DNA of 64,000 bases, taken from the sequence record OR776998. One strand, given 5' to 3'. Below, piece by piece: positions 1-64,000 of the stretch. The notes under the pieces are model-generated. The model made no database searches and had not been told where the DNA came from. It saw only the letters and a program-made list of their open reading frames with translations. This DNA comes from Escherichia phage YX22. The first letter of the stretch is position 1, and the number at the start of each line of letters is the position of its first letter. The position numbers were made by a program, and so were the translations under genes.

Positions 1-1504
1 CACGGCGCAGCTGCTTGATGTTGTCAACGATTTCGTCGGCCTGCTTGCGCATGGCATCCAGTTCAGCATCCAACACAGCAATGTCAGCAACCAGCTTGTC
101 GTCCTGAGCCTTGTGATCATCGATCAGGACATTGATATCGGCGGTAACTTTGTCCAGTTGATCTAACTTCGACTGTAGTTCCTGGATCTGAGGATTGTAC
201 TCACTCTCAATCCGCGCCTTGGTGTCATCAGACACCAGTTGGGTACATGTTGGGCAAGTCCCCATATCGTGGAAGCGCTTGATGGCCGACTGATGCCCCT
301 CCATTTCAGTCTGGAACTTGATACGGAAGTTCTCACCCTGCTGGCGGCGCTGAATAGCAGCGTTCAGGGTGTCCAGGTTTGTGTTGCGCTCGGTGAGCAG
401 GGTGTTCTTGCGTTCGGCCACTGTAAAGGCGCGGTCACGCAAGACCTGAAGATCATGCTCCGCAGTAGACACTTCGATGCGCTCATAATCGTCAGCCTTG
501 TCCTGCGCGGCGTCCTTCACCGCCTGGATCTTGGCATCAAAGTCTTTCTTGACAGCCTCGATCTCCACCATGGATTCATCATGCAGGCGGCTTTCTACCG
601 TCTTCATTTCCTGGGTGGCTTCAAACTCCACAGCCGTGAGGCGGGTGCGCTCTTCATTCTGGGCGGCGATGTCAGCGTCTAGGGAAGTCAGGGCTTCCTG
701 TTGCTGTACAAGGATATCGGCCGACTGCTGTTGGATAAGGGCATTGGACCGCTCTATCTGCTGTAGCTGCTTCTTCTTGTTGGTGCGGTCAACAACCTTC
801 AACGCACATTCATTCGCTATCGTGTCCAGCTTTTCGTTCGCTTTCTTGATGGCAGCCTTGACATCTTCGTTCATCAGGCTGAAGAAGCCCAAGTCCCAGA
901 TAGTCTCCACCATGGCGCGGCGGTCGGCTGTGTACATCTCCGTGAACGGAATGAACTTCTCTTTGCCCAGCACCAGAGAGTTCTCAAACATCTTCTGGTC
1001 CACGCCGATGAGGTTCACGATGTACTTGTTCATGTCGGCTTTGGCTGCTTCGTTATCGATCTGCAACCACTTGCCGTCCACCATCTGGTAGACTTCAACA
1101 AAGTCAGGTTTAATGCCACGGCGAACCTTCCATTCGCTACCACGGCAGGCAAACTCCACCTCACCCACACATTCCTTGCGGCTCTGTGAGTTAACCAGAC
1201 CTGCCTTCTTCTCCTTCTTGCTGTATGTGTCGTTGTACAGTACGAAAAACAGCAGCCATACCAGCATCGTGGATTTACCCGCGCCGTTGTCATCAGACGT
1301 AACAAGGGTGGCCGGGTTGCGCTGATAATCAATCTCCATGAACTGATTGCCGATGGAGCGGAAGTTCTTGGCGCGGCCTTTGCGGAAGGTCAGTTTGTGT
1401 GTAACAACGTTACGCACTTCAAATGGGACTTCAACCTCGACCGGGGCGTCGGCTTCCTTCAAAAGATTACCAAATTTGGTCAAGATATCTGTGCTCTGAG
1501 TCAT
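1..1504 (-). CDS. 46: gp46-like recombination endonuclease ATPase subunit (SbcC/Rad50 family), N-terminal part; gene runs off the window start
   Basis: Own translation from ATG at 1502-1504 on minus strand: MTQSTDILTKFGNLLKEADAPVEVEVPFEVRNVV...TSDDNGAGKSTMLV (Walker A), then Q/E/L-rich coiled coil. No stop before position 1, so absent from the ORF track. Lies 2 nt downstream of the gp47 stop. Confidence 0.8.
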   Translation of the reverse strand, partial: MTQSTDILTKFGNLLKEADAPVEVEVPFEVRNVVTHKLTFRKGRAKNFRSIGNQFMEIDYQRNPATLVTSDDNGAGKSTMLVWLLFFVLYNDTYSKKEKKAGLVNSQSRKECVGEVEFACRGSEWKVRRGIKPDFVEVYQMVDGKWLQIDNEAAKADMNKYIVNLIGVDQKMFENSLVLGKEKFIPFTEMYTADRRAMVETIWDLGFFSLMNEDVKAAIKKANEKLDTIANECALKVVDRTNKKKQLQQIERSNALIQQQSADILVQQQEALTSLDADIAAQNEERTRLTAVEFEATQEMKTVESRLHDESMVEIEAVKKDFDAKIQAVKDAAQDKADDYERIEVSTAEHDLQVLRDRAFTVAERKNTLLTERNTNLDTLNAAIQRRQQGENFRIKFQTEMEGHQSAIKRFHDMGTCPTCTQLVSDDTKARIESEYNPQIQELQSKLDQLDKVTADINVLIDDHKAQDDKLVADIAVLDAELDAMRKQADEIVDNIKQLRR

Positions 1505-1505
1505 G

Positions 1506-2621
1506 TTATGCATCCAGTTTGTTCAGGCGTTGTTGGGCAGCATTATAGAAGTGCTCTGCCAGTTTACAGACGTTGTCGGGGCGCTGAATGTTGTTCCCGG
1601 CGCGGATATCCTTCTTCAGGACTTCCACCGCATCGGTCGCCACCATCTCTTCGGTGACCTCAACCTTCTCGGCAGCAACAGTAATCGTCCGGTCGATGAA
1701 GTTGTAGTCAATGCACTTACAGCGCTTCATGGCATCATAGAACTTTTCATAATGCTTAGCATTGTCACGGTTCTGTACAATAACCTTAACAATTTGCCCT
1801 TCAATACCCAAGCCTGTGTTCAACCATTCCGGGTCGATCCAATTACCTTCTTCATCAGAGGACAACTTGGTGTAATCATATTCCACATAGCGGAACAGCG
1901 TCTGGTGCTCGGCGTTCGGGATAAAGATCTCACCACCACGCATGTCGTCCACATAGAAGCCACGGTTAGTGCCGTCTTTGTAGTCTTCCCAGTTCAGGTG
2001 ATATGGAGTCCCAATATATTGAATGTTACCTTCCATCGAACGGGTATGGAAATGGCCCGTGTCGACCCTGGTAAACTTGGAAAGCAGAGCAACGTCGATC
2101 TGACCGTGATCACAAGTAGAAGACTGGTACATTTTGAACCCCGCCAGCTCCAGATGCGCAAAACAGTACTCGGCGTCTGTATCTTGTATCGCTTTAATAG
2201 ACGCATCATAGTTCTCCTTGTTGATCCAAGGCAGCAGCAGAGTCTTGACACCCTCGATCATCACTTCGGTCGGTTCGCTGTAATAGCAGTACACATCCGG
2301 GTCGAGTTCGTTCAGGTAGGATGGCCAGTTGATGCGGTTGGACTCTTCCAGGGTGATGTCATGGTTGCCCACGATGCCATTCCACTTGATACCAGCCGCT
2401 TTCAACGCAGGGGTGAGTTCATCCTTCAGCCAGTCTTTGTCGCGCCCGTACATGAATTTGCGGACATCAAACGTATCACCGAACTGCCAGACCTCTTTGA
2501 TATCAGAGTCGGCAAGTTCAGGAATGAAATAATTGATGAGATAGTTCTTGATGAAGTCGCGAACGTATCGAGAACCATTACGGCTCCCGATATGCAGATC
2601 GCCAATTTTAGCAATCGCCAT
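1506..2621 (-). CDS. 47: gp47-like recombination nuclease subunit (Mre11/SbcD calcineurin-like phosphoesterase)
   Basis: 371-aa ORF with phosphoesterase motifs GDLHIG, GDTFD, GNHD and GHFH; ATG start; order 55-47-46 as in T4. Confidence 0.9.
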   Translation of the reverse strand: MAIAKIGDLHIGSRNGSRYVRDFIKNYLINYFIPELADSDIKEVWQFGDTFDVRKFMYGRDKDWLKDELTPALKAAGIKWNGIVGNHDITLEESNRINWPSYLNELDPDVYCYYSEPTEVMIEGVKTLLLPWINKENYDASIKAIQDTDAEYCFAHLELAGFKMYQSSTCDHGQIDVALLSKFTRVDTGHFHTRSMEGNIQYIGTPYHLNWEDYKDGTNRGFYVDDMRGGEIFIPNAEHQTLFRYVEYDYTKLSSDEEGNWIDPEWLNTGLGIEGQIVKVIVQNRDNAKHYEKFYDAMKRCKCIDYNFIDRTITVAAEKVEVTEEMVATDAVEVLKKDIRAGNNIQRPDNVCKLAEHFYNAAQQRLNKLDA

Positions 2622-3399
2622 TGTTCTTTTTCTCCCGTTCTTCTAATCTTTGTTTGAGGGCTTCCCAATCTGGTTCCATCGCACAGATATCATCTTCCAG
2701 ATTGAATTGGGTTTTGCCGAAGTCTTGATCTGAATTGTCTTCGGCCTGCGCTGTTACCGTATTCTTAGCCTGCGCCATGTATTGAAGTATGCCTTTCGCA
2801 ATCTTTTTATTCGATTCTGCGAGACGAGCTGCCTCCACCTTCTCTCGCTCCTTCTGCCTTTGAGCGTCCTTTTTGTTCTCAAAGTTGCCGATACGTTCAC
2901 GGAAGTCCATGCCAATTCCTGTAGCATCAACAAAGACCTCTTGTTGGAAGTCGGGATCGTCTGCCAGGCCTGCGAACCCACCCGCCTCTTCAAATGAGCG
3001 CAATTTAATGTACGTGTGCTCTTCTTCGATATTCAGTTTACGAGCGAATGATCGATCAGCACACATGGTCACCCAAGAGAAGAAGTTGATCTTCCCTTTC
3101 TTTCCAATGTGTTCGACGTCAAATGTGTGGAGGTAACGCAGGATGTTGACGATTGCTTCAGAGACCATGTCTTCACGGAAGGGATAATCGCGATAGTTGT
3201 AGCGGGTACTCATCTTGGTGATGATGCGCTGGACCTGCAGAGCAACATAGTTGGGGATCTTTGGAAGCCTGGTGCCCTCAGCAAGTGCTTTCTTGCGAGC
3301 AGGGATCCAATCACGAAGGATACTAATGACACGCTCGTTGTCTTCGTCCGTGAAATATTTGACGACATTCTCCCCTCTGTCCACGAAGTTCATTCCCAT
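2608..3399 (-). CDS. 55: gp55-like late-transcription sigma factor
   Basis: Segment ITKMSTRYNYRDYPFREDMVSEAIVNILRYLHTFD matches the T4 gp55 core pattern (RFNFSGY...FD) recalled from memory; position upstream of 47/46; GAGG about 9 nt upstream of the ATG. Confidence 0.7.
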   Translation of the reverse strand: MGMNFVDRGENVVKYFTDEDNERVISILRDWIPARKKALAEGTRLPKIPNYVALQVQRIITKMSTRYNYRDYPFREDMVSEAIVNILRYLHTFDVEHIGKKGKINFFSWVTMCADRSFARKLNIEEEHTYIKLRSFEEAGGFAGLADDPDFQQEVFVDATGIGMDFRERIGNFENKKDAQRQKEREKVEAARLAESNKKIAKGILQYMAQAKNTVTAQAEDNSDQDFGKTQFNLEDDICAMEPDWEALKQRLEEREKKNNGDC

Positions 3400-3410
3400 T
3401 ATGATAGTCC

Positions 3411-3938
3411 TCAGATACCGATAAATTCATCAAAAGATCCAACAACCTTCTTCACCGAGATCTTGTCATTCTCAATCAGGAAGTTGCTGTCGTTTTTGGC
3501 TGCTGTAGCCCAGTCATCGGCAAGTTCGTTGCCTTCGTGTCCCGCATGACCCTTAACCCATTTTAGTTCAACATCACAAATTGAACAAACGAGATCATAG
3601 ATTCTGAACAGATCTTTGATGAGTTCAACGTTCTTTTCTGGGAAACCCTGATACTCCCACTTCGTTCGCCATTCGGTGACACTCTTGATGGCATATTGGC
3701 TGTCAGACCAAATTGTTGCCTTTGGTATTCTGCGCTCACCCTTTCCTGAGAATGCCCACAGTAGCTTCAATGCGTTGGTCACACCCAACAACTCGGCGAT
3801 ATTGTTAGTGGACGGGGGAGGTAGATGACCGAAGAACACCTTCCATTGCATACCCGTTATTGGCCTGATGACAAATGCCCAGCCTGCGGCCTGGTTGGTC
3901 TTCGGGTTAGAACCCCCGTCAGAATAAATTTCTATCAT
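3411..3938 (-). CDS. Ribonuclease HI (RNase H type 1 fold)
   Basis: Internal ATG at 3938 gives MIEIYSDGGS...; motifs SDGGS, NNIAELLGV, SDSQYA and WVKGHAGHEGNELADDWA closely match E. coli RNase HI (TDGS, TDSQYV, WVKGHAGHPENERCDELA). The upstream part of the 207-aa track ORF is probably not translated. Confidence 0.85.
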   Translation of the reverse strand: MIEIYSDGGSNPKTNQAAGWAFVIRPITGMQWKVFFGHLPPPSTNNIAELLGVTNALKLLWAFSGKGERRIPKATIWSDSQYAIKSVTEWRTKWEYQGFPEKNVELIKDLFRIYDLVCSICDVELKWVKGHAGHEGNELADDWATAAKNDSNFLIENDKISVKKVVGSFDEFIGI

Positions 3939-3940
3939 GA

Positions 3941-3952
3941 TATAAATATCCC
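3941..3952 (+). promoter_or_regulatory. Late-promoter-like element TATAAATATCCC on plus strand
   Basis: Exact T4 late core TATAAATA followed by CCC, about 32 nt upstream of the plus-strand ATG at 3984 (RBS AGAGGAA). Confidence 0.5.
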
Positions 3953-3983
3953 AAACTGGTTTTATAGAAAGAGGAATGAAACT

Positions 3984-4751
3984 ATGGCACCCCGCGCATA
4001 TCGTTTCAGTCTCACCGCCCCGCAGATTGAGCAATTGCTCCTCTCTATCTATGATGCTATCAAGTCAGAAGATATCATCTATGATTATGCTGCAGGTGGG
4101 ACTGCTGGACAAGTCGCAGCAGCTTCTGCTGTCAAGAACATGTGGTTGAAGCTCAACGAGATGGTGACAGGCCAAGGTCTCAAAGATGCCATCAACGATG
4201 CAGAAGACAGCAACGTGTTCACCGACTATTATAAGTCTTTACTGGATCGCGAAGGCTGGAAATTTATTGGATCTCCAGCAGATGAACTTCAGCGAGGCGA
4301 CATCGATACCTCGAACTTCAAAGGTGGTGAGGTCATTCTACTTCAGAAGAACGCTTCAGGCAACCCAGAATTCCAATACTGGAAGCGAACCCCTGTTGCT
4401 GGGGGTGATCCTACCTTTGCATGGGCTTCGGTCTATGAAGGGAACTCTAATGATTCCAGCATAGAGATTCCCGTGGTTGGCACCAGCGTACTCAAGGACA
4501 TCCCCAAGGCACTCTTCCATATGATCGAGTTCAGAGTGCATGTCTACGATGAGACACTGGGTCATTGGCAAGACACCGACGGGAAGGTGGGGTATCGTGG
4601 CGAGGATCTGATCTACAGTGTATACAACCATATTCAGACCAAACCTCTCGCCACCATTGACTTCAGCCAAGATACGGACAATATGACGGTTTCTGTGACG
4701 TCGTTGGAACCGAATGTCAAGTGCCATCTGTCCTTCGTTGCGGGTTACTAA
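3984..4751 (+). CDS. Hypothetical protein, probably late-expressed (possible virion protein)
   Basis: Internal ATG at 3984 (MAPRAYRFSLTAPQIEQ...) preceded by AGAGGAA and the late-promoter-like element. Protein-like composition, while the N-terminal extension of the track ORF is antisense to the RNase HI gene. Lone plus-strand gene in a minus-strand block. Confidence 0.55.
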   Translation: MAPRAYRFSLTAPQIEQLLLSIYDAIKSEDIIYDYAAGGTAGQVAAASAVKNMWLKLNEMVTGQGLKDAINDAEDSNVFTDYYKSLLDREGWKFIGSPADELQRGDIDTSNFKGGEVILLQKNASGNPEFQYWKRTPVAGGDPTFAWASVYEGNSNDSSIEIPVVGTSVLKDIPKALFHMIEFRVHVYDETLGHWQDTDGKVGYRGEDLIYSVYNHIQTKPLATIDFSQDTDNMTVSVTSLEPNVKCHLSFVAGY

Positions 4752-6466
4752 ACCTCAAACACGGCATCAGTGAACCAAGCGGGGAAGAACTCTGGGTTGC
4801 GCATCATCAGTGATTCAAAAGAAGAATCAAGGATGTACGTCGCAGCCCAGTCATTCACGCCCCTGACCGAACGCCCACACATCTGAACGATACGCAGTAC
4901 CGCCATCCTGAAGTACGCCGATGGGTCCACACTGTTGACGTGGGCCACCAGAGGATCACCAAGGTAATCATATGGCACCTTGATCAAGATCTGAAATCGA
5001 CTATAATCGCCTTTGAAGTCATACCCCTCTTCCATGGACGGACTGGCGATGACACAAGGTGTCTTCGTCCTGAACGCGTGTTCCATGATGTCCATCAGAG
5101 CCTTACGAGTACGAGGAACGTGAATCATATTCCGGTACTTACTGAACTTTTGTAGAGCCAGGGCGCGGTCATAACTGACTGTGTGAATGATGCCAGACTG
5201 CCCAGGGTGGAACGCGATAATTTCATCCACGTATTCAGCCAGCTTCTTCATCTCGTAGTCACCCATGTTCGCTGTCATCTTCATGATGGGCATGTAGTTG
5301 ACTTTCCGGTTCTCAATCGGGATAGGGTTGCCGATCTGTATCTTGTGGTACTCACCCTCGCGGATACCCAGTGACCGGGCGTACGAGTCAATCCCGCAAA
5401 TGGTAGCCGACATGTGAACGTGGTAGTCACCCTTGCGGAACAGGCCGAACTGGGATACATCAGAGGCGATGACAGGCTTGAACTGAATCATACCCTTGTC
5501 CTTCTCCTGTACGATGAAAGTGCTGGCGTTGGTCTGCCCCATGATACCACAGTAGTCGCTGAGGTTGTGAAGAGTATCAATAATATCAGACAGCTTCATC
5601 ACCTGGGCTTCAGTCAGGCGCTCGTCCTCTACCAGTTCCTCAAGAGTTTCCAACAGGGCTTCAACCTTGCCGTGCAGTTCATCAAATATCGCATGCATCT
5701 CACCAGACAGGGAATACAGCTTGCCCAATTCATAGTTATCTGTGCGGATGATGATATCCTTGATGGTCTCCACGATAGGCACTCCCTCGGGGATCGTAAG
5801 CAACCCTTCCACAGCCTTTATGTTGTATTCCATGATAGTATGCTCTAGGAGCGTAGAGGGCATCTTATGACACTCGTCAAGGATCAGCATATCGGCACGG
5901 TTTTCCGGCTTCATACAAATCGTCGTACACATCTCCACCATCATGGCGGCGTTGGTGCAGCGCAGGGAGGAGACGTCGGTCCACTGTCTACGCGCCTGAA
6001 CATATGGGCAACGATTCTTACTACAGTGGCCATCACGGCATGCCATACGGCACTGAATGGCGTTGTAGTATAGGTCGGGACTGATGTGGCAACGATAGTT
6101 CTTCTTGCCCTTCAGGATGTCTATCGCCACGGCTTTCTCTGCTGCATACTGATCCTGTAAACCTTTGGTCGGCGTCGTGATAGACGTGCGGAACTGACCA
6201 TACGGGTTGTGCTCAAGAACCAAATGGCGAAGCACGTTATGGATGGTAGTGCCGATGAGGGATTTACCTACACCAGTCGGAGCCTCGATGATCACGTGTT
6301 TGAATTTCTTATTCACAAGGGCATCGATGGCTTCAACGATGCATTCCATCTGGCCGGGGTTGGCGGTGTCATACGGGAAGAACTCAGTGGCAAGAGATTT
6401 GATGCGGTCTATGCTGACTGGTCCGACGCCGTCAAGCGCCTTGGTATATTGGTTGAATGCTGTCAC
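4748..6466 (-). CDS. DinG/XPD (Rad3)-family SF2 helicase with Fe-S cluster domain
   Basis: 572 aa; Walker A IIEAPTGVGKS; DEAH-like box ILDECH; four Cys in CHISPD...QCRMACRDGHCSKNRCPY typical of the XPD/DinG 4Fe-4S insert. Start codon is GTG at 6464-6466 preceded by strong SD AGGAGGA. Confidence 0.85.
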   Translation of the reverse strand: MTAFNQYTKALDGVGPVSIDRIKSLATEFFPYDTANPGQMECIVEAIDALVNKKFKHVIIEAPTGVGKSLIGTTIHNVLRHLVLEHNPYGQFRTSITTPTKGLQDQYAAEKAVAIDILKGKKNYRCHISPDLYYNAIQCRMACRDGHCSKNRCPYVQARRQWTDVSSLRCTNAAMMVEMCTTICMKPENRADMLILDECHKMPSTLLEHTIMEYNIKAVEGLLTIPEGVPIVETIKDIIIRTDNYELGKLYSLSGEMHAIFDELHGKVEALLETLEELVEDERLTEAQVMKLSDIIDTLHNLSDYCGIMGQTNASTFIVQEKDKGMIQFKPVIASDVSQFGLFRKGDYHVHMSATICGIDSYARSLGIREGEYHKIQIGNPIPIENRKVNYMPIMKMTANMGDYEMKKLAEYVDEIIAFHPGQSGIIHTVSYDRALALQKFSKYRNMIHVPRTRKALMDIMEHAFRTKTPCVIASPSMEEGYDFKGDYSRFQILIKVPYDYLGDPLVAHVNSVDPSAYFRMAVLRIVQMCGRSVRGVNDWAATYILDSSFESLMMRNPEFFPAWFTDAVFEV

Positions 6467-6516
6467 TTTCTTCCTCCTATGGGATTCGCCTTTAGTTTAA
6501 CCGATTCCCAGGAACG

Positions 6517-6552
6517 AAAAAGCCGGAGTACAATGCTCCGGCTTTCTCTTTT
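6517..6552. terminator. Bidirectional rho-independent terminator hairpin
   Basis: AGCCGGAG-tacaatg-CTCCGGCT stem-loop flanked by A-run upstream and T-run downstream; sits between the DinG start region and the HU gene 3' end. Confidence 0.6.
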
Positions 6553-6595
6553 GCCATGCCCTGTATTGCAGAGCCTGGCCGCGCGTCAGATAGAA

Positions 6596-6874
6596 TTACT
6601 TGCCGTTGGCAGCGTTCTTCAGACCTTCGCCCACTTTGAATTTCACAACGTTTTTCGCCGCGATCTGAATGGTCTGGCCGTTCAGAGGGTTGCGACCTTC
6701 ACGCGCTTCTTGGTGTTTCACTTCGAATGCACCGAAGCCGACCAGCTGTACAGATGCGCCTGCAGCAACTGCAGTTTTAACACCATCGATAAAGGATGCC
6801 ACTACTTTCTCCGCTTCGCCTTTGGTGATATTCTGGGTCGAAGCAATGTGGGCAACAAATTCAGTACGATTCAT
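6596..6874 (-). CDS. HU/IHF-family histone-like DNA-binding protein
   Basis: 92 aa, MNRTEFVAHIASTQNITKGEAEKVV...GFGAFEV...RNPLNGQTIQIAAKNVVKFKVGEGLK; canonical HU arm and fold signature; GGAG 9 nt upstream of ATG. Confidence 0.9.
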   Translation of the reverse strand: MNRTEFVAHIASTQNITKGEAEKVVASFIDGVKTAVAAGASVQLVGFGAFEVKHQEAREGRNPLNGQTIQIAAKNVVKFKVGEGLKNAANGK

Positions 6875-6967
6875 CTGGATTTCTCCGTTGAGTTAATGTT
6901 TACTTTCATGTTCACTACAAGAGGACTACATCTTACCTAACAAAACATATTGAATAAAGCGAAATTA

Positions 6968-7216
6968 TTAGCCTTTCGCCACGTCTTCAGTCGTCATCGT
7001 GCCATAACATCCACAGCGTTCACAAATCACTCTGACGCAAGGCTTAAAAGTCTGAATATTAGTCACAGGAACGTTCACCGCCTTTGAAGAAACTTGCATT
7101 TCGCGGACTTCAACCCGTTGTTCGGCCAGGCGCTCATCGTCCAAGAAGGTGATCGTCTTGTGAGGACAACGCATTGACGATTCACCAACCCAGATTATTG
7201 CCATGTTGGGACTCAT
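6968..7216 (-). CDS. Hypothetical small protein with Cys cluster (possible zinc ribbon)
   Basis: 82 aa ORF, ATG start, CxxC-like C-terminal cysteines (CVRVICERCGC); stop overlaps the upstream gene by 1 nt. Confidence 0.4.
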   Translation of the reverse strand: MSPNMAIIWVGESSMRCPHKTITFLDDERLAEQRVEVREMQVSSKAVNVPVTNIQTFKPCVRVICERCGCYGTMTTEDVAKG

Positions 7217-7491
7217 TATTTGACCTCCGATTTGGAGATTAACAATTCCATCTCCGGGCGACCAATGACAGTCTCAACTTTGTCTTCTTCAACCATCATT
7301 TCATTCAGAAGATCGTACCCCAGGACTTGTACACCAAAAGACTTTTTATTCAGTTCTGCCTCAATATCGAGAACTCGCTGAACCGTCAGGCCACCGGAAG
7401 AGAACGGGACCGGATAGAAAGCAGAACACACTTGCGTGCTCCCATTTACGCTGTAACGAACCAGCAAGACATCACACCATACACCAGCCAT
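7216..7491 (-). CDS. Hypothetical protein
   Basis: 91 aa ORF, ATG start, tightly packed in the minus-strand operon. Confidence 0.4.
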   Translation of the reverse strand: MAGVWCDVLLVRYSVNGSTQVCSAFYPVPFSSGGLTVQRVLDIEAELNKKSFGVQVLGYDLLNEMMVEEDKVETVIGRPEMELLISKSEVK

Positions 7492-7492
7492 G

Positions 7493-8155
7493 TCACACCT
7501 CCACCGCGTGAGACTTCAGAAGTTCATCAATCTCTTTCTGTCCCATGTATGAGAACGGGGTGCGCTGGTAGAACGCCCAGAGTACTAACTGGACAACAGC
7601 ACGGGAACGGGTTTCGGCCGTCATCACCAGGCCACTGAAATGAGGAGACTCAGCTGTCCATTGTATCTCTTCGCCCAGGTCTTGATTACAGGTCACCGAG
7701 ATGCGGAACTTGTTGCACAGATTGTCGACCTCTTTGTACGCATCGGTAGACACACGAAGTTGTTCCGCATGTGCCCACGGAGTTGTGACGATTCTTTCAC
7801 CCATCACTTTATCAGAGATAAACCAATCAATACATTCGGTAAACTCACTAAAATGGTCGATACGATAAATGCAGTCTCCCCCTTCCATAGAACGCATGGC
7901 ATGATAGCGAGCGTCGATTTCGTTGTTGTGCATCGCGTTGAAGTCGATGAACACGCGACGCGCCAGCACAACATCTTCTGGTTGAAGTGCCAGGAAATCG
8001 TTCAGGCGGCTATAATGGAGGATATTGGAACCGTCGTGGCCACGTGTGCAATATGCGTAATAGCTACCGATACGGGCGTGGGCAATATAAGACAACGGGG
8101 CGAAGAATAATCCGTCAGGATCAGGACCGACGATAATAGAATAAAGTTTTTCCAT
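7493..8155 (-). CDS. Hypothetical protein
   Basis: Internal ATG at 8155 (MEKLYSIIVGPDPDG...) preceded by GAGTGACTATATC; 220 aa; no recognisable motif. Confidence 0.5.
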   Translation of the reverse strand: MEKLYSIIVGPDPDGLFFAPLSYIAHARIGSYYAYCTRGHDGSNILHYSRLNDFLALQPEDVVLARRVFIDFNAMHNNEIDARYHAMRSMEGGDCIYRIDHFSEFTECIDWFISDKVMGERIVTTPWAHAEQLRVSTDAYKEVDNLCNKFRISVTCNQDLGEEIQWTAESPHFSGLVMTAETRSRAVVQLVLWAFYQRTPFSYMGQKEIDELLKSHAVEV

Positions 8156-8211
8156 GATATAGTCACTCAAATGAAAGGGCAGCTTTATGATAAGCCGCCC
8201 GAGGTTATTGA

Positions 8212-9078
8212 TTATTGGAAATCGCCAACATACATGTTCAGCTTGTCGTCCCAATTCAGAACGACACGGATCGTTCCAGTATCTTCTGGGAAGGTCAGTT
8301 TGTCACACATGGCGCGATTAACATAAGTCCCGCTCTGGTTGACGTTGTAGTCCTTGCCTTGCATGATACCAAAACGCTTGAAGTCGCGAGTGACCATCAT
8401 GTTCAGAGTTGTCCAAGGGATTGTATCGCGCAGGGCTTTGCACAGGACGATCTTGCCATCCGACCTGAACGACACAAACAGCTCGTTGGCGACACGACGG
8501 CGAGTAGGCGGTTCAAGTTCACGCAGGGAAATGAATTGTGAATTCTTTACCTTTTCTGCCAGCGCCTGTACTTCTGCTGGATCCGGCTTGAACGGCTCCA
8601 CTGAAGAGTCAGACTTCATCACAACGTCACCCTTGCGCTTCTCAACCAATTGCTCCACAGCCTTTTGACTCACGGGAGGGAGGTATTTGGACTTAGGAAC
8701 AACCGCTGGCTTGATGACAGGGCTTGCATCTGGTTTCGCCTTTGGAGTACTCCGAGCCGCACGCAGCTTTTCCTGGGCTTCCAGAATGCGCTCTTGACGA
8801 GAAAGCGGAGCCTTTGGGGTGATCTTCGTACTGAAGTCAGAAACGCCGACCCAGTCACCCTGGTCGTTGCGCTTGGCGACCAGGGTCAGTTTGTGGATGA
8901 TACCCTGAAGTTTGCTCTCACGTAAGTTGTCGGCATACCAGAACTTCGCACCCATCTCGAACTTCTCGGCGAAGATCACGCGAGCGTCTTCGTGTACCAA
9001 CATAACTTTGGCTGCGTTGGGGGCAAAAGTCTTATTCTTTTCGATAATCGCCGCAGCGATTGTTTTGGTCAGGAGCAT
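8212..9078 (-). CDS. Hypothetical protein
   Basis: Track ORF starts at GTG (9081); adjacent ATG at 9078 (MLLTKTIAAA...) with AAGGA upstream; about 288 aa; K/P-rich central linker. Confidence 0.5.
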   Translation of the reverse strand: MLLTKTIAAAIIEKNKTFAPNAAKVMLVHEDARVIFAEKFEMGAKFWYADNLRESKLQGIIHKLTLVAKRNDQGDWVGVSDFSTKITPKAPLSRQERILEAQEKLRAARSTPKAKPDASPVIKPAVVPKSKYLPPVSQKAVEQLVEKRKGDVVMKSDSSVEPFKPDPAEVQALAEKVKNSQFISLRELEPPTRRRVANELFVSFRSDGKIVLCKALRDTIPWTTLNMMVTRDFKRFGIMQGKDYNVNQSGTYVNRAMCDKLTFPEDTGTIRVVLNWDDKLNMYVGDFQ

Positions 9079-9117
9079 CACAGTGTATTCCTTCAGTTCA
9101 CAATGTAGGGCTAAATT

Positions 9118-9444
9118 TTAACCCGAAACTTTATTTTGAAATCCGACAAAGTCCTGGGCAATTCCCCGGCAATACATCAGGTCTTTCTTCGTTTGTGGAC
9201 TGTTGTCAGCCGCAGTCAGCATCATGGGAAGATCCAGCGCATTCTCTATCTGATCAACACTGAACAGATCAAGGCGCTTCAGCTCTCCCTCGAAGTCAGA
9301 CAGGAGGATAGATGTGTCTTTGTCATCTGGGTGGAACTGCTGATACGTCTCCATCCATGCCACACATGTGTTCAGTTTGGACGGTGGCGCAGCGTTTACA
9401 CACCCGGCTATCAGTACCAACAAGAGCAGGATTTTACATTTCAT
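9118..9444 (-). CDS. Putative lipoprotein
   Basis: ATG at 9444 gives MKCKILLLLVLIAGCVNA: signal peptide with lipobox IAGC; 108 aa. Confidence 0.5.
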   Translation of the reverse strand: MKCKILLLLVLIAGCVNAAPPSKLNTCVAWMETYQQFHPDDKDTSILLSDFEGELKRLDLFSVDQIENALDLPMMLTAADNSPQTKKDLMYCRGIAQDFVGFQNKVSG

Positions 9445-10130
9445 CACTCGTTCTCCTTCATCATATTGTCGCAGTCAACACGAGTCTGCTGGAGTTCGCG
9501 CGACATGCGGGGATCATCAAGGTTCACGCTCAGATTCGTGGCCAGGTCTTTCAGACCGTTCTGAACCCTGTCTTCAAAGTAATAATCGTTCTCAACCAGC
9601 CAGGCTCTGAGACCGAGAGCGCGAGTACGCCATTCCTTCTTCAGGACGCGATCAGAGGTCTGCGTAGCGCTGTATTCGAATACTTTGATGCACTGGTTGC
9701 CATCGTTGATAAGGTTCAGGTGGCGGCGACCAACCTGCACACCCTTCTGTAATGCCGGAGAAGGGAGCGAACGGCACTGTCTTACGGTCATTCGGCCTTG
9801 GGTGCCCATTCGGCCAGTCATGATCAAATCGCCAGCCTCCATGCCGCCTCGATTAAATTCATCGTCATTGAGGTAGCCCTTGAGGTTATAGGCTCCCTGT
9901 TTGTAACGGTTGAACTCAATTCCGGCATTGACGACAGCAGTGGAGACGTTGCCTGTGTTCCAGAGTTCAGCGAAGTTCTCTATGGAACCAGACTTGTCGA
10001 TGGCAACCGCCTGAGAGAACCCAGCACAATAGGAAAGGTCGGACCACAGTTTATCACCTGTGGAGTTCAGCTTGGCAGCGGCGGGTAATGCCAGACCAGC
10101 CAGCACAACCCCGAGGATTAAACGTTTCAT
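9444..10130 (-). CDS. Putative secreted/periplasmic protein
   Basis: Internal ATG at 10130 gives MKRLILGVVLAGLALPAAA (cleavable signal peptide); 228 aa; 1-nt stop/start overlap with the downstream lipoprotein gene. Confidence 0.5.
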   Translation of the reverse strand: MKRLILGVVLAGLALPAAAKLNSTGDKLWSDLSYCAGFSQAVAIDKSGSIENFAELWNTGNVSTAVVNAGIEFNRYKQGAYNLKGYLNDDEFNRGGMEAGDLIMTGRMGTQGRMTVRQCRSLPSPALQKGVQVGRRHLNLINDGNQCIKVFEYSATQTSDRVLKKEWRTRALGLRAWLVENDYYFEDRVQNGLKDLATNLSVNLDDPRMSRELQQTRVDCDNMMKENE

Positions 10131-10209
10131 GGCGATTCTCCTTATTTCATTGGATGAAATGATAGGCGGCTCACCATAATGAGTAAAGGGATTCAATAAA
10201 CTATCGTAT

Positions 10210-10659
10210 TCAGAAACGGGTGTCGCTGACCGTTCTGTATCGCACACCCTGAAACTGTTTAGCGAGTTTAACAAATTCCATCGCTGGCAAATCAACTTTG
10301 TAGACCTTCATGCGCTGTTTGCCGTCCATGTTCAACGCAGCGACAAATCGGTGAGAACCGTCAACAACGTAATTGTCAGAAGACACCCAAACTCGACCCA
10401 TAGGTTTCTTATTTCTGATCTGCTTCATGATCTTCCAGACCTTCATTTTATTGATTTCGTTCTGGGTAAGACGAAGCATTTTGATGGGCACTTGCACAGC
10501 ATCTATGGACACGCCGTTGTCTTCAAGATATTTGTGAAAATCTTCTTGTTTGTCGGCATCGATTTGTGGCATAGAAGAACGAGAAAGCCCGAGGTTCCCA
10601 ACAGGAATCCTCAGGCCGTTAATGATGTTCAACCAGTCAATAAAAGATGTAAGGAACAT
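10210..10659 (-). CDS. ParB-like nuclease (ParB/Srx N-terminal domain) protein
   Basis: 149 aa; VQVPIKMLRLTQNEIN...YVVDGSHRFVAA resembles the ParB N-terminal domain signature (DGxHR); GAGG 7 nt upstream of ATG. Confidence 0.45.
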   Translation of the reverse strand: MFLTSFIDWLNIINGLRIPVGNLGLSRSSMPQIDADKQEDFHKYLEDNGVSIDAVQVPIKMLRLTQNEINKMKVWKIMKQIRNKKPMGRVWVSSDNYVVDGSHRFVAALNMDGKQRMKVYKVDLPAMEFVKLAKQFQGVRYRTVSDTRF

Positions 10660-10691
10660 GACATACCTCGGGATATAGGGTTATCCCTTAG

Positions 10692-10883
10692 TTAGCGCAT
10701 CCATCGATCCTTTCTCTCTTTCTCCTTGCGTTCGCGACGTTTCTGGTCGGATCGGAATAACCAATAGAAGAAGTTCCCACCCAAGATGAAAACCACCGCG
10801 ATTATTACTAGGACACCCTTCACAATTTCCCAAACCAATTCTTTATCCAAATTATACCTCGTCTTCTTCAGGTCCACCGTCAA
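10692..10883 (-). CDS. Possible small membrane protein (TTG start)
   Basis: 63 aa ORF with hydrophobic helix VLVIIAVVFILGGNFFYWLF and basic tail; first codon is TTG, no SD, overlaps the upstream gene by 32 nt. Confidence 0.25.
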   Translation of the reverse strand: MTVDLKKTRYNLDKELVWEIVKGVLVIIAVVFILGGNFFYWLFRSDQKRRERKEKERKDRWMR

Positions 10884-11139
10884 TCAGGATACGAGCGGCG
10901 TCGAAAGTTTCCCCGCCCGTGTTCAACAGCTTGGTTAGATCATCAAGAGTACCGACAGGACCAAGATCAGCCTGGCGGAGAACGAACTCGAGAAGCCCGT
11001 AGAGCGCTGATTGGAATCGGCTGTTATCGATATCGTTCTTTATTACCATCAGGCGCAAGATGTTCTCTGACTGAGTATGGTCAACACACGCCTTGTCTCT
11101 GATCATCTCCTTGATAGAACTTCTCTCTGATGGTGTCAT
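10852..11139 (-). CDS. Hypothetical protein
   Basis: 95 aa, ATG start forming an ATGA overlap with the stop of the upstream gene. Confidence 0.4.
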   Translation of the reverse strand: MTPSERSSIKEMIRDKACVDHTQSENILRLMVIKNDIDNSRFQSALYGLLEFVLRQADLGPVGTLDDLTKLLNTGGETFDAARILIDGGPEEDEV

Positions 11140-11510
11140 AACGTACCCCCGACAGAGATCAAGAACTCTTCTTGCATGGTCTTGACCGGGTGGTGGTTGC
11201 GGGTTTCGAACATGAAGCCCCAGCCACCGTCGGCGACGTTGCCAAAGGTCTTGACGCCAAAGGACTTCGTCCCGTTAGAGCAGGAATAGATGTCCAGGAC
11301 GTATGGGCTGCCCTGATTGTCGATCCCACGATTCACGTCGTCTGATACGCAGCGCTCAATCATCTTCCCGTTCTTATACAGAACGAGGTCTTGGCCATAC
11401 GCCTTGAAAGCATAAACACCGTTGGTAGACACTCCGGTGATGACAGGAGGGGCGGAAACAGCAGCAAAGGAAGCGCCCAGCAGGGCAACAGCGAGGATTA
11501 ACTTTTTCAT
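11136..11510 (-). CDS. Putative secreted protein
   Basis: Internal ATG at 11510 gives MKKLILAVALLGASFAAVSA (signal peptide) immediately after GAGACTATATC; 124 aa. Confidence 0.5.
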   Translation of the reverse strand: MKKLILAVALLGASFAAVSAPPVITGVSTNGVYAFKAYGQDLVLYKNGKMIERCVSDDVNRGIDNQGSPYVLDIYSCSNGTKSFGVKTFGNVADGGWGFMFETRNHHPVKTMQEEFLISVGGTL

Positions 11511-11569
11511 GATATAGTCTCTTGGTTTCAAATAGACGGGGTAATCATACCCCGCCCAAAGTTATAGAA

Positions 11570-11809
11570 TTAACTGATGTGCTTCAGAAGAGCGAAGAGG
11601 ATCACAGCCTTGGCCTTTACCTTTCCTACGATGCCTGTCTCGACATCAACTTCTTCAGCAACCCAATCTTTTCCCTTCTTGCTGATGATAACGTCACGGC
11701 GCTGTGCGTAGACTTCTTTGGTCGCATACACACGACGGAACCCTTTAGCGCGGAGCAATCCCCAATTGCGATCAATCTCTACTGAAGTTTCGACCATTTT
11801 GTTCTTCAT
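11570..11809 (-). CDS. Hypothetical protein
   Basis: 79 aa ORF, ATG preceded by AGATTATATC. Confidence 0.4.
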   Translation of the reverse strand: MKNKMVETSVEIDRNWGLLRAKGFRRVYATKEVYAQRRDVIISKKGKDWVAEEVDVETGIVGKVKAKAVILFALLKHIS

Positions 11810-11890
11810 GATATAATCTTACCTTTCAACCCGGTGAACCCATCGTTCGCCAGTTATTGAATAATAGGACATTCCTTAGAGGAAGTAAAC

Positions 11891-11927
11891 CCCCTAAAAG
11901 TAAAAATCCCCAACGTTTTGTTGGGGA
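11891..11927 (-). terminator. Rho-independent terminator downstream of the ACP-like gene
   Basis: On the minus strand: stem TCCCCAAC/GTTGGGGA with 5-nt loop followed by TTTTTACTTTT. Confidence 0.6.
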
Positions 11928-11933
11928 CTTCTG

Positions 11934-12257
11934 TTATTTGCGCAGGGCAACCACGAGTTCAGCGAGTTCACCCATGGTCGGGTCATCACCTTTACTACCC
12001 AGCCAACCGTCGTCGATTTCGACCTGAAACTCTTCTTCTAGTTCCATTACGATTTCGATGGCATCCAGTTCGTCACCGCCGAGGTCTTTCTTGGTACGGA
12101 GGCCAGCCAGCTTGTCCAGGGCGTCCTCGTTCTGAGATGCCACGTCGTCCAGCAATTTGCGCTTGTCATCGTCACGCCACAGATCCAAGTTCAGATTGTC
12201 AGTGGCGTACTGAGCCAGATGACGCATGACTTCAACATATGTTGGTTTGCTGCTCAT
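11934..12257 (-). CDS. Acyl carrier protein-like protein with Ser-to-Glu substitution at the phosphopantetheine attachment site
   Basis: 107 aa; C-terminal 55 aa align with E. coli AcpP helix II: phage DLGGDELDAIEIVMELEEEFQVEIDD versus AcpP [26 protein letters not shown]. Codon checked by hand: gac gaa ctg gat = D E L D. SD GGGAGAAG 6 nt upstream of ATG. Confidence 0.65.
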   Translation of the reverse strand: MSSKPTYVEVMRHLAQYATDNLNLDLWRDDDKRKLLDDVASQNEDALDKLAGLRTKKDLGGDELDAIEIVMELEEEFQVEIDDGWLGSKGDDPTMGELAELVVALRK

Positions 12258-12299
12258 GCTACTTCTCCCAAAGAAAGGCGGGTTGCCCCGCCCGTTGGA

Positions 12300-14501
12300 T
12301 TATATTTTGATTTCTTTCTCTGTCAGTTCGGCAGTGACCTTGTACTTCACCCCATCCACTTCAACTTCCATGGTGGACTCTTCCAGGTCGAGGTCGGTGA
12401 ACCAGCCATGGCCAGCAACGATACCATACACCACTTTAGACAGTGTCTTGTTCAGGGCGCGGACTTCGGTGATGGCCGCCTTGGCAGCAGCGTCGATCCA
12501 GTTTTCGATCAGATGTTTCTGTAAGGATTCAGGCACGGCAGTGATCATAGGAGACTTCACGAATGCTTCGTACTCCTTCAGCGCATTGGCGATGAACAAG
12601 TCACCAGCATTGAGTTTCTTGTTCTCGGCAATCTTCTTCTGTACCGCTGCGATAGACGGTAGAGATGAAGCGCCAGCGATCTTCACGTTCAGCTCACGGC
12701 TCATGTAGAAGTCGGTAGACTCTTTGGTCTCAGTCTTCGGTGAGAAGCCGTAATCGCGGATGCCGTAGGAGGACAGGAACTCGGCCGCCTCAGCGCCGTA
12801 CTGTACTGCCAAGCCTTTGGCGTTACCCTTACCAACCAGGGCGTCTCGATAGAACTTCAGCACCTTCTGCTTGCCTTTCAGGGCTTCCAGACGGACATTA
12901 TCCGCAAAGAACTGAGCAGCACTGATGTTCTTGACCATGGCGCGGTTGACCAGCGGTACGCTTTCCAGGTTCAGGACAAACACTTCCGGACCACCAAACA
13001 CGTGGACACCCATTTCGATCAGCTTATGCACGACTTCGATATCAGCCTTGAACGGCAGAGTCTTCACGTTAATGATACCGTCTTTGACGATGGTGTAGTT
13101 GCGCCACTGGAAAGTATCCAGTTCTTCAGGCAGACCGAACTTCTTCTGTGCGAATTCAGGCACAGCCACAGTACCGTGTTGAATTGTACGCACACTGATG
13201 TTCGGGCGCTCGGAGTTATAGACCAAATCGCTGATTGGCACAACACCCAGGTCGTTGGTAGGTTCGAACGTCGGGTTCCACTCTTCGTGTTCTGCCAGCT
13301 TGAGAGCCAGTGCTTTACGCTCTTCTTTGGACTGAGCGTTCGCGATCTGTTCTGCCAGCTTGTCTTCGGTGTCGTCGGTTTTCTGCACAGTACCGCGCCC
13401 GATGCTCTTATAGGAGAACATCGGATGCTTGGTAGCAACAGGCACACCAGCTTCAGCCAGGTACGTCAGCACATCAACGACGGTGGTCGCATCTTCAGCC
13501 GGAACCAGGTCATAGTCAATACCGTCAACGCCGCGCAGCTGGTCGTCAACAATCGCCTGAACCAGATCGTTCTTGATGTTGGAGTAGTCCTGCTTGGTGA
13601 AGCAGTTGCTGTACTGTTTGATGAAGCGAACGTCGCCCGTTTTCTTCAGTGCAGCCCACACCAGGTCCGCGTCCATGATGTGTACGCCGTAGAACGCCAG
13701 CACGTATGCCGCCTGGATGTCCGCCAGCGCATCAAGCTGGTCGATCATGTTAGGGTTTACAACCCACAGCTTGGTGACGCTCTCAGGGATGCTCACATAG
13801 CCGACCGGGTGAGAGTCATCGTCCTGCACCGCCAGTACTGTTGCCACACCGTTTTCGACGTAGATGGCATGGGTGTAGATGACTGGGACATCAACTTTCA
13901 CCTTCGGCACTGATGACTTCAGCACGTTTTCCAGTTCGGTCTGGTATTCGGTCTGACCTTCAGCAAACACGTGGGTCGCACCGGAGCGCTCAGACATCAG
14001 AGCTAGCAGTTCGCGGTTACAGTACCAGCCATATTCGATAAATGTAATGTTATCGAAAGCAAATGGCAGGGTCTCAGCAACCAGTAGAATTTCGTTGGTA
14101 CGCCAGCAGTTGTCATACCCGTCAGTCATGAACGCCAGGTTGTTGACATAGCCAGGTTTCTTCAGGTCACGCGCAGTATCCATCGCCAGTTTCAATGGCT
14201 CAACGAAACCAGTACAGCCGGATGGTTGCAGGAAACGGTCGATCAGTTTGTTCAGCTCGCTCAGGTCAGACGCAGCACTAACCTGGCGGCCAGCGAACAC
14301 AGTACCAAAGTCGCCTTTGGAGGAGAAATACAGAACGCTCACAGTGTCTTCCGGCTTCACCAGGGATGGCAGGTTCTCCTTCAGGTGCTTGCGGACTTCA
14401 GGGAGCGCACGGTACATAGAGCCGGAAATGTCTACAACGATTACATGGTTGGACGGAGCAGCAGTCGCAACCGCATTCTTAAATTCTAATGATTCAATCA
14501 T
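12300..14501 (-). CDS. von Willebrand factor A (vWA/MIDAS) domain protein, 733 aa
   Basis: ATG at 14501 (MIESLEFKNAV...); N-terminal vWA signature VIVVDISGSM (DxSxS MIDAS), G/T-containing loop, FMTDGYDN; roughly 500 aa C-terminal region of unknown fold. Confidence 0.7.
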   Translation of the reverse strand: MIESLEFKNAVATAAPSNHVIVVDISGSMYRALPEVRKHLKENLPSLVKPEDTVSVLYFSSKGDFGTVFAGRQVSAASDLSELNKLIDRFLQPSGCTGFVEPLKLAMDTARDLKKPGYVNNLAFMTDGYDNCWRTNEILLVAETLPFAFDNITFIEYGWYCNRELLALMSERSGATHVFAEGQTEYQTELENVLKSSVPKVKVDVPVIYTHAIYVENGVATVLAVQDDDSHPVGYVSIPESVTKLWVVNPNMIDQLDALADIQAAYVLAFYGVHIMDADLVWAALKKTGDVRFIKQYSNCFTKQDYSNIKNDLVQAIVDDQLRGVDGIDYDLVPAEDATTVVDVLTYLAEAGVPVATKHPMFSYKSIGRGTVQKTDDTEDKLAEQIANAQSKEERKALALKLAEHEEWNPTFEPTNDLGVVPISDLVYNSERPNISVRTIQHGTVAVPEFAQKKFGLPEELDTFQWRNYTIVKDGIINVKTLPFKADIEVVHKLIEMGVHVFGGPEVFVLNLESVPLVNRAMVKNISAAQFFADNVRLEALKGKQKVLKFYRDALVGKGNAKGLAVQYGAEAAEFLSSYGIRDYGFSPKTETKESTDFYMSRELNVKIAGASSLPSIAAVQKKIAENKKLNAGDLFIANALKEYEAFVKSPMITAVPESLQKHLIENWIDAAAKAAITEVRALNKTLSKVVYGIVAGHGWFTDLDLEESTMEVEVDGVKYKVTAELTEKEIKI

Positions 14502-14709
14502 TGTTCTCTTCGCCTTGTGCGTAAGGGTTAAGTTCAGACTCATCAGCGGCTTCGATGCGCGTCTTTACAGAGTCCAGCATATTGTTGATAAACTCACGAG
14601 ACTGCTCCAGCTGAGCCAAGAGCACATCCTTTGGAGCATAGTTCTGAATGCAAGCCGGAATACTTTCAGACGTCGCCTTCAGGTCGGTAAAACATTCTTT
14701 CAGTATCAT
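14494..14709 (-). CDS. Hypothetical small acidic protein
   Basis: 71 aa ORF with ATG start; first gene of the three-gene cassette; its stop lies 2 nt before the vWA start. Confidence 0.4.
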   Translation of the reverse strand: MILKECFTDLKATSESIPACIQNYAPKDVLLAQLEQSREFINNMLDSVKTRIEAADESELNPYAQGEENND

Positions 14710-14774
14710 TTGATCTCACTTAACAGAGACGACGCCCTGTTGGGATTTAAAGCGGTCTTCACAGACATCAGGTT

Positions 14775-14802
14775 TCCCTCAAAACAGGGGAGTCTCCTCC
14801 CC
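14775..14802 (-). terminator. Hairpin terminator immediately downstream of the NAMPT-like gene
   Basis: On the minus strand: GGGGAG-GAGA-CTCCCC stem-loop followed by TGTTTTGAGG; separates the NAD operon from the vWA/ACP-like cassette. Confidence 0.55.
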
Positions 14803-14810
14803 TTCGGTTA

Positions 14811-16475
14811 TCAGATTTGTGAGGCCAGTTCTGTCACCAGAGGAGCGGCACGAACACGCGCATCTTCCAGAGTTTGGGTGTTGAAGAACTCGCCATCACG
14901 ATACACCAATTGGTGCTGGTTGTCGGCGTCTTGCACCTGATCAAAAGTGATACCGTCAACCAACACTAGTTTACCCTGAGGGTCTTTAATGACTTTAAGG
15001 AAACCACGCGCAGACTTTTTAGTCCCGCCTTTATCGGTCTTCGGCTCTTTGAAGATCTCACGGAATTCACCGTTCACTTTACCAGCCGTGGCTTTCACTG
15101 CTGTGCCAGTACTGTCACGGGTGTTCATCTGGTAGGTGTAGGAACCGATACCGAACACCGCGTTGATGGAAGCGAAGTTCCGGTCAGCCAGACGGCTAAA
15201 GATCTGGTCTTCACGCGCCAGGGTGATAGAATCACCGTAGATCAGGCCGATGTGCTCATCCAACAGGAAGTGCCCAGTTTCAGTCTGGGTGCCACCAAAG
15301 ATCTCCCACAGGCGCTGGATAGAGCCGACCGCTTCTGAACGGCTGATGATATTACGGTCATCTGCCATCAGAGAGTTGATCGTGCCTTCGCCTGTGATCA
15401 GGTGATAGGTGTTCGTCTCTTCGATGTGGATAACTTCGGTGCTGCTAGACACGCCGCTGATGTTCAGCGTAGCGCGGTCTTTGAACCCCTCGATGCGGTA
15501 GCCGCCGACGATGTGTACAGGGTCGCCCGAGTCAGGGCGGATCACGACTTTACCATTGCGCGCCATGATAATGTCTTTCAGGCGAGGGAGATAGTCGTCG
15601 ATGACCTGCCAGTAATCCCACGCATCAGACACGATGCTGACGATGCCATCAGGATACACGTCCTGCACCAGGCGGCGGAAGGTTTCGAATTCACCATCCT
15701 TCGTGCCCATACACATCACGGCGTGTTCGGTAGCCGCAACAGAACCAGCAACGACATAATCTTCGTCGATGTCTGCGCCATAATACTCTTCTACGAAGTC
15801 CAGGGCAGGGTTGGTATCGGTGCCTTTGAAGAACACCAGATGACCGGAACCGGAAGACGCGGCATCATGCCACCCGCTCATACCACGAAAGGAGAAGTCG
15901 TGGCCTTGGTAGTCGATGAACCAATGGTCCGGTGATACTCCCGTAGCGAGGGCAGCTTTCACCATCAGTGCCTTGTAATGCAGAGCGATGGTGGCGTTCG
16001 TCATCGGCTTCCAGATCTCAGAGCTGAACACAGTCTCCAGATAGTTGGTCAACCAGTAGAACTCCGGCAGGGTATTGAACATCACATACACCGGAACGCC
16101 ATACGGGCACATGGTGCCTTCAGGCAGCGCACGGACTTCGATAGGCAGGTAGCCGAGGTCATGCAGGGCTTCAATATGCTCTGTGCCGACGCGGCCTGGA
16201 CCCAGGACTTTGTTCATGCGACGGGCATACTTCTTCAGCACCTTGTCCTTCGGGCGCTGGAAGAATGCTTCGTCAAACAGTTCGTGGAACCAGGTCATGA
16301 AGCCCTGGATGCCCCAGACCACCACGCCGTTCTTCGGCAGGTGAGAGTTGAACAGTTTGTTAGAGCGCGGAGTTCCGTTGGAGAACACCAGCTCACTGCC
16401 TTCAGGGAACTGATAGATGTGCCCCGATTTGTAGAAGTCGATCGCATGGATTGGGTCTAAGTGGCGCATGCTCAT
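14811..16475 (-). CDS. Nicotinamide phosphoribosyltransferase family protein (NadV/NAMPT-like; candidate Namat of a NAD+ reconstitution pathway)
   Basis: 554 aa with NAMPT-like length and conserved blocks (FKGTDT, GSYTYQ, GLIYGDSIT); ATG start overlaps the stop of the Prs-like gene (ATGA). Confidence 0.8.
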   Translation of the reverse strand: MSMRHLDPIHAIDFYKSGHIYQFPEGSELVFSNGTPRSNKLFNSHLPKNGVVVWGIQGFMTWFHELFDEAFFQRPKDKVLKKYARRMNKVLGPGRVGTEHIEALHDLGYLPIEVRALPEGTMCPYGVPVYVMFNTLPEFYWLTNYLETVFSSEIWKPMTNATIALHYKALMVKAALATGVSPDHWFIDYQGHDFSFRGMSGWHDAASSGSGHLVFFKGTDTNPALDFVEEYYGADIDEDYVVAGSVAATEHAVMCMGTKDGEFETFRRLVQDVYPDGIVSIVSDAWDYWQVIDDYLPRLKDIIMARNGKVVIRPDSGDPVHIVGGYRIEGFKDRATLNISGVSSSTEVIHIEETNTYHLITGEGTINSLMADDRNIISRSEAVGSIQRLWEIFGGTQTETGHFLLDEHIGLIYGDSITLAREDQIFSRLADRNFASINAVFGIGSYTYQMNTRDSTGTAVKATAGKVNGEFREIFKEPKTDKGGTKKSARGFLKVIKDPQGKLVLVDGITFDQVQDADNQHQLVYRDGEFFNTQTLEDARVRAAPLVTELASQI

Positions 16476-17326
16476 TTTACACGTCCTGTATTTTCAGTTT
16501 TGAAAGGAAGCCCGTCGGCGGTGATGTTCTCCCACCAGACAGTGTCGGCATACACAGCATCATAGATCCCGTCGAAAACAGAGAGACCTTTGCTGAAGAT
16601 GCCATGGGTAACGAAGAGCGTCATGTGCTTAGGCTTGTGCTTCTGAAGCTCTTTGCCTAACTCAACGAACGTGCGCCCACCGTCGCAGATATCATCGACC
16701 ACCACCAGATAGCGGTCTTTGATCAGTTCAGGGTTCGTAATACTCACCCCAATGATCTCACCAGTCTTGGTGTCACGGTTCTTGTGACCGTAGACAACAG
16801 GAACACCGTCCAACGACAGACTGAGGGCTTCGGTCTTCTTAGCCGCGCCGCCGTCAGGGGCTACCAACACAGCGTTGTTCCCACGGATGAACCAGCCCAG
16901 ATACTGACGCACGATGTAATCTTGCGGGACAACATGGACGTTGTTGATCAGAGAAGACACAACATGGCTGTGAGGATCTTTGATCGCCACGCGGTCAAAG
17001 TTCATGCTATTGATGAACTCAGCCGCCCACTTCACAGACAGAGGCTCACCGAAGTCACAATGGCGGTCCTGGCGAGCATACGGGAAGTAAGGGATATACG
17101 CATGGAATGTCGTCAGACGGTCCACGTTACTCAGACCACGAACGGCGTTTACCAGAAGCGCCAGCTCAATGAAGTCGGCTGATGATTTGATGTGAGCATC
17201 AATCACCACGTTCTGAACGTGGCCGATAGGGATACCAGACTTTTGGATCTTAATATGTTCCTCACCACCTGGGAAGGTGAAGTGTTTGTAGAACACATCT
17301 TGGTCGTTCAATTTCAAACGAAACAT
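16472..17326 (-). CDS. Ribose-phosphate pyrophosphokinase (Prs) family protein (candidate Adps of a NAD+ reconstitution pathway)
   Basis: 284 aa; PRPP-binding signature LVVVDDICDGGRTF and Prs-like N-terminal half; translationally coupled to the NAMPT-like gene. Confidence 0.8.
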   Translation of the reverse strand: MFRLKLNDQDVFYKHFTFPGGEEHIKIQKSGIPIGHVQNVVIDAHIKSSADFIELALLVNAVRGLSNVDRLTTFHAYIPYFPYARQDRHCDFGEPLSVKWAAEFINSMNFDRVAIKDPHSHVVSSLINNVHVVPQDYIVRQYLGWFIRGNNAVLVAPDGGAAKKTEALSLSLDGVPVVYGHKNRDTKTGEIIGVSITNPELIKDRYLVVVDDICDGGRTFVELGKELQKHKPKHMTLFVTHGIFSKGLSVFDGIYDAVYADTVWWENITADGLPFKTENTGRVK

Positions 17327-17335
17327 AATGCAGCC

Positions 17336-17668
17336 TCATGGTGTATTGTACAGCCGTATTATACTGTGATACACAAATTGAAACGCCCAGCATTTACGCT
17401 GGACGTTATTGATATTGAAAAGGTTTTGACAAACTCGGGATTTGGAGGAAGCGCCCTTCCATGTCTGACGTTTGTAGTGGGAAGCCATGGCCATCGACCC
17501 GGCGTATTGCGTTTCACCCCTGACTACCACAGCCACAACCAGCTTATGTCGCAACAGGAAGTCCAGACCTGACTTAGACGGGATATCGCCAATGCTCAGT
17601 GGACCACGATTGTACAGGGCATACATGGTGTCAAGCGCCGCCCCGGTAAAGATAATCTCTTTAGACAT
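17336..17668 (-). CDS. Hypothetical protein
   Basis: Internal ATG at 17668 (MSKEIIFTGAALDTMYALYNRG...), 110 aa. Confidence 0.4.
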   Translation of the reverse strand: MSKEIIFTGAALDTMYALYNRGPLSIGDIPSKSGLDFLLRHKLVVAVVVRGETQYAGSMAMASHYKRQTWKGASSKSRVCQNLFNINNVQRKCWAFQFVYHSIIRLYNTP

Positions 17669-17675
17669 GGCGGTC

Positions 17676-17981
17676 TCACTTAAACGAGTCAACGATGGAT
17701 GTAAGAATTTCGGGGGTGGGTTTGGCGTCTTGTGGTTCACGGAAACCCACCTTTGCGATGCGGCCCAAGATATTGTACACTTCGCGCGGAAGGGTGTCTA
17801 CGACCGTGTCCGACATGAACGCCACGTCTTCTTGGATGGCGTTGTATTCGGCCAGTTTAGCCAGTTCTGATCCTACCAGGGACTTCAGCTTTTGCAATGG
17901 GTCGTTGCAATAGTTGAGACGGTTGCAGTTGGTGAGCGCCTGAGTTAGATTCTCAAACGCTTCTTGTATTTCCTTTGACAT
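17676..17981 (-). CDS. Hypothetical protein
   Basis: Internal ATG at 17981 (MSKEIQEAFENL...), 101 aa. Confidence 0.4.
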   Translation of the reverse strand: MSKEIQEAFENLTQALTNCNRLNYCNDPLQKLKSLVGSELAKLAEYNAIQEDVAFMSDTVVDTLPREVYNILGRIAKVGFREPQDAKPTPEILTSIVDSFK

Positions 17982-18363
17982 TGATATGTGCCTCGTATTG
18001 TTGACAGACAACAACTACTTTACGGCACATGTCGATATCGAACAAGCCAATATGACACTCTTTCTTAGTGATGCCCAGCTTATGCGCCAGCCAACTATAA
18101 GCGTCGCTCCTGCTCCTCTCTCCGCTTTTCCACAATGGGTCAAACGATCTATGGGCTTTTTGCTTCTCGGCACGGAGAGCGGCATTCGCCATCCTTCCCA
18201 GAGGCTGCCTGCCGTCGCCATGGGCATGGCAACCGACACGGGCATCACACGGGGTGCAAACCCAGAACCTCAGATTGCGGAGGTCAGGGCGATGAGGGTA
18301 GAGAACATCACCACCGACGAATTCGGCTGGGAGGCCACAGTAATCACATATAACAGGTTTCAT
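17953..18363 (-). CDS. Hypothetical zinc-finger protein
   Basis: Internal ATG at 18363 (MKPVICDYCG...WVCTPCDARVGCHAHG...): two CxxC pairs plus His; 136 aa. Confidence 0.45.
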   Translation of the reverse strand: MKPVICDYCGLPAEFVGGDVLYPHRPDLRNLRFWVCTPCDARVGCHAHGDGRQPLGRMANAALRAEKQKAHRSFDPLWKSGERSRSDAYSWLAHKLGITKKECHIGLFDIDMCRKVVVVCQQYEAHINVKGNTRSV

Positions 18364-18370
18364 ATTCTTT

Positions 18371-18399
18371 GTCCAAAAGAAACCCCGCACATGGCGGGG
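18371..18399 (-). terminator. Rho-independent terminator
   Basis: Stem CCCCGC/GCGGGG with 5-nt loop; T-run on the minus strand downstream (TTTCTTTTGG). Confidence 0.55.
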
Positions 18400-18423
18400 T
18401 TGCTCAGGCCGAGGCCAACAGGG

Positions 18424-18795
18424 TTATTTCAGCAGCGCTTCCAGTTCTTCAACAGATTTGCTTTCCAGCTCTTGCTGTTTCTTACGCTGGATCAGCTCCA
18501 GGATAATCTGGTTGTTCGCCTTACGCTCTGCCGCTTCTCTGCTGTCGTCACGTTCTTTCAGCTTAACGCCGATGATGTGCTTGACAACGTCGAAGCGCAG
18601 CTGCAGTTCGGAGTCAACGTTGCTTTTGGTGCCAATGAAATCTTCTTCATCGGTTTCTGCTGCTTTCACCTGACGGCTCAGACCTTTCGCCATTTCGTTC
18701 AGGGCAGTCAGGCTCAGGTCCCAGACCTGCTCAACAGACAGCAGACCTTTGTTAGACTCGAAGCGCAGTTTCAGACGGGTTGCTTTATCAAACAT
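18424..18795 (-). CDS. Hypothetical protein
   Basis: 123 aa, ATG start, charged helical composition. Confidence 0.45.
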   Translation of the reverse strand: MFDKATRLKLRFESNKGLLSVEQVWDLSLTALNEMAKGLSRQVKAAETDEEDFIGTKSNVDSELQLRFDVVKHIIGVKLKERDDSREAAERKANNQIILELIQRKKQQELESKSVEELEALLK

Positions 18796-18839
18796 TTTAC
18801 TATCCTCAATGATGAATGGGTCACAATTTCAAATCAGGT

Positions 18840-20858
18840 TTAGAACACAACTTTCACAGTGCGGTTGAACGAACCGCTCACCTTCACGAACACGTGGTTG
18901 CGTTGGGTGGTAGAGAATCCCAGACCGGACAGCTGCTCAGTGCTTGGCTGTACTTTAATCTTACCACCTAACATTTCAAAAACCTTGCGGTGTTTATCAA
19001 GTTCCGGCTTCAGATATTCGTTATAGAAACCACGGGTGCCGACAGGGTTAGCACAACCTTCCAGGATGAAGAACACGTGCTTGTTGCCAGTCTGCTCGCC
19101 GTCCCAATGGTTTGGTGAGTTCAGAACCAGCTGTACCTTCTGGAAGACGGAGGTCTTGATGCCCCAGATTTCCTGAGAGCGAGCGTCGTCTTTCAGGGTA
19201 GAACGGATGTCTACCACTTGTCCAGCGCGGACATCAATCACAACAGCCAGAGTGCGATCTTTGTGCTTCAGGCCAGGATGCGAAAAACGCTTGGTCTGGC
19301 CTTTGTATTCAACTTCGATTTCGAAACCAACGTCACAGGTTTCACGCTTGTTGAAGTTAGTGACATAGAACTCGTACAGACCATCACGCAGCTTGCGTTC
19401 ATCGCTGAAGAAGATGTTCTCCACCGGGCGGCGGTTGGGATCAATGCCGTCCATACCGTTCATGTCGATATCCAGGGTTGCGCCAGTTGCCGAACGACGG
19501 TTGTGATAATACACGTGGTTGTGAAGAGGATCGTTCAGGCTCAGATCCAGATCGTCGTTGTTATGCCAAGCCAGTGACACACGGAGGAAGCTGTCGACAT
19601 TGCCGCCTGCGGTCTTCACGCGCTCTTTGATGGAGTCGGCCACTTCGCCATTGTACGACCAGCTGAAGCCGTTGTTCCACTTGAACAGGTTAGGAGCGCC
19701 TGCGGTGGCCGGAGCGATCAGGGACATCAGGTTGCCAATGTGAGAGTTTTCGACCAGCACTTCCAGGGAATGCGCCTTTGGCAACACGTTGGTCAGGAAG
19801 TCGTCGATCGTGATCTCTTCAACCTTGTCCAGGGACTTGGTCGGAGTCTTCACTTCAGACGCCAGCTGAGCAAACGGGTCCATCTTCTTCTGAGCTGCTA
19901 GGTCGGCGAACAGAACGTTGTTGATGGTCAGATCGTCATACACGGCATAACGGCGACCCAGTGAATCAGTCAGACCCAGCGCTTCGACTTCTTTCTGCGC
20001 GTTTTCAATCATCGACTTCGTGACCAGCGCGGTTGGGCGCTTGTAGTTCGTCGGAGCGACTTTGGCTTCAAAGGACTTCACGGCGGTTTCCAGATCCCGA
20101 CCTTCATTGAGGTCTACCAGCAGAGAGCCAATCACGGTATTACGAATGCCGTGAGGGGTATGACCGTTTGCACGGTAGCCAGTGCGCCAAGCCCACAGAG
20201 CGCGTTTCTCTTCTGCAGTTTGTTCGTACAGGGTCTTGTTCACCACGAACGCCTGCACTGCCGCTTTGTGCTCTTCACCGCGATACAGAGAATTCTGGTC
20301 AATCAATTCCAGAACGATTTCAGCCGATTCCAGAGACAGTTCACGCAGGCCGCGCTCAAACACTTCAATCGCCTGGCGGATTTCACCCTTCTTAGAAGCG
20401 ATGGTATCTGCCCGCAGAACATAGCTGCTCAGCAGGTCGGTGTGGAAGTGGTTGTAGGTGCGGACAATACCGTCTTTCATTTCGTGATTCGACCCAACAC
20501 CAACTTTCTTGGTGTCGTTGAAGTACACATCGACGATTGCGTGCTGCTTAACATATGCTGACAGCGCCGCAGCGACAACGTCGTATTCGTTACCCAGCTG
20601 AATGTTATCCCAGATAGAGATCACGTTCAGGTCGGAGTCGATGGTGACCACACCGCCGATATTACGGATGAATTGTTTACAGCAGGTACAGTCGTGCTCG
20701 GTACGCTCACGATAAAGCGGGTTAGTGCCAGCAGGGAAAGAAGACAGATACAGATCCCACAGAGCATCTTTATCGATGTTGGTCATGAACAGACCAGTTG
20801 CTGACATGGCCAGCACATTGTTGTTAACAGCTACTGCGAAGGGCTTAAATTCTGACAT
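18840..20858 (-). CDS. Hypothetical large protein (672 aa), function unassigned
   Basis: Long minus-strand ORF with ATG start and protein-like composition; the matching plus-strand ORFs look like antisense artefacts. No motif assigned with confidence. Confidence 0.6.
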   Translation of the reverse strand: MSEFKPFAVAVNNNVLAMSATGLFMTNIDKDALWDLYLSSFPAGTNPLYRERTEHDCTCCKQFIRNIGGVVTIDSDLNVISIWDNIQLGNEYDVVAAALSAYVKQHAIVDVYFNDTKKVGVGSNHEMKDGIVRTYNHFHTDLLSSYVLRADTIASKKGEIRQAIEVFERGLRELSLESAEIVLELIDQNSLYRGEEHKAAVQAFVVNKTLYEQTAEEKRALWAWRTGYRANGHTPHGIRNTVIGSLLVDLNEGRDLETAVKSFEAKVAPTNYKRPTALVTKSMIENAQKEVEALGLTDSLGRRYAVYDDLTINNVLFADLAAQKKMDPFAQLASEVKTPTKSLDKVEEITIDDFLTNVLPKAHSLEVLVENSHIGNLMSLIAPATAGAPNLFKWNNGFSWSYNGEVADSIKERVKTAGGNVDSFLRVSLAWHNNDDLDLSLNDPLHNHVYYHNRRSATGATLDIDMNGMDGIDPNRRPVENIFFSDERKLRDGLYEFYVTNFNKRETCDVGFEIEVEYKGQTKRFSHPGLKHKDRTLAVVIDVRAGQVVDIRSTLKDDARSQEIWGIKTSVFQKVQLVLNSPNHWDGEQTGNKHVFFILEGCANPVGTRGFYNEYLKPELDKHRKVFEMLGGKIKVQPSTEQLSGLGFSTTQRNHVFVKVSGSFNRTVKVVF

Positions 20859-20973
20859 GGTGTAGTCTTCCTGTTTCAGTTCAAATGTGCGCCCCGTTTG
20901 CCAGGGCGCTTCGTTTAAGTGAGGTCAATAATACGTTGAAAAGAGTTATTGAAGAACGAAGTAAAGGGAATCT

Positions 20974-22194
20974 TTATTCAGGTTTCTTCAAACGGTCCAG
21001 CAAATTGACGGAACCACGTTTGAGCACGACTTCATCACAGCGCTTTTTGTATTCCCCACCGCCGTCATATCCAACCTTCCCGCGCGGTTTTTTACCTTTC
21101 TGTATGGCCTCTACACAACGGGTGTACTTGCTCAGTTCACAGAACATGTTCTCCAGCTGCATAACGTTCATGCACTGATCTACAGGCTCTTCGGCCGACC
21201 AGAATTTCTCGCGAACATACCCATATTGGGAGTACACTGCGTCCTGGTTGTCCCGTAGCCAGAAGATGCATTCTTCGTGGGTCATGCCATCTTTGTCCTG
21301 GAACATCAGATCAATCCCTGCGCGACAGCCTGGTCCAGCAACCGTGAAGTGGTTCTCACTGAAAGGATATCCAGGAATGTACGTGAAATCAACCCAGATC
21401 TGGTAGGCCAGGAATGGACCAAGCCCTTCGATGTCGTCATACATGCGCTGGTATACTTCCAGAGGAGTACCAAGGCGCAGCAAGTCATGGAAATAGTTTG
21501 GATACTTGTTGGCGAATGCCTTCAGGGAACGGATAACACGCATTGGCATGTACGGCTCCCAGCCTTCTATGGTGTAGAAGTCCGGCTCTGCTTCAGCAAT
21601 AGCCTTGGCTTCCTTATAATCCATGTTCTGGGTCGAACCGTCCTTACAGATCAGGTTCACCATCATCCCACCGAAGCGCTGCTCTTTGTGGTTGACAACC
21701 AACTCAGGGAAAGCCAGGCATTGCTTCAGACCACCTGTGTTGAAGGCATTGGTGAATACTTTACCGCCGTCGGCCTCGAACTTCTGAAGTCGTTCGCGGG
21801 TTGCGTCAAGGTTGATCTTGGCGAATTCTTTGATCGTCATCGCGCCGCCGATAGCCTGAATTGGATCCCAGAGGTTGAACATGCGAAACATCACGCAGTT
21901 GAACATCTTGTCGGCCATACCCAGAGCATCGTTGTTGACGATGTTGTTGATCAGGTTGAGAGACTGCCTGTCGTGCTCTCTCCGGACGTTACAGAACTTG
22001 ACCTGCCGTAATATGGAATTATCAGTCCAAGGAGCAGGAAGGCGCTGGACGTCCTTCTTGACGTGGATCTGATAACGATCGCGCATCCATTCGTAAGACA
22101 GGCAGGTATGGGTCGGACTGAGAACCGGTTTGGCCGACTTTATCTTTTCTTCACGGACACCGCAGTACGGGACGTCTAGGGCTTTATCTTTCAT
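20974..22194 (-). CDS. Hypothetical protein (406 aa), function unassigned
   Basis: Long ORF with ATG start; no confident motif; possibly a nucleotide or DNA-modification enzyme (speculative). Confidence 0.55.
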   Translation of the reverse strand: MKDKALDVPYCGVREEKIKSAKPVLSPTHTCLSYEWMRDRYQIHVKKDVQRLPAPWTDNSILRQVKFCNVRREHDRQSLNLINNIVNNDALGMADKMFNCVMFRMFNLWDPIQAIGGAMTIKEFAKINLDATRERLQKFEADGGKVFTNAFNTGGLKQCLAFPELVVNHKEQRFGGMMVNLICKDGSTQNMDYKEAKAIAEAEPDFYTIEGWEPYMPMRVIRSLKAFANKYPNYFHDLLRLGTPLEVYQRMYDDIEGLGPFLAYQIWVDFTYIPGYPFSENHFTVAGPGCRAGIDLMFQDKDGMTHEECIFWLRDNQDAVYSQYGYVREKFWSAEEPVDQCMNVMQLENMFCELSKYTRCVEAIQKGKKPRGKVGYDGGGEYKKRCDEVVLKRGSVNLLDRLKKPE

Positions 22195-22262
22195 GGTATC
22201 CTCTTAAAATACGAAAACAGAGGCCATTATAGCCTCTGTTGTTTAGTGAACAACTGTATATC

Positions 22263-23135
22263 TTAATCGATACGGGTCAATTGGGTGATAGATGATTGCA
22301 CTGGGCTGGCCACATAGATACGGACGTTGGCTTTCCATTCACCCCAGATCAACGGCAGAGTTGGGAAGTTGTCTTCATTGAAAACAAACACGGGAATGTA
22401 GCTCTCGACTGTTTCGCCAGAGAACGCCTGGAAGCCCATCTTGGTGTATCCCACGATCTCGTCAATAAAATCGAACGGAGCGAAGGCAACACCAGCGTGT
22501 TCGTTAGAACCGAGCTGGCCTGGAATGGCCGTACCCGTCAGAATGATTTCAGTGATCTGGCGCTTAGGCTCGGCGGTCAACATATCAGAGAAGTCAGGCT
22601 CTTTGAAGGTTGCCATGTTCTTCAGGAACTTGCCAGCCGGGTATTCTTTGCCGTCGACGGTGATGGTGTCCACCACTTTGATGCACGCCTGAGGGAATTC
22701 CCCTTCGATGCGTAGACTTTCGCGTGGGAATCCTTTGTTGTAGTAGTAATCCAGTGCTGGCACAACTTCACCTTCATTGCGAATGAACTTGCTCATGTTA
22801 GAGGCATACACGCGCTGTAAGCATTCGTCGCCGTCGAAACCAGCAATATGAGCCAAACCGTCGTTGACTGTTGTGATGTCGCCCTGGGCATCCATGATCT
22901 GGCGCATAATGTCTTTGATGTCGACAACAACAGGTTCTTTCAGGACTCGCGGAGATGCAGTGAACTCAATTTTCACCTCGTGGTCGAAATACGCCGCTTC
23001 CAGCAGTTCACGGGTTTCTTCCAGCACCAGTTTCGCCTGATTGCGGATCTTACCAAAGTCGGGCGATGTGACGTCGCCCTTTGCATTACCGAAAGCCAGA
23101 TTCAGATTCACGTTCTTGGAAAATGTAGTTGTCAT
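22263..23135 (-). CDS. Hypothetical protein (290 aa)
   Basis: ORF with ATG start; acidic helical N-terminus (LVLEETRELLEAAYFDHE). Confidence 0.5.
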   Translation of the reverse strand: MTTTFSKNVNLNLAFGNAKGDVTSPDFGKIRNQAKLVLEETRELLEAAYFDHEVKIEFTASPRVLKEPVVVDIKDIMRQIMDAQGDITTVNDGLAHIAGFDGDECLQRVYASNMSKFIRNEGEVVPALDYYYNKGFPRESLRIEGEFPQACIKVVDTITVDGKEYPAGKFLKNMATFKEPDFSDMLTAEPKRQITEIILTGTAIPGQLGSNEHAGVAFAPFDFIDEIVGYTKMGFQAFSGETVESYIPVFVFNEDNFPTLPLIWGEWKANVRIYVASPVQSSITQLTRID

Positions 23136-23151
23136 GATTTAGCGACTCCAG

Positions 23152-23616
23152 TTATTCGCTTTTTGCCTTCGTAGGCCGGATGATGTATTTTGGAACCAGT
23201 TTCCATTCAGGAACCTGATCGTGTTTAACCACTTTAATGCGAGACATATCGGCTGCTTCAGTGACCTGCTCAGGATGAATGACCTTCACCATGTTCCACT
23301 GCTCCAGCAGCTTGATGATTCGGTTCATCCTCAGGACATCTTCGCGGTTAAATCCGTTGTAATGCCCGTCCAGCATAAATAGATGCTTGAAGTGGACGAT
23401 ATAATACTTGCCACACTTATGAAGAATATGGCAAGTCTGATACAGAGTATTCGGCTCTTGGCGCGTGTTTACCCCAATTCGACTCAGTGTTTCCTTGATC
23501 CCCAGGAATATACCTGGCCGATCTTGGTTCAATTGAACTTCAACCATACAATCAACGATGCTGGCCTCATCGTTGACTGCTGAAATATTCAATATGTCTA
23601 GCGTATTACGCGCCAT
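23152..23616 (-). CDS. regA: RegA translational repressor
   Basis: 154 aa; LYQTCHILHKCGKYYIVHFKHLFMLDG and C-terminal EWKLVPKYI match T4 RegA (LYQSCHILQKKGLYYIVHFKEMLRMDG ... EWKLVPKYTIGN); lies downstream of 62 as in T4. Confidence 0.9.
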   Translation of the reverse strand: MARNTLDILNISAVNDEASIVDCMVEVQLNQDRPGIFLGIKETLSRIGVNTRQEPNTLYQTCHILHKCGKYYIVHFKHLFMLDGHYNGFNREDVLRMNRIIKLLEQWNMVKVIHPEQVTEAADMSRIKVVKHDQVPEWKLVPKYIIRPTKAKSE

Positions 23617-23645
23617 GACTCATTCCCCTTTTACAATAGTTTGAA

Positions 23646-24068
23646 CTATTTAGCCTTGCGCGGTTTCGCTTTGGCGTTCAGCTCAGTGCGTCTCATCTTC
23701 TCGCGTATCTCGGCCAGGACTTCCTTCGGCAAGAAACGGACGTACTCCGATGCCTTCTCCATGCTGATGTAGAAGTACTCTGAGAGTAACTTCACGTCAG
23801 GATCAATCGGACCTTTCTTAGACCATTTGTCGTAGCGTTTCCGAGCCGGAATGGTGTAAAAGGCATATGACCATTGCATCCATGGAGTGATAGCATGTAG
23901 CTTATTCATCTGTTGCGCAGCCACTAGAGTGTCTTTGCTCTGAGCTAAACCACGCCGCGTCATAAACGGGTCGAATCCTTTCAACACTTCTGGGTCATCA
24001 GACCGCAAAAGGTTTTCTTTGCTGCTGTTCAGAGCAGCCAGGTAATCGAACAATCCAAGGGCGGCCAT
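23646..24068 (-). CDS. 62: Clamp-loader small subunit gp62
   Basis: Internal ATG at 24068 (MAALGLFDY...); PARKRYDKWSKK matches T4 gp62 PRGKRYGKWAK; sits between 44 and regA. Confidence 0.75.
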   Translation of the reverse strand: MAALGLFDYLAALNSSKENLLRSDDPEVLKGFDPFMTRRGLAQSKDTLVAAQQMNKLHAITPWMQWSYAFYTIPARKRYDKWSKKGPIDPDVKLLSEYFYISMEKASEYVRFLPKEVLAEIREKMRRTELNAKAKPRKAK

Positions 24069-24072
24069 AATA

Positions 24073-25062
24073 TCACTTCCACTTGATGTTGAGCATGACA
24101 TTGGTCAGGAAAAACACAGCATGCAGCCAGACATCGCCGACTTGACGGTGTTCAATCTGAGACTGACCACATACGCATACTAGATCAGGGATAGACTCAT
24201 TCTGAACCAACATTTGCTTCTCTTTATCCTGTGGTACACAGAACTGGAAGAAGCGGGAATAGAAGTCTTCAGTGATATAGTTCTGGTTGTCGGTCACCCA
24301 CTGCTTCATCCCAGCCCAGTCATTATCCTTCAACATATTCACCAACATGCCCATATCGGCCGATTTTAACACAGCCAGTGCACGTTCGTCGATCTTGCCG
24401 TAAGTGGTGACGTTATCCTGTAGAACACCCATGATGCGGCGGTTATCAGGGAAATGGCGCTTGACAATAGCAGCCAACACAGGAGGGTCATACTCAACAC
24501 CTTCGCAGCGAAGGATTTCAGCACAGCGGCGCATGAACTGAAGTTTGACCTCATCAGCCTCGGTCTCATTCCAGATAAAGTCGATTTCACGGCAACGAGA
24601 GCGCAGAGGTTCGTTCACACGTTGCTTGGCGTTGGTGGTCAAGATGAATGAACAGTTCTTGGAGACCTTCTCCACAATACCCTTCAGCGACTCCTGTGCC
24701 GCCATAGACAGACGCTCTACTTCGTCGAGGATAACGACTTTGCGGCCACCGAATACGCTCACACCAGTAGAGTACTGAATCACGCGGTCACGGATAACGT
24801 CGATGCTGTTGTCCAGGGATGCGTTGATCATCAGTGGTTGCTTACAACCGATTTCATTACACACGGCCAGGGCGGAGGTAGTCTTGCCAGTACCAGGCTG
24901 AGGGGAGTAGAACAGCATAGACGGGATGTTGCCGTTGCCGCTGGTGATGTAGCCATGGATTTTAGCGCGGACGTCTTGAGGGATGATAATCTCGTCCAGG
25001 TTGTCAGGGCGGAAACGGTTCTCCCAGGCGTACTGGTCTTTTACAATCGTGATATTAGACAT
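24073..25062 (-). CDS. 44: Clamp-loader large subunit gp44 (AAA+ ATPase)
   Basis: 329 aa; Walker A SPQPGTGKTTSALAV; Walker B ILDEVE; its ATG overlaps the stop of the upstream homing endonuclease gene by 1 nt. Confidence 0.9.
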   Translation of the reverse strand: MSNITIVKDQYAWENRFRPDNLDEIIIPQDVRAKIHGYITSGNGNIPSMLFYSPQPGTGKTTSALAVCNEIGCKQPLMINASLDNSIDVIRDRVIQYSTGVSVFGGRKVVILDEVERLSMAAQESLKGIVEKVSKNCSFILTTNAKQRVNEPLRSRCREIDFIWNETEADEVKLQFMRRCAEILRCEGVEYDPPVLAAIVKRHFPDNRRIMGVLQDNVTTYGKIDERALAVLKSADMGMLVNMLKDNDWAGMKQWVTDNQNYITEDFYSRFFQFCVPQDKEKQMLVQNESIPDLVCVCGQSQIEHRQVGDVWLHAVFFLTNVMLNIKWK

Positions 25063-25718
25063 TATGTATTTCCATGATATAGTTTACAGAACAGAACCCA
25101 AGCGTCGTCATCATACGGGTTCCAGCCCTCTTTGAATTTGTTTAACATACTCGTTGCGGTGTTCTCTTTGATAGAGAACAAACGGGCAATTCTATGGCAC
25201 CCATCACCAGTAGAAACCCAGTGATCATACACTACCCCAGCCTTTAACCACATCGGTCTGGTGTTGTGTAGCAGCGCAGCCCCGGTGTCCCAGGGTTTTA
25301 TTCCTGCGGCGGGGTGGCTTTTACCAGTTCTTCCGTGCATGGGATGAAGATTCCCAGACTTACCCTTCAACCAACTCGAGACACCAACTCGGTGATGTTT
25401 GGGTCCCGCTGACCTACCGTTGGCGATACCACAACCCAGTGGCTGAAATGATTTGTTTAAACATTTTGGGTGATCAATGTTCTCACTAATCAACTGCTGC
25501 TCTCTCCAATATGCTTCTTCTGGGGAGTCAAACAGTTCTACGAATTCTACATCAAAGAAATCAGAACCTTTCTTAGATATGATTTCCTTGACTGTTTGTG
25601 AAGAAGTGAAATATGAAGTGAACAATTGTAAAGGATGTGCACCCAATTTCGTTCTAGAACCAAAATAGAAAGAACCATCCTTCCCTAACAAATGATATAC
25701 AAACGGTTGGTTCCTCAT
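25062..25718 (-). CDS. GIY-YIG family homing endonuclease (Seg-like), free-standing between genes 45 and 44
   Basis: ATG at 25718 preceded by GAGG (5-nt spacer); N-terminal PFVYHLLGKDGSFYFGSRT (GIY...YIG module); C-terminal basic G/K/H-rich repeats resembling NUMOD-like DNA-binding motifs; T4 has rpbA at this position. Confidence 0.65.
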   Translation of the reverse strand: MRNQPFVYHLLGKDGSFYFGSRTKLGAHPLQLFTSYFTSSQTVKEIISKKGSDFFDVEFVELFDSPEEAYWREQQLISENIDHPKCLNKSFQPLGCGIANGRSAGPKHHRVGVSSWLKGKSGNLHPMHGRTGKSHPAAGIKPWDTGAALLHNTRPMWLKAGVVYDHWVSTGDGCHRIARLFSIKENTATSMLNKFKEGWNPYDDDAWVLFCKLYHGNT

Positions 25719-25751
25719 TTCAGCCTCGTGTAGAAGAATCATTTCAAATAG

Positions 25752-25770
25752 GCGGGGAACGCCCCCGCCC
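25752..25770 (-). terminator. Hairpin between gene 45 and the homing endonuclease gene
   Basis: Stem GGCGGGG/CCCCGCC with 5-nt loop, followed on the minus strand by TATTTGAAATG; a TGcTATAAT-like -10 sequence sits just upstream on the minus strand (about 25775-25786). Confidence 0.5.
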
Positions 25771-25799
25771 ACACATTATAGCATCAGGCTGGAGATTGA

Positions 25800-26468
25800 T
25801 TACTCAATCTGTGCGCCGACGAAGTAATTGATCGTCGCGTCGGATGATTGGAAGTTCACCATCTGTAGATCAGCACATGCACGCAGAGTGTAGTTGCCTT
25901 CGATCATTTTCAGGTTGGCAACATCCAGCGGCATTACGAAGTCCGGCAGCGCGGTTTCGCCCAGCTCAACAGTGTAGTTGTTGGAGTTGTCCAGGGTAGT
26001 GGTGGTTGCAACCAGGCGTGTTTTGCCACCCTGAGCAACCAGGCGCACAGTCTTGTGTCCGAGGGTAGAACAGGCGCGGGTCAGTTCTTTCATCTTCTCT
26101 GGAGTGATGATCGCTTCAAAGTCGACAGACGGCAGCTCAATGGTGTCAGCCGGAACAACAGTGAGTTCTTTAGCAGAACGCCAGAATTGCAGCTGAGAAC
26201 TTTCGCCCTTCAACAGGATGTAGTCCTGATGGAATTCGGCTTTGGCACCTTTGAAGGAAGGTAGGCGCTGGATGGCCAGAAGTTTGGTCAGGTCCAGAAT
26301 CGGGAACTCAAACGGGAAGTCTTCTTCGATCTGCGCCACGGCGATCACAGTAGAAGAATCATTAATACTGCGCAGCATCTTGCCCGGTGTCAGAACGATA
26401 GATGGGTTGATGGTCTCAAAGTTGGCCAGCAACTGAAGTGTACGTTCGGAGAGAGTGATCTCTTGCAT
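25800..26468 (-). CDS. 45: Sliding clamp gp45
   Basis: 222 aa; begins MQEITLSERTLQLLANFETINPSIVL, parallel to T4 gp45 (MKLSKDTTALLKNFATINSGIML); length and position agree. Confidence 0.9.
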   Translation of the reverse strand: MQEITLSERTLQLLANFETINPSIVLTPGKMLRSINDSSTVIAVAQIEEDFPFEFPILDLTKLLAIQRLPSFKGAKAEFHQDYILLKGESSQLQFWRSAKELTVVPADTIELPSVDFEAIITPEKMKELTRACSTLGHKTVRLVAQGGKTRLVATTTTLDNSNNYTVELGETALPDFVMPLDVANLKMIEGNYTLRACADLQMVNFQSSDATINYFVGAQIE

Positions 26469-26578
26469 TTGTATGTATCCTCAAAATATAGTGGGGGTTC
26501 AAGTCATGTTTGACGAAATCTAGTATCGCTGTGTTTTGCTTATAGAACAAGTGGCAAATTGCGCTACGCGTTATTAAT

Positions 26579-26595
26579 AAATGCCTTCGGCATTT
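26579..26595. other. Small hairpin (AAATGCC-ttc-GGCATTT) in the gene 45 upstream region
   Basis: Perfect 7-bp inverted repeat in the AT-rich intergenic region. Confidence 0.4.
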
Positions 26596-26600
26596 ATGGA

Positions 26601-26650
26601 CTTTATTAAAGATAATAACCTTTATTAAAGATAATAATCTTTATTAATCC
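26601..26650. repeat. Tandem direct repeat, 19-bp unit CTTTATTAAAGATAATAA(C/T), about 2.6 copies
   Basis: Read directly: ctttattaaagataataac ctttattaaagataataat ctttattaatcc, inside the 360-bp AT-rich intergenic region upstream of gene 45. Confidence 0.8.
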
Positions 26651-26829
26651 TATTCGCTTCGCTCATAAAACAAATACTCGTTGTTCGCTAACGCTCACAA
26701 CTCGTATAATACCACGCCATTGTTCAACAAGAAAGCAGTTTTTATTCAACAGCAAAATTAATTTATTTGGTCTAAACATGCACGCGAAATAATATGTATG
26801 TCATGTTAACCAACACACGAGAGTAATAT

Positions 26830-27201
26830 ATGAAACAGTTCGTAGGATTATACGCAGTTGGGTGTAGTAAGCCAGACGCCAACCTCACCACAGGTCAATT
26901 TATCACAGGCACCCCAGTTTATCTGACACAGCTGGCGTCAGACAAGAACTTACCATCGGAGCCGCGATTTGTCCCCCTTGGCTTGATGACAGGCCTGAAA
27001 GTTGGTCTGTATGTTGGCGTTGTGACGTTTGATAACGGCATCGAAGCGAAGGTTCTGCCATTCCAATTGAACAGCGAACAAATGCTGAAGGATACGATCA
27101 GTGAACACCTGAACGCACAATGTCTGGCTTCTCTGGACAAATTGTTCGGTGTAGTAACTGATGAAGGCGAGGCCACCCCCGCCTATGTGAATCAAGATTA
27201 A
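26830..27201 (+). CDS. Hypothetical protein (plus strand)
   Basis: 123 aa ORF with ATG start and GAGAG upstream; convergent with uvsW; minus-strand ORFs over this span look like antisense artefacts. Confidence 0.5.
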   Translation: MKQFVGLYAVGCSKPDANLTTGQFITGTPVYLTQLASDKNLPSEPRFVPLGLMTGLKVGLYVGVVTFDNGIEAKVLPFQLNSEQMLKDTISEHLNAQCLASLDKLFGVVTDEGEATPAYVNQD

Positions 27202-28706
27202 TCGTGATTACCCAGCGCCACCTTCATGAACTCCACAGGGTGGCGCTCTGCCAGGTAAAACTTGTAACGCTCGTGAGAGTGCCTAAGAGCGTGGTTCGTG
27301 CTGGCGTTGTACGATGCATCATCCACTAAGTCCCATATCCACGCGACGTCCTTAGAGGAGTGCTGACGCATCAGACGACCCAATGTCTGTATGACGCGGA
27401 TATATGACTTGCTCGGGTGTGCCAGTACAAGGTGGTGTAGCTTCTTGATCGACACTCCCTGCTGCATTGTCCCGTATGATGCCAACAGGGTGATGTCCTC
27501 TCCATCCTCCATCGCTTTCTGTATGCGGCGGCGGTCTTCGATCTTTACTTCCCCGTTGATGACAAACACGTTGGGCTTGACCGCGCTCAGCATATCATAC
27601 ACGACCATCATGTGACCATCAATACGTTCGAACATGATGGCCACGTTTCCTTTCAGATTCAGTGCCATCTTGGCGATCAGTTCGTTGCGGGACTGGTGTG
27701 TGATAAGGTATTCTATTTCCTTGGAATAATCCCCGTCCAGACCAACAGCATCCGCCGGAGTGTGCTTCAGCTGGATCATCTTCACTTTGATGTCAGTGGC
27801 GTACCCGAGATTGATAAGATCGCGAGCCGTGATGATCTTATGGTACGCCCCGAAGTGAGCCACCACCTGAAGCCCGGCAACTTTGGTATTCGCCAGCGTA
27901 CCTGTAACCCCCAGGCGCTGGTCGGCATAGATGCAGTTGTTTAGGATGTAAGACAGTTTCTCAGACTTGGAGGTGTGCACTTCATCCACCACGATATCAC
28001 CGAACTGGTGGAACCATTCCTTCGGCTGGTCTTGAATGCCTTGCCATGTACTGATGACGATTGGTTTGCTGATATCCTTTGTCGCGCCCTCAAAAATCAG
28101 CTGGGTGTTAACAACGGGCTTCCAATCACTGCCATGTGCATACTCTTCGAAGTTGTCGTACAGCTGAGTGACTAGGTGGATTGACGGCACCACGATAAGC
28201 GTCTTCAGAGGACTTTCGAGAGCTTCTCTGCGCCGCCTGTAGTACCGCGCCATGACATACAGAATAAAGGACTTACCGGCACTCGTAGCCAGTTCACAGA
28301 CGCATCTGGTTTGACGCATAGCCTTGGCGATGGTGTCGTACTGGTAGTCACGAGTCTCGGCATCGATATATTCGTGATTTTCGGTGCGGATCTTTGGATG
28401 CAGACTGTCGATGAAGTCACGGATTTCTTCATCTGGGATGTCCTGAATGTACTTCAGTGCCGGATCCAGTTCAATGGTGTATCCGTTGTTCTTACAGAAC
28501 TTAAATACCTCAAACAGCAGACCGATATCGATTAGACCAGATGACTTGGTAAATAGGCGGACAACCCCGTCCCATTTAGAAAAGGGGTTGGGAACGAAGT
28601 TCGGGTCTTCGAATTTGAAGTAGTCATTAAGTTCTTCCCTGATAGAAAGATCTGCGATGCAACGCATGCGGACTTCGTTAACCTTAACAATCTGAATGTC
28701 TGCCAT
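27198..28706 (-). CDS. uvsW: UvsW-like SF2 DNA helicase
   Basis: Internal ATG at 28706 (MADIQIVKVNEVRM...); Walker A ELATSAGKSF; DEVH box VVDEVH; C-terminal WDLVDD as in T4 UvsW (WDLIDD); SD GGGAG 7 nt upstream. Confidence 0.85.
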   Translation of the reverse strand: MADIQIVKVNEVRMRCIADLSIREELNDYFKFEDPNFVPNPFSKWDGVVRLFTKSSGLIDIGLLFEVFKFCKNNGYTIELDPALKYIQDIPDEEIRDFIDSLHPKIRTENHEYIDAETRDYQYDTIAKAMRQTRCVCELATSAGKSFILYVMARYYRRRREALESPLKTLIVVPSIHLVTQLYDNFEEYAHGSDWKPVVNTQLIFEGATKDISKPIVISTWQGIQDQPKEWFHQFGDIVVDEVHTSKSEKLSYILNNCIYADQRLGVTGTLANTKVAGLQVVAHFGAYHKIITARDLINLGYATDIKVKMIQLKHTPADAVGLDGDYSKEIEYLITHQSRNELIAKMALNLKGNVAIMFERIDGHMMVVYDMLSAVKPNVFVINGEVKIEDRRRIQKAMEDGEDITLLASYGTMQQGVSIKKLHHLVLAHPSKSYIRVIQTLGRLMRQHSSKDVAWIWDLVDDASYNASTNHALRHSHERYKFYLAERHPVEFMKVALGNHD

Positions 28707-28725
28707 ACAAAATCTCCCAAGGATT

Positions 28726-28738
28726 ATGGGGTATTTAG
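28726..28738 (-). promoter_or_regulatory. Late-promoter-like element CACTAAATACCCCAT (minus strand)
   Basis: Variant of the T4 late core; about 25 nt upstream of the uvsW start (T4 uvsW is late-expressed). Confidence 0.5.
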
Positions 28739-29481
28739 TGATCCGGCCAGACTCCGTTTTGTTCTTTATCCATGCGATGATACAGACGAACACGCTCAAA
28801 CATCTTTGTCAGAATGTCATCACGGTTGAACTCAATGACGGTTGGTAGAGGGGAAGACTCGTTGGCGATCACGTTGATGAGGCGGGTGATCTTGACGCCG
28901 AACATCTGCTGGAACATGACCGAATATAAGCATAGCTGGATACTGTAATCCTCGATCATGCCCCGCGTCTTCATGGTGTTCGATGTCTTGAAGTCGATGA
29001 CAGCAGGTTTACCCTCATAAACCCCGATAAGGTCTACACGACCTGCAAGACCAAGCACCTCGCTATATAATGGGATCTCCTGAGCATAGATCTTTGTCAT
29101 CTTGTTCAGGTAAGGGAACAGCTGCTTGAACATGAACATGTATTCGCCAGCCGCTTCCAACACTTCTTTCATTGGGCGGTTCTTTAGATACAGTTCACAC
29201 GCAAGGTGCAGCTTCTCCCCTCGGTCAGCACAGCGCATGGTCTCAAGGTCAGCGGCCTCTGCGCCCAGCTTCTTCCTCCAAGACTCAAGCCATTCATGAT
29301 CTCCAGTGCGTCCCAGCATAGTCGTGACGGATGTCAGTTTTACACCAGACGGTGAAACGTAATGACGACCATTCTCCGTCGTAACACACTCCAGTTCCTT
29401 GTAAGGAAGTTCGTATTGCTGGAATGTGTAATGACGGTTTTCGAAGTCGTTCAGCTTGCGTAGATCTTGGAGGGATGCCAT
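28735..29481 (-). CDS. PD-(D/E)XK superfamily nuclease (RecB/Cas4-like fold)
   Basis: 248 aa; GRVDLIGVYEGKPAVIDFKTSN carries the D...E-x-K catalytic signature; lies between uvsY and uvsW. Confidence 0.5.
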   Translation of the reverse strand: MASLQDLRKLNDFENRHYTFQQYELPYKELECVTTENGRHYVSPSGVKLTSVTTMLGRTGDHEWLESWRKKLGAEAADLETMRCADRGEKLHLACELYLKNRPMKEVLEAAGEYMFMFKQLFPYLNKMTKIYAQEIPLYSEVLGLAGRVDLIGVYEGKPAVIDFKTSNTMKTRGMIEDYSIQLCLYSVMFQQMFGVKITRLINVIANESSPLPTVIEFNRDDILTKMFERVRLYHRMDKEQNGVWPDH

Positions 29482-29496
29482 TATGTGTGATCCTCG

Positions 29497-29949
29497 TTAT
29501 ACACCATCAATATATTTTCTCCACTCAATAGCATTTTTCACTTCGTATCCCAGTTTGTTCAGGCGATCCAAACAAGTCTCTATGAACTTGACTTTTGCTT
29601 TTTGTTCTTGTAACAGAACAGACAACTCCACATAGTCATCGTCTGCTTTGACCCATGTATCTAGGTCAGACTTCAGGGGGCGAACCTTCAGGGGGCGCTC
29701 TGCGTAGATGTTAGGGGGTAACTCCCCTGCATAGTAGCGGCGCAGATAGAGATCGATCTGGCGGAAGCGCCCGTTGAGAAATTCAAGATAACGCCCCTCG
29801 CGCAGATAATGCCGCTGTACAGCCATCCAAGAGCGCCCGATTTTCAGTGAGATCTGGTCAAGGTTCATGTCTTCTGGGTCCACTGTGATCAGCGGCTCCA
29901 GTTCGTTCATGATGTCCTCGGTAGCCATTGTCTGTAGTTGTTCTTTCAT
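29497..29949 (-). CDS. uvsY: UvsY-like recombination mediator
   Basis: 150 aa; LYLRRYYAGELP and C-terminal KFIETCLDRLNKLGYEVKNAIEWRKY parallel T4 UvsY (RLDYYSGRGDGDEF ... GILLDFCSGALDAIKSRGFAIKHIQDMR). Confidence 0.65.
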   Translation of the reverse strand: MKEQLQTMATEDIMNELEPLITVDPEDMNLDQISLKIGRSWMAVQRHYLREGRYLEFLNGRFRQIDLYLRRYYAGELPPNIYAERPLKVRPLKSDLDTWVKADDDYVELSVLLQEQKAKVKFIETCLDRLNKLGYEVKNAIEWRKYIDGV

Positions 29950-29979
29950 AAAATATCCCAGCTTGTCAATGTCATAGAA

Positions 29980-30492
29980 TTATACCGCATTTCGCGGATT
30001 AGAATCAATCGCCTTCCCACCAGATAGTGGAACCAGCTGTTGGAACTTGAAGGTCACTGTCGTCACCAGCTGAGGTACAGCTGCGTCTACGTCCACCAGT
30101 ACGTTGTCCAAAGCAGTCGGGCGGGCTTCCTCCAGCACGAGAGTGAGGCCAATCGGTCGGTTGAGGTTATCCAGCAATTCAATGGTAATGTCCTTGCTGA
30201 CAGGCAAATCCTTGCCGACGTTGCTGGTAATCCATTGGTGGATCTGTAACCATGATTTCCAGTCCTCGTCTATAACGAAAGTAAATACGACGGGATCATA
30301 GGTTAAACGCTCTGAAGGTATAGAAACCAACACGTCACCAGGAGACGGACCATCGATGCCTTCGGAGTACACCCCTGGTATACTGAAGTCGTGGATGTTA
30401 CGGGTTAGGAGTACAAGGTCTCCGATAGTCAGACGCCACTTATCGGACGCCGCGAAATTAGGGTTTTCGTTCTTAAATTGTACGTTGGACAT
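29980..30492 (-). CDS. Hypothetical protein, possibly structural; start uncertain (alternative ATG at 30765)
   Basis: Internal ATG at 30492 (MSNVQFKNENPNFAASDKW...) with AAAGGTG 7 nt upstream; the reading frame stays open to 30795, so a longer product of up to 261 aa is possible. Confidence 0.45.
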   Translation of the reverse strand: MSNVQFKNENPNFAASDKWRLTIGDLVLLTRNIHDFSIPGVYSEGIDGPSPGDVLVSIPSERLTYDPVVFTFVIDEDWKSWLQIHQWITSNVGKDLPVSKDITIELLDNLNRPIGLTLVLEEARPTALDNVLVDVDAAVPQLVTTVTFKFQQLVPLSGGKAIDSNPRNAV

Positions 30493-30763
30493 AATAGCAC
30501 CTTTGCTGTGGAGATATTTTGTGACCCTGATGCGCGGGATCAGTAGATTGTTGTTGGCATGCTCGATGCTCTTGTTTACGAGCTGTCGCATCTTTGTCAC
30601 GCCAATAATTTCTGTTTCCGAACTCTGGAACCCAGAAGTGCGCACTGTACCTGTGACGTTGTCGGCCAGCGTTCCCACTTGTAACAAGGGTATGCTGGAC
30701 ATCATCGTGCAAGAGTTCCAGCCCTTCCAGAAGCTCGTACCTTTAGGTTGCTTTGATGAGAAC

Positions 30764-31171
30764 ATGAGCACCCTCAAGCCATACTGGAAGACCACAATTC
30801 CTCTCCTGCGGCATGGCGATGAAGGGAAGATTCCATACCTATCAGCAAGTATTTATTACTCTCAGAATAACAGCATCATTATCACTTTTAATCCATCATT
30901 CCATGCCAAGCTGAAGCAACACATGGTTGGGCGACTGGATACAACATCAGATATAATCGTGACGTTCAAGATCATGAATGACTCAGATAAACCAGTACGA
31001 ATCGCAACTCAGGGTGTGTTCGTTAACAACGACGCGGTTGGAAATGGGATGAGTATCTTTGAAGTTAACCCAGGGGGAACGATCTTGATCAGACTGAGTA
31101 ATGTGGGTGTGAACTCCCTGCTGTTGGATGGCATCGAACCAGTGGGAGTTCTTCCGGCGCGGGAGCACTGA
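30764..31171 (+). CDS. Hypothetical protein (plus strand), 135 aa
   Basis: ATG at 30764-30766 (MSTLKPYWKTTIPLL...); the upstream part of the track ORF is antisense to the preceding gene; convergent with the 31172-31900 gene. Confidence 0.45.
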   Translation: MSTLKPYWKTTIPLLRHGDEGKIPYLSASIYYSQNNSIIITFNPSFHAKLKQHMVGRLDTTSDIIVTFKIMNDSDKPVRIATQGVFVNNDAVGNGMSIFEVNPGGTILIRLSNVGVNSLLLDGIEPVGVLPAREH

Positions 31172-31900
31172 TTACTTCAGCGCGTTCTTCAGATTATCGG
31201 AACCAATGCTGTTGATGACACCTCCGGCGCAGATATCTTTCGCCCACTCTGATATCACGTTGGCAAAAGAGAAGTTAAGACACTTACCAACCATGTCTTG
31301 GATATGGGCTAACTCTGCTGCAATACCGTTCGTGATGTCTTGAGCAATAGAGGCTACTGATGCGACAGCAGTGTCGATGGCTTGAGTAACTTCAGCAGCC
31401 AGTGCCCGAATAGCATCAAGACCAGCACTGACACCCTGAGCTACCAACTCAGCCAGCTCATTCATCTTGTTTGTGATAGTTGTGAGAACACTTTGCATGG
31501 TGTTGATCCACTGTTTGCCGAGGTTCTGAATAACCCCAAATGCATTATTGATCAGATCACAGTTGTTCGGTTCTCGACCTATAGACTTCAGGGCGGACTT
31601 ATACGACACAGATGTACCGATGCGGGAATATGCCTCGTTCACTGACTGGTCGCCATAGTTGTTCAAAGTAGTGATGCTGTTGTTGGCTGAGTTGAACATT
31701 GCTGTAGATTCGTTGAGTTTGGCTGTAGTCAACCCACCTGCCGTCAGCGCTTCCTGAATCTGCGCATTTCCGGTGTTAGCCAGTGACGCTGTAGTCGCCT
31801 TACCACTGGTGATTAACCCCTGTGAGGCGCTGCTGAGGGACGGGAGAGGATTGGTAAAGGCGTTGCCCTGTGATAGGGCGTCATAGATCTGTGCGTTCAT
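31172..31900 (-). CDS. Hypothetical protein, S/T/A/N-rich (possible virion protein), late-expressed
   Basis: Internal ATG at 31900 (MNAQIYDALSQGNAFT...) lies downstream of the late-promoter element at 31921-31934; low-complexity, helix-rich sequence. Confidence 0.5.
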   Translation of the reverse strand: MNAQIYDALSQGNAFTNPLPSLSSASQGLITSGKATTASLANTGNAQIQEALTAGGLTTAKLNESTAMFNSANNSITTLNNYGDQSVNEAYSRIGTSVSYKSALKSIGREPNNCDLINNAFGVIQNLGKQWINTMQSVLTTITNKMNELAELVAQGVSAGLDAIRALAAEVTQAIDTAVASVASIAQDITNGIAAELAHIQDMVGKCLNFSFANVISEWAKDICAGGVINSIGSDNLKNALK

Positions 31901-31920
31901 AAGAAAATACCCCCATGGAT

Positions 31921-31934
31921 GATGGGGGTATTTA
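31921..31934 (-). promoter_or_regulatory. Late-promoter-like element CCCTAAATACCCCCAT within an 11-bp inverted repeat
   Basis: aaataccccca-tggatga-tgggggtattt (31904-31932) read directly; the promoter core is one arm. Confidence 0.5.
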
Positions 31935-32150
31935 GGGATCATGGTAGTTTGTAAACGAAGTTGGACCAGAACTTACGAACAAACTTCTTGACATAAACCA
32001 TTCGGTTGGCGTATTCCCCATCCTTCAGGTCATTGTAGGTCTCAATCCCTACCGCGCCCAAGAAGTACGCCGTGAAGATGTAACAGAACAGATTGATGAC
32101 GACAAACATGATGTATCTCCGCTGTGTATACTCAAATTATTTATGATATG

Positions 32151-32573
32151 TTACAAAAGGCGCTTGGTCTTCGGCTTACCCATTAGAGTGATATCCACAG
32201 GGAGGCCAGCTTTCTTGCAACGGTTGATCATGTCCAGGGTGCCAGTGGACGAACCATCCCACATCGCAATCGGATACACTTCCAGCTTGGTCTGCCTGAC
32301 GAGATCCAATGCCTTGTCTAACATGTCCTGATTGCGTTTGTTGCCCATCCCTTTCCCATACTTTTCATAATAGCTCGGAGGTATTGGCATAGGAGTGATA
32401 TGAACATAATTGATTTCAGCCCAGTCACGGCAAATCTTGTCCACACCAGAGGCTTCACCCTCAATCAGTGTATAGACCTCATGAGGATCGAGGAGTTCGT
32501 CCAGCTTGGCGAATACCTTATCCCGCTCGGTGATTGAGCGGGAACCCGTAATGAGAACGATATACTTCTTCAT
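32151..32573 (-). CDS. SLOG-like (DUF2493-type) Rossmann protein
   Basis: Internal ATG at 32573 (MKKYIVLITGSRSITERD...EGEASGVDKICRDWA): ITGSR and EGxxxGxD pattern typical of SLOG/LOG-like nucleotide-binding proteins; assignment by motif only. Confidence 0.45.
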   Translation of the reverse strand: MKKYIVLITGSRSITERDKVFAKLDELLDPHEVYTLIEGEASGVDKICRDWAEINYVHITPMPIPPSYYEKYGKGMGNKRNQDMLDKALDLVRQTKLEVYPIAMWDGSSTGTLDMINRCKKAGLPVDITLMGKPKTKRLL

Positions 32574-32578
32574 AGAAC

Positions 32579-32923
32579 TCACAGCGCCCCAAGATTGCCG
32601 ATTACGTACAGGGAGCACAGAGGAGTGCCTGACGAACGCGGTTCGATCGTCATCCCGCTCAGGCGGATCAGTTCCAGTAAGCCGTCAGTGGTCTGATACG
32701 CGCGTGTCGAACCGTTCGGTCGATATAGCTCCAGCTCAGTTCGCCCTTCCTTTATTGCATTTCGAATGCGAGTGAACACGCTGTGGTCGCCGAACTTCTG
32801 TTTCAGAAGATCCAGCTTGGTGACCAGGCGGCGCGTTTTGCGTGGCTTGCGCTCACTCGGCTTTTCGAATTTGACGATGTGGGGGATCTCCACGGATTTG
32901 TTCAGTTTGGTGTCTGCTGCCAT
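32579..32923 (-). CDS. Hypothetical basic protein
   Basis: 114 aa, ATG start. Confidence 0.4.
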   Translation of the reverse strand: MAADTKLNKSVEIPHIVKFEKPSERKPRKTRRLVTKLDLLKQKFGDHSVFTRIRNAIKEGRTELELYRPNGSTRAYQTTDGLLELIRLSGMTIEPRSSGTPLCSLYVIGNLGAL

Positions 32924-33076
32924 GGTAAAGTCCTCTATTTGTAGGGGATAGGGTATGCGGTTAACATACCCTGTTCAAAGGTTTAGAACAAATTGCTGCA
33001 ATGTTACTTTGTAACGAGATTGGTGATAGTCCCTTCATTTCAGAGTCAGTGTTGTGCTGCTTATGGAATGAAGTAT

Positions 33077-33105
33077 ACGGGGTTTATTGAAGAATTAAAC
33101 CCCGT
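33077..33105. other. Perfect 10-bp stem hairpin (ACGGGGTTTA/TAAACCCCGT, 9-nt loop)
   Basis: Read directly; followed on the plus strand by an AT-rich tract; intergenic between 32579-32923 and 33126-33362. Confidence 0.5.
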
Positions 33106-33125
33106 TTATTGAATAAATTTAAAAT

Positions 33126-33362
33126 TTATTTGAAGCGATCAGGAAGGGTGTCGTGAACCTCGGCGCTCAGCACCAGAAACTTACCATCCGTCGTTGGGAA
33201 GCAATAGTCTTTCTTGATGTGACGCAAGTGTTCAGCTACAGCTGCCACGCAGTCATCTGTCACGTCGGTCTTCTCACCAACCCACATGCTGGTTTTGGTG
33301 TTCAACCTGCCCTGGAATATAGTACCAGTGAGAGGACTTGCGCCGATCTTTTTGATAATCAT
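33126..33362 (-). CDS. Hypothetical protein
   Basis: 78 aa, ATG start. Confidence 0.4.
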   Translation of the reverse strand: MIIKKIGASPLTGTIFQGRLNTKTSMWVGEKTDVTDDCVAAVAEHLRHIKKDYCFPTTDGKFLVLSAEVHDTLPDRFK

Positions 33363-33370
33363 GTTTAACC

Positions 33371-33814
33371 TCAGTTGTTAATGCGGAACAGTTGTGGATA
33401 ACCACCTGGATGCCCTTCTCCGGTCACGAAGACCTCGTACCGGGCACCTTTAACCAAACCGGGCAAATTGCCTGAGTCGAGTAGATATCGGATTTTATCC
33501 ATAGTGTCCATCCAGGACTTAGCAGGTTCAGCTTCAGCCTCTCCACGATTGAGGACGAGTTCACCTTCAGAATAATACTTCCCGCTGTCCTTCATGTAGT
33601 ACAGCTTGATATGGATATACTGAGGGGATGGAACTTCTGTCCAACCCTCATCGTTCAAATCCTGGCGATCATTGTCGAAACTCTGAAAATCAACATCACC
33701 ACATGCCAGGCGATAATCTTTGAATTTACGGAAACCTTCCACCTTGTCCCCAACGGAGCTACGGAAGAACTGTTTCTTGGCGGGACTAATGAAAATGAAA
33801 TTCTTGTTACACAT
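33371..33814 (-). CDS. Hypothetical protein
   Basis: Internal ATG at 33814 (MCNKNFIFISPAKK...), 147 aa. Confidence 0.4.
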   Translation of the reverse strand: MCNKNFIFISPAKKQFFRSSVGDKVEGFRKFKDYRLACGDVDFQSFDNDRQDLNDEGWTEVPSPQYIHIKLYYMKDSGKYYSEGELVLNRGEAEAEPAKSWMDTMDKIRYLLDSGNLPGLVKGARYEVFVTGEGHPGGYPQLFRINN

Positions 33815-33831
33815 GATATAGATCCTTCCTT

Positions 33832-34056
33832 TCAAAGAATGTTGTGTTCGTCGATATCGGACTGCGTTGCAATCTCCCAGCGGACGACATTTTCGGTTGT
33901 GACGAAATCACGGTTCAGGTGAGAGGCTGGCACATACACCATCGTGTCGACCATGAAGTAACACTGCTCATTGTTACAAGAATCAACGTAAACCTCGATG
34001 AGGCGCACCTCGGCAACACCGGCTTTCGGCTTCTTCACGATCTTTTTCAAGTACAT
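33832..34056 (-). CDS. Hypothetical protein
   Basis: Internal ATG at 34056 (MYLKKIVKKPK...), 74 aa. Confidence 0.35.
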   Translation of the reverse strand: MYLKKIVKKPKAGVAEVRLIEVYVDSCNNEQCYFMVDTMVYVPASHLNRDFVTTENVVRWEIATQSDIDEHNIL

Positions 34057-34080
34057 GGTACAACCCTCGGATAGTAGACG

Positions 34081-34113
34081 GGGCAATAATACCTCTCACC
34101 CCGTTATTGAAAA
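34081..34113 (-). promoter_or_regulatory. Repeated promoter-like element (copy 1)
   Basis: Minus strand TTCAATAACGGGGTGAGAGGTATTATTGCC; second copy at 34345-34383; each sits just upstream of a small-gene start. Confidence 0.4.
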
Positions 34114-34116
34114 CTG

Positions 34117-34317
34117 TTATCCTTCTTGTTCTTCCCAACCCCATTCATCTTCCCAAGACTGGCGAGGTGTCTTGCCCGCTTCGTAGTCATCACGCCAGGC
34201 GTCGGCGTCGGCGGCTGAACCACCCTGGCTTTTCGCGACTTTACATAATACGTCGTGCCACTCACGGAAGGTGGAGTTGGCGACTGTGGTGTTTACAGAA
34301 TCTTCTTTCAGGCTCAT
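34117..34317 (-). CDS. Hypothetical acidic, W-rich small protein
   Basis: 66 aa, ATG start. Confidence 0.4.
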   Translation of the reverse strand: MSLKEDSVNTTVANSTFREWHDVLCKVAKSQGGSAADADAWRDDYEAGKTPRQSWEDEWGWEEQEG

Positions 34318-34344
34318 TGCGATTTCCTCGATTAATAGAGAGGG

Positions 34345-34383
34345 TAATGATACCTTTCGCCCCGTTATTGAAATGTTCTTTTA
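34345..34383 (-). promoter_or_regulatory. Repeated promoter-like element (copy 2)
   Basis: Minus strand TTCAATAACGGGGCGAAAGGTATCATTACC, about 45 nt upstream of the ATG at 34317. Confidence 0.4.
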
Positions 34384-35853
34384 GTTCAAGACATATTTGA
34401 TCAGTCCACAATTCCAAATCCTGACCAACCCGGCTTCGGTTGCTAATTGGCTTTCTGTTTTGCCTTCTACGTCATACCCCATGCGAGCAAATGAACCTTT
34501 TCTGAAACCGAATTTGTGCTCACGCATAAATGTGCCAGGCTTGTGATATTTGTAGTCTGGCTTCTGTACTTCCTCTTCTACGAATCCGTGGGATAGGTAA
34601 ATGTTGGACAACCTGCTTACAACACACCTATCCCCAAAGGAATAGATTTTGGTGCCGGTAAATTTTCTTCTGAAGTGTGAAAGAAGTTTACTGAATGCCC
34701 CGTGGCAATCATTAGAGGCAAATCTGACTAATTCCAGGCCATCTTTCCTTTTAGTGAATAGCATCACGGCTTGTATGGCCCCACTCTTGTCAATTAACGA
34801 CAAATGGTGGGTGGAAGAAACGGAACCTTGTATGTGGTGGTTGTCTAAAAACTCCCTCAAGCCGCTTATATTTCCCCAAACGACTTTGTGTTGGCGAGCA
34901 TATGACGCAGGCGTTTTAATTCCAAGTTTAGCTTTCAGAAGAGATTTTACCACTTCCTGTTTCTCAACCCATTCATCTTCCCAGATGTGGATCAACTGGA
35001 TACCCTGAGTTTCACATATTTCAGTCTTTTCCAGGTGATAATGTTTCTCTTTAAAAACTTCTGAATGCCAGTACAGGCCATTAAATTCAATCGCCAATTT
35101 GTGTTCAGGGCAATAGATATCCAGTTGTTTACCGGATAATATACTGTAATCAGAAACAGTGTTTACAACTCCCATTGATGTGAGAAACTCGGATATTTCC
35201 TTTTCATAAGAAGATTTCTTGTTCCTGATAGAACCATTGCTGAACAACGCACGTTTTAGTATGTTCGAATTTTTCATAGGGTTGTCAACACCATAACGTT
35301 CTTGTAACGTTGCCAACGCCTTCTCCCTCACACCAGGTAATTGTAGTGTGGAGCAGCTTCCGTATTTGGATATATTCGAAGTCTCTATGGCTTTCCGACC
35401 AATCCCACCTTTACACATAGAAACCTGATAACATTCTTCAGAACAATATGTTCTGTAATCTTTATTATTGATGTAAAAGTTGGTTTCCTTGGAACACACC
35501 GGGCATATTTTCACGGTTCTATTGTACAGCCAAGCTGTGACTTTACAAGCCAAATCTTGTAGGGTGTTGTGGGTATTGGCGAACACTAAAAGGTCTACAT
35601 TGATGTGCTTCATAAGCAGTTCAGATTTGCATTTTTGGATATCCAATTTGTTGTTCTTGGTAAACATATATTTGTAGAAAAATTGGCGATATGATTCCTC
35701 GTCAGACAATTCATTCACTGCTTCAAGGAAACCTTCCGGGAGGTTCTTTAGGGTGTTCGATGCGAAGGTCTTGCAAGCATCTGAACAAAATTTCTTATCT
35801 TTCCTGGATGCTTTGAACTGTTCATGGCAGACACTACAGATTACCTGATACAT
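34381..35853 (-). CDS. Putative homing endonuclease with Vsr-like PD-(D/E)XK domain and N-terminal zinc fingers
   Basis: ATG at 35853 with SD GGAGGAG; N-terminal CxxC...CxxC pairs (CSVCHEQ...CSDACK; CPVCSKE...CSEECY); central DIYCPEHKLAIEFNGLYWHSE resembles the Vsr/DUF559 motif (FVDGCFWH); inserted just downstream of gp23. Confidence 0.55.
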   Translation of the reverse strand: MYQVICSVCHEQFKASRKDKKFCSDACKTFASNTLKNLPEGFLEAVNELSDEESYRQFFYKYMFTKNNKLDIQKCKSELLMKHINVDLLVFANTHNTLQDLACKVTAWLYNRTVKICPVCSKETNFYINNKDYRTYCSEECYQVSMCKGGIGRKAIETSNISKYGSCSTLQLPGVREKALATLQERYGVDNPMKNSNILKRALFSNGSIRNKKSSYEKEISEFLTSMGVVNTVSDYSILSGKQLDIYCPEHKLAIEFNGLYWHSEVFKEKHYHLEKTEICETQGIQLIHIWEDEWVEKQEVVKSLLKAKLGIKTPASYARQHKVVWGNISGLREFLDNHHIQGSVSSTHHLSLIDKSGAIQAVMLFTKRKDGLELVRFASNDCHGAFSKLLSHFRRKFTGTKIYSFGDRCVVSRLSNIYLSHGFVEEEVQKPDYKYHKPGTFMREHKFGFRKGSFARMGYDVEGKTESQLATEAGLVRIWNCGLIKYVLN

Positions 35854-35900
35854 AATTATTCTCCTCCATATGGTATCTAGTATAACCTGTTCGATAATAT

Positions 35901-35930
35901 GAACAAATAAAAACCCCGCCGAAGCGGGGT
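35901..35930 (-). terminator. Rho-independent terminator after gp23
   Basis: Minus strand: ACCCCGC-ttcg-GCGGGGT followed by TTTTATTTG. Confidence 0.7.
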
Positions 35931-35957
35931 TTGTCAGGGTTAAGGACAACTATTCGA

Positions 35958-37280
35958 TTAGAAAAGTCCTTTAATTAACCCTTTGCGGAAATACACGTTG
36001 GTGTCCTTGGCGATACCATCCGCAGTCACATAGACCTGTGGATCCTGGTTCGCTGGGATCTGAACGAATGGGTTAGCACAAATCCCGTAGCGGGTCTTGA
36101 ACGCCATACGTGGTGCGAAGGTGGTTTCACCCTGGGTGCGGTACATTTCCAGCGGTACATACGGTGCGAAGAAGATACCAGCATCCAGCGCGGTTGCGCC
36201 TTTGTATGCCAGGGTGATGTATTCTGCTACTGCATACGGGTCGATGTAGACACGCATACCGTTAGACAGCACACCAGCGAAGGTCTGGCCAGTCGGATCA
36301 ATCGCCAGCTTGGTGTTTTCCTGCAGCGCCGGAGCATAATCCAGCATGCCGGACATCGCCAGAGCGGATGCTACGTTCGGGGAGCACAGAACACGGTTGC
36401 CTTTACCACGACGGGTGTCAACACCGATGCCGTTCGCTTCGACTTCCAGCATGAAAGTCATGTACTTCCATTTTTCCAGCGCCCAACGACCGGAGATGTC
36501 AGTGGAGATATCTACGATACCGTTGGTGCCGAATTTTTTGAAGCGTACTGCGCTGAAGTTCATGGTGCGGATAAACTCACGGTTCATCTCTGCCTGAATT
36601 TCAGTTACCATCACGTCGGACAGGATGCTGTCAACGTCTTCGCCGTGGATCGCCATCATGTCCTGGCGCAGTTCGTGGCTGTAGTCAGCGTACAGGCCGC
36701 GAGACTTCGCAGTCACGGTTGCTTTCTGAACGGTGATACCAACACGTGCCCATGGGTTGGTGGTGGTGCCCAGCAGTTCAGCGTCGGAGGTTGACATGCC
36801 TTTACCGATGGTGGTGGTAGCAGCGCCGGAACCTTCGATTTCAGTCTGGGAGAAGCCAGATGGGTCGCCAGCCTGTGCAGTATCGTCACCGGAGTAACCG
36901 GAGTTGGCTTCGTTCATGAACAGCTCAGCGCGGGACTGGGCAGTGTTGGAGCCGTCTGCAACGCCCTGGCGAGCACGCAGTGCGAAGATCTGACCGTCAG
37001 GACCAGACAGCGGCTGAACGCCGAAGAAGTCCATCGCGATGTTGACCGGAGCCAGACGTTTGGCCATGTCGATCAGGACTGGCTGCCATTTGCCCACAGA
37101 GGCGTTCACGGAGCCAGGAGCGTCGGATTCGCCCAGGTTTTTGGCGTTCCACTCAGCCTGGTTTTGCAGCAGACGGACGGCAACGTTTTCGGCAGAAAGC
37201 GGCTGGATGCTTTCAGATTCTTTCTGAAGAACTGGCAGCCACTGCTCGCGCATTTGTTCGGTAACAAGTTTCTTAGCCAT
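35958..37280 (-). CDS. 23: Major capsid protein gp23
   Basis: ATG at 37280 (MAKKLVTEQMREQWLPVL...), 440 aa; position downstream of the scaffold and protease genes as in T4; size and composition fit a T4-type capsid protein. Confidence 0.85.
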   Translation of the reverse strand: MAKKLVTEQMREQWLPVLQKESESIQPLSAENVAVRLLQNQAEWNAKNLGESDAPGSVNASVGKWQPVLIDMAKRLAPVNIAMDFFGVQPLSGPDGQIFALRARQGVADGSNTAQSRAELFMNEANSGYSGDDTAQAGDPSGFSQTEIEGSGAATTTIGKGMSTSDAELLGTTTNPWARVGITVQKATVTAKSRGLYADYSHELRQDMMAIHGEDVDSILSDVMVTEIQAEMNREFIRTMNFSAVRFKKFGTNGIVDISTDISGRWALEKWKYMTFMLEVEANGIGVDTRRGKGNRVLCSPNVASALAMSGMLDYAPALQENTKLAIDPTGQTFAGVLSNGMRVYIDPYAVAEYITLAYKGATALDAGIFFAPYVPLEMYRTQGETTFAPRMAFKTRYGICANPFVQIPANQDPQVYVTADGIAKDTNVYFRKGLIKGLF

Positions 37281-37371
37281 GATGGTCATTCCTTACATTG
37301 ATATTCAGTTAAGTTGAAATTACTTAGTAGTTCAAAATCAAGCCCCCTTTCGAGGGCTGTGGCTGCTAAAA

Positions 37372-38223
37372 TTAGCCGTTGATGCCGAAGCGACGATTAT
37401 AGTCGGCCAACTGACGCTTGATAGATTCTTTCAGCTCTTTGTCTGTTTCATCTTCATCGTCATCTTCATCGCCTTCTTTCTTAGGCTTTTTGCCTTCGGC
37501 TTTAACATCTTTGTTGTCGTCATCGCCGTCTTTTCCGCCGACTTTGTCCTGGAAGTCATCGTCATCGTCATCGCCTTCTTTCTTCACGGACTTACCTTCT
37601 ACCAGGTTGCGGAAGGTGTGTACGCGGGAAGCGAATTCGCTTTCGGTGGTGAACTGCACCGCTTCCAGCAGATTGACAACCGTTGCTTTCTTGGTATCGA
37701 CCATACCTTCACAGATACGGGCGATCACAGAGTCACGCAGAGTCGCATTCGCGGCTTCTTTGATTTGACGGTTTTCGCTTTCAGCAGCCGCAGCGCGTTG
37801 TTCTGCTTCGGCCAGGCGGGCAGTCAACGCAGCGATCTGGCCGTTTTCGTCGGTGGCAAAGTTAATACCAGCTTCTTTCAGAACACCAGTCAGGCCAGTC
37901 AGCAGGTTTTCAGCCGCTTCACGTTTGATCTGAGCATCGATTGCAGGAGCGTTCTTGTTAGCCCACTCTTCTACAACAGCATTCAGGAAGCCATCGACTT
38001 TCGTCGCGATTTCCATCAAGTGAGACTCTTTCAGCTGAGCAATCTCAGCCTGATGAGCTTCAACCAGACGCAGGCGCTCAATATTGGCAGCGTTTTCGGT
38101 TTCTTGAATAGCGGTCAGGCGAGCGGCTTCTACTTTAGATTCCAGCAGACCAGACACTTTATCCAAGAAGTCGGTGCTGAGGCCGTTAACGCCCTCAAAC
38201 AGTTTTTGCAATTCAGGTTTCAT
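37372..38223 (-). CDS. 22: Prohead core scaffold protein gp22
   Basis: 283 aa, coiled-coil with a very acidic D/E/K-rich C-terminal stretch (KEGDDDDDDFQDK...); sits between gp21 and gp23. Confidence 0.8.
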   Translation of the reverse strand: MKPELQKLFEGVNGLSTDFLDKVSGLLESKVEAARLTAIQETENAANIERLRLVEAHQAEIAQLKESHLMEIATKVDGFLNAVVEEWANKNAPAIDAQIKREAAENLLTGLTGVLKEAGINFATDENGQIAALTARLAEAEQRAAAAESENRQIKEAANATLRDSVIARICEGMVDTKKATVVNLLEAVQFTTESEFASRVHTFRNLVEGKSVKKEGDDDDDDFQDKVGGKDGDDDNKDVKAEGKKPKKEGDEDDDEDETDKELKESIKRQLADYNRRFGING

Positions 38224-38250
38224 GATTGTTTCCTTCTGAACGATTTTCAG

Positions 38251-38258
38251 TATTTAGT
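38251..38258 (-). promoter_or_regulatory. Late-promoter-like element (CACTAAATACTG) upstream of gp22
   Basis: CTAAATA core about 28 nt upstream of the gp22 ATG. Confidence 0.4.
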
Positions 38259-38268
38259 GAGGCTGAAT

Positions 38269-38937
38269 TCAGCCCAGATGTTTCAATGCGATATCGAGGC
38301 GGCGCAGGAAGTCGTCTTCTAACTGAATATTGGTTTTCACCAATGAATCGACCACATGCCCCTTAATGTCCTTAGGAACCCAAATTCCTGAAGATTCATC
38401 AAGCTGCCATTCCACAGATTCGCTCACAGCCTTTACATAACAAACTTGTCCAGAAGGACGGTCGACTGCATCAACAGCAGTGAGCATAAAGCCGGGTTGA
38501 ACGTCATCATAGCCGTTCACTGACTTGGTCTCACCAAGGCCACGTGTAGACACGGCCAGGTTGAAGTCTGCTTCAGCCAGAGCACGAATGATCTGACCTT
38601 TCGGTGTATTCAGGATCCGCGCTCGACCGATAGCGTTGGTGCCTTCCCAGCGCAAAGATTCGGTTTTGAGTGCAGCGTGTTCGATATCGGGGAAAGGATA
38701 ATCCGGATGCTTGAGTTCACCGATTGCACGACGATCCTGGATATACTCTTTGTCGTATGCTTCGACAGCAGGGATACCCACCTTTTGGAGATCGTAGTTG
38801 CGACCATTACGGTTCACCTGGTTACACATCACGAATGGACCTTCGATGTACATGGCCTTGCCGCCAGTAGCCGTGGCCGCTTCACCAATCTGAAGGTCTT
38901 TCCCTATCGCAGTGATCTCACGCAACAGTTTCATCAT
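38269..38937 (-). CDS. 21: Prohead protease gp21
   Basis: 222 aa; position between the gp68-like and gp22 genes; T4 gp21 is about 212 aa. Confidence 0.75.
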   Translation of the reverse strand: MMKLLREITAIGKDLQIGEAATATGGKAMYIEGPFVMCNQVNRNGRNYDLQKVGIPAVEAYDKEYIQDRRAIGELKHPDYPFPDIEHAALKTESLRWEGTNAIGRARILNTPKGQIIRALAEADFNLAVSTRGLGETKSVNGYDDVQPGFMLTAVDAVDRPSGQVCYVKAVSESVEWQLDESSGIWVPKDIKGHVVDSLVKTNIQLEDDFLRRLDIALKHLG

Positions 38938-38944
38938 TCGCTCC

Positions 38945-39250
38945 TTAACTCAGCCCCATCATACGACGGAACTTCATTGCTTTTTTCTTACGACGCTCGA
39001 TTTTGCGCTGGTATCCCATACCCATGCGTTTCTTGGCTCGGATCGCCTTGCGGTTGCCCAGCTTGCGAGTACGGCGCTCACTGGCGACCATCACTTCACA
39101 ACGGGAACCATCCGCAGACAGTTTGAAACCAGGAGCACACTGCAGACGGCGACGGCGTTTGCCTTTTGCGTTCACCTTGTCAATGACTTTCTGCTCATCC
39201 ATGCGGGAAGCCAGGAAATCAGCGAACGTTGCAACTTCTTCGATTTCCAT
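38945..39250 (-). CDS. 68: Prohead core protein, gp68-like (highly basic)
   Basis: 101 aa, R/K-rich C-terminus; position 20-67-68-21 as in T4. Confidence 0.55.
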   Translation of the reverse strand: MEIEEVATFADFLASRMDEQKVIDKVNAKGKRRRRLQCAPGFKLSADGSRCEVMVASERRTRKLGNRKAIRAKKRMGMGYQRKIERRKKKAMKFRRMMGLS

Positions 39251-39262
39251 GATACATTCCTC

Positions 39263-39433
39263 TTACTGGTCGTCGCCGAAAGGACCCATGTCTTGGCTCA
39301 GGGAGTTCAAGACATATTCAGTACCCTGCTGGACCAGTTCTTGGGCGCGAGCGGATAGCTCCATTTCGCATTCAGCAGCAGCGGCATCAGTATCACCAGC
39401 GATGATTGCTTTTACCAGATCGATAGCGGCCAT
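39263..39433 (-). CDS. 67: Prohead core protein, gp67-like (small acidic)
   Basis: Internal ATG at 39433 (MAAIDLVKAIIAGDTDAAAAE...) with AGAGGA 7 nt upstream; about 56 aa. Confidence 0.5.
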   Translation of the reverse strand: MAAIDLVKAIIAGDTDAAAAECEMELSARAQELVQQGTEYVLNSLSQDMGPFGDDQ

Positions 39434-39470
39434 GTTCATATCCTCTAAATGTTTTCTATACTTAGTCGAA

Positions 39471-41165
39471 TTATTCTTCACCACCAGGAGGGTTAGTCGC
39501 TGGGATGACGTTAGGTCTGAATTTCAGTGGACTGACTTCCCCGCTGCCGAAGCCGCCGGACTCATCTGCCTGTACTTCAGGATATTTGCCTTCTTTCTTC
39601 TCTTTCGCGATCTTCTCTTGCTGGTCTTTGATGTCTTCATCAGACATGCGCAGCAGATTGCGTTGAGCAAAATCGATAGAGAAGAGAGTGCCGATATATG
39701 GTTCGATCTGACCGAGAGCCGCCATACGCTGCGACAAGATTTCGTTCTCTTGTTGTTCACGGATGAAGCTGTCAGAAGTGAATTCGAACTTGACGAACGG
39801 CTTGATCTTCTCATTCCAGTCAGCCTGGTCTGTAATGCCTTTTAATATCAGATGGCGACGCAGAAGTTCCAGGAAGATACCAGAAGAATAACGACGGCGC
39901 AGGCTCGCACAGAACTTGTTGAAGCGCAATTCTTCCTGCGTAATTTCAGCAAGATTGGAACCACCGATGTTGATGGAACCTTCCTCTTGCAGGCGGCTCT
40001 TAGGGATCATCAGAGCCTCGTAGAGTTTCTCGCGGAAGTATACCACATGATCCATTTGACCCAGTTGGTCGCCACCGCCTACGTTGGAGATCTCGGTTGC
40101 GTTCTGTCCTTCGCGACGTGGTAGCCAGTAGTCCTCAGCGATACCCATCAAATGAGTGTTACCAGCCACCTTACCAGTGGTGCGATCATACGCCAGACGG
40201 TTCTTGAATTTGCCCATCATGGCTTGCATGTATTCTTCGGCCGACTTCTTACCCAGCGTACCCACGTCGAGATAGAACGCTCGCTTCTCAGGAGCACGTG
40301 TGATCGCATAGATCACCGTTGCATCTTCAGTTGTAACAAGGTTGTTCAGGGGACGGATAGCTGGGTTCAGCAGGCTTGGTACAACCCCATTCGCCAGAGG
40401 CTCTTCACCACTGTCCAGATACACTATGCTCTCATCATCAAACACCAGCTCTTGCTGTGACGGTTGGAAGTTCTGAGACGTACCGGACTGGCCAGTGAAT
40501 TGGTTGCGGTTGTAGTTCGGGTTGTAGTAGTATTGAAGTTTTACGTCATTGATGACTTCGATACCGTCGCGCATCGCTTTTTGAACGATGTACACTGGGC
40601 GGATACAGCGTGAGTCCATCATGATGAGTTTGGCGATACCCGCTTTCTTGTTCTTCGGGTCCACTACAACGTGGAATGCCTGACGGCCTTCAATATACCA
40701 TTTGCGGATCTTCTGATACGCCGTGTTGTCAAAGTCAAGGAGATGCATGATCTCTTTGAATGCGTCAGTGATCTTCTCTTTGACTTCGTCTGTGATGCCA
40801 TCTACCTTTTCCAGGTTGATGGTTACAGGAGTCTCTTCCTCTTCACAGGTGACGATGTCGTTGACAATGATATCCACAGCTTTACGAATCTCAGGCTGCT
40901 GAGCCATAGACTGGTACTCTTCGACCAGCTGTTTGACGTTGAGCAACTCATTCTCAACACCAACGAAATTGAATGTGTTCGCGCCGCCCTGGAGGATGAT
41001 CGAGCCATCCTGAGAATCGTCCAGCGCAACAACAGTCGCTTTTGAAAGCAACTTCTCTTCTTGGTTCGTGACCATCTTGTCGGTATCAATCGGCGCTTCT
41101 ACTTTGCCGCCTCTACCGAACAGGCCGAAGAACCCATTTCCGAATGCACCATTTCCGAATGCCAT
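39471..41165 (-). CDS. 20: Portal vertex protein gp20
   Basis: 564 aa, ATG start; size and position (upstream of 67/68/21/22/23, downstream of 19) as in T4. Confidence 0.85.
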   Translation of the reverse strand: MAFGNGAFGNGFFGLFGRGGKVEAPIDTDKMVTNQEEKLLSKATVVALDDSQDGSIILQGGANTFNFVGVENELLNVKQLVEEYQSMAQQPEIRKAVDIIVNDIVTCEEEETPVTINLEKVDGITDEVKEKITDAFKEIMHLLDFDNTAYQKIRKWYIEGRQAFHVVVDPKNKKAGIAKLIMMDSRCIRPVYIVQKAMRDGIEVINDVKLQYYYNPNYNRNQFTGQSGTSQNFQPSQQELVFDDESIVYLDSGEEPLANGVVPSLLNPAIRPLNNLVTTEDATVIYAITRAPEKRAFYLDVGTLGKKSAEEYMQAMMGKFKNRLAYDRTTGKVAGNTHLMGIAEDYWLPRREGQNATEISNVGGGDQLGQMDHVVYFREKLYEALMIPKSRLQEEGSINIGGSNLAEITQEELRFNKFCASLRRRYSSGIFLELLRRHLILKGITDQADWNEKIKPFVKFEFTSDSFIREQQENEILSQRMAALGQIEPYIGTLFSIDFAQRNLLRMSDEDIKDQQEKIAKEKKEGKYPEVQADESGGFGSGEVSPLKFRPNVIPATNPPGGEE

Positions 41166-41199
41166 GATTAAGTCCTCAACATTTTCTTGTAATTAGTGA

Positions 41200-41217
41200 G
41201 GGGGAATAAGATCCCCC
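41200..41217 (-). other. Hairpin between gp19 and gp20 (GGGGGA/TCCCCC stem)
   Basis: Read directly; no strong T-run, so more likely an RNA structural element than a terminator. Confidence 0.35.
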
Positions 41218-41230
41218 AGCACTGAGGACA

Positions 41231-41764
41231 TTAGAGAGACTTGTCTGAGATGGCCTGGAAGTAACGCAGGTCAACAGTGAACTGAGTATAAGAGTCCATT
41301 GCAGACATGTCCAGTTCCAGCTGACCGAGGTTCTGAGGCCAGGTGCCCTGAAGGGTCCAGGTCTTGGTGACGTTGTCATTCGCATCCAGCAGTTCCATGA
41401 TTACATCACGGAAATAATCATCTGGGTTAGCAGACGCACGGTTGTTGTTGCTGCCGTTGATGTACTGCTGCCAGACTTCGAATGCGTTGTACGGGGCGTT
41501 GTCCACGACGTTGATGAACGTCACAGGCAGCGCCTCGAAACGACGGTCACCTGGGAATGGAAGTTCACGACCACCCCATGGGACGAGTATTTCTCCGAGC
41601 TGGCCTGTTGGGGTATTTGTGGTCACCGCCAACAGCGAAACATCACGGATAGTATCGCTTCCAGCCACGAAGGAAGGGAAGTTAACAGTCACACGCCAAC
41701 GGTGTTGGCGCTGAACGCCACCCCCGCGTGACATAGCTGCTCTGAATTCATTAACTGTAGCCAT
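41231..41764 (-). CDS. 19: Tail tube protein gp19
   Basis: 177 aa; size and position between sheath and portal genes as in T4. Confidence 0.8.
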   Translation of the reverse strand: MATVNEFRAAMSRGGGVQRQHRWRVTVNFPSFVAGSDTIRDVSLLAVTTNTPTGQLGEILVPWGGRELPFPGDRRFEALPVTFINVVDNAPYNAFEVWQQYINGSNNNRASANPDDYFRDVIMELLDANDNVTKTWTLQGTWPQNLGQLELDMSAMDSYTQFTVDLRYFQAISDKSL

Positions 41765-41784
41765 TATAGATTCTCCAGAAAGAG

Positions 41785-42498
41785 TTACACAATTCTAATT
41801 AGCTGCCAACCCGTCGTGTTCAAACGCTCTGCGGTCGCAGTTTTCCTATGATACACAGACGGTGGTGGAACTGGAATACCCTTGTCGATGTAATCATAGA
41901 GTGCTGAATATTTAAGTCCCAACCTCTCCACATATTCACGACAGTTCCCGTGGATTTCGTGTTCTTCACCGGAAGGAGATACCAATTTGAATCGCTTTGC
42001 ATGACCGTTGTTCTTGCCCTTTCTGATTCCAGTTTCAATGCATTTTCGACTAAATGATAATTTACCTTCTTCTTTCCATTCAACCCCGATCCGACAGCTA
42101 ATGATTTCTCCTGTTTTCCACCGTGGATCATCGCAATCAACTAAACCGAGATGTTCACCAGTAGAAGTCAAAACTGCTCCGTGTTTATTGGAAAATGTGG
42201 ACCCGTCTCCACCCCAGGTCTTGTTGTACCCTTTCTGAGTTGACATGTGGGTTCCGTGTTGCTTTATAAGAATGATTTCCAATTCTTTTAGATCTTCCAG
42301 GGATTTGGTCTGGGCTAACACTTGAACAGAAAAGGACTCTTCTCCGTACTTTCTTATTGCTTGGTGAATAAAGTAATCAGATCCCTTCTGAGCACTATTG
42401 CAGTGCTCCCACCACCTTTGCATAGGGTCTCTCGTCGTTATCCCAATATAGGCTTTCTGATTTACTAGATTTGTAATTTTGTAAACACTTCCGATCAT
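41785..42498 (-). CDS. GIY-YIG family homing endonuclease, free-standing between gp18 and gp19
   Basis: 237 aa; N-terminal SVYKITNLVNQKAYIGITTRD...RWWEH is a textbook GIY-YIG module; C-terminal basic region. Confidence 0.8.
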   Translation of the reverse strand: MIGSVYKITNLVNQKAYIGITTRDPMQRWWEHCNSAQKGSDYFIHQAIRKYGEESFSVQVLAQTKSLEDLKELEIILIKQHGTHMSTQKGYNKTWGGDGSTFSNKHGAVLTSTGEHLGLVDCDDPRWKTGEIISCRIGVEWKEEGKLSFSRKCIETGIRKGKNNGHAKRFKLVSPSGEEHEIHGNCREYVERLGLKYSALYDYIDKGIPVPPPSVYHRKTATAERLNTTGWQLIRIV

Positions 42499-42580
42499 TT
42501 CGATGCTCTCTCAGTAAAATCGTTCCATTTTAACCCGCGAGAGACCATTGAAATGCCCTCCGAAGAGGGCATGGGGTAAA

Positions 42581-44476
42581 TTAAGAAGCGGCTACGATAC
42601 CACCACCGGATTCGATCTCACTGAATTCCATGTCTGGACGCACGGAAGCAAAATCAAGATACACCCAATTTATACTGTATTCTGGTTTCAGCCAGATACC
42701 CGCGACCATGGTGTTGGCTGCGATAACATCAGCGGTGTTGTTGTCCTCGTCACACTTCACCATCCCGTCATAGATCGCGCCCATGTTGGCCAACTGGCGG
42801 ATATATGGGCGGACAGCGTTGCTGAACAACCCACGAGTGAATGCATCGTTGTTCTCACCAAGGTAGTATTTGGCGATGGCTGCGATGTTCTGCTCTGCCA
42901 TAATGAACAGACCACGAACGTTGATGCGGTCGAACGCAGATGGGCGGGTCAGACCAGTCTTGTCGCCGTACAACACGATGCCTTCGTTGGAGAAGGTGAC
43001 GATGCTGTTTATCTGGTTGCGATACAGCACAGCACGCTCATCAGAAGACGCAGACCACGCCATTCGATTATAGTTGTTGTATTTACCACGGTTGTGGAAC
43101 GCCGGAGATTTGTAGATACCCGCGATTTCAATGCTTCGCGCCCAAACACCTGCGGTGCCACCACAAGCCGGAATCCAACGCATTTTGTCGTTGTACTTGT
43201 CGTACACATACGCCCAGTTGTCATCCATGAAGAAGTAGGAGGAGTCGCGAACAAGGCTTTCACGCCAGGCCACAACATCATCCATCTCACGGCCACGGTT
43301 TCCGACGACCGTATCGCGAAGAGGAGACACGAAGGACACTGTGTCTTTACGCTCAGTGGACAGGTCGATCAGTGCCTGCTGCTCAATCAGTTCTTCACAG
43401 AAACCGAACACTGGCTTGGCATCATACGCTTCGGCGTTGTTCAGTGCCTGGATAGCCGCAACACGGTTCCCAGTGTAATCGTCTACACCACCTTCGAGTT
43501 CAATCACACCAGCAGCCAGGGTAGTGGCGAAGGTGTACACCCAATTTGAGTTGCCGTTGATCACGTCTTTGAAGTACGCATTGGATCCATCAGATTTCTT
43601 AGAACCCTGAGCGGTCTGCACCAGTTCATACTTCTCGATGATCGTACCGGAAGCACCAACAGTGGTGACGGCAGCGGTAGCAGTCAGACCATTCGCGTCT
43701 GGAACAATCGCAGTCGCAGCCTGAGGACCGATTGCTTTGTGAGTGACGGTGACGGTGTTGGACTTCACGACAACAGAAGAATACACGTCAGTCAGAGCCG
43801 TCAACGCAGTGCCGATTTTGGTCGCCAGGGTGGCCGGGGTGTCAGTGTCAGTGTACGCCACGTCTTCGCCAGCAACAGAGATTGAGCCTGCACCAGTAGC
43901 CGTACCGGATACAGAGATACGATCAACCTGACCAACAGCACCGGAAGAATCTGTGATGCGACCTACTTTGTCAACGATGGCGATATGGTACTCGCCATCC
44001 TGCGGAGCATATGCGAAGTTGTTACGGAATTCCCAGGTCGGGAACAGCGCAGCGTCACAGATGTTCACAGCAATGTCGTTACCCAGAGAGCCAGCATAGC
44101 GGCCTGTCCAGGTAATAGACGCAGATGGGGACGCAGTTTCGAAGTCTAGTTTGTTGCGGATAAGGATTGCAGTCTGACCTTTGGTTACAGCGTTGCGTGC
44201 CGCCGGACCGACCACACGGGTCACCCATGCAACAGAGCTGTAAGACAGGAAGTCAGCAATCACCAAGAAGTCGGTGGCAGTTGCATCGTTTGGCTTGAAG
44301 AATTTCTTCACCAGACCAGTTTCGCCACCAGTGACCAACACAGGGAGTTCTGCTTCACCCCATTGGAATTTGCCGACAGTCGCACCCTGAACAACAACGG
44401 ATGGAGACGTCTGAAGCGTGGCATCACGCTCAGTCCACTGTACGGACGGCGCAACGCTGAAGCTTTGAGTTGCCAT
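42581..44476 (-). CDS. 18: Tail sheath protein gp18
   Basis: Internal ATG at 44476 (MATQSFSVAPSVQW...); C-terminal motifs YDKYNDKMRW, VLYGDKTGLTRPSAFDRINVRGLF and NDAFTR match T4 gp18 (YDKYNDVNRW, VLYGDKTATSVPSPFDRINVRRLF, NNAFTR). Confidence 0.9.
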   Translation of the reverse strand: MATQSFSVAPSVQWTERDATLQTSPSVVVQGATVGKFQWGEAELPVLVTGGETGLVKKFFKPNDATATDFLVIADFLSYSSVAWVTRVVGPAARNAVTKGQTAILIRNKLDFETASPSASITWTGRYAGSLGNDIAVNICDAALFPTWEFRNNFAYAPQDGEYHIAIVDKVGRITDSSGAVGQVDRISVSGTATGAGSISVAGEDVAYTDTDTPATLATKIGTALTALTDVYSSVVVKSNTVTVTHKAIGPQAATAIVPDANGLTATAAVTTVGASGTIIEKYELVQTAQGSKKSDGSNAYFKDVINGNSNWVYTFATTLAAGVIELEGGVDDYTGNRVAAIQALNNAEAYDAKPVFGFCEELIEQQALIDLSTERKDTVSFVSPLRDTVVGNRGREMDDVVAWRESLVRDSSYFFMDDNWAYVYDKYNDKMRWIPACGGTAGVWARSIEIAGIYKSPAFHNRGKYNNYNRMAWSASSDERAVLYRNQINSIVTFSNEGIVLYGDKTGLTRPSAFDRINVRGLFIMAEQNIAAIAKYYLGENNDAFTRGLFSNAVRPYIRQLANMGAIYDGMVKCDEDNNTADVIAANTMVAGIWLKPEYSINWVYLDFASVRPDMEFSEIESGGGIVAAS

Positions 44477-44516
44477 AATCTTATTCCTTCTCTGTAGAGT
44501 TTCGCTCAATTTGAAA

Positions 44517-44526
44517 GATATTTAGT
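44517..44526 (-). promoter_or_regulatory. Late-promoter-like element (GATCACTAAATATC) upstream of gp18
   Basis: CTAAATAT core about 45 nt upstream of the gp18 ATG, between the gp17 stop and the gp18 start. Confidence 0.45.
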
Positions 44527-44528
44527 GA

Positions 44529-46739
44529 TCACCGTCTCAGCCATTCTTCCATAGACATACCAGAGCGTTCATCATAAACCTGAATTCCACCGAACCCTGA
44601 GATGTTCTCCACAGAGTGAGGATCTGGCGTCGACATCATACCCCCAAATGGTAGCATCTGAGATTCTTCCATCGCAGACAACCGTCCTCTCATGTCCACA
44701 GAGATATTTGAATTGGTGAGATCACTAAACCATTCTTGTTTCACCGCCCATGCATACAACACGAGGGGCATTACACAGTCATCATGACAACCATCATCGG
44801 CTTCATACCTTGTTCCAGTCCATACGAATGTACTGAGTTCATCTATCGTGTCCTGGTCATCTATCACCAGCATTTCACGTTCAATCAGGGCTTTCAGGTT
44901 GGCACAGCCGTTTGTGCGCACCTTCTTGTTGGTATTGATACCAGGTTCAGGGCGGCGACCACCGATTCTCTTGCCTGTACCCTTGGTATCTGTTGTGGTG
45001 AAGATGATCTCTGGATATTCAATTTCTTGGTATAGAATTGTGATTACCTGACCACCCACGTCGTTGTTGGTCTCGACTAGCATCGGGCACGTTCCATACT
45101 TCTCACCCATATCGGCGATTGTGTACGCATACATCATTGGAGGTATCGTGTTATTTCGATACTTGGCTGCGATCTTGTGAGGATAGTCTGTGATGTCGAT
45201 AATGGTCAGCACAGAATAATCCCCTTCGACACCCTTGCCTGTATCTGCGATACCCATATAGATGCGCTTAGGATCGTAGTCGTGATAAATCTTGGTGAAC
45301 TCGTTCGGCTCCTGATACAGCTTCGAGGTCATCTTGTCCAGACACTTGGCAGGTATCAGTGATCCCACAGAACCACGGAACTTAATGCCAAATTCTTGAT
45401 CGAAACGTGCATCACCCAGCTTCGCCCTTTGTTTGGATTCCCAGTCTGGATCTTTGGTGTACGTTGGAACACGATACCATGGGACCTCGGTGAGTTTGAA
45501 GTCGTTGTATTGTGGGTGTTCTGGGTTCGCCTTGGTGACGATGTCGTAGAACAACCCGCGCTGACCTTTCGGCGTACTGGTCAGAATACAACGTGAAGTC
45601 TCTGCAGATGCAATCGCCGGGAATGTAGACTCCCAGAATTCAAAGTCGTTTTCAATGAACGCCACTTCGTCCACATACAGGAGCGATACAGATCGACCAC
45701 GGATGGAGTCGGAAGATGTCGCATAGGCGTAGATCTTTGATCCGTTTTCGAACTCTATCAGCGTGGAACCGAACTTCTCACAACCCTGTTGGAGGAAGAA
45801 TGGCAAATCTTGATATGCTTTGCGAATACGATCTAGGATTTCAATCGCCTGCTTCTCTTTGTTCGCCAGTACTGCGATCTCTTTGTCGGAGTGGAACATC
45901 GCATACCAGAGCAGGAACGCTGCCACGACAGTCGTGTTGTGGCTGAGGAAGCCGTTGGTGTAGTAGCGCTGATCACTAGATTTCACCTGTAGGTCATACA
46001 TGTGATGCGTCTCACCAGTCTGCCAAACCTCACGGATTTCTTCTGGACCTTCTGACGTCATGATGTATGACCCAGCATTCAGGTCTTTGGCAAATATCTC
46101 CTTCATTTCCGGAGTGAAGAATATATGTTCGTCGGCCACGTTAATTCGCCGCCCAGTAACAGTCACAATAACGAATTCCGCATATTTCTTCGTCTTATGC
46201 GCTGCGATAACCGGAACCCAGCCACTATCGGATTGCACAAAGTAACGTTTGCCGAAGCGGCTGTCCACGAACTTGTCATGGTTGCCAATGGTATTCAGCG
46301 GCACAGCGTGGTTGACGTCCTCGAAGCGGCTGTGAAGCTCCCCTATGGTCAGGAGCAACTGCTCTTGGCTGAGAGTATCGTAAACTGTGACAAGCGTGTC
46401 ACCTTTTACACATTTCCCAGACTGACGAGCCTGGACGACCGCATTGAATCGATAGTCCTGGAAGTCATGGAACAACTGCTTCTGGTAATCGTGCATGTCA
46501 AAGAGGATGAAGCCTTTATCGATGGTCGTGATCTTGTAGTAGTTGGCGGCGAAGTAATGGGCGTCCATCGCACACTCGACGAACTCCGATTCTTGTTCGT
46601 CGGTTAGCATCAACTCCACACGAGGTGCACGCACAGACGGCTTGCGCATGAACGTTTGGTCCATACGCAGTCTGACGTCTTCTGTCTTAAACCCCGTCTT
46701 GAGCGGGGCGTATTCTACATCACGCTTCTGATACGCCAT
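44529..46739 (-). CDS. 17: Terminase large subunit gp17, interrupted by a mini-intein
   Basis: Track ORF starts at GTG (46748); ATG at 46739 (MAYQKRDV...) with AAGGAAGAAGGTG upstream. Exteins join as ARQSGK|TTVVAAFLLW, matching T4 gp17 Walker A SRQLGKTTVVAIFLAHF; C-terminal nuclease region matches T4 (HDDCVMPLVLY versus HDDLVMSLVIF). Confidence 0.9.
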   Translation of the reverse strand: MAYQKRDVEYAPLKTGFKTEDVRLRMDQTFMRKPSVRAPRVELMLTDEQESEFVECAMDAHYFAANYYKITTIDKGFILFDMHDYQKQLFHDFQDYRFNAVVQARQSGKCVKGDTLVTVYDTLSQEQLLLTIGELHSRFEDVNHAVPLNTIGNHDKFVDSRFGKRYFVQSDSGWVPVIAAHKTKKYAEFVIVTVTGRRINVADEHIFFTPEMKEIFAKDLNAGSYIMTSEGPEEIREVWQTGETHHMYDLQVKSSDQRYYTNGFLSHNTTVVAAFLLWYAMFHSDKEIAVLANKEKQAIEILDRIRKAYQDLPFFLQQGCEKFGSTLIEFENGSKIYAYATSSDSIRGRSVSLLYVDEVAFIENDFEFWESTFPAIASAETSRCILTSTPKGQRGLFYDIVTKANPEHPQYNDFKLTEVPWYRVPTYTKDPDWESKQRAKLGDARFDQEFGIKFRGSVGSLIPAKCLDKMTSKLYQEPNEFTKIYHDYDPKRIYMGIADTGKGVEGDYSVLTIIDITDYPHKIAAKYRNNTIPPMMYAYTIADMGEKYGTCPMLVETNNDVGGQVITILYQEIEYPEIIFTTTDTKGTGKRIGGRRPEPGINTNKKVRTNGCANLKALIEREMLVIDDQDTIDELSTFVWTGTRYEADDGCHDDCVMPLVLYAWAVKQEWFSDLTNSNISVDMRGRLSAMEESQMLPFGGMMSTPDPHSVENISGFGGIQVYDERSGMSMEEWLRR
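45936..46412 (-). mobile_element. Mini-intein (159 aa, Hint domain only) inserted in the terminase Walker A motif
   Basis: Begins with Cys immediately after GK (CVKGDTLV...) and ends with HN before Thr (...GFLSHN|TTVV); block-B-like GRRINVADEHIFF; no endonuclease domain by length. Confidence 0.8.
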
Positions 46740-47427
46740 TGTCTTCACCTTCTTCCTTCGGCTGCGGCTCGGCCTGAACGTCGATTACATCTTCTTCGGG
46801 TTCAGGTCCTTTGGACGCAGCTTTCGCTGCAGCACGTTCTTCAGCACGTTTACGGGCGTCTTCGATGGTCTTCAGTAGATCACGGGAAGACCTGGCCTGT
46901 TTACCGACGTTGACCGTGGTTGTGCCATCAGGGGACGTGGTGACCTCGACGGTTGTTTCATCTCCAGGAGGTGGCTCTCTGTCGCCCGTGACCGCCTTGA
47001 TAGTTTTCTGGTTCTCCATCAGGTCTTTGTTCAGGCCGCGCATGAGTTCACCCAACTCTTTGAAGACTGTAAAGGCACGGGGTGCTTCAGTCGTCGTCGC
47101 AAGTTTGGCTGCCTGTCCCATCATGAACATCGTGGCTTCCTGCATGGCATAAGTCGTGTCACGGATGCGTTTGTAGTCGGTGGTGGCATCAGTGTCTTCG
47201 AAGTCTGGAACCTTAGACTCCTTGGGCTTCAGCTCTTCTGGGTCCAATGAAGGAGGAAACACCACAGGCTCATACCCCGCAGGCTTTTCACCCAACCATT
47301 CGCCTGTATCCGGATCGTAATCTTTTCCGGCCATAGGCGAGGTCTTCTCCATGACTTCTTGAGCGACCTCATCCCGCGCTTGGATAGCACTGAGGGTGGA
47401 TAATAGGCGTTCTGACATAGCACTCAT
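46720..47427 (-). CDS. 16: Terminase small subunit gp16
   Basis: Track ORF starts at TTG (47433); ATG at 47427 (MSAMSERLL...) with GGAG 8 nt upstream; central DYKRIRDTTYAMQEATMFMMGQAAKLA parallels T4 gp16; overlaps the gp17 start. Confidence 0.7.
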   Translation of the reverse strand: MSAMSERLLSTLSAIQARDEVAQEVMEKTSPMAGKDYDPDTGEWLGEKPAGYEPVVFPPSLDPEELKPKESKVPDFEDTDATTDYKRIRDTTYAMQEATMFMMGQAAKLATTTEAPRAFTVFKELGELMRGLNKDLMENQKTIKAVTGDREPPPGDETTVEVTTSPDGTTTVNVGKQARSSRDLLKTIEDARKRAEERAAAKAASKGPEPEEDVIDVQAEPQPKEEGEDNGVSEA

Positions 47428-47429
47428 AA

Positions 47430-48125
47430 TCAATCTCCAGGATGATGTACACCGTCTTTGTCAACACGGAACCACTCCGGCAGTTCCGTCCACGGTGTTT
47501 TCAAATCATTAGACATTTCGATAATTATCTCTTTGATCCCGTTAGGATCCCCGCCTCCCTCGTTGTCCACCCAATAGTCATACCCGTAGATGAAGCCGCT
47601 CAGCTGGAACATGAAGGAGCAGTCGACGTGTGGTGAATCAGAAGCATCCCCTTCCCAGTTATCGGACATCTGGTGGCTGACCAGTTGGATCTTGATCTTC
47701 TGGTCTTGCTGTAGTGTATCGTTGTCCTTGATACCACAGTCTAGAGAGGGAGTGAATACCGAATAAACCTGCTCTAGCACCTGTAACATCTCAACTAATT
47801 TCTTGGTTCGGATATTGTACTCAAAATCGATAATCAGGGGGATTCGCTGCTTCGCCCCTGCTGTTGGTGTCGATTGTCGATTGTGGTACGTCTTCGTCAC
47901 CTGTTTGTTGATCTCAAACTGACCAAAAGAGAAGGTCGCAAATGGAAGCATGTTGGACGGCACGTTCCTGTTGAGGTCATTGCGTCTCCCGATGGCCATG
48001 TGTAATGGGACTTCCATAAGACCACGCTCTGTGTTCACCTTCAGATCAGACATAATGGTGGCAAACAGATTGATGTATTTCATCAATGAATCATGGTAGA
48101 AGTAATTTTCAAATGGTCTGGCCAT
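47430..48125 (-). CDS. 15: Tail sheath stabiliser/tail completion protein gp15
   Basis: 231 aa; N-terminal FYHDSLMKYINLFATIMSDL parallels T4 gp15 (FYNSSFRRYATLMGDLFSNI); position 13-14-15-16. Confidence 0.7.
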   Translation of the reverse strand: MARPFENYFYHDSLMKYINLFATIMSDLKVNTERGLMEVPLHMAIGRRNDLNRNVPSNMLPFATFSFGQFEINKQVTKTYHNRQSTPTAGAKQRIPLIIDFEYNIRTKKLVEMLQVLEQVYSVFTPSLDCGIKDNDTLQQDQKIKIQLVSHQMSDNWEGDASDSPHVDCSFMFQLSGFIYGYDYWVDNEGGGDPNGIKEIIIEMSNDLKTPWTELPEWFRVDKDGVHHPGD

Positions 48126-48127
48126 GA

Positions 48128-48778
48128 TTATTCTCCAAAGTCGATCTTCATATCGTCTGTTGCAAGCCCCTTCTCAAGATCATCTGCTAAAGCATTGTCA
48201 GTCTGTAGAGAAGAATCCTTGTACACGTCCGGTTCGTTCTCTTCGTCCAAGATGGACAGACGTTTGTCGATATCGTCGATCTCCGGAACGCCCGTATCGA
48301 AGTTTTCGTTGCCGTACTGGAACAACGTGCACGGCAGAGAGAACGTATACCATTTGCCAAATTGCATGAAGTCTTCATCGTTGTTCGGGTTGTTGACCTT
48401 GAAGATCTTGTTCGCCAGTGGTAGATAGATCAGGTCACCTTCCTGAGGTTGTTGTTCAATCCCAACACCGTTGCCTATCACCTCGGCAAATCGGCGGCGC
48501 GAGATAGAGAACGTCACTTCGTCTTGCAATTGGATACCCCCAAACTTCTCCCACATCTGGGTGTTGAAGCCCTGATAATCCTGCATGTACGCTTCGATGT
48601 CGAACGCCTGGTCGAATCTGTGGTTAGCATCGTTGGTGATAGGAAATTTTTCAACGATGGAACGGGGTATATACTTGATGTCTATCCCGCGCAACTCAAT
48701 CATTTCCTGTACCAAATCTTCAATCAGCTTCTGTGTGCCTTGGTGATTGGTGGCGTTGAAATATTTAGAAGTGGCCAT
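48128..48778 (-). CDS. 14: Neck protein gp14
   Basis: 216 aa; assigned mainly by conserved position between 13 and 15. Confidence 0.6.
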   Translation of the reverse strand: MATSKYFNATNHQGTQKLIEDLVQEMIELRGIDIKYIPRSIVEKFPITNDANHRFDQAFDIEAYMQDYQGFNTQMWEKFGGIQLQDEVTFSISRRRFAEVIGNGVGIEQQPQEGDLIYLPLANKIFKVNNPNNDEDFMQFGKWYTFSLPCTLFQYGNENFDTGVPEIDDIDKRLSILDEENEPDVYKDSSLQTDNALADDLEKGLATDDMKIDFGE

Positions 48779-48799
48779 ATCGATACCCTCAATTTTGAA

Positions 48800-48810
48800 G
48801 GTATTTAGTC
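48800..48810 (-). promoter_or_regulatory. Late-promoter-like element (CGACTAAATACC) upstream of gp14
   Basis: CTAAATAC core about 25 nt upstream of the gp14 ATG. Confidence 0.45.
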
Positions 48811-48837
48811 GAAGTTTATTCTTTTGAGGAATAGCTC

Positions 48838-49050
48838 ATGCAAGTGGAAGACATCAAAGAAGTTCGCAGCGGTCGTCGCGTCCGAATCATCTGTGTGGAC
48901 GCCAAGATTGGAGGTGGTGATTACGACATCGTCGGTCTGGTGAAAGAAGTAGATGGCACAGACTTCATTGAGTGGTGGAACTCCAAAGATAAGACAGAAG
49001 ACGGTCTGCTGCGTGGTAGTGGCGACGGAAACCTGGATTTGAAAATCTAA
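48838..49050 (+). CDS. Hypothetical small protein (plus strand) between gp14 and gp13
   Basis: 70 aa ORF with ATG and GAGGAA 9 nt upstream; glycine-rich. Confidence 0.4.
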   Translation: MQVEDIKEVRSGRRVRIICVDAKIGGGDYDIVGLVKEVDGTDFIEWWNSKDKTEDGLLRGSGDGNLDLKI

Positions 49051-49077
49051 AAGAAGGGCGGGTAATCCCGCCTTTCC

Positions 49078-49836
49078 TTATCCCATGTAGAAGTCGATAG
49101 GGTACTGCTGACCAGTACGCAATTCTTCCTCTAAACGCTCGATCTCCGCTTCAGCCTCACTGAACATACTATCGCCATCCAGCTCGATACCGCCAGGGAG
49201 ACGGATGCCTCTTGCCTTCTTGAGCACTTCTGCCCAGCGGCGCTTGACCAACGCAGTTGCATATGCCTTCAGCCACATATCATTCCATGCTTCTTCATTA
49301 CCCTCAACCTCTGGGTCGATGTTCTGGAAGCATTTGAACGCCAACACCTCGTCCTTTGTCAGGGCGAATTGTGGGTAGAGTTTGCGCTGGAATTTCTTGT
49401 AAACGAAGGTGCGCTTCACGTTCAGCACACTGGTGATGTCAGACAAACGCTGTTGCATTGAAACATAGTCGACCAAGCGGATGGAAACGAGGGCGGCCTT
49501 TGGTACCAACATGGCTTGGGCCATCTGCCATTGAGGGGTTGCCCAGTTACCGATCGATTCAATCGGAGGGCCAACGATGACTTCAACCACGTCGTCGATG
49601 TCTTTGGGGAATTCGATGTAACCGTTGGTGATAGTTTCTTCAGTCACCTGGTGAACAAAGAATGCGTCCTGACTGCCATCACGATGATACTCCCAAAACT
49701 TCTGTAGAGCATCGTCTACAGCATCCGAAACTTGCGTTGGGTCAAGGTTGATCTGAATTACAGGTGCCCCCAATTTCTTGAGAATGTAATTCATAAATCC
49801 TTTACGATCAACAATAGAATTAACGGCCATTGCCAT
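49078..49836 (-). CDS. 13: Neck protein gp13
   Basis: 252 aa; LKKLGAPVIQINLDPTQV, YATALVKRRW and LPGGIELDG parallel T4 gp13 (LRRLGAPIINVELTPDQI, YATALAKE, LPGGVTIDG). Confidence 0.85.
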   Translation of the reverse strand: MAMAVNSIVDRKGFMNYILKKLGAPVIQINLDPTQVSDAVDDALQKFWEYHRDGSQDAFFVHQVTEETITNGYIEFPKDIDDVVEVIVGPPIESIGNWATPQWQMAQAMLVPKAALVSIRLVDYVSMQQRLSDITSVLNVKRTFVYKKFQRKLYPQFALTKDEVLAFKCFQNIDPEVEGNEEAWNDMWLKAYATALVKRRWAEVLKKARGIRLPGGIELDGDSMFSEAEAEIERLEEELRTGQQYPIDFYMG

Positions 49837-50158
49837 TCCCCTTGTTGCTCTGGATATCAGCGACGGTGATACGTAAAGTGCGAACGTCGTCGGATAGACT
49901 GTTGCTATTGAGTTTCAACTCAGCAACGTTCTGCTTGACGTAGTTAACGTCTGTGTTTAACACAGCAATCTTCTCATTCATATCGTTCACCTTGGTGAGG
50001 ATTAGGTCGACCTTGTTGGAGTCACGCTCAACCACATCAAGGCGATTCTCAAATTTACCCATCATCCAAACAACCGAGCCAACAGAGACTATCGTCGCCG
50101 TCAGCACCCCGGTGAGGATCGCTTTCACATCGATCATAGTGTCAGTTTGGGTTGCCAT
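49820..50158 (-). CDS. Membrane-anchored coiled-coil protein (type II topology)
   Basis: Internal ATG at 50158 (MATQTDTMIDVKAILTGVLTATIVSVGSVVWMMG...): one N-terminal TM helix then heptad-like sequence; 112 aa. Confidence 0.45.
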   Translation of the reverse strand: MATQTDTMIDVKAILTGVLTATIVSVGSVVWMMGKFENRLDVVERDSNKVDLILTKVNDMNEKIAVLNTDVNYVKQNVAELKLNSNSLSDDVRTLRITVADIQSNKGNGNGR

Positions 50159-50390
50159 CTTGGCCTCCTGACGGGAGTTCAATCCCGAGGTGTTCCGCCA
50201 TGAGTTGTACCATCGCTGTTAGTTGATCTATTTGCGCTGCCTGCGCTGCAATAGTTCTGTCCTTTTCTTCCTGATTTCGACGAGCGTTCAGTGCTGCCAA
50301 ACCGGCAGCATTGTCTGTGCAGATGATAGCCCCAGGGCAAGAGCTACTTCTCATCATCGATGCATGCCCTTGTACTTTTACACCACGCAT
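50142..50390 (-). CDS. Hypothetical small protein
   Basis: 82 aa, ATG preceded by GAGGATATTATC; overlaps the downstream gene by 16 nt. Confidence 0.4.
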   Translation of the reverse strand: MRGVKVQGHASMMRSSSCPGAIICTDNAAGLAALNARRNQEEKDRTIAAQAAQIDQLTAMVQLMAEHLGIELPSGGQDGNPN

Positions 50391-50439
50391 GATAATATCC
50401 TCTGTTAATGGCGGGGTTGCCCCGCCTTGTTAATACTAC

Positions 50440-53400
50440 TTATGCCAGAGCAATCAAACGGAAATCTTTGAATGACGGCGGTGCTATACGGTTGCCTCTG
50501 ACCAGCAGGCGGATCTTCAGGCCAACGAAAGGATTGGTGCTGTCTACAGTCTTGTCATACTCATATTCGAAGAATGCAGAACCGTCATTGACCAGAGGGG
50601 ATGTCGGTGTCACAGTTTCCCATGCCACATTATCCATCTCCTGACCTGCGCGCAGCAGTTTAACCTGCACAGTCATTGAAGACTGAGAAGGTAGCATCGC
50701 GCCGAAGTATTGCTTCAGAGTGGTGCAAGGGTTATCGAATCCGATATCCTTGGTCACATAGCTGAACACATCTTCAAACGGATCCACACCGTAGGTGTTG
50801 AAGATGATAGTGAAATCATCACCGTCGATCATTGGAGCCGTGTAGACATTACTCTCGTTGCGAGTCATGGTTGCACGAACCTGGAAGTCGCCCACCTGAC
50901 GATAGATACCTTCCGTCGGCAGAGACACGTCCGTATCGGATTCGAACTCAACCCAATCAGAGAATGAGTTGGAGGTCGCATCGCGATAGCGGTATTCCAG
51001 TTTCAACACAGATCCTTCCAGGGCTGAATTGGTGACGCTTGCGTAGAACATGTCTACCAAGTAGTTGCCTAGGAAAGAAGCCGCTTCACCACCAATCTGA
51101 CCGTCGGAGTCGGCGTTGGAACTCAGAACGAATTTGAACGTCGTGAACGTCGCATCAGTCACAGTGTGTTGAGCGTTCAGTTGCTCAGGAGTGAAACCGC
51201 AACCACCCGTCAGACCAGACAGAGTAACACTTTCGCCCGCAGTCAGGCCATGCCCCGGAGCGTACACAGTAACAGTTGAAGAACCATTGACACATTTCAC
51301 GGTGTTCAGACCCAGAGGGCGGATCTTCGGACCGACTTTAGCATCGAAGGTCACGATGTTTGAACCAGCGGAGAAGTTACAGCGATACACACGGAACTTC
51401 ATATCGGCAGTCTGGTTTGGAGTCCAGGTCGTACCATTTGAAGATGTGAAGAACACGCCAGTGTACGGCTGTTTGGCAATGAACTCGTTGGTCAGCAAGT
51501 TCTTCTTGCCCATCTCTGCGATGTATGCGTTGTAGTCCTGAGTGTTGGCCAAGAGAACAATCGCGAACTCAGTCTGCGCCTGCAGATACACAGGATAATC
51601 AAACTTGAACATCGTCGGCACAGAAGAGTCTGTGGAGACGGAAACTTCTGATGGATTCAAAGTCTTACGAGTGACGACAGTCGTCGCTGGCAGACCATTG
51701 CTCATCTCACGGATTTCCAAAGTGATTGGAATATCGCGAGACTTGGTAGAGAAGAACACTTCGATGCCTTCGATGTATTCGCCGCCGATATTGGTGGCAA
51801 CCATAAAGGACTGGGCGATAGGATCTTTCCACTTCGCGACTTCAACCGTCTCTGTTTTGTTTTCCGTAGACTTGGTCGCAGTGTATCCCAGGACGCGGGT
51901 GTTGACATAAGTCTTCTGGATGCCCTGTTTCTTACCGAAGGACTTATGAACAGCCTCAGCATTGGTCAGGGTATCATCAGCAGACTTGCTGTCCACAGGA
52001 CTGTCAGTCAGACGGAAGACATTGTCACCCGTGTTAAACTTGATAGTCTCGTTCTGAGGAACCGCAAACACGCCTTTGATGTTGCCGTTGGCGTCAGTAT
52101 TCAACGCACCACCCAGAGCGCCACCGTTTGGGGTACAGTACGCGCTCACATCACGCCCAGAGAAGAACGGATACACACGAGTGAACGGACGCAGGCCTGT
52201 GGCTTCGAAGTTGATGTTCGTTTTGCGCATGTATGGGATTACCTGCGTTTCAACGATCTGCTCGCCAGTCAGGGTAGTGGTCGTCTTGTCGGTGTACGTG
52301 TACGTGGTGACGTCACGGGTAGACACAGTCGTGCGGTAGCGATAGCCCCACCATACACCACCTGCACCATGCGGTTCCCACACACGCTCAGACACGGACA
52401 CAGTACGCCATGTGCCATACACAGAACCTTCTTTGATCGCACCACGGGTGTTGATCGTTTCGTTGATCACACGTGGAGTAACATAGTAGTTCTCAAACCA
52501 GTAATCAGTAGTTGGGTTCAGTTTCAGGAATCCTTCCCAGTTGAACACCGCATACGGGTTCACGTTGATGGTCGTGGTTGCATAGTCCTGGCGGACAGAG
52601 ATCTCACGGGTGTAGTTGCATACAACCATGCCATCCTGAACGTTGTTCCAACCGACTGGCGTCAGGTCAATCGCGTTCTGCTGAACAAACGGACGCAGAC
52701 GACCATTATCAGTGTCGATTGAACCCACCCAGTCTGCAGACAAATCGTCGATCAGGCGGAAGTCTTTGAACGGGTCTGCTGCGATACCGTTCTTGAAGCG
52801 CGGGTTGCCAGTAATTGGATCGAACACCTGTTGTGACATCGCCGAGGATTCCAGCTGAGACAGTGAGGTGTAATATTCGACATTGGAGATACGGGTCTCC
52901 AGTTTACCGATATCGCGCATCGTGTAGCGGCGGTTGTCGATAGTACGAATCTGGATGTCGTCAATGTTGGCCGTGTAAGGCGGGATCATCAATTCATACA
53001 GGCGCATGCCGTTGTCTGGGATCGCAGGGGAAGCCAGGTTGTTGGAACTCACACCACGAGCAACGTTGAACACACCGTTGTCTGCCAGATACACAGCATC
53101 AATACGAGGCAGATAGTACTCTGCATCTAGGATGATCGCGGTGTTCGGGCGAACCATGTCCGTGTCAGACGCTCCGCTGGTGATCTTGGGACGGAAGTCC
53201 AGACTGTCGGCCAACCCATACACAGTACCAGAACTGGATGAAACATAGTTCGGGATGTCTGGATAGTTGATGGACGAATAGGAGTCCGCTGTGAAGAAAT
53301 CACCAGAGCTGTGAGCGAAATACTGATACACCACCGTGAACGTCCCTGAAATGGCTCCAGTGGACGATATGAGGTTAGAAAGGTAGTATGCCGCATCGCG

Positions 53401-55278
53401 TTGACCACCGTCCAGAGTGAAGTTAGAGGTGACGTCAGCGCCATTTGCGTTCTTCACGCTGATCAGCTTGTAACCATCATGGTTCCCAAGTTGTGCGCTG
53501 GCTGTCGCAGTAAACGTCACAGTCTCGGTGGCTTCGGTAACAGTCTTGGTCTTGATCGTCGCTGTGGTGCGGACCATCAATGCCAACAGGTTGATAGACT
53601 GGTTGGCGTACCCCGCGCCCAGGGAAATCTGCAGTGCTGAACCAACCGGAGTACCAGCCAGAGACAGTCCCGAAGAGATATCAAACTGAGCTGCAGTGCC
53701 ATCTGCTTTCGCTGCGGAGTACAGTGAAAACTCAGGGCTGAAGCTGTAACCCAGAGGAGCAGAAATTGAGCCTGCACCAGCAGCGTTCAACGTGATCTTG
53801 TTTGACCGCAGGACAGTGTAGTTGATGTCGATGGTGCCTGTAGGTGCTAGAGTCTTCACACCAAATACAGGCAGAGGGAAGATCAGGTCAATTGCTGAAC
53901 TCTGACTGAACTGATTGGACTCCAGTTCGCAGGAGAACATCGTTGTACCGCTTTCTTCATAAGCGACTTTGGTAACAGTACCCATGTCCCCAGTCACAAC
54001 CAGGTCGCGCATATACAGACGGAATTCAGTACCAGAGCGCTCTGCCGAAATCAGCAGGGCGGTGGCCTGCACATCGCTGGATGCGTTCAGGAACTTGTAG
54101 CGGATTGTGCGGGAGACAACCGGAACCCCTTTGGAGTTCTTGGACACCAGATAGTTGCCAGTCGAAACAGCCACAGGGTTGTTGTTCAGGATATCAGTGT
54201 CACGGGCTTTGTCAATTATGACCAGCTCTTCGCCGAGGTTTTCGATACGACGACCACGAACGTAGGAAATGCCTGGCTTCATAACCGCCACGAATTTGCT
54301 TTCATCACCACCTTCAGCCGGAGTGTAAACGCCGCCGTTGTTGTTCTGTTTCAGATGTTCGCGCAGGTCGATCTGGTGAGTAGAGACGTTGTAGTCACCA
54401 TTGGTCTCATAGGTACGCTGAGCCATGGCGTCTTCGAGGATGTTGTACGTTGACTGGGTGACCATGGACTGAACACGACCGTCTTTCACCTTCGCCAGTT
54501 CAACGAAGTCGGCCACTTCTTCATCATAACCGTAGCGAGACAACACGAGGTCGACGCGCAGGCGATGCGCACCAGGGGCTTTAGAGTTCGGAGTACCCTG
54601 AGCATTGGAGAACAGACTTTCATCTTCTGCTTCGGTCACGATTGTTTCTGTAACTTTGAAGCCAATGCGGTGAGATGTAGAGTTCGATGCGTTGTCTACG
54701 ATCAGAGTGGCTGGTTCAACATCCAGGAACATACCACGAACGAAATAAACACCCTTTGTCATGCGAGCGACAATCGAACCGCCAACAGTATCGGCCACAC
54801 CATAGCCGACACGGATGAAGTTATCGTTCACGTCATAGGTGTTGAAATATAGATTGTCGCCAGCTTCGAAACCGTCTGAACTACCACTCTCAGTCATCTC
54901 TAAGATGGCATACATTGTATCTGGCTCAGCCGGATAACGTTCCAAGGACAGGACGCGTGCTTTCGCATTGTTGTCCTTGCCCAGAACATAGAGTTCGGAG
55001 ATACCTTCCAGATCAGTGAACTCACTACCACCAGCCAGAGTGAACTTCATGGACACAGCAGTGTTGGTGATCGTTAGGCCGCCGGGGATAACCATTGAAC
55101 CGTCTTTGAACAGATGGTTGCCAAGTTTCTCCAGTTGATCCTGGAAGATGGTCTGCATCTGGTTCAGTTCACGCGTCTGAACTTTGATAGGTGCCGGACG
55201 GAATAGGATGCGCGAAAAACGCTTCTCTGGATTCCAGTCATCCCAATATGGGCGGCGGTTGAGGTTCATTTCTTGCAT
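50440..55278 (-). CDS. Giant virion-associated protein (1612 aa), putative tail fibre/baseplate-associated
   Basis: Internal ATG at 55278 (MQEMNLNRRPYWDDW...) downstream of the late-promoter element at 55312-55321, with GGAG 8 nt upstream; located at the head of the neck/tail late block. Confidence 0.6.
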   Translation of the reverse strand: MQEMNLNRRPYWDDWNPEKRFSRILFRPAPIKVQTRELNQMQTIFQDQLEKLGNHLFKDGSMVIPGGLTITNTAVSMKFTLAGGSEFTDLEGISELYVLGKDNNAKARVLSLERYPAEPDTMYAILEMTESGSSDGFEAGDNLYFNTYDVNDNFIRVGYGVADTVGGSIVARMTKGVYFVRGMFLDVEPATLIVDNASNSTSHRIGFKVTETIVTEAEDESLFSNAQGTPNSKAPGAHRLRVDLVLSRYGYDEEVADFVELAKVKDGRVQSMVTQSTYNILEDAMAQRTYETNGDYNVSTHQIDLREHLKQNNNGGVYTPAEGGDESKFVAVMKPGISYVRGRRIENLGEELVIIDKARDTDILNNNPVAVSTGNYLVSKNSKGVPVVSRTIRYKFLNASSDVQATALLISAERSGTEFRLYMRDLVVTGDMGTVTKVAYEESGTTMFSCELESNQFSQSSAIDLIFPLPVFGVKTLAPTGTIDINYTVLRSNKITLNAAGAGSISAPLGYSFSPEFSLYSAAKADGTAAQFDISSGLSLAGTPVGSALQISLGAGYANQSINLLALMVRTTATIKTKTVTEATETVTFTATASAQLGNHDGYKLISVKNANGADVTSNFTLDGGQRDAAYYLSNLISSTGAISGTFTVVYQYFAHSSGDFFTADSYSSINYPDIPNYVSSSSGTVYGLADSLDFRPKITSGASDTDMVRPNTAIILDAEYYLPRIDAVYLADNGVFNVARGVSSNNLASPAIPDNGMRLYELMIPPYTANIDDIQIRTIDNRRYTMRDIGKLETRISNVEYYTSLSQLESSAMSQQVFDPITGNPRFKNGIAADPFKDFRLIDDLSADWVGSIDTDNGRLRPFVQQNAIDLTPVGWNNVQDGMVVCNYTREISVRQDYATTTINVNPYAVFNWEGFLKLNPTTDYWFENYYVTPRVINETINTRGAIKEGSVYGTWRTVSVSERVWEPHGAGGVWWGYRYRTTVSTRDVTTYTYTDKTTTTLTGEQIVETQVIPYMRKTNINFEATGLRPFTRVYPFFSGRDVSAYCTPNGGALGGALNTDANGNIKGVFAVPQNETIKFNTGDNVFRLTDSPVDSKSADDTLTNAEAVHKSFGKKQGIQKTYVNTRVLGYTATKSTENKTETVEVAKWKDPIAQSFMVATNIGGEYIEGIEVFFSTKSRDIPITLEIREMSNGLPATTVVTRKTLNPSEVSVSTDSSVPTMFKFDYPVYLQAQTEFAIVLLANTQDYNAYIAEMGKKNLLTNEFIAKQPYTGVFFTSSNGTTWTPNQTADMKFRVYRCNFSAGSNIVTFDAKVGPKIRPLGLNTVKCVNGSSTVTVYAPGHGLTAGESVTLSGLTGGCGFTPEQLNAQHTVTDATFTTFKFVLSSNADSDGQIGGEAASFLGNYLVDMFYASVTNSALEGSVLKLEYRYRDATSNSFSDWVEFESDTDVSLPTEGIYRQVGDFQVRATMTRNESNVYTAPMIDGDDFTIIFNTYGVDPFEDVFSYVTKDIGFDNPCTTLKQYFGAMLPSQSSMTVQVKLLRAGQEMDNVAWETVTPTSPLVNDGSAFFEYEYDKTVDSTNPFVGLKIRLLVRGNRIAPPSFKDFRLIALA

Positions 55279-55311
55279 TTTGATGCTCCATCGATAGGTG
55301 CCATTATAGAG

Positions 55312-55321
55312 ATATTTAGTA
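55312..55321 (-). promoter_or_regulatory. Late-promoter-like element (TATACTAAATATC) upstream of the giant structural gene
   Basis: CTAAATAT core about 35 nt upstream of the ATG at 55278. Confidence 0.45.
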
Positions 55322-55384
55322 TACAACCAACCGAGGAATAGAAAGAAATAAGCCCGAAGGGGCTTTGATTATCTTTCTGTGGTT

Positions 55385-55516
55385 ATGGTCATGGATTCGA
55401 GACCTCTGCCATTCATGGTAGATGGTATTCAATTAGGTATGTTTAATATATCAGGTCAGACTATTACCTTAACTGCTGTATCGATTAGGGTAATGCAAAC
55501 AGTAAACTCTATATAA
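55385..55516 (+). CDS. Small plus-strand ORF, truncated paralogue of the 60275-60514 ORF
   Basis: Own translation MVMDSRPLPFMVDGIQLGMFNISGQTITLTAVSIRVMQTVNSI (43 aa, below the ORF-track threshold); C-terminal 35 aa nearly identical to the 60275-60514 product with mostly synonymous nucleotide differences. Confidence 0.4.
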   Translation: MVMDSRPLPFMVDGIQLGMFNISGQTITLTAVSIRVMQTVNSI

Positions 55517-55539
55517 AAAGTATTATTAATAAGTAAAAA

Positions 55540-55569
55540 CAACCCCATAGAAGTGGGGTTGTTTTTAAG
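55540..55569. terminator. Bidirectional terminator hairpin
   Basis: CAACCCCA-tagaag-TGGGGTTG followed by TTTTT on plus, with a T-run on minus as well; sits between the small plus ORF and the end of the 55580-57493 tailspike gene. Confidence 0.65.
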
Positions 55570-55579
55570 TGATTATTAC

Positions 55580-57493
55580 TTACATAACAACTGCGGCAGA
55601 TATGTATCCTGAATCTTGATACGATCCAGAAAGGTCAAAAACTTCTAAGTTAAAAGAGTCAGGGGATGTACTTACGGCATTAATTACTAATTTCCCTCCG
55701 CTAGTGGTATTGCCAACACTGCATAAAACAGCATAAGCAGAGGAGGGCATAGTATTAGATAGGTTGACGGTATATTTACCGGTCCCGGTTTTAGTTACAG
55801 TTGCTCCATCCGCATACACTAACGACCCCGAAATTCCATTAAAATTGATCATTGCCCGTGTACATGCACTCGACCTTTTTGCGACGGTAGACCCAATAAA
55901 TGCGTATTCTTGGGCCTTGTTAATATAAATCTTATTAACAGAAGTGTCAGGTACTTGTAAGACGTTGTCTATAACAACATTACAGGCTGTTGCTCCAGAT
56001 ACGGTAGAGCATCTATCTATCTCATAATTGTCGATATTAATAGCCCTTACAAAACCTATACCCCCAAATGCTGACCAGTTTTGTTTAACAAGAACACCGG
56101 AAATACCGGACAGGAAAATAAGATCGCCTGTCGTATCTTTGCTAAACGTGTTGTTGGTTATTGAAACAGAAGAAGAACGCGGTGAGTGACTATCATCTGC
56201 AACATATACCCTGGCTAAAGAAGAAGCAGTATTCTCTTCAAAGTAGTTACCATCTACCAGTAACTGCTGTGCACCCCCGGCGACAACACCTACGTCATAG
56301 CCCGTGTTTGCTTCAAATAGAGAGTCTCTGACTATGAAATTTCGTACACTACTTGCAGTACCTGAGTCTCCGATAAGAACACCGTTAACACCATCAAAGA
56401 AAGTACAATTATCAACTTTAACTACGTTGATATCTACCTTTGACGTTTTTACACCATTTGCACATTTAGCGAAATAGCATGAAGTTAGTTCAGCTACTCC
56501 GGAAAAATAGTCTGGGCTATCGTAATGTAAATAGACCCCATATCGAGCGTTTCTGACAACGCAATCTTGAAGTTTTAAATACCAAGCCCCACCGAAATCA
56601 AAGCCATCAGATGATGAATCCTGGATATCCAGAAAAAGTCCAGAAATCTTAGCTCCTATCGCACCACCTTGAACCCGAATGGCGGGTGACGCTAACCCGG
56701 TAAACTTAATTACTGAACCTGTTGTTTGGTCATTAACATGTCCAAAACTATTACCAACAATACATAGACTATCAGTGGCAGTTATGATTAAAGTAGAGCT
56801 TATAAGATAAATACCATCCGGTATGTATAAACTCTTTTTCGAATCTATTGCTGCCTGAAACGCGGCGGTATCATCGGTCACACCGTCGCCAACAGCCCCG
56901 AAGTCCTTGACTGACACCAGGTCTTTATTTTTATCATATAGTGTTCGCTTAATGGAGTTGGCCAGAGGTGACTTAAATCCGACCAGACCAGCGCCATCAT
57001 CAGATGCAAGATTGATTCTCAAGGCTGCATCACCAACACTAACCCATTTGCCTAACCCAGTACCACCAGCACTTTCAGGAGTTGAGCCAGAAGAAACGGT
57101 TTTAGGTAACTCGCCATCCCAGCGATACTTACCTGTTGTATGGGTAAGCAATTCATTTTTAACATTAAGTGTAGCACCAGTGTCAAACGACCCAGGCAAT
57201 GTAACGTATTCTTCACGGGATACGGCTAATTCCCCAAGATCTATGGAACCAGCTGAATGTACAAGTACAGCATTAGTACCAAGACTTACAGCAGTAGTTC
57301 CTGCCGGAAGTACAGGTAATGAGTAAGCTCGTTGAGTAGTCTTATCGTAAATGACCTTGTAACCACCTAAGTCTACACCTACAGCAAAGTAGACTACTTC
57401 ATTCTGCTTAACACCAAACTTACGGGCAATGGCTTGCTTATTGGTAAGAATACCAGTGGAGCCTTTACCACCTTGGGAGAACATCTCGTTCAT
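55580..57493 (-). CDS. Tailspike protein with parallel beta-helix (pectate-lyase-like) depolymerase domain
   Basis: 637 aa; N-terminal 150 aa conserved with the 60567-63593 protein (anchor module); C-terminal region has repetitive beta-helix coil signatures (NCTFFDGVNGV, GNYFEEN, ITNNTF). Confidence 0.75.
   Translation of the reverse strand: MNEMFSQGGKGSTGILTNKQAIARKFGVKQNEVVYFAVGVDLGGYKVIYDKTTQRAYSLPVLPAGTTAVSLGTNAVLVHSAGSIDLGELAVSREEYVTLPGSFDTGATLNVKNELLTHTTGKYRWDGELPKTVSSGSTPESAGGTGLGKWVSVGDAALRINLASDDGAGLVGFKSPLANSIKRTLYDKNKDLVSVKDFGAVGDGVTDDTAAFQAAIDSKKSLYIPDGIYLISSTLIITATDSLCIVGNSFGHVNDQTTGSVIKFTGLASPAIRVQGGAIGAKISGLFLDIQDSSSDGFDFGGAWYLKLQDCVVRNARYGVYLHYDSPDYFSGVAELTSCYFAKCANGVKTSKVDINVVKVDNCTFFDGVNGVLIGDSGTASSVRNFIVRDSLFEANTGYDVGVVAGGAQQLLVDGNYFEENTASSLARVYVADDSHSPRSSSVSITNNTFSKDTTGDLIFLSGISGVLVKQNWSAFGGIGFVRAINIDNYEIDRCSTVSGATACNVVIDNVLQVPDTSVNKIYINKAQEYAFIGSTVAKRSSACTRAMINFNGISGSLVYADGATVTKTGTGKYTVNLSNTMPSSAYAVLCSVGNTTSGGKLVINAVSTSPDSFNLEVFDLSGSYQDSGYISAAVVM
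57040..57493 (-). repeat. Diverged direct repeat: tailspike N-terminal anchor module (copy A)
   Basis: Nucleotide and protein similarity to 63125-63593 over about 450 nt, for example shared ELAVSREEYVTLPGSFDTGATLNVKNELLTH. Confidence 0.7.
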
Positions 57494-57550
57494 AACAACC
57501 TCTTTGTTTTTCTAGTAAACCACCCCTTATGGGGGTGGGGGAGTAGTTGA

Positions 57551-60229
57551 TTAGCTTAATGGTTTTACTTCCCATCGCTTGTCATAGTAATGTGCAAAAC
57601 CACAGTAGGATACAGACAGATGAACGATTGCATTTACTAGGCTTGCTGTAGGTAATGCAATTCTGACAAATGTTTTACCGTCACGTACCAGTTTAGTTAC
57701 TGTTACCCCGGAAAGAGATTTATCACCAGCAATCATATTAGACCAGACTGCACCAGAGGCTACATTTTCCTGTGTGCTACCGGATAGCCCAAACAGAATA
57801 CTGCCCCCTGATTCAGTACCAGCCAAACCATTTTTGTTAACTGGAATGATATCTGCACGCCCAGCAACGAAGCAACCATCTGGGATTTTAGTCTCTTCCC
57901 CTACAGCACAGAGAAATATATCCAAAGCCCTGTTCCATGGAACCAGTACAGTAGCTTCCTTGTGGTCAACACTCCGGAAGAACGAACTGCTATTAGAGTG
58001 AATTGCCGACAAAGTAGTGCCTGTATATGAGTTACGACCCTGTACAATATCTTCTCCATATACCCTGCCCCGGTAAAGGTTACCACGGTTATATGTAGAT
58101 ATTGTGTAGGAACCATCGCTAACTTTTAAAAATTCAAAATTACTATTTAATGTAACACTACGCCCAATATACTGGTTACTTGGAGAAGTGGTATTCTCCA
58201 TCAATTTGATAGCATAGTCAGAGTTAACGTAACCACTGTCAAAGATAATCCTACCAGCCTGGTACTCATTAGTAGGTAACTCAATAAAATGAGTTACACC
58301 AGTATTCATTTTAGACTGAATCCAACAAGAAACATCTCTGAATACGATTGTTGTTTGTGCAGCAGGGGAAGCTAACTGTGAGAAGTCTAATGCCACTGGC
58401 CCATTTATCCCTTCAATACCGAAGCCAGAGAATGAGAGGCTACGAATATCTCCATAAAATTTATGAGGTAAAATGCAACCATCTGCTGCAATGTTGCTAG
58501 TAGCAACATACATGACAGGCAATCCATTACTGACTGGCTCATATGTAGTACGGTTAATGGCAGCTCCCCATAAAAAACCAATGTCACAATGGTGTGCCCA
58601 AATAGATGACATATCCGTACTAGTGCTTCCATTGATACCAAAACCATAGGTACAGTCATATGCATACAAATTGGTCATAACACTAACAAAGCAAGCCATA
58701 GGCAAAGCGAACTTATAGTGGTAAAAGTCCACATCATGCACATTAAATGTCTTACCGCCACCACCTATGCCATTGCTTAAATCGAATGAACTAATAACAA
58801 GAGGACTACCTACGTAATCAGAATCAGCATTTCGGAAAGAGAGGCGACCAATAGTAATATTGTGTCCCCATCTGGTAGAGATGAATCCACCCTTACCTGA
58901 TGTATAAATAATACTTTGTCTCTGACCAAGACCCGTAATGGATAGAGATCTGCCAGTCCAACGCTGATTGCTAATATCAATCTGTGTATCACCAATATAC
59001 ATTGGTTGGGTAATTTTGATATTCAACCCATTAGCTACAGCATATGAATAGGTTGCTAACAAAGCATCCCCATCATTGTGCACACCAGTCAGGTCAGCAG
59101 CCCCCATACTTGGTGCTTTAGGATACGGACCGCCCTGAATGGTGCTGCCGTCGATATATGGGGCGTCCATCCACGCACCAAACATAGATGGGGTAACTTC
59201 GGTGCTACCACGTAAATCACGTACCCAACGTTTGCCGGATGCAGTAACAATAGTCATACCATTATCATCTGCTGATGTAACAGATGGTTTATATACAAAA
59301 TACCCGCCACCTAAATCACCGGCATTGGTTGCAATCATACCGTCAGTATGGGCTTCTACGTAAATACGTTGTTCAGCATAGGTAGGCTCAATTGTTCGCA
59401 GTACTGCAATATTGGGGCATGTACCAATCAGCTTACTACCATCAGGCTTGCTCAGGTCTTCTCTGAGACTAGCACCAGAATTTGGGACTTCCATCAAATC
59501 TACGGTAATGTTACCTGGACTGTAGGTTAACTGACCATTAGACACAGAACTAATATAGACATTGGTCGGTAATGAAGGCAGGCCATAAATTTTCTGAGCA
59601 GCTGCATCGAAGATAACTTTCTTGTTATCGAGTACTTGAGATGTATCCGTATTAAGAATTACCTCAGAATCTTTTACATTAGCTGAACGAGCGATTTCTT
59701 GAATACTTCGGTCAAACAACGGACTGATATTCGGTTGTTTAACAGACATTTCAGCGACTACCCAAACGCCTGCAGTCAGCGCAGTTTGTAAAGACACTTT
59801 CCCTGTCGTGCTGTCATAGGAATATTCAATTTCTGGTGTTTTGTACTCACCACCGATATAAAGAGATTGGACTCCATAAGATGTGTAATCAGGAGTGAAC
59901 TCGGTTTCACCTCCTATAGCCTGAAACTTATAGATTCGAATCCCGGTTTTATAATCTTCTGGAGACAGAATCTTATCAAACAGACAGAACACAACGTCAC
60001 CTTTGGATAATGCACACCCGAGATTCAACGTATTTCCATCGATTTCAAAGTTGTCTAACGGAACTTGCATACCACCGTTGATTGTGACTATACCCGTGAC
60101 AGGGTAGAAAGGGAGGGAGATAAACTTCTCTCCGCCCGTTGCTGTGTAAGTGTATGGAATCTGGTGCGGAGCTGTTACGACCGCTCCAAAGATGCTCTCG
60201 ACGTTTCTGGTCATTTGAAGATACCCCAT
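57551..60229 (-). CDS. Tailspike/tail fibre protein (892 aa)
   Basis: Long late ORF preceded by a late-promoter element; G/S/T-rich beta-rich sequence typical of receptor-binding proteins; alternative start at 60214 (MTRNV...). Confidence 0.7.
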   Translation of the reverse strand: MGYLQMTRNVESIFGAVVTAPHQIPYTYTATGGEKFISLPFYPVTGIVTINGGMQVPLDNFEIDGNTLNLGCALSKGDVVFCLFDKILSPEDYKTGIRIYKFQAIGGETEFTPDYTSYGVQSLYIGGEYKTPEIEYSYDSTTGKVSLQTALTAGVWVVAEMSVKQPNISPLFDRSIQEIARSANVKDSEVILNTDTSQVLDNKKVIFDAAAQKIYGLPSLPTNVYISSVSNGQLTYSPGNITVDLMEVPNSGASLREDLSKPDGSKLIGTCPNIAVLRTIEPTYAEQRIYVEAHTDGMIATNAGDLGGGYFVYKPSVTSADDNGMTIVTASGKRWVRDLRGSTEVTPSMFGAWMDAPYIDGSTIQGGPYPKAPSMGAADLTGVHNDGDALLATYSYAVANGLNIKITQPMYIGDTQIDISNQRWTGRSLSITGLGQRQSIIYTSGKGGFISTRWGHNITIGRLSFRNADSDYVGSPLVISSFDLSNGIGGGGKTFNVHDVDFYHYKFALPMACFVSVMTNLYAYDCTYGFGINGSTSTDMSSIWAHHCDIGFLWGAAINRTTYEPVSNGLPVMYVATSNIAADGCILPHKFYGDIRSLSFSGFGIEGINGPVALDFSQLASPAAQTTIVFRDVSCWIQSKMNTGVTHFIELPTNEYQAGRIIFDSGYVNSDYAIKLMENTTSPSNQYIGRSVTLNSNFEFLKVSDGSYTISTYNRGNLYRGRVYGEDIVQGRNSYTGTTLSAIHSNSSSFFRSVDHKEATVLVPWNRALDIFLCAVGEETKIPDGCFVAGRADIIPVNKNGLAGTESGGSILFGLSGSTQENVASGAVWSNMIAGDKSLSGVTVTKLVRDGKTFVRIALPTASLVNAIVHLSVSYCGFAHYYDKRWEVKPLS

Positions 60230-60293
60230 AGAGGATTTGCCAATATGGGGTATTTAGTCTGAACTAATAAATTTATGAACAAAGGTATAACAA
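60218..60293. repeat. Repeated promoter cassette (copy 1), about 75 bp
   Basis: Near-identical to 63597-63672: ...ccaatatggggtatttag(t/g)ctgaactaataaatttatgaacaaaggtataacaag; contains the late-promoter core and a 9-bp inverted repeat ATACCCCAT/ATGGGGTAT spanning the tailspike start codon. Confidence 0.8.
60245..60257 (-). promoter_or_regulatory. Late-promoter-like element CAGACTAAATACCCCAT
   Basis: About 20 nt upstream of the tailspike ATG at 60229. Confidence 0.5.
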
Positions 60294-60514
60294 GGAGAAC
60301 CAATGGAACTACAATAGTAGGTTCAGATGCCAGTACCAAAGTTCAGGGTGTAGATATAGCCAACAGGGATAACGTTTTAGCTACTTACACACTAGGTTCA
60401 GCAGACCCTTTCATGGTGGATGGTATACAGTTAGGTATGTTCAACATATCAGGTCAGACTATTACCTTAACTGCTGTATCAGTAAGGGTAATGCAAACAG
60501 TAAACTCTATATAA
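60275..60514 (+). CDS. Small plus-strand protein (79 aa) embedded between tailspike genes
   Basis: ATG at 60275; C-terminus conserved with the 55385-55516 paralogue, mostly synonymous differences; followed by a plus-strand terminator. Confidence 0.5.
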   Translation: MNKGITRRTNGTTIVGSDASTKVQGVDIANRDNVLATYTLGSADPFMVDGIQLGMFNISGQTITLTAVSVRVMQTVNSI

Positions 60515-60530
60515 AAAGTATTATTAATAA

Positions 60531-60568
60531 GTAAAAACTAACCCCGCCGAAGCGGGGTTTTGTTTATT
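60531..60568. terminator. Bidirectional terminator hairpin (ACCCCGC-cgaa-GCGGGGT)
   Basis: Followed by TTTTGTTTATT on plus and preceded by a T-run on minus; the same stem sequence occurs at 35913-35930. Confidence 0.7.
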
Positions 60569-63500
60569 ACTTCTGTTCAAGAGCAGAAAGTCTGGCTTCG
60601 ATTCTTTCCAGTTTTCTTCGCTGATAAGCAGCTTCAGCAAAGAAAATTCCGTCAGGCCGCACGCCCCACTCCTCACCCTCTTCGTGAATAACCACCTCAG
60701 TGAATACAGGCTCTTCCGTGGTGGTGACATTACCCTCCTCGTCAGTGTGTTCAACGATTTCATTGTGCGAAAATACCATATCGGTCATCCGTGGATACTT
60801 GTCATAGCACAGAACGGCATAACGACAATCCGTACTGTTTTCGTCCATCAGACCATGTGCAATGAATACATCACGAATTTGCTGAGCAATAACCCCGAAG
60901 TGAATACGAGCTTCATTGCCTTTCAGTTGAACAGCATCTAACCACTGGTACATGATGTAGTGAACGTCACCCCAGGCATCCAGGAAAGCATCATCAAAAA
61001 CTACCGGCTCCGTTTTCTTCTCTCCGTTAGAAGTAACAATAGGGTTGCTTCCGAGGTATGCAGTGGTGAAACGGTTGCTGGGCCCACCAAGAGCAATAGC
61101 GTTATCGTTATAAGGCTTAACATCAGCAGTCTGGAACAGGTGCTCAGCTCCGTTGTAAACTATCCTGCGAGAAGCTGTGTTATTCGCACCGTAAAGCGTA
61201 ATCTGTGCACCAGTAGAAGAACTGGTTCCTTCTCCACCGCAAAATATGGTGCGCTGTCCTGCTGGGTTATTAGTAGGTACAGATTTCCCAATAAACCCAT
61301 ACTCGCCTTCCAGTAGCATTTCAGAGCGAATGTTATTACTGGTGCTGGCCCTAAGGGTCACATGACCTAAACCCAAATCTCCTGTAAATTCCATTGGCGC
61401 AGGGACAGTGCGAACCCCATTCGTATCAAAAAACACGGGAACAGCTCTGTCAGGTACAGCACCATATCTGAAATCCCTGGAAACACGATTGTCTGGGCCA
61501 ATCTTCATTTTGTAGCAATACAAATCTGAGGGATGACCATCTGATTTGAATGGGTCTTTCGCTGAGTTATCTCCATATGTCCAGGGGTTCAGATGGTCTT
61601 CCCCACCGAACATGTAATAGATATAACTATCCTTAACAACCACTGAGCCAACACCGACTCCAGAGTTGACAATACCGCCCTGATAAATCTGGTCAGTGAT
61701 ATTCACCCACTGAGTATTATCCAGGTTCCAGGTGTCTAGGTTCACTCGCGTGTAGAACGTTCGTGGATAAGAAGTAAAGTATCGTTGATCAGGTACATTG
61801 GCTTCCCATTCGTTATCAGCACGCTCTGTGGCGAAAATGATTAGTTCATTACCGACTTTAGCGAACGGCAACGTAGAGTGGTGAACATTATTAGGAAATC
61901 TGAGTGATTCCCAAGTCATGCCCAAATCATGACTACGATGCAACGAACTCCCCAAACGATCTGAACGAGTACCACGAGTTAAGACATAAAGAACGCCATC
62001 AAAATATTTAACGCAAGGCTCTGCCGCATCAGGTTCATAATCAGCAGGAATACGACGTTTTTGGTATAAACCCGGGTTATTAAACGCATCCGGGAAATAC
62101 AACATGCCAACTTCACGAGGAGCAACATCACCTTGGTGATACCCCATCATGAATGAATCATTATTGATGGCGGTAAAACTATGAACTTCAGTCACCATTG
62201 GGATTAACCCAAGGCTGGTTTTACGCCACGGCGACTCATGGAACGATGTACCCATATGCCAACGGCTGGTAGAATTATTTTGGTCAAACGCCTGTTGATT
62301 TGGCGTGGTAACTGTGAAAGTGTTGCGGTCAATAACTGAAGTTACAGTCATATTCCCTGAAACTCCAGTCACCCCAGAGTTTGAGAAGTTAACAAAATCC
62401 CCAGCAAAAAGACCGTGTTCAGGGATAGTAATTACAGCCACAGGCTGGTTGGCGGCTTTAGTGATACCGCCTGTCGGATGGTAGTTACGGGACATGGGGC
62501 GATCCCACAACTCACAGGTTACCAGTGCGTTAGATGCCAATGTACGGGTCTCAATCATCGCAAAGAGACGATTACGCATCACCCCCATACTCATGCAGTG
62601 GTAGTTAACTGTCGGATAGTCAGGATGTAGGTCGGTTAACCACTCCGGGGTTGTCCAGGTCTGTCCGTCATCCCCTGAACGAACCCAGGATACATGCAGC
62701 CTGCTAACCCCATGTCTATCACTAGCCATGAACGGACAGTAAATAACATCGTCGTAAACGAACGCTTTATCTTGTGGCCACGCATTGTAATAAGGGGTGT
62801 CCGTTATTTTGAACAGCTCGCCCTGAACAAATTCTTCAGAGGCATAATAAAGCGGCTGACCAGGAATACGCTCATAAACAAAACGAGTGTTGACGAATCG
62901 ACTAATGTCAGGCAAGGATGTGACCTTATATGTCTTCCCATTGCCATTAATTTTCTGACCAACTGGTGCGGCGTTTAATACGCCATTAAGCGCTGAGGTG
63001 TCATCGGTGACCCCATCACCTTTTGCATTCCACCCGCGCGGGTCGAATGTGTCTCTCCATCTTGCGATCTGCAAATCTGGATATTTTGTTGCGCCATCAG
63101 GGTCAGAAAGCTGGCTTCTTAATGAAGCATCACCAACACTAACCCATGCACCAGTTCCAGTGCCACCAGTACTCCCAGGAGTTGAACCAGCTGGAACTGT
63201 TTTAGGGAATTCACCCTCCCAACGATACTTACCCGCTACATGAGTAAGGAGTTCATTTTTAACATTAAGTGTAGCACCAGTATCAAACGACCCAGGTAAA
63301 GTCACATATTCTTCGCGACTTACGGCTAACTCCCCAAGGTCTACAGAACCAGCCGAATGAGCGAGGATTGCCTGTTCGTTCAGACTAACAGCAGTCGTTC
63401 CTGAAACAATACCTGAAGGAAGAGAATAAGCCCGTTGGGTAGACTCATCATAAATTACTTTAAATCCACTGAGATCAATACCAGCAGTGAAATAAACGAC

Positions 63501-63593
63501 TTCGTCTTCTTTGACACCGAAATTTCGAGCGATAGATTGTTTGTTAACTTCTATGGAAGTGGAGCCGCGTGGTTGATTGAATTGAGAAATCAT
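60567..63593 (-). CDS. Tailspike protein with BNR/Asp-box (sialidase-like beta-propeller) domain, 1008 aa
   Basis: N-terminal anchor module shared with the 55580-57493 protein; Asp-box-like motifs SGDDGQTW and SHDLGMTW; late-promoter element upstream. Confidence 0.7.
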   Translation of the reverse strand: MISQFNQPRGSTSIEVNKQSIARNFGVKEDEVVYFTAGIDLSGFKVIYDESTQRAYSLPSGIVSGTTAVSLNEQAILAHSAGSVDLGELAVSREEYVTLPGSFDTGATLNVKNELLTHVAGKYRWEGEFPKTVPAGSTPGSTGGTGTGAWVSVGDASLRSQLSDPDGATKYPDLQIARWRDTFDPRGWNAKGDGVTDDTSALNGVLNAAPVGQKINGNGKTYKVTSLPDISRFVNTRFVYERIPGQPLYYASEEFVQGELFKITDTPYYNAWPQDKAFVYDDVIYCPFMASDRHGVSRLHVSWVRSGDDGQTWTTPEWLTDLHPDYPTVNYHCMSMGVMRNRLFAMIETRTLASNALVTCELWDRPMSRNYHPTGGITKAANQPVAVITIPEHGLFAGDFVNFSNSGVTGVSGNMTVTSVIDRNTFTVTTPNQQAFDQNNSTSRWHMGTSFHESPWRKTSLGLIPMVTEVHSFTAINNDSFMMGYHQGDVAPREVGMLYFPDAFNNPGLYQKRRIPADYEPDAAEPCVKYFDGVLYVLTRGTRSDRLGSSLHRSHDLGMTWESLRFPNNVHHSTLPFAKVGNELIIFATERADNEWEANVPDQRYFTSYPRTFYTRVNLDTWNLDNTQWVNITDQIYQGGIVNSGVGVGSVVVKDSYIYYMFGGEDHLNPWTYGDNSAKDPFKSDGHPSDLYCYKMKIGPDNRVSRDFRYGAVPDRAVPVFFDTNGVRTVPAPMEFTGDLGLGHVTLRASTSNNIRSEMLLEGEYGFIGKSVPTNNPAGQRTIFCGGEGTSSSTGAQITLYGANNTASRRIVYNGAEHLFQTADVKPYNDNAIALGGPSNRFTTAYLGSNPIVTSNGEKKTEPVVFDDAFLDAWGDVHYIMYQWLDAVQLKGNEARIHFGVIAQQIRDVFIAHGLMDENSTDCRYAVLCYDKYPRMTDMVFSHNEIVEHTDEEGNVTTTEEPVFTEVVIHEEGEEWGVRPDGIFFAEAAYQRRKLERIEARLSALEQK
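63125..63593 (-). repeat. Diverged direct repeat: tailspike N-terminal anchor module (copy B)
   Basis: Paralogous to 57040-57493. Confidence 0.7.
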
Positions 63594-63596
63594 GAT

Positions 63597-63672
63597 AATA
63601 CCCCATAAAGGATGACCAATATGGGGTATTTAGGCTGAACTAATAAATTTATGAACAAAGGTATAACAAGAA
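63597..63672. repeat. Repeated promoter cassette (copy 2)
   Basis: Near-identical to 60218-60293; here the small plus ORF is reduced to a 33-codon remnant running into a hairpin. Confidence 0.8.
63621..63633 (-). promoter_or_regulatory. Late-promoter-like element CAGCCTAAATACCCCAT
   Basis: About 30 nt upstream of the tailspike ATG at 63593. Confidence 0.5.
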
Positions 63673-63695
63673 CCCTGCCGAAGAGGGGGTTAGTT

Positions 63696-64000
63696 TTACG
63701 GGTAAGCACTCTCGAACTTACAGAACCAAGTCGTTCCTCCATCAGTTGTTGACAACCTAAAAACTTGTGTTCCAGCTGCTGTCAAAGATGGGGTACTACT
63801 TGCTAATATAACATTTGCACCAAATGTTATTGTTTTAGATGTTGTTGAATAGACAGCCAAAAGAACCTCAACATAACCAATTAGTGTATTTGTTAATACT
63901 GCTGGAGTTATTGTTACATCTCCTGTAACTGTAGCTGCGATGTAAGATGCGTCTGAAAAGTCAGGCGCATAACTTGCTGTTGGCGTCTCGAACTTTGGAT
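63696..64000 (-). CDS. C-terminal end of a further minus-strand gene (probable additional tail fibre/tailspike); start beyond the window end
   Basis: Own translation of the minus strand is open from the window end to TAA at 63696-63698, ending ...TDGGTTWFCKFESAYP; T/S/G-rich like receptor-binding proteins; not in the ORF track because no start lies in the window. Confidence 0.45.
   Translation of the reverse strand, partial: PKFETPTASYAPDFSDASYIAATVTGDVTITPAVLTNTLIGYVEVLLAVYSTTSKTITFGANVILASSTPSLTAAGTQVFRLSTTDGGTTWFCKFESAYP

Follow-up and report, generated by a model that had tools for sequence, protein, structure and literature searches.

The interrupted large terminase gene

The window, i.e. 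the whole 64,000-nucleotide stretch of phage DNA analysed here, encodes on its minus strand a large terminase (TerL) of the T4 gp17 type, recognised in profile searches by its Terminase_6N (E=2.8e-17) and Terminase_6C (E=1.2e-6) matches. In its longer form the open reading frame (44529..46748, minus strand, 739 aa) begins with a GTG at 46748; judging from the homologues, which are 735-738 aa long and begin MAYQKRD, the ATG at 46739 is the more likely start and gives a protein of 736 aa. The frame reads ...VVQARQSGK-CVKGDT...GFLSHN-TTVVAAFLLWYAMF, with an in-frame insert of 159 codons (477 nt) between the Lys and the Thr of the Walker A motif. When the insert is removed, the terminase aligns with T4 gp17 (PDB 3ezk) ungapped across the junction, RQSGKTTVVAAFLLWYAMF versus RQLGKTTVVAIFLAHFVCF. 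A first-pass annotation of this DNA had placed a mini-intein splitting the Walker A motif of gp17 at 45936-46412; its coordinates and its length of 159 aa are right to the base and, given the ungapped alignment, so are its statement that excision restores a canonical P-loop and the T4 comparison that it quoted. The calculated masses are 84.5 kDa for the precursor, 66.3 kDa for the ligated exteins (about 66 kDa had been predicted for the spliced terminase) and 18.2 kDa for the intein. The insert is not a chance pattern, since it matches intein profiles and recurs in 309 phage records. The features of the locus are as follows.

44529..46739, minus strand: precursor CDS of the gp17-type large terminase TerL, 736 aa, ATG start at 46739
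46413..46739, minus strand: N-extein, 109 aa, ending with the first half of Walker A (ARQSGK)
46026..46457, minus strand: recombinant patch of ~430 nt, of Kuttervirus 'allele X' type within an Agtrevirus-type gene
45936..46412, minus strand: predicted class 1 mini-intein, 159 aa, Cys1 to Asn159, supported by profiles, alignments, a structural model and a RefSeq homologue
46410..46412, minus strand: Cys1 codon, block A nucleophile, invariant in 24 of 24 intein-bearing homologues
46125..46136, minus strand: block B, A-D-E-H (intein residues 93-96), with the invariant His96 and Ala for the canonical Thr of TxxH
45936..46001, minus strand: blocks F and G, MYDLQVKSSDQRYYTNGFLSHN (intein residues 138-159, including Asp140, His158 and Asn159)
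45933..45935, minus strand: Thr+1 codon, encoding both C-extein residue 1 and the Thr of Walker A GK(T)
44529..45935, minus strand: C-extein, 468 aa plus stop, comprising the remaining ATPase domain and the RNaseH-like nuclease domain

Assignment of the insert to the class 1 inteins

The insert is very probably a class 1 mini-intein, predicted to be self-splicing and to consist of a HINT domain only, located in the T4-type TerL P-loop of an Agtrevirus-like phage of the Ackermannviridae. With TIGR01445 (intein_Nterm) it scores 25.1 against a cut-off of 24.5, and it matches Pfam Intein_splicing with E=1.6e-8; two further scores lie narrowly under their curated thresholds (Pfam PF14890, 34.9 vs 35.8; TIGR01443, 14.1 vs 15.6). 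The solved structures matched by sequence (Cat, CDC21, VidaL, gp41-1 and GyrA) are all inteins. C1, the block B motif 'AD.H', M138/D140 and LSHN are invariant in the alignments; for Cys1, the block B His, the block F Asp and the C-terminal His-Asn this holds in 24 homologues, and Thr+1 follows the intein in 24/24, so that the Cys1, the C-terminal His-Asn and the Thr nucleophile noticed in the first-pass annotation are all present and conserved. Cys1 provides the Cys or Ser expected at position 1 of block A in class 1 inteins, and blocks F and G and the C-terminus likewise conform, with M138-Y-D140 and LSH158N159 followed by T+1. Block B contains the expected His96 but deviates at the Thr position, which is Ala family-wide (A-D-x-H); the alignment with VidaL (PDB 6vgv) has an identical Ala. 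The pairing of Cys1 with Thr+1 is one of the less common ones, accounting for ~12% of pairs (PMC11766414).

The AF2 model of the intein (pLDDT 94.7, pTM 0.87) folds as one all-beta HINT domain containing two short helices. In a Foldseek search against the PDB the best 50 matches are all inteins or BIL domains, headed by VidaL 6vgv (E=4e-11, TM 0.76/0.83), confirming the HINT fold for the model. Pfam finds HINT-type families only and no homing endonuclease domain within the 159 aa, as the first-pass annotation had argued from the length, and the gap between His96 and Met138 is only 41 residues, as in a mini-intein, for which a size of about 130-200 aa is typical. Class 3 inteins lack a nucleophile at position 1 and have an obligate block F Cys and a WCT motif (PMC2807308), whereas here Cys1 is present, is the sole Cys of the intein, and block F (MYDLQV) contains none. 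Mycobacteriophage Bethlehem DnaB/TerL1-c are named as class 3 examples. Bacterial intein-like (BIL) and Hedgehog-type HINT domains have no C-terminal Asn paired with a +1 nucleophile, and they cleave instead of splicing. Assignment to the BIL or Hedgehog type is contradicted by the invariant His-Asn|Thr and by the Foldseek ranking, in which BIL2 structures appear 31st or lower. A search of all six-frame ORFs of at least 60 aa in the window with a family HMM returned the TerL copy only and no second related intein.

The two slightly sub-threshold profile scores, the Ala in place of the block B Thr and the phiD3 record, in which the homologue is annotated as a 'pretoxin HINT domain protein', would also suit a degenerate HINT insert that is tolerated as an insertion domain, or cleaved in BIL/Hedgehog style, without splicing. 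This is extremely improbable. Every residue that full splicing requires (C1, the block B His, the block F Asp, His-Asn and Thr+1) is retained without exception even between alleles as little as ~35% identical, and VidaL, for which a crystal structure has been solved, aligns with the same block B Ala. Moreover, the insert splits the P-loop at GK|T and, as the T4 alignment indicates, a split loop cannot function; cleavage without ligation would destroy an essential enzyme, yet the phages propagate (>250 isolates). A native insertion domain devoid of splicing residues, raised at the outset as an alternative, was looked for among the relatives, and every one that bears the segment retains those residues.

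Relationship to known terminase inteins

The TerL intein itself is already known, being annotated in RefSeq and reported in genome announcements. The RefSeq entry of Klebsiella phage Magnus (NC_049462) has a 477-nt mat_peptide named 'intein', and TerL inteins have been reported for Magnus and in the genome announcements of Salmonella phages Maynard and Marshall. These are orthologous to the window intein, with the same gene, the same Lys|Thr insertion point, the same size (477 nt/159 aa) and the same splicing residues, and their amino-acid identity to it lies between 56% and 97%, varying with genus and allele. Unlike those orthologues, the window carries the allele designated 'X', and its intein is chimeric, with Agtrevirus-type last ~27 codons. 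What is added here is the kinship to split TerL inteins, and a Kuttervirus-type patch that shows exchange of alleles between genera. In the searchable literature, we found no report of experimental splicing for a TerL intein of the Ackermannviridae.

Of all solved structures, those closest in sequence and fold belong to the naturally split 'atypical' TerL inteins and their relatives, a group formed by AceL-TerL, GOS-TerL, the consensus intein Cat (PDB 6dsl) and VidaL (6vgv). Members of this group share the block F/G signature MYDL.V.S..HRYYTNGILSHN|[TS] with the window intein, and they too are inserted directly after the P-loop GK, mostly in Terminase_6N proteins, although identity to Cat and VidaL is only ~19-25%. 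In 89 of the best 145 representative matches the protein starts with a segment corresponding to intein residues ~47-159, the earlier residues being absent, which makes this segment the long IntC piece of a split intein of the atypical type. In contrast to the arrangement that defines the split group, with a short IntN and a long IntC made as two polypeptides and spliced in trans, the window intein is contiguous, encoded in one ORF and predicted to splice in cis; the loop at which its relatives are split (residues ~33-46, modelled with the lowest confidence) is unbroken. The window intein is therefore related to the atypical TerL inteins that are split in nature, but is itself contiguous. Because it is a contiguous, mesophilic relative of split inteins that are used in protein labelling, it is a candidate scaffold for protein engineering.

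More distant parallels exist. The mycobacteriophage inteins TerL1-a/b (Kelley et al. 2016, PMC5050341) likewise lie between the invariant P-loop Lys and the nucleophilic Thr, so that splicing is needed to form the active site, but the host proteins are of the terminase_1 type rather than T4-type terminase_6, and some mycobacteriophage TerL inteins have active homing endonucleases while others are class 3, as opposed to the endonuclease-free class 1 intein of the window. The Lys|Thr position in the P-loop has been called a 'classic' intein insertion site, and the TerL inteins tested splice readily, those at other insertion sites having spliced in a reporter assay (PMC5050341). In the T4-related Campylobacter phage vB_CcoM-IBB_35 the large terminase gene is likewise interrupted by an intein, but it also has an intron with an HNH endonuclease (PMC3322345), nothing like which is present in the window; tblastn with the window intein finds Campylobacter phage records at <60% identity.

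Distribution and selection

In at least four Ackermannviridae genera, nearly all cultured members carry the intein. Intein-less relatives, a comparison proposed in the first-pass annotation, do exist: in P0015-P0019 and Erwinia phage Bue1, where gp13 to gp20 are arranged in the same order, the site shows a clean 477-nt gap and the protein an unbroken ARQSGK|TTVV. In a neighbour-joining tree of the exteins, intein-bearing and intein-less alleles are interleaved. The intein dN/dS of ~0.1-0.2 indicates purifying selection, the between-genus values being only partly informative owing to saturation of synonymous sites in several comparisons, and the non-synonymous rate of the intein is 2.5 to 10 times that of the exteins. 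An intein-only word-index search gave just two matches, one of which is a stand-alone 'intein' entry from Maynard/Marshall; as this index evidently retrieves embedded domains poorly, we relied on a full-length TerL query and an exhaustive HMMER search.

A recombinant intein allele

The window intein is, by its sequence, a chimera, Kuttervirus-type in its N-terminal four-fifths and Agtrevirus-type in its C-terminal fifth. The Kuttervirus-type patch starts ~15 codons before the end of the N-extein and runs ~130 codons into the intein, leaving the last ~27 intein codons Agtrevirus-type. Informative sites within the patch are Kuttervirus-like in 104 cases and Ag3-like in 11, as against 73 and 303 outside it (Fisher p=1e-44). 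The patch allele, X, occurs at 93-99% nucleotide identity in some Kuttervirus phages, but its identity is only ~73-78% to the alleles found in Taipeivirus (Magnus) and in the other Agtrevirus phages. Selection was considered as an alternative to recombination for the close match of the intein to Kuttervirus, and was ruled out because synonymous divergence drops within the patch: dS relative to Kuttervirus is 0.16 there and >2 elsewhere in the gene (>2.4 in the flanks). A Kuttervirus-type patch in an Agtrevirus-type gene thus indicates that recombination swaps intein alleles between genera, and the chimeric intein is evidently viable. Since allele X is a foreign patch within Kuttervirus too, it may have passed from Kuttervirus to the Agtrevirus-like lineage, or from a third donor to both.

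A free-standing NUMOD3 endonuclease, which some Kuttervirus and Taipeivirus phages encode in the interval from gp16 to gp17, could in principle have brought the allele in trans, by cutting endonuclease-free terminase loci whose repair would co-convert the nearby intein. We therefore compared TerL from endonuclease-positive and endonuclease-negative Taipeivirus and Kuttervirus phages, considering all records with a NUMOD3 gene between gp16 and gp17. SenALZ1-type Kuttervirus phages, which share their intein allele with the window, do have a NUMOD3 endonuclease gene of 882 nt immediately before TerL, as is the case in 22 phage records in total, and there are signs that the adjoining N-extein has been co-converted, with 85% identity to SenALZ1 in Trex versus 79% in Magnus. 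However, the endonuclease-linked signal ends in the N-extein: in Trex, a Taipeivirus with the endonuclease gene, the intein is still of the Taipeivirus type (94% identity with that of Magnus, 72% with that of SenALZ1), and endonuclease-driven co-conversion of the intein was rejected on this ground. The gene is also absent from most Kuttervirus phages with this intein allele (e.g. rabagast) and from the window between gp16 and gp17. In the window, everything before codon ~95 is of Agtrevirus type, and the patch therefore does not reach towards the place occupied by the endonuclease gene. Delivery of the allele by an endonuclease acting in trans is accordingly very unlikely, and recombination between genera remains the preferred reading.

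The exchange of an endonuclease-free mini-intein between phage genera by recombination provides a natural example of intein persistence and movement after loss of the homing endonuclease. The current understanding of inteins is unchanged by these results.

Splicing and the nature of the element

Translation of the gene would yield an 84.5-kDa precursor in which the P-loop is split and which therefore should neither bind nor hydrolyse ATP. Splicing would begin with an N-S acyl shift at Cys1, helped by block B His96, after which the N-extein would move onto the hydroxyl of Thr+1; cyclisation of Asn159, assisted by His158 and the block F Asp140, would then release the intein, and an O-N shift would re-form the peptide bond. 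The predicted end products are a 66.3-kDa terminase with a contiguous ARQSGKTTVV and a free 18.2-kDa intein. VidaL is an active intein. We infer that splicing occurs, and does so efficiently, from the facts that the terminase is essential, that the phages are viable and widely isolated, and that VidaL and Cat/AceL-TerL are experimentally active. That packaging ATPase activity depends on splicing, as proposed in the first-pass annotation, is soundly deduced; for the mycobacteriophage TerL inteins the same dependence was reached by inference (PMC5050341).

The first-pass annotation went further and saw in this dependence a potential regulatory checkpoint, which is speculation that the present data do not support. 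Slow or conditional splicing at the Lys-1/Thr+1 junction could, with a low probability, set the onset of the packaging ATPase. Such a conditional intein, spliced slowly or in response to a cue (redox, temperature, DNA or the small terminase) and thereby timing the terminase ATPase, would be maintained by selection for timing, beyond the impossibility of clean loss. This could explain why an endonuclease-free intein persists in nearly all cultured Ackermannviridae and why alleles have repeatedly been swapped by recombination instead of the intein being lost. Its presence in almost all cultured members of at least four genera, in spite of saturated synonymous sites between them, its location in the catalytic P-loop and the weaker nucleophilicity of Thr+1 relative to Cys or Ser are compatible with this view, and a role of TerL and other P-loop inteins as sensors has been speculated upon (PMC5050341). 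We nevertheless consider a conditional intein quite unlikely. Close relatives include phages with intein-less alleles, which on the tree are mixed among the intein-bearing ones, and the element is therefore dispensable for this terminase type. A disulfide trap has no internal partner for Cys1, because this residue has no other Cys in the intein to pair with. The faster non-synonymous evolution of the intein relative to the exteins, and the fact that alleles just 72-79% identical swap between genera, suggest a passenger rather than a tuned regulator, which the pattern of rates and allele interchange fits better.

The intein is thus best read as a selfish passenger. Imprecise loss from this site would be lethal, and the element would now spread and be exchanged solely via homologous recombination in the highly conserved flanks that encode the P-loop. 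For phylogenies based on TerL there is a practical consequence, as the intein inflates the apparent divergence of the terminase and has a history of its own, distinct from that of the rest of the gene. As for annotation, the product is best recorded as a terminase precursor, and the intein as a mat_peptide within it. In many sister records the name given is 'terminase large subunit', 'hypothetical protein' or even, in the one record of phiD3, 'pretoxin HINT domain protein'.

A mini-intein splits the P-loop of the large terminase

The large terminase (TerL) is encoded by a single long intein-bearing ORF (44529..46748, minus strand) that matches the Terminase_6N (E=2.8e-17) and Terminase_6C profiles and lies between genes for a T4 gp16-like small terminase and a gp18-like tail sheath. 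The mechanical ORF call begins at GTG 46748 (739 aa). Because the homologues start with MAYQKRD, all at an ATG matching 46739, three codons downstream, the true start is probably that ATG, giving a predicted product of 736 aa; at its start TerL overlaps the small terminase ORF (46720..47433) by ~20 nt. Around the insert the product reads ...FNAVVQARQSGK-CVKGDTLV...YYTNGFLSHN-TTVVAAFLLWYAMF...

45936..46412, minus strand: insert of 159 aa, from the translated ORF

These coordinates and this length, obtained here from the TerL translation, are those of the first-pass annotation, which had read the segment as a mini-intein interrupting the Walker A P-loop. Removing the 159 aa in silico does restore a canonical P-loop, as had been claimed: the shortened protein aligns with T4 gp17 (PDB 3ezk, E=3.5e-72) and the alignment is gap-free at the junction (RQSGKTTVVAAFLLWYAMF in the window vs. 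RQLGKTTVVAIFLAHFVCF in T4). Calculated from ATG 46739, the precursor has a mass of 84.5 kDa, the ligated exteins 66.3 kDa and the intein 18.2 kDa.

In profile searches, the isolated insert matches Pfam Intein_splicing with E=1.6e-8 (34.9 bits, slightly below the 35.8 cut-off), NCBIfam intein_Nterm with 25.1 bits (above the 24.5 cut-off) and intein_Cterm with 14.1 bits (below the 15.6 cut-off), and its PDB sequence matches are inteins only (Cat, PabCDC21, VidaL, gp41-1 and Mxe GyrA). The proposed splicing residues, Cys1, the terminal His-Asn and Thr+1 of the C-extein, are all present in the window and kept in 24/24 homologous terminases with a same-site insert, down to an intein identity of 34%. 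Also invariant in alignments of homologous inteins are A-D-x-H of block B, Met138 and Asp140 in block F, as well as a Tyr and the Thr of the YYTNG motif. The sole deviation from the textbook motif is Ala instead of the Thr of TxxH in block B. This Ala is constant across the whole family and aligns with the same residue in VidaL (PDB 6vgv), an active intein. Searched against the PDB with Foldseek, a very confident AlphaFold2 model built on the alignment of homologous inteins (pLDDT 94.7, pTM 0.87) has inteins or BIL domains as all of its 50 best matches, led by VidaL (6vgv, E=4e-11, TM 0.76/0.83). The insert is a mini-intein, since no endonuclease family was detected by profile search of the isolated insert and no more than 41 residues lie between the block B His and block F, in keeping with the earlier view that it is too short for a homing endonuclease domain. 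With Cys1 present and no Cys in block F, it belongs to class 1 (class 3 as defined in PMC2807308).

Both the observation and its interpretation as an intein are thus correct, but the feature is ordinary, and it is already known and annotated in sister phages. RefSeq NC_049462 (Klebsiella phage Magnus) has an 'intein' of 477 nt annotated as a mat_peptide at the corresponding place, and in the Magnus announcement the large terminase is said to contain one ('harbors an intein element'; PMC6763660), as it is in those of Salmonella phages Maynard and Marshall (PMC3868846, PMC3853055). A stand-alone entry 'intein [Salmonella phage Maynard/Marshall]' is 76% identical to the window intein. For a Campylobacter phage, a TerL intein has been on record since 2012 (PMC3322345), and the Lys|Thr P-loop position has been called the 'classic' insertion site (PMC5050341). 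The word 'intein' is absent from a 2024 Ackermannviridae review (PMC11721090), and the searchable literature apparently holds no splicing experiment on this intein, nor its kinship with atypical split inteins or an inter-genus exchange of its alleles.

Splicing and the packaging ATPase

The best-supported account is that the precursor of an essential enzyme undergoes ordinary class 1 protein splicing, and that the P-loop would form only once the exteins are ligated. Given the position of the insert, we infer that ATPase activity would require splicing; the same dependence has been inferred for mycobacteriophage TerL inteins, for which splicing was shown in a reporter assay (PMC5050341). The further suggestion that the intein is a regulatory checkpoint for packaging is unlikely, and nothing supports it. 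The one Cys of the intein has no partner for a redox trap, closely related phages have functional intein-less alleles, and divergent intein alleles are interchangeable.

Distribution of the intein

The window phage is an Agtrevirus-like member of the Ackermannviridae. Across the TerL gene, Escherichia phage LHE287 is 99.5% identical, and RPN242, A221 and AV101 98-99%. When a 300-nt junction-spanning query from an intein-less allele was run against the phage collection, it matched as two pieces over 777 nt (query plus the 477-nt insert) in practically all Ackermannviridae records taken from along the hit ranking. Among them, Erwinia phage Bue1 (genus Nezavisimistyvirus) alone departs from this pattern: its intein-less TerL of 580 aa reads ARQSGKTTVVAAF. 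Five metagenomic clusters (P0015-P0019; 74-84% identity to the window exteins) are likewise uninterrupted; for two of them, source contigs of up to 119 kb show the same gene order as the window (gp13-gp14-gp15-gp16-gp17-gp18-gp19-gp20) and a clean 477-nt gap relative to its DNA. Comparison with intein-less relatives bears out the insert.

In a neighbour-joining tree of the exteins (no bootstrap values), alleles with and without intein are interleaved, in enterobacterial phages and in related Vibrio phages, which is only suggestive of the patchy distribution typical of a mobile element. Sequence change is faster in the intein than in the exteins (for example, 70% vs. 93% identity for homologue P0006), and the intein is under purifying selection, as dN/dS is 0.1-0.2 where estimable.

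Three records deserve mention. In the 'partial genome' of Klebsiella phage KFM-TASP06 (PV588648, L013, locus 2329-4605) the TerL region has no annotated CDS, and the junction query spans 935 nt vs. the usual 777 nt, implying an extra ~158 nt near the intein that may reflect a further insertion, or else a frameshift or a fault in the assembly. OR844942 (H163), labelled 'Enterococcus phage Efm 3-10', contains a Kuttervirus-type intein-containing TerL and is for that reason probably a mislabelled or contaminated entry. In Dickeya phage phiD3 (KM209228, H135), the intein has led to TerL being misannotated as 'pretoxin HINT domain protein'.

A recombinant patch of Kuttervirus type

In codon-aligned comparisons, the window exteins are of Agtrevirus type (88-94% nucleotide identity to Ag3 and SW16-7, 71-84% to Kuttervirus SenALZ1), whereas codons ~98-241 match Kuttervirus SenALZ1 and rabagast at 94-100% identity and Ag3 at only 64-82%.

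46026..46457, minus strand: Kuttervirus-type patch of ~430 nt

At informative sites, where Ag3 differs from rabagast, the window sides with Ag3 303 times and with rabagast 73 times outside the patch, vs. 11 and 104 times inside it (Fisher p=1e-44). Selection as the cause of the patch identity is excluded, because window-rabagast dS drops from >2.4 in each flank to 0.16 within the patch. From its start in the conserved N-extein stretch that codes for the P-loop, the patch runs to ~27 codons short of the intein C-terminus, so that the window intein itself is a chimera of two alleles. The Kuttervirus-type allele is also foreign within Kuttervirus: PhaxI and LPEK22 have 98% identical exteins and 79% identical inteins, and rabagast and LPEK22 share 97% identity up to codon ~94 and 73% within the patch. 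This recombinant origin is a modest bonus beyond what had been seen in the window alone.

A free-standing NUMOD3-type homing endonuclease gene (882 nt) lies between gp16 and gp17 in 22 phage records of Kuttervirus and Taipeivirus, with 94-100% nucleotide identity among copies across these records; it is absent from the window at the gp16/gp17 boundary (46720-46748).

L002 1306-2187: NUMOD3 endonuclease gene, locus of Salmonella phage SenALZ1
L005 3001-3882: NUMOD3 endonuclease gene, locus of Klebsiella phage Trex_ER12

We rejected this endonuclease as driver of the intein swap, as Trex, a Taipeivirus that has the gene, retains an intein of Taipeivirus type, and the gene is missing from most phages carrying the allele shared by the window and Kuttervirus. 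N-extein identity to SenALZ1 is 85% for Trex and 79% for endonuclease-free Magnus, and the N-extein adjoining the gene looks co-converted. This points to an inter-genus exchange at the terminase locus driven by the endonuclease, as an event distinct from the intein swap.

Relationship to atypical split inteins

HMMER, run exhaustively against 1.84 billion representative proteins, returned 707 relatives of the intein. Among the first 60, 36 are Terminase_6N proteins, and others include ClpB-type AAA, DnaB and ABC ATPases; in nearly all relatives examined the C-terminal junction ...LSHN|[T/S] comes right after the P-loop GK. Among the best 145, 89 match intein residues ~47-159 only, at the very N-terminus of the protein, a pattern that marks naturally split inteins whose N-fragment is short and whose C-fragment is long. 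Such inteins form the 'atypical' AceL-TerL/GOS-TerL/Cat group used in protein engineering (PMC11766414), and this kinship agrees with Cat and VidaL as best PDB matches. The members of that group are split, whereas the window intein is contiguous and predicted to splice in cis; the loop at residues ~33-46, the split site in its relatives, shows the greatest variability and the lowest model confidence.

In four Vibrio-phage terminases (P0066 from VP-1, P0083 from K469, P0076 and P0053), the ATPase-domain ORF, with or without a P-loop intein, lacks the Terminase_6C nuclease domain and runs in frame into a GIY-YIG/NUMOD3 endonuclease domain; in these phages an endonuclease gene appears to have separated the two domains of TerL.

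Follow-up and report, generated by a model that had tools for sequence, protein, structure and literature searches.

The 64,000-nt stretch of DNA analysed here (the window) comes from Escherichia phage YX22, an Agtrevirus (Ackermannviridae) already in GenBank, and over positions 31000-55500 (24.5 kb) it is 98.3% identical at the nucleotide level to phage RPN242. Beyond this backbone lie three complete tailspike ORFs, tsp1 (637 aa, 55580-57493), tsp2 (892 aa, 57551-60229) and tsp3 (1008 aa, 60567-63593), and a partial fourth at the window end, as the first-pass annotation of this DNA had listed them. The 637-aa and 1008-aa products are exact matches to the YX22 proteins WPH64567.1 and WPH64569.1, respectively. 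The features of the locus are as follows.

63696-64000, minus strand: 3′ end of tsp4 (last 100 codons plus stop; stop at 63696-63698), from the frame translation
63616-63670, minus strand: 55-nt conserved leader upstream of tsp3 (repeat D3), with CTAAATACCCC at 63623-63633
63099-63593, minus strand: tsp3 codons 1-165, TD1-TD2 head (docking module), from the CBA120 TSP3 match and Pfam Tail_spike_N
61032-63026, minus strand: tsp3 codons 190-854, putative endosialidase N-terminal extension, six-bladed beta-propeller with beta-barrel insert, and stalk, from Pfam and the K1F structures
60570-61031, minus strand: tsp3 codons 855-1008, putative intramolecular chaperone/autocleavage domain (Peptidase_S74), from PF13884 and 3gw6
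60540-60559, minus strand: bidirectional intrinsic-terminator-like hairpin after tsp3, from the terminator scan
60275-60514, plus strand: 79-aa ORF, remnant (last ~74 aa) of a Gamaleyavirus gene, from the ORF list, phrog_17779 and tblastn
60240-60294, minus strand: 55-nt conserved leader upstream of tsp2 (repeat D3), with CTAAATACCCC at 60247-60257
59168-60229, minus strand: tsp2 codons 1-354, XD (T4 gp10-like) assembly domains and head, from the CBA120 TSP2 match
57554-59167, minus strand: tsp2 codons 355-892, beta-helix receptor-binding domain as modelled, from AF2 and Foldseek
56999-57493, minus strand: tsp1 codons 1-165, TD1-TD2 head (docking module), from the CBA120 TSP1 match and Pfam Tail_spike_N
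55583-56998, minus strand: tsp1 codons 166-637, beta-helix receptor-binding domain as modelled, from Pfam Pect-lyase_RHGA_epim and AF2/Foldseek
55534-55567, minus strand: bidirectional terminator-like hairpin after tsp1, from the terminator scan
55379-55516, plus strand: 45-aa ORF, second and shorter copy of the podophage gene remnant, from the ORF list and repeat D2
50440-55326, minus strand: VriC-like giant structural gene (DUF4815; 1612 aa from the ATG at 55278)

All tailspike ORFs and the VriC ORF are carried on the minus strand, so that the tailspike genes come before VriC in transcription, in the order tsp4, tsp3, tsp2, tsp1, VriC. The first-pass annotation was thus right that the tailspike genes adjoin the giant 1612-aa protein, but not that they follow it. 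The order baseplate genes, tsp4, tsp3, tsp2, tsp1, VriC is the same in RPN242, AV101 and vB_CECAV_050, the synteny having been read from tsp4 through VriC, with the baseplate side of the YX22 cluster lying beyond the window end. The giant ORF next to the cluster encodes 1628 aa if started at a TTG and 1612 aa if started at its first ATG, its AV101 orthologues are annotated 'virulence-associated VriC protein', and its region is 98-99% identical at the nucleotide level to RPN242, AV101 and fGh-Ecl02 up to 55383-55414; VriC flanks the tailspike cluster and is outside the tailspike complex. At the opposite end, the tsp4 fragment is 99% identical in amino acid sequence to the C-terminus of the 1003-aa TSP4-position tailspike of the Agtrevirus vB_CECAV_050, which adjoins baseplate connector genes. 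The GC content of the tsp region is 0.41-0.45 versus ~0.50 in the backbone. The leaders upstream of tsp3 and tsp2 (direct repeat D3) are 98% identical, and their motif CTAAATACCCC, which occurs four times in the window against 0.02 expected, is listed as an Ackermannviridae regulatory motif (PMC7283392). The 64,000-nt window yielded no tRNA, tmRNA or Rfam family, and a literature search on phage YX22 found no paper.

A TD1-TD2 head stands at the very start of both TSP1 and TSP3 (Pfam PF18668 in both; Tail_spike_N at aa 90-155 in each). The first-pass annotation had described this shared N-terminal module as near-identical and about 150 aa long. Homology of the two modules is clear (BLASTP, 62% identity over 219 aa, E 4e-69), but they are not near-identical (62-80% aa, ~60-80% DNA) and they extend to ~165 aa. 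At the protein level the copies are 62% identical across aa 1-80, 80% across aa 81-165 and 27% further on; DNA identity is ~60-65% over nt 1-240 and ~81% over nt 241-480, and the longest DNA repeat spans 269 nt at 79%. A duplication or gene conversion of recent date in YX22, leaving two interchangeable copies of one anchor, would fit the homology and one 30-nt stretch in which the copies agree at 29 positions, but it is very unlikely in view of an overall identity of just ~71% aa and ~70% nt and of the relationships of each head outside this genome. Because other Agtrevirus genomes carry, at the same position, an orthologue of each head with 84-93% nucleotide identity, against 68-75% between the two copies in YX22, the two are old paralogues. 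The best PDB sequence matches are likewise position-specific, TSP1 aa 1-216 matching CBA120 TSP1 (4oj5, E 5e-87) and TSP3 aa 1-165 matching residues 1-165 of CBA120 TSP3 (5w6f/6nw9, E 4e-83); the AF2 model of TSP1 matches both 6nw9 and 4oj5. In addition, the net charge of aa 1-80 is +4 in TSP1 and -2 in TSP3, a difference between the TD1 domains that is also reported for CBA120 (PMC11721090). Recent duplication was set aside on the identity levels and the positional orthology, and each of the two heads is probably specific to its position, so that they do not amount to a single interchangeable anchor.

The N-terminal part of TSP2 (aa 6-354) matches residues 1-343 of full-length CBA120 TSP2 (6w4q, E 5e-143), and the 5′ end of tsp2 is 91-93% identical at the nucleotide level to RPN242, AV101 and CECAV_050. 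In CBA120, TSP1 docks through its TD1-TD2 head on XD3 of TSP4, and TSP3 through its own on XD3 of TSP2 (PMC11414711, PMC11721090), although the mode of TSP3-TSP2 binding is not settled (PMC11721090). The word anchor in the first-pass annotation is therefore imprecise, as the CBA120 heads do not dock on the baseplate. By analogy with CBA120, TSP4 of YX22 would anchor the complex to the baseplate, TSP2 would be joined to TSP4 via gp10-like XD domains, the TSP1 head would dock on TSP4 XD3 and the TSP3 head on TSP2 XD3, and the four trimers would all be on display at once, with a different surface polysaccharide for each to degrade. The YX22 cluster resembles the TSP1-TSP4 complex of CBA120 and AV101 in its order and position between VriC and baseplate wedge genes, in the gp10-like XD domains of TSP2, in TSP1 and TSP3 that comprise only a TD1-TD2 head and a catalytic domain, and in conserved N-termini with variable C-termini (PMC10791037, PMC11414711). 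It departs from that complex in receptor-binding domains that differ from every phage in the searched collection and in a TSP3 that carries a predicted beta-propeller endosialidase with an autocleaving chaperone instead of a beta-helix. Conserved N-terminal modules with exchangeable C-termini constitute the published model for Ackermannviridae (PMC8432352, PMC10791037, PMC10408124), and the proposal that these genes are exchangeable host-range cassettes of a multi-tailspike phage agrees with the conserved assembly modules, variable C-terminal enzymes and mosaic junctions found here. The region is very probably the tsp cluster of an Agtrevirus, encoding the subunits of a branched tailspike complex in which mosaic spikes were built by recombination.

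The same annotation had also allowed for a switchable receptor range, which gained no support. A tandem series of alternative receptor-binding genes whose flanks are repeated might be taken for a phase-variable array in which one cassette is expressed or displayed at a time. However, the sole inverted repeat, 20 nt long and 80% complementary, is not meaningful, the genes are all co-oriented, both tsp3 and tsp2 come with a leader of their own, and no invertase or reverse transcriptase was noticed in a general look over the genes beside tsp in close relatives. Moreover, the four spikes of CBA120 and of AV101 are found together in one star-like complex (PMC10791037). An invertible or phase-variable switch was rejected for want of usable inverted repeats and is scarcely credible at this locus.

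As the first-pass annotation had proposed, the C-terminal domain of the 637-aa protein appears to be a beta-helix, with a pectate-lyase-like Pfam signature and an AF2 model (confident over aa 20-450, poor over aa 453-562) whose Foldseek matches include CBA120 TSP3/TSP1 (E 1e-27) and Sf6 (1e-8). TSP2 had no local Pfam match, and PF27114, precomputed on its relatives, was absent from the local scan of TSP2; the AF2 model of aa 340-892 has a mean pLDDT of 84.8, and its top Foldseek matches are all phage tailspike beta-helices (APK09, E 1.6e-9; Sf6, TMq 0.47; HK620; CBA120 TSP2). The APK09, Sf6 and HK620 tailspikes match the TSP1/TSP2 models at E 1e-9 to 1e-5. TSP1's receptor-binding domain is 93.6% identical in amino acid sequence to a part of phage dw-ec that bears no annotation, and metagenomic contigs of 14-150 kb encode proteins 92-100% identical to the domain, while TSP2 as a whole is 97.4% identical to USL85811.1 of Enterobacter phage fGh-Ecl02 and has C-terminal homologues at 43-58% identity that include tailspikes of P22-like E. 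coli prophages. No close characterised homologue of either receptor-binding domain was found, the nearest relatives being unannotated or hypothetical. Fold comparison of the C-terminal domains thus places TSP1 and TSP2, as modelled, among the beta-helix tailspikes, a fold class made up mostly of depolymerases, and their substrates are probably O-antigens.

TSP3 is of another kind. The first-pass annotation had seen an Asp-box sialidase-like propeller in the 1008-aa protein, and the comparison with known families and structures bears this out. Two Asp-boxes are present (SGDDGQTW at aa 306 and SHDLGMTW at aa 554), and all four endosialidase domains of Pfam are found, End_N_terminal, End_beta_propel (E 1e-204), End_beta_barrel and End_tail_spike, with PF12218, PF12217 (680 bits), PF12195 and PF12219 scoring far over their cut-offs. 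The solved K1F endoNF structures 1v0e/3gvl are matched at E = 0; TSP3 aa 190-854 align end to end with 1v0e over spans of 665 residues each, and aa 734-1008 match 3gw6 (E 4e-176). The roles of Glu581, Arg596 and Arg647 in endoNF were reportedly described by Stummeyer and colleagues in 2005, and their equivalents E525, R540 and R591 in TSP3 (constant offset of +56) we take to be the catalytic Glu/Arg/Arg by correspondence with endoNF. Likewise, S855, K860 and R841 align with endoNF S911, K916 and R897, whose roles are described in PMC8326128, K860 and R841 having been read from the translation at the same offset. On its domains and residues, TSP3 is thus predicted to be a complete K1F/K1E-type endo-alpha-2,8-sialidase that sits behind an Ackermannviridae TSP3 head and has a C-terminal chaperone autocleaving by a Ser-Lys dyad, and this architecture leads to the prediction that it recognises and degrades the polysialic acid capsule of E. 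coli K1.

The propeller, beta-barrel, stalk and C-terminal chaperone of TSP3 are shared with endoNF (K1F gp17), K1E/K1-5, Gamaleyavirus UE-S5a/b and PBM-2/3, but the attachment modules differ: that of YX22 is an Ackermannviridae TSP3-type TD1, K1F uses a domain like T7 gp17, and the Gamaleyavirus endosialidases have an N-terminus of 375 aa that contains XD domains. TSP3 has 93-96% amino acid identity with endosialidases of isolated K1 phages and Gamaleyavirus; with K1F the figures are ~74% aa over TSP3 aa 102-300 and ~82% nt across the gene, the homology to gp17 starting within TD2, at aa 102. The TSP3 head evidently tolerates non-beta-helix cargo with an autocleaving chaperone domain. That cargo is nevertheless unusual for this head, and other signs might also suggest a passenger without function, a chimera of recent origin that fails to fold or to dock or plays no part in infection. 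Among the 15 members listed of the 23 in its 90% cluster, TSP3 is the sole protein of 1008-aa length; a second Ackermannviridae endosialidase chimera was absent from 50,697 phage records (megablast, tblastn); a literature search found no report of a sialidase spike in Ackermannviridae. A large protein search with TSP3 aa 1-330 gave partial overlaps only, a weak negative because that search looked incomplete, the query's own cluster not being returned. Against a passenger, however, the tsp3 ORF is intact, the catalytic and autocleavage residues are all present, the gene has its own leader motif and terminator, and its product is 93-96% identical in amino acid sequence to endosialidases of isolated K1 phages. 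In addition, K1F gp17 and proteins of 976-995 aa from other types of phage have the same TD2-plus-endosialidase fusion, so that the junction is a proven viable design. We therefore consider a passenger improbable and a working endosialidase spike the preferred reading.

Mosaicism at the boundary of the N-terminal module, which the first-pass annotation had expected from comparative genomics, was found in both tsp1 and tsp3. The 5′ end of tsp3 is 92.9% identical at the nucleotide level to vB_CECAV_050 to about aa 158, Agtrevirus homology as a whole stops at ~aa 136-158, and the position at which endosialidase homologues join TSP3 varies with the type of phage (aa 81, 102 or 169-175). In tsp1, the block common to YX22 and fGh-Ecl02 stops at aa ~127, and a contiguous block of 2137 nt that is 88.9% identical to a 70-kb Gamaleyavirus-like contig spans the gene and its terminator as well as 108 nt of the neighbour convergent to it; the 45-aa remnant is the end of this block, and backbone homology restarts at 55413/55414. 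These alignments place the mosaic junctions within aa ~100-175, in TD2 or the neck, and immediately past the terminators. The cluster would have been assembled by homologous recombination, with 5′ crossovers in TD2 or the neck and 3′ crossovers in the conserved terminator-plus-remnant region. The 3′ junctions at a conserved terminator are like the conserved recombination motifs described earlier (Pas et al. 2023, PMC10408124; Sorensen et al. 2021, PMC8432352), but the published 3′ motif is 20 nt, whereas the 3′ flank in YX22 is 138-248 nt and includes a recognisable podophage gene fragment.

Judged by their sequences, the closest relatives of tsp1 and of the catalytic part of tsp3 are the Gamaleyavirus (N4-like) podophages. 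Gamaleyavirus-like contigs of ~70 kb encode a second tailspike 87-91% identical to TSP1 over its whole length, and the TSP1 head is homologous to gp63.1 (4qnl) of the two-tailspike module of G7C (gp66 plus gp63.1), although the podophage head docks on gp66; the branching domains of Kuttervirus and Gamaleyavirus are homologous (PMC10408124). In Gamaleyavirus, a complete convergent gene (208-217 aa) lies downstream of the second tailspike gene, whereas YX22 keeps only this gene's last 35-74 codons, in two copies (direct repeat D2, 138 nt at 92%), one 3′ of tsp1 and one 3′ of tsp3. This truncation suggests that tsp1 and the catalytic part of tsp3 moved from podophage to myophage, a direction read from one truncated flanking gene. 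The endosialidase was probably acquired from N4-like podophages, and repeated exchange in both directions between podophages and Ackermannviridae is possible.

The cluster is ordinary in design, the K1-type endosialidase spike being its one unusual feature; tailspike-cluster architecture and the recombination model are already published, and YX22 changes no current model. We suggest, tentatively and at somewhat less than even confidence, that YX22 is the first recognised member of the Ackermannviridae with an endosialidase in its branched complex and that the remnants are a directional footprint of podophage-to-myophage transfer. To our knowledge, the targets of this family have so far been O-antigens, the Vi capsule and Klebsiella capsules, and YX22 would extend them to the capsule of E. 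coli K1, the neonatal meningitis and urosepsis lineage. If this prediction holds, YX22 would be a large, broad-host-range Ackermannviridae phage against K1 E. coli that could also hit up to three further polysaccharide types, and such a phage would be of interest for phage therapy cocktails and engineering. The proposed footprint would mean that tailspike genes with their 3′ flanks had moved from Gamaleyavirus into a large myophage, with TD2 and the terminator region as homology arms. According to Stummeyer et al. 2006, so far as that work is cited in PMC6966330, endosialidase modules are grafted onto the recipient phage's own attachment module. TSP3 is one more clean example, and the cluster offers base-level junctions and a possible direction for exchange between phage families.

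The larger remnant might be mistaken for a new small gene, since its frame is still open over 79 aa on the plus strand. This candidate was rejected: the ORF matches the 3′ fragment of the 208-217-aa podophage gene, aligning with positions 136-207 of 208 in phrog_17779 and sharing 90-93% amino acid identity with annotated 208-aa genes of Gamaleyavirus phages (tblastn). No ribosome-binding site was seen for it by eye. The DNA of the region is 87% identical to L005 7979-8226, and the first five codons of the ORF derive from the tsp2 leader repeat.

Three complete open reading frames (ORFs) of 637, 892 and 1008 aa and a partial fourth at the window end, as listed in the first-pass annotation, are present in YX22:

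55580-57493, minus strand: tsp1, 637 aa (ORF list and translation)
57551-60229, minus strand: tsp2, 892 aa (ORF list and translation)
60567-63593, minus strand: tsp3, 1008 aa (ORF list and translation)
stop codon at 63696-63698, minus strand: partial tsp4 ORF entering from the window edge, 100 codons visible (frame translation)
50440-55326, minus strand: giant ORF on the VriC side, 1612 aa counted from its first ATG (1628 aa if a TTG is taken instead) (ORF list)

Because the tailspike genes and the giant gene all lie on the minus strand, the tailspike genes are transcribed ahead of the giant gene rather than following it, as had been supposed. In the related Agtrevirus genomes RPN242, AV101 and vB_CECAV_050, the interval runs baseplate wedge, two small genes, tsp4, tsp3, tsp2, tsp1 and VriC, and the ORF cut off by the window edge shares 99% identity with the C-terminus of the tailspike that CECAV_050 has in the tsp4 position; therefore, the four ORFs are tsp4 (partial), tsp3, tsp2 and tsp1. 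The structural region (31000-55500) shares 98.3% identity with Agtrevirus vB_EcoM-RPN242 and 97% with AV101, and GC content is 0.41-0.45 over the tsp genes versus about 0.50 in the backbone. In the GenBank YX22 genome (2307YX22; 154,890 bp), exact matches to the 1008-aa and 637-aa proteins are labelled 'tail spike protein' and 'hypothetical protein', respectively.

TSP3 is predicted to be a K1-type endosialidase. It contains all of the Pfam endosialidase domains plus Peptidase_S74, with two Asp-boxes; residues 190-854 align end to end with the K1F phage endosialidase endoNF (1v0e, E = 0), and for residues 734-1008 the match is 3gw6, a structure of the endoNF chaperone domain. At a constant offset of +56, TSP3 E525, R540 and R591 correspond to endoNF E581, R596 and R647, which we take to be the catalytic residues (Stummeyer et al. 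2005). Likewise, the endoNF autocleavage residues S911, K916 and R897, whose roles have been described (PMC8326128), correspond to S855, K860 and R841, the first from the computed alignment and the other two read off the TSP3 sequence at the same offset. No endosialidase spike in an Ackermannviridae phage was found in the phage collection searched (50,697 records) or among the listed members of the TSP3 protein cluster, and no description of one was found in the literature searched. The predicted K1 specificity in an Agtrevirus is a modestly interesting point. It is already established that K1 phages emerged repeatedly through grafting of an endosialidase to the attachment module already in place (Stummeyer et al. 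2006, cited in PMC6966330).

The N-terminal module shared by TSP1 and TSP3 is indeed homologous (E 4e-69), although 'near-identical' overstates the likeness: protein identity is 62% over aa 1-80, 80% over aa 81-165 and 27% over aa 166-220, while DNA identity is about 60-65% over nt 1-240 and about 81% over nt 241-480, the longest ungapped repeat (269 nt) being 79% identical. The best solved-structure match of TSP1 aa 1-216 is CBA120 TSP1 (4oj5, E 5e-87), and that of TSP3 aa 1-165 is CBA120 TSP3 (5w6f/6nw9, E 4e-83). At the DNA level, each head is more similar to the positional orthologues that other Agtrevirus genomes carry (84-93%) than to its own paralogue in YX22 (68-75%), and the net charge of aa 1-80 is +4 in TSP1 versus -2 in TSP3, the same contrast described for the CBA120 heads (PMC11721090). 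Judged from sequence, the shared module is the TD1-TD2 head, and the two heads are old and probably position-specific paralogues. In CBA120, the TSP1 head docks on TSP4 XD3 and the TSP3 head on TSP2 XD3, and the baseplate is not the docking site (PMC11414711). The expected XD-containing N-terminus is present in TSP2 (aa 6-354 versus full-length CBA120 TSP2, 6w4q, E 5e-143). Part of this region (59553-59701) also shows 72% nucleotide identity with positions 11974-12122 of record L003, the N-terminal region of a 1215-aa Gamaleyavirus endosialidase (a gp66-type first tailspike), in agreement with the published homology of Kuttervirus RBP2 and Gamaleyavirus RBP1.

The mosaic junctions could be placed at several positions. 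Starting at the tsp4 3′ end, homology to Agtrevirus tsp3 genes reaches about aa 136-158 of TSP3, with a CECAV_050 block at 92.9% identity over 64000-63118. Endosialidase homology joins TSP3 at aa 169-175 in 1214-1215-aa proteins of the N4-like Gamaleyavirus podophages (93-96% aa identity), at aa 102 in IME392 and K1F, and at aa 81 in 976-983-aa proteins of 45-58-kb contigs. Together, these limits place the tsp3 crossover within the helical neck or TD2. Enterobacter phage fGh-Ecl02 encodes a protein with 97.4% identity to TSP2, and the shared 3146-nt block (57114-60258) ends within tsp1 TD2, at about aa 127. A 70-kb Gamaleyavirus-like contig matches 57521-55409 in a single 2137-nt alignment (88.9%) comprising, in order, 28 nt before the tsp1 start codon, all of tsp1, its terminator and 108 nt of a convergent downstream gene; RPN242 and fGh-Ecl02 backbone homology restarts at 55413/55414. 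As a separate observation, the depositors of fGh-Ecl02 labelled its tsp3-position gene (7014-9116) as 85% identical to a tail fiber protein from podophage G7C, which gives an independent instance of a tailspike shared by Gamaleyavirus and Ackermannviridae. Kuttervirus is given in the fGh-Ecl02 taxonomy line, yet the phage shares 97% identity with the YX22 Agtrevirus window across its structural region.

The sequences flanking the tailspike genes include repeated leaders, located by repeat and motif search, and gene fragments:

60240-60294, minus strand: 55-nt leader with CTAAATACCCC, upstream of tsp2
63616-63670, minus strand: 55-nt leader with CTAAATACCCC, upstream of tsp3
28728-28738 and 31925-31935, minus strand: further CTAAATACCCC copies
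60275-60514, plus strand: phrog_17779 gene fragment, last ~74 codons in a 79-aa ORF, just past the tsp3 terminator
55379-55516, plus strand: phrog_17779 gene fragment, last ~35 codons in a 45-aa ORF, just past the tsp1 terminator

CTAAATACCCC is among the regulatory motifs named for Ackermannviridae (PMC7283392). The presence of leaders (98% identical) before tsp2 and tsp3 but not tsp1, together with a tsp1-tsp2 gap of only 57 nt, points to two transcription units, one with tsp3 and the other with both tsp2 and tsp1. The terminator scan found terminator-like hairpins after tsp3 and tsp1. In Gamaleyavirus, the phrog_17779 gene is complete (208-217 aa) and convergent to the second tailspike gene, while records of Agtrevirus genomes leave the fragment without annotation or label it a tiny hypothetical protein. 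The 79-aa ORF is still open, its first five codons deriving from the tsp2 leader repeat. Both fragments are probable hitch-hiking remnants that mark where transferred tailspike blocks end on their 3′ side, and the position of a podophage gene remnant there suggests that the blocks may have moved from podophage to myophage. Base-level junctions and a directional footprint of inter-family exchange are likewise of modest interest.

The TSP1 and TSP2 receptor-binding domains resemble beta-helix tailspikes. The model of TSP2 aa 340-892 (mean pLDDT 84.8) has only phage beta-helix tailspikes as PDB matches (APK09, E 1.6e-9; Sf6, TMq 0.47; HK620; CBA120 TSP2), and tailspikes of P22-like E. coli prophages are among its sequence relatives (43-58% identity). 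The TSP1 model, confident over aa 20-450 and poor over aa 453-562, matches CBA120 TSP3/TSP1 (E 1e-27) and Sf6 (about 1e-8).

The published tailspike model (drawn from PMC10791037, PMC8432352, PMC11414711, PMC11721090 and PMC10408124) already includes a branched TSP complex, Agtrevirus N-termini that are conserved but joined to unique receptor-binding domains, a tandem-repeat domain as recombination site, receptor-binding domains resembling those of distantly related phages or prophages, homologous Kuttervirus and Gamaleyavirus branching domains, and proposed cross-genus recombination hotspots (conserved 5′ motifs, one of 44 nt and one of 95 nt, plus a 20-nt terminator as the 3′ motif). The first-pass view of exchangeable host-range cassettes in a multi-tailspike phage is correct but restates this model; a 'switchable' receptor range found no support in an inverted-repeat search of the locus.

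Across 1-64000, the searches found neither tRNA nor tmRNA genes, nor any Rfam family at the gathering threshold. A low-GC segment (34381-35949, minus strand; 0.42 versus about 0.50) holds a 522-aa ORF adjoining the gp23 major capsid gene, with a weak REase_MTES_1575 match under the Pfam cut-off; relatives have a homing endonuclease annotated in this region.
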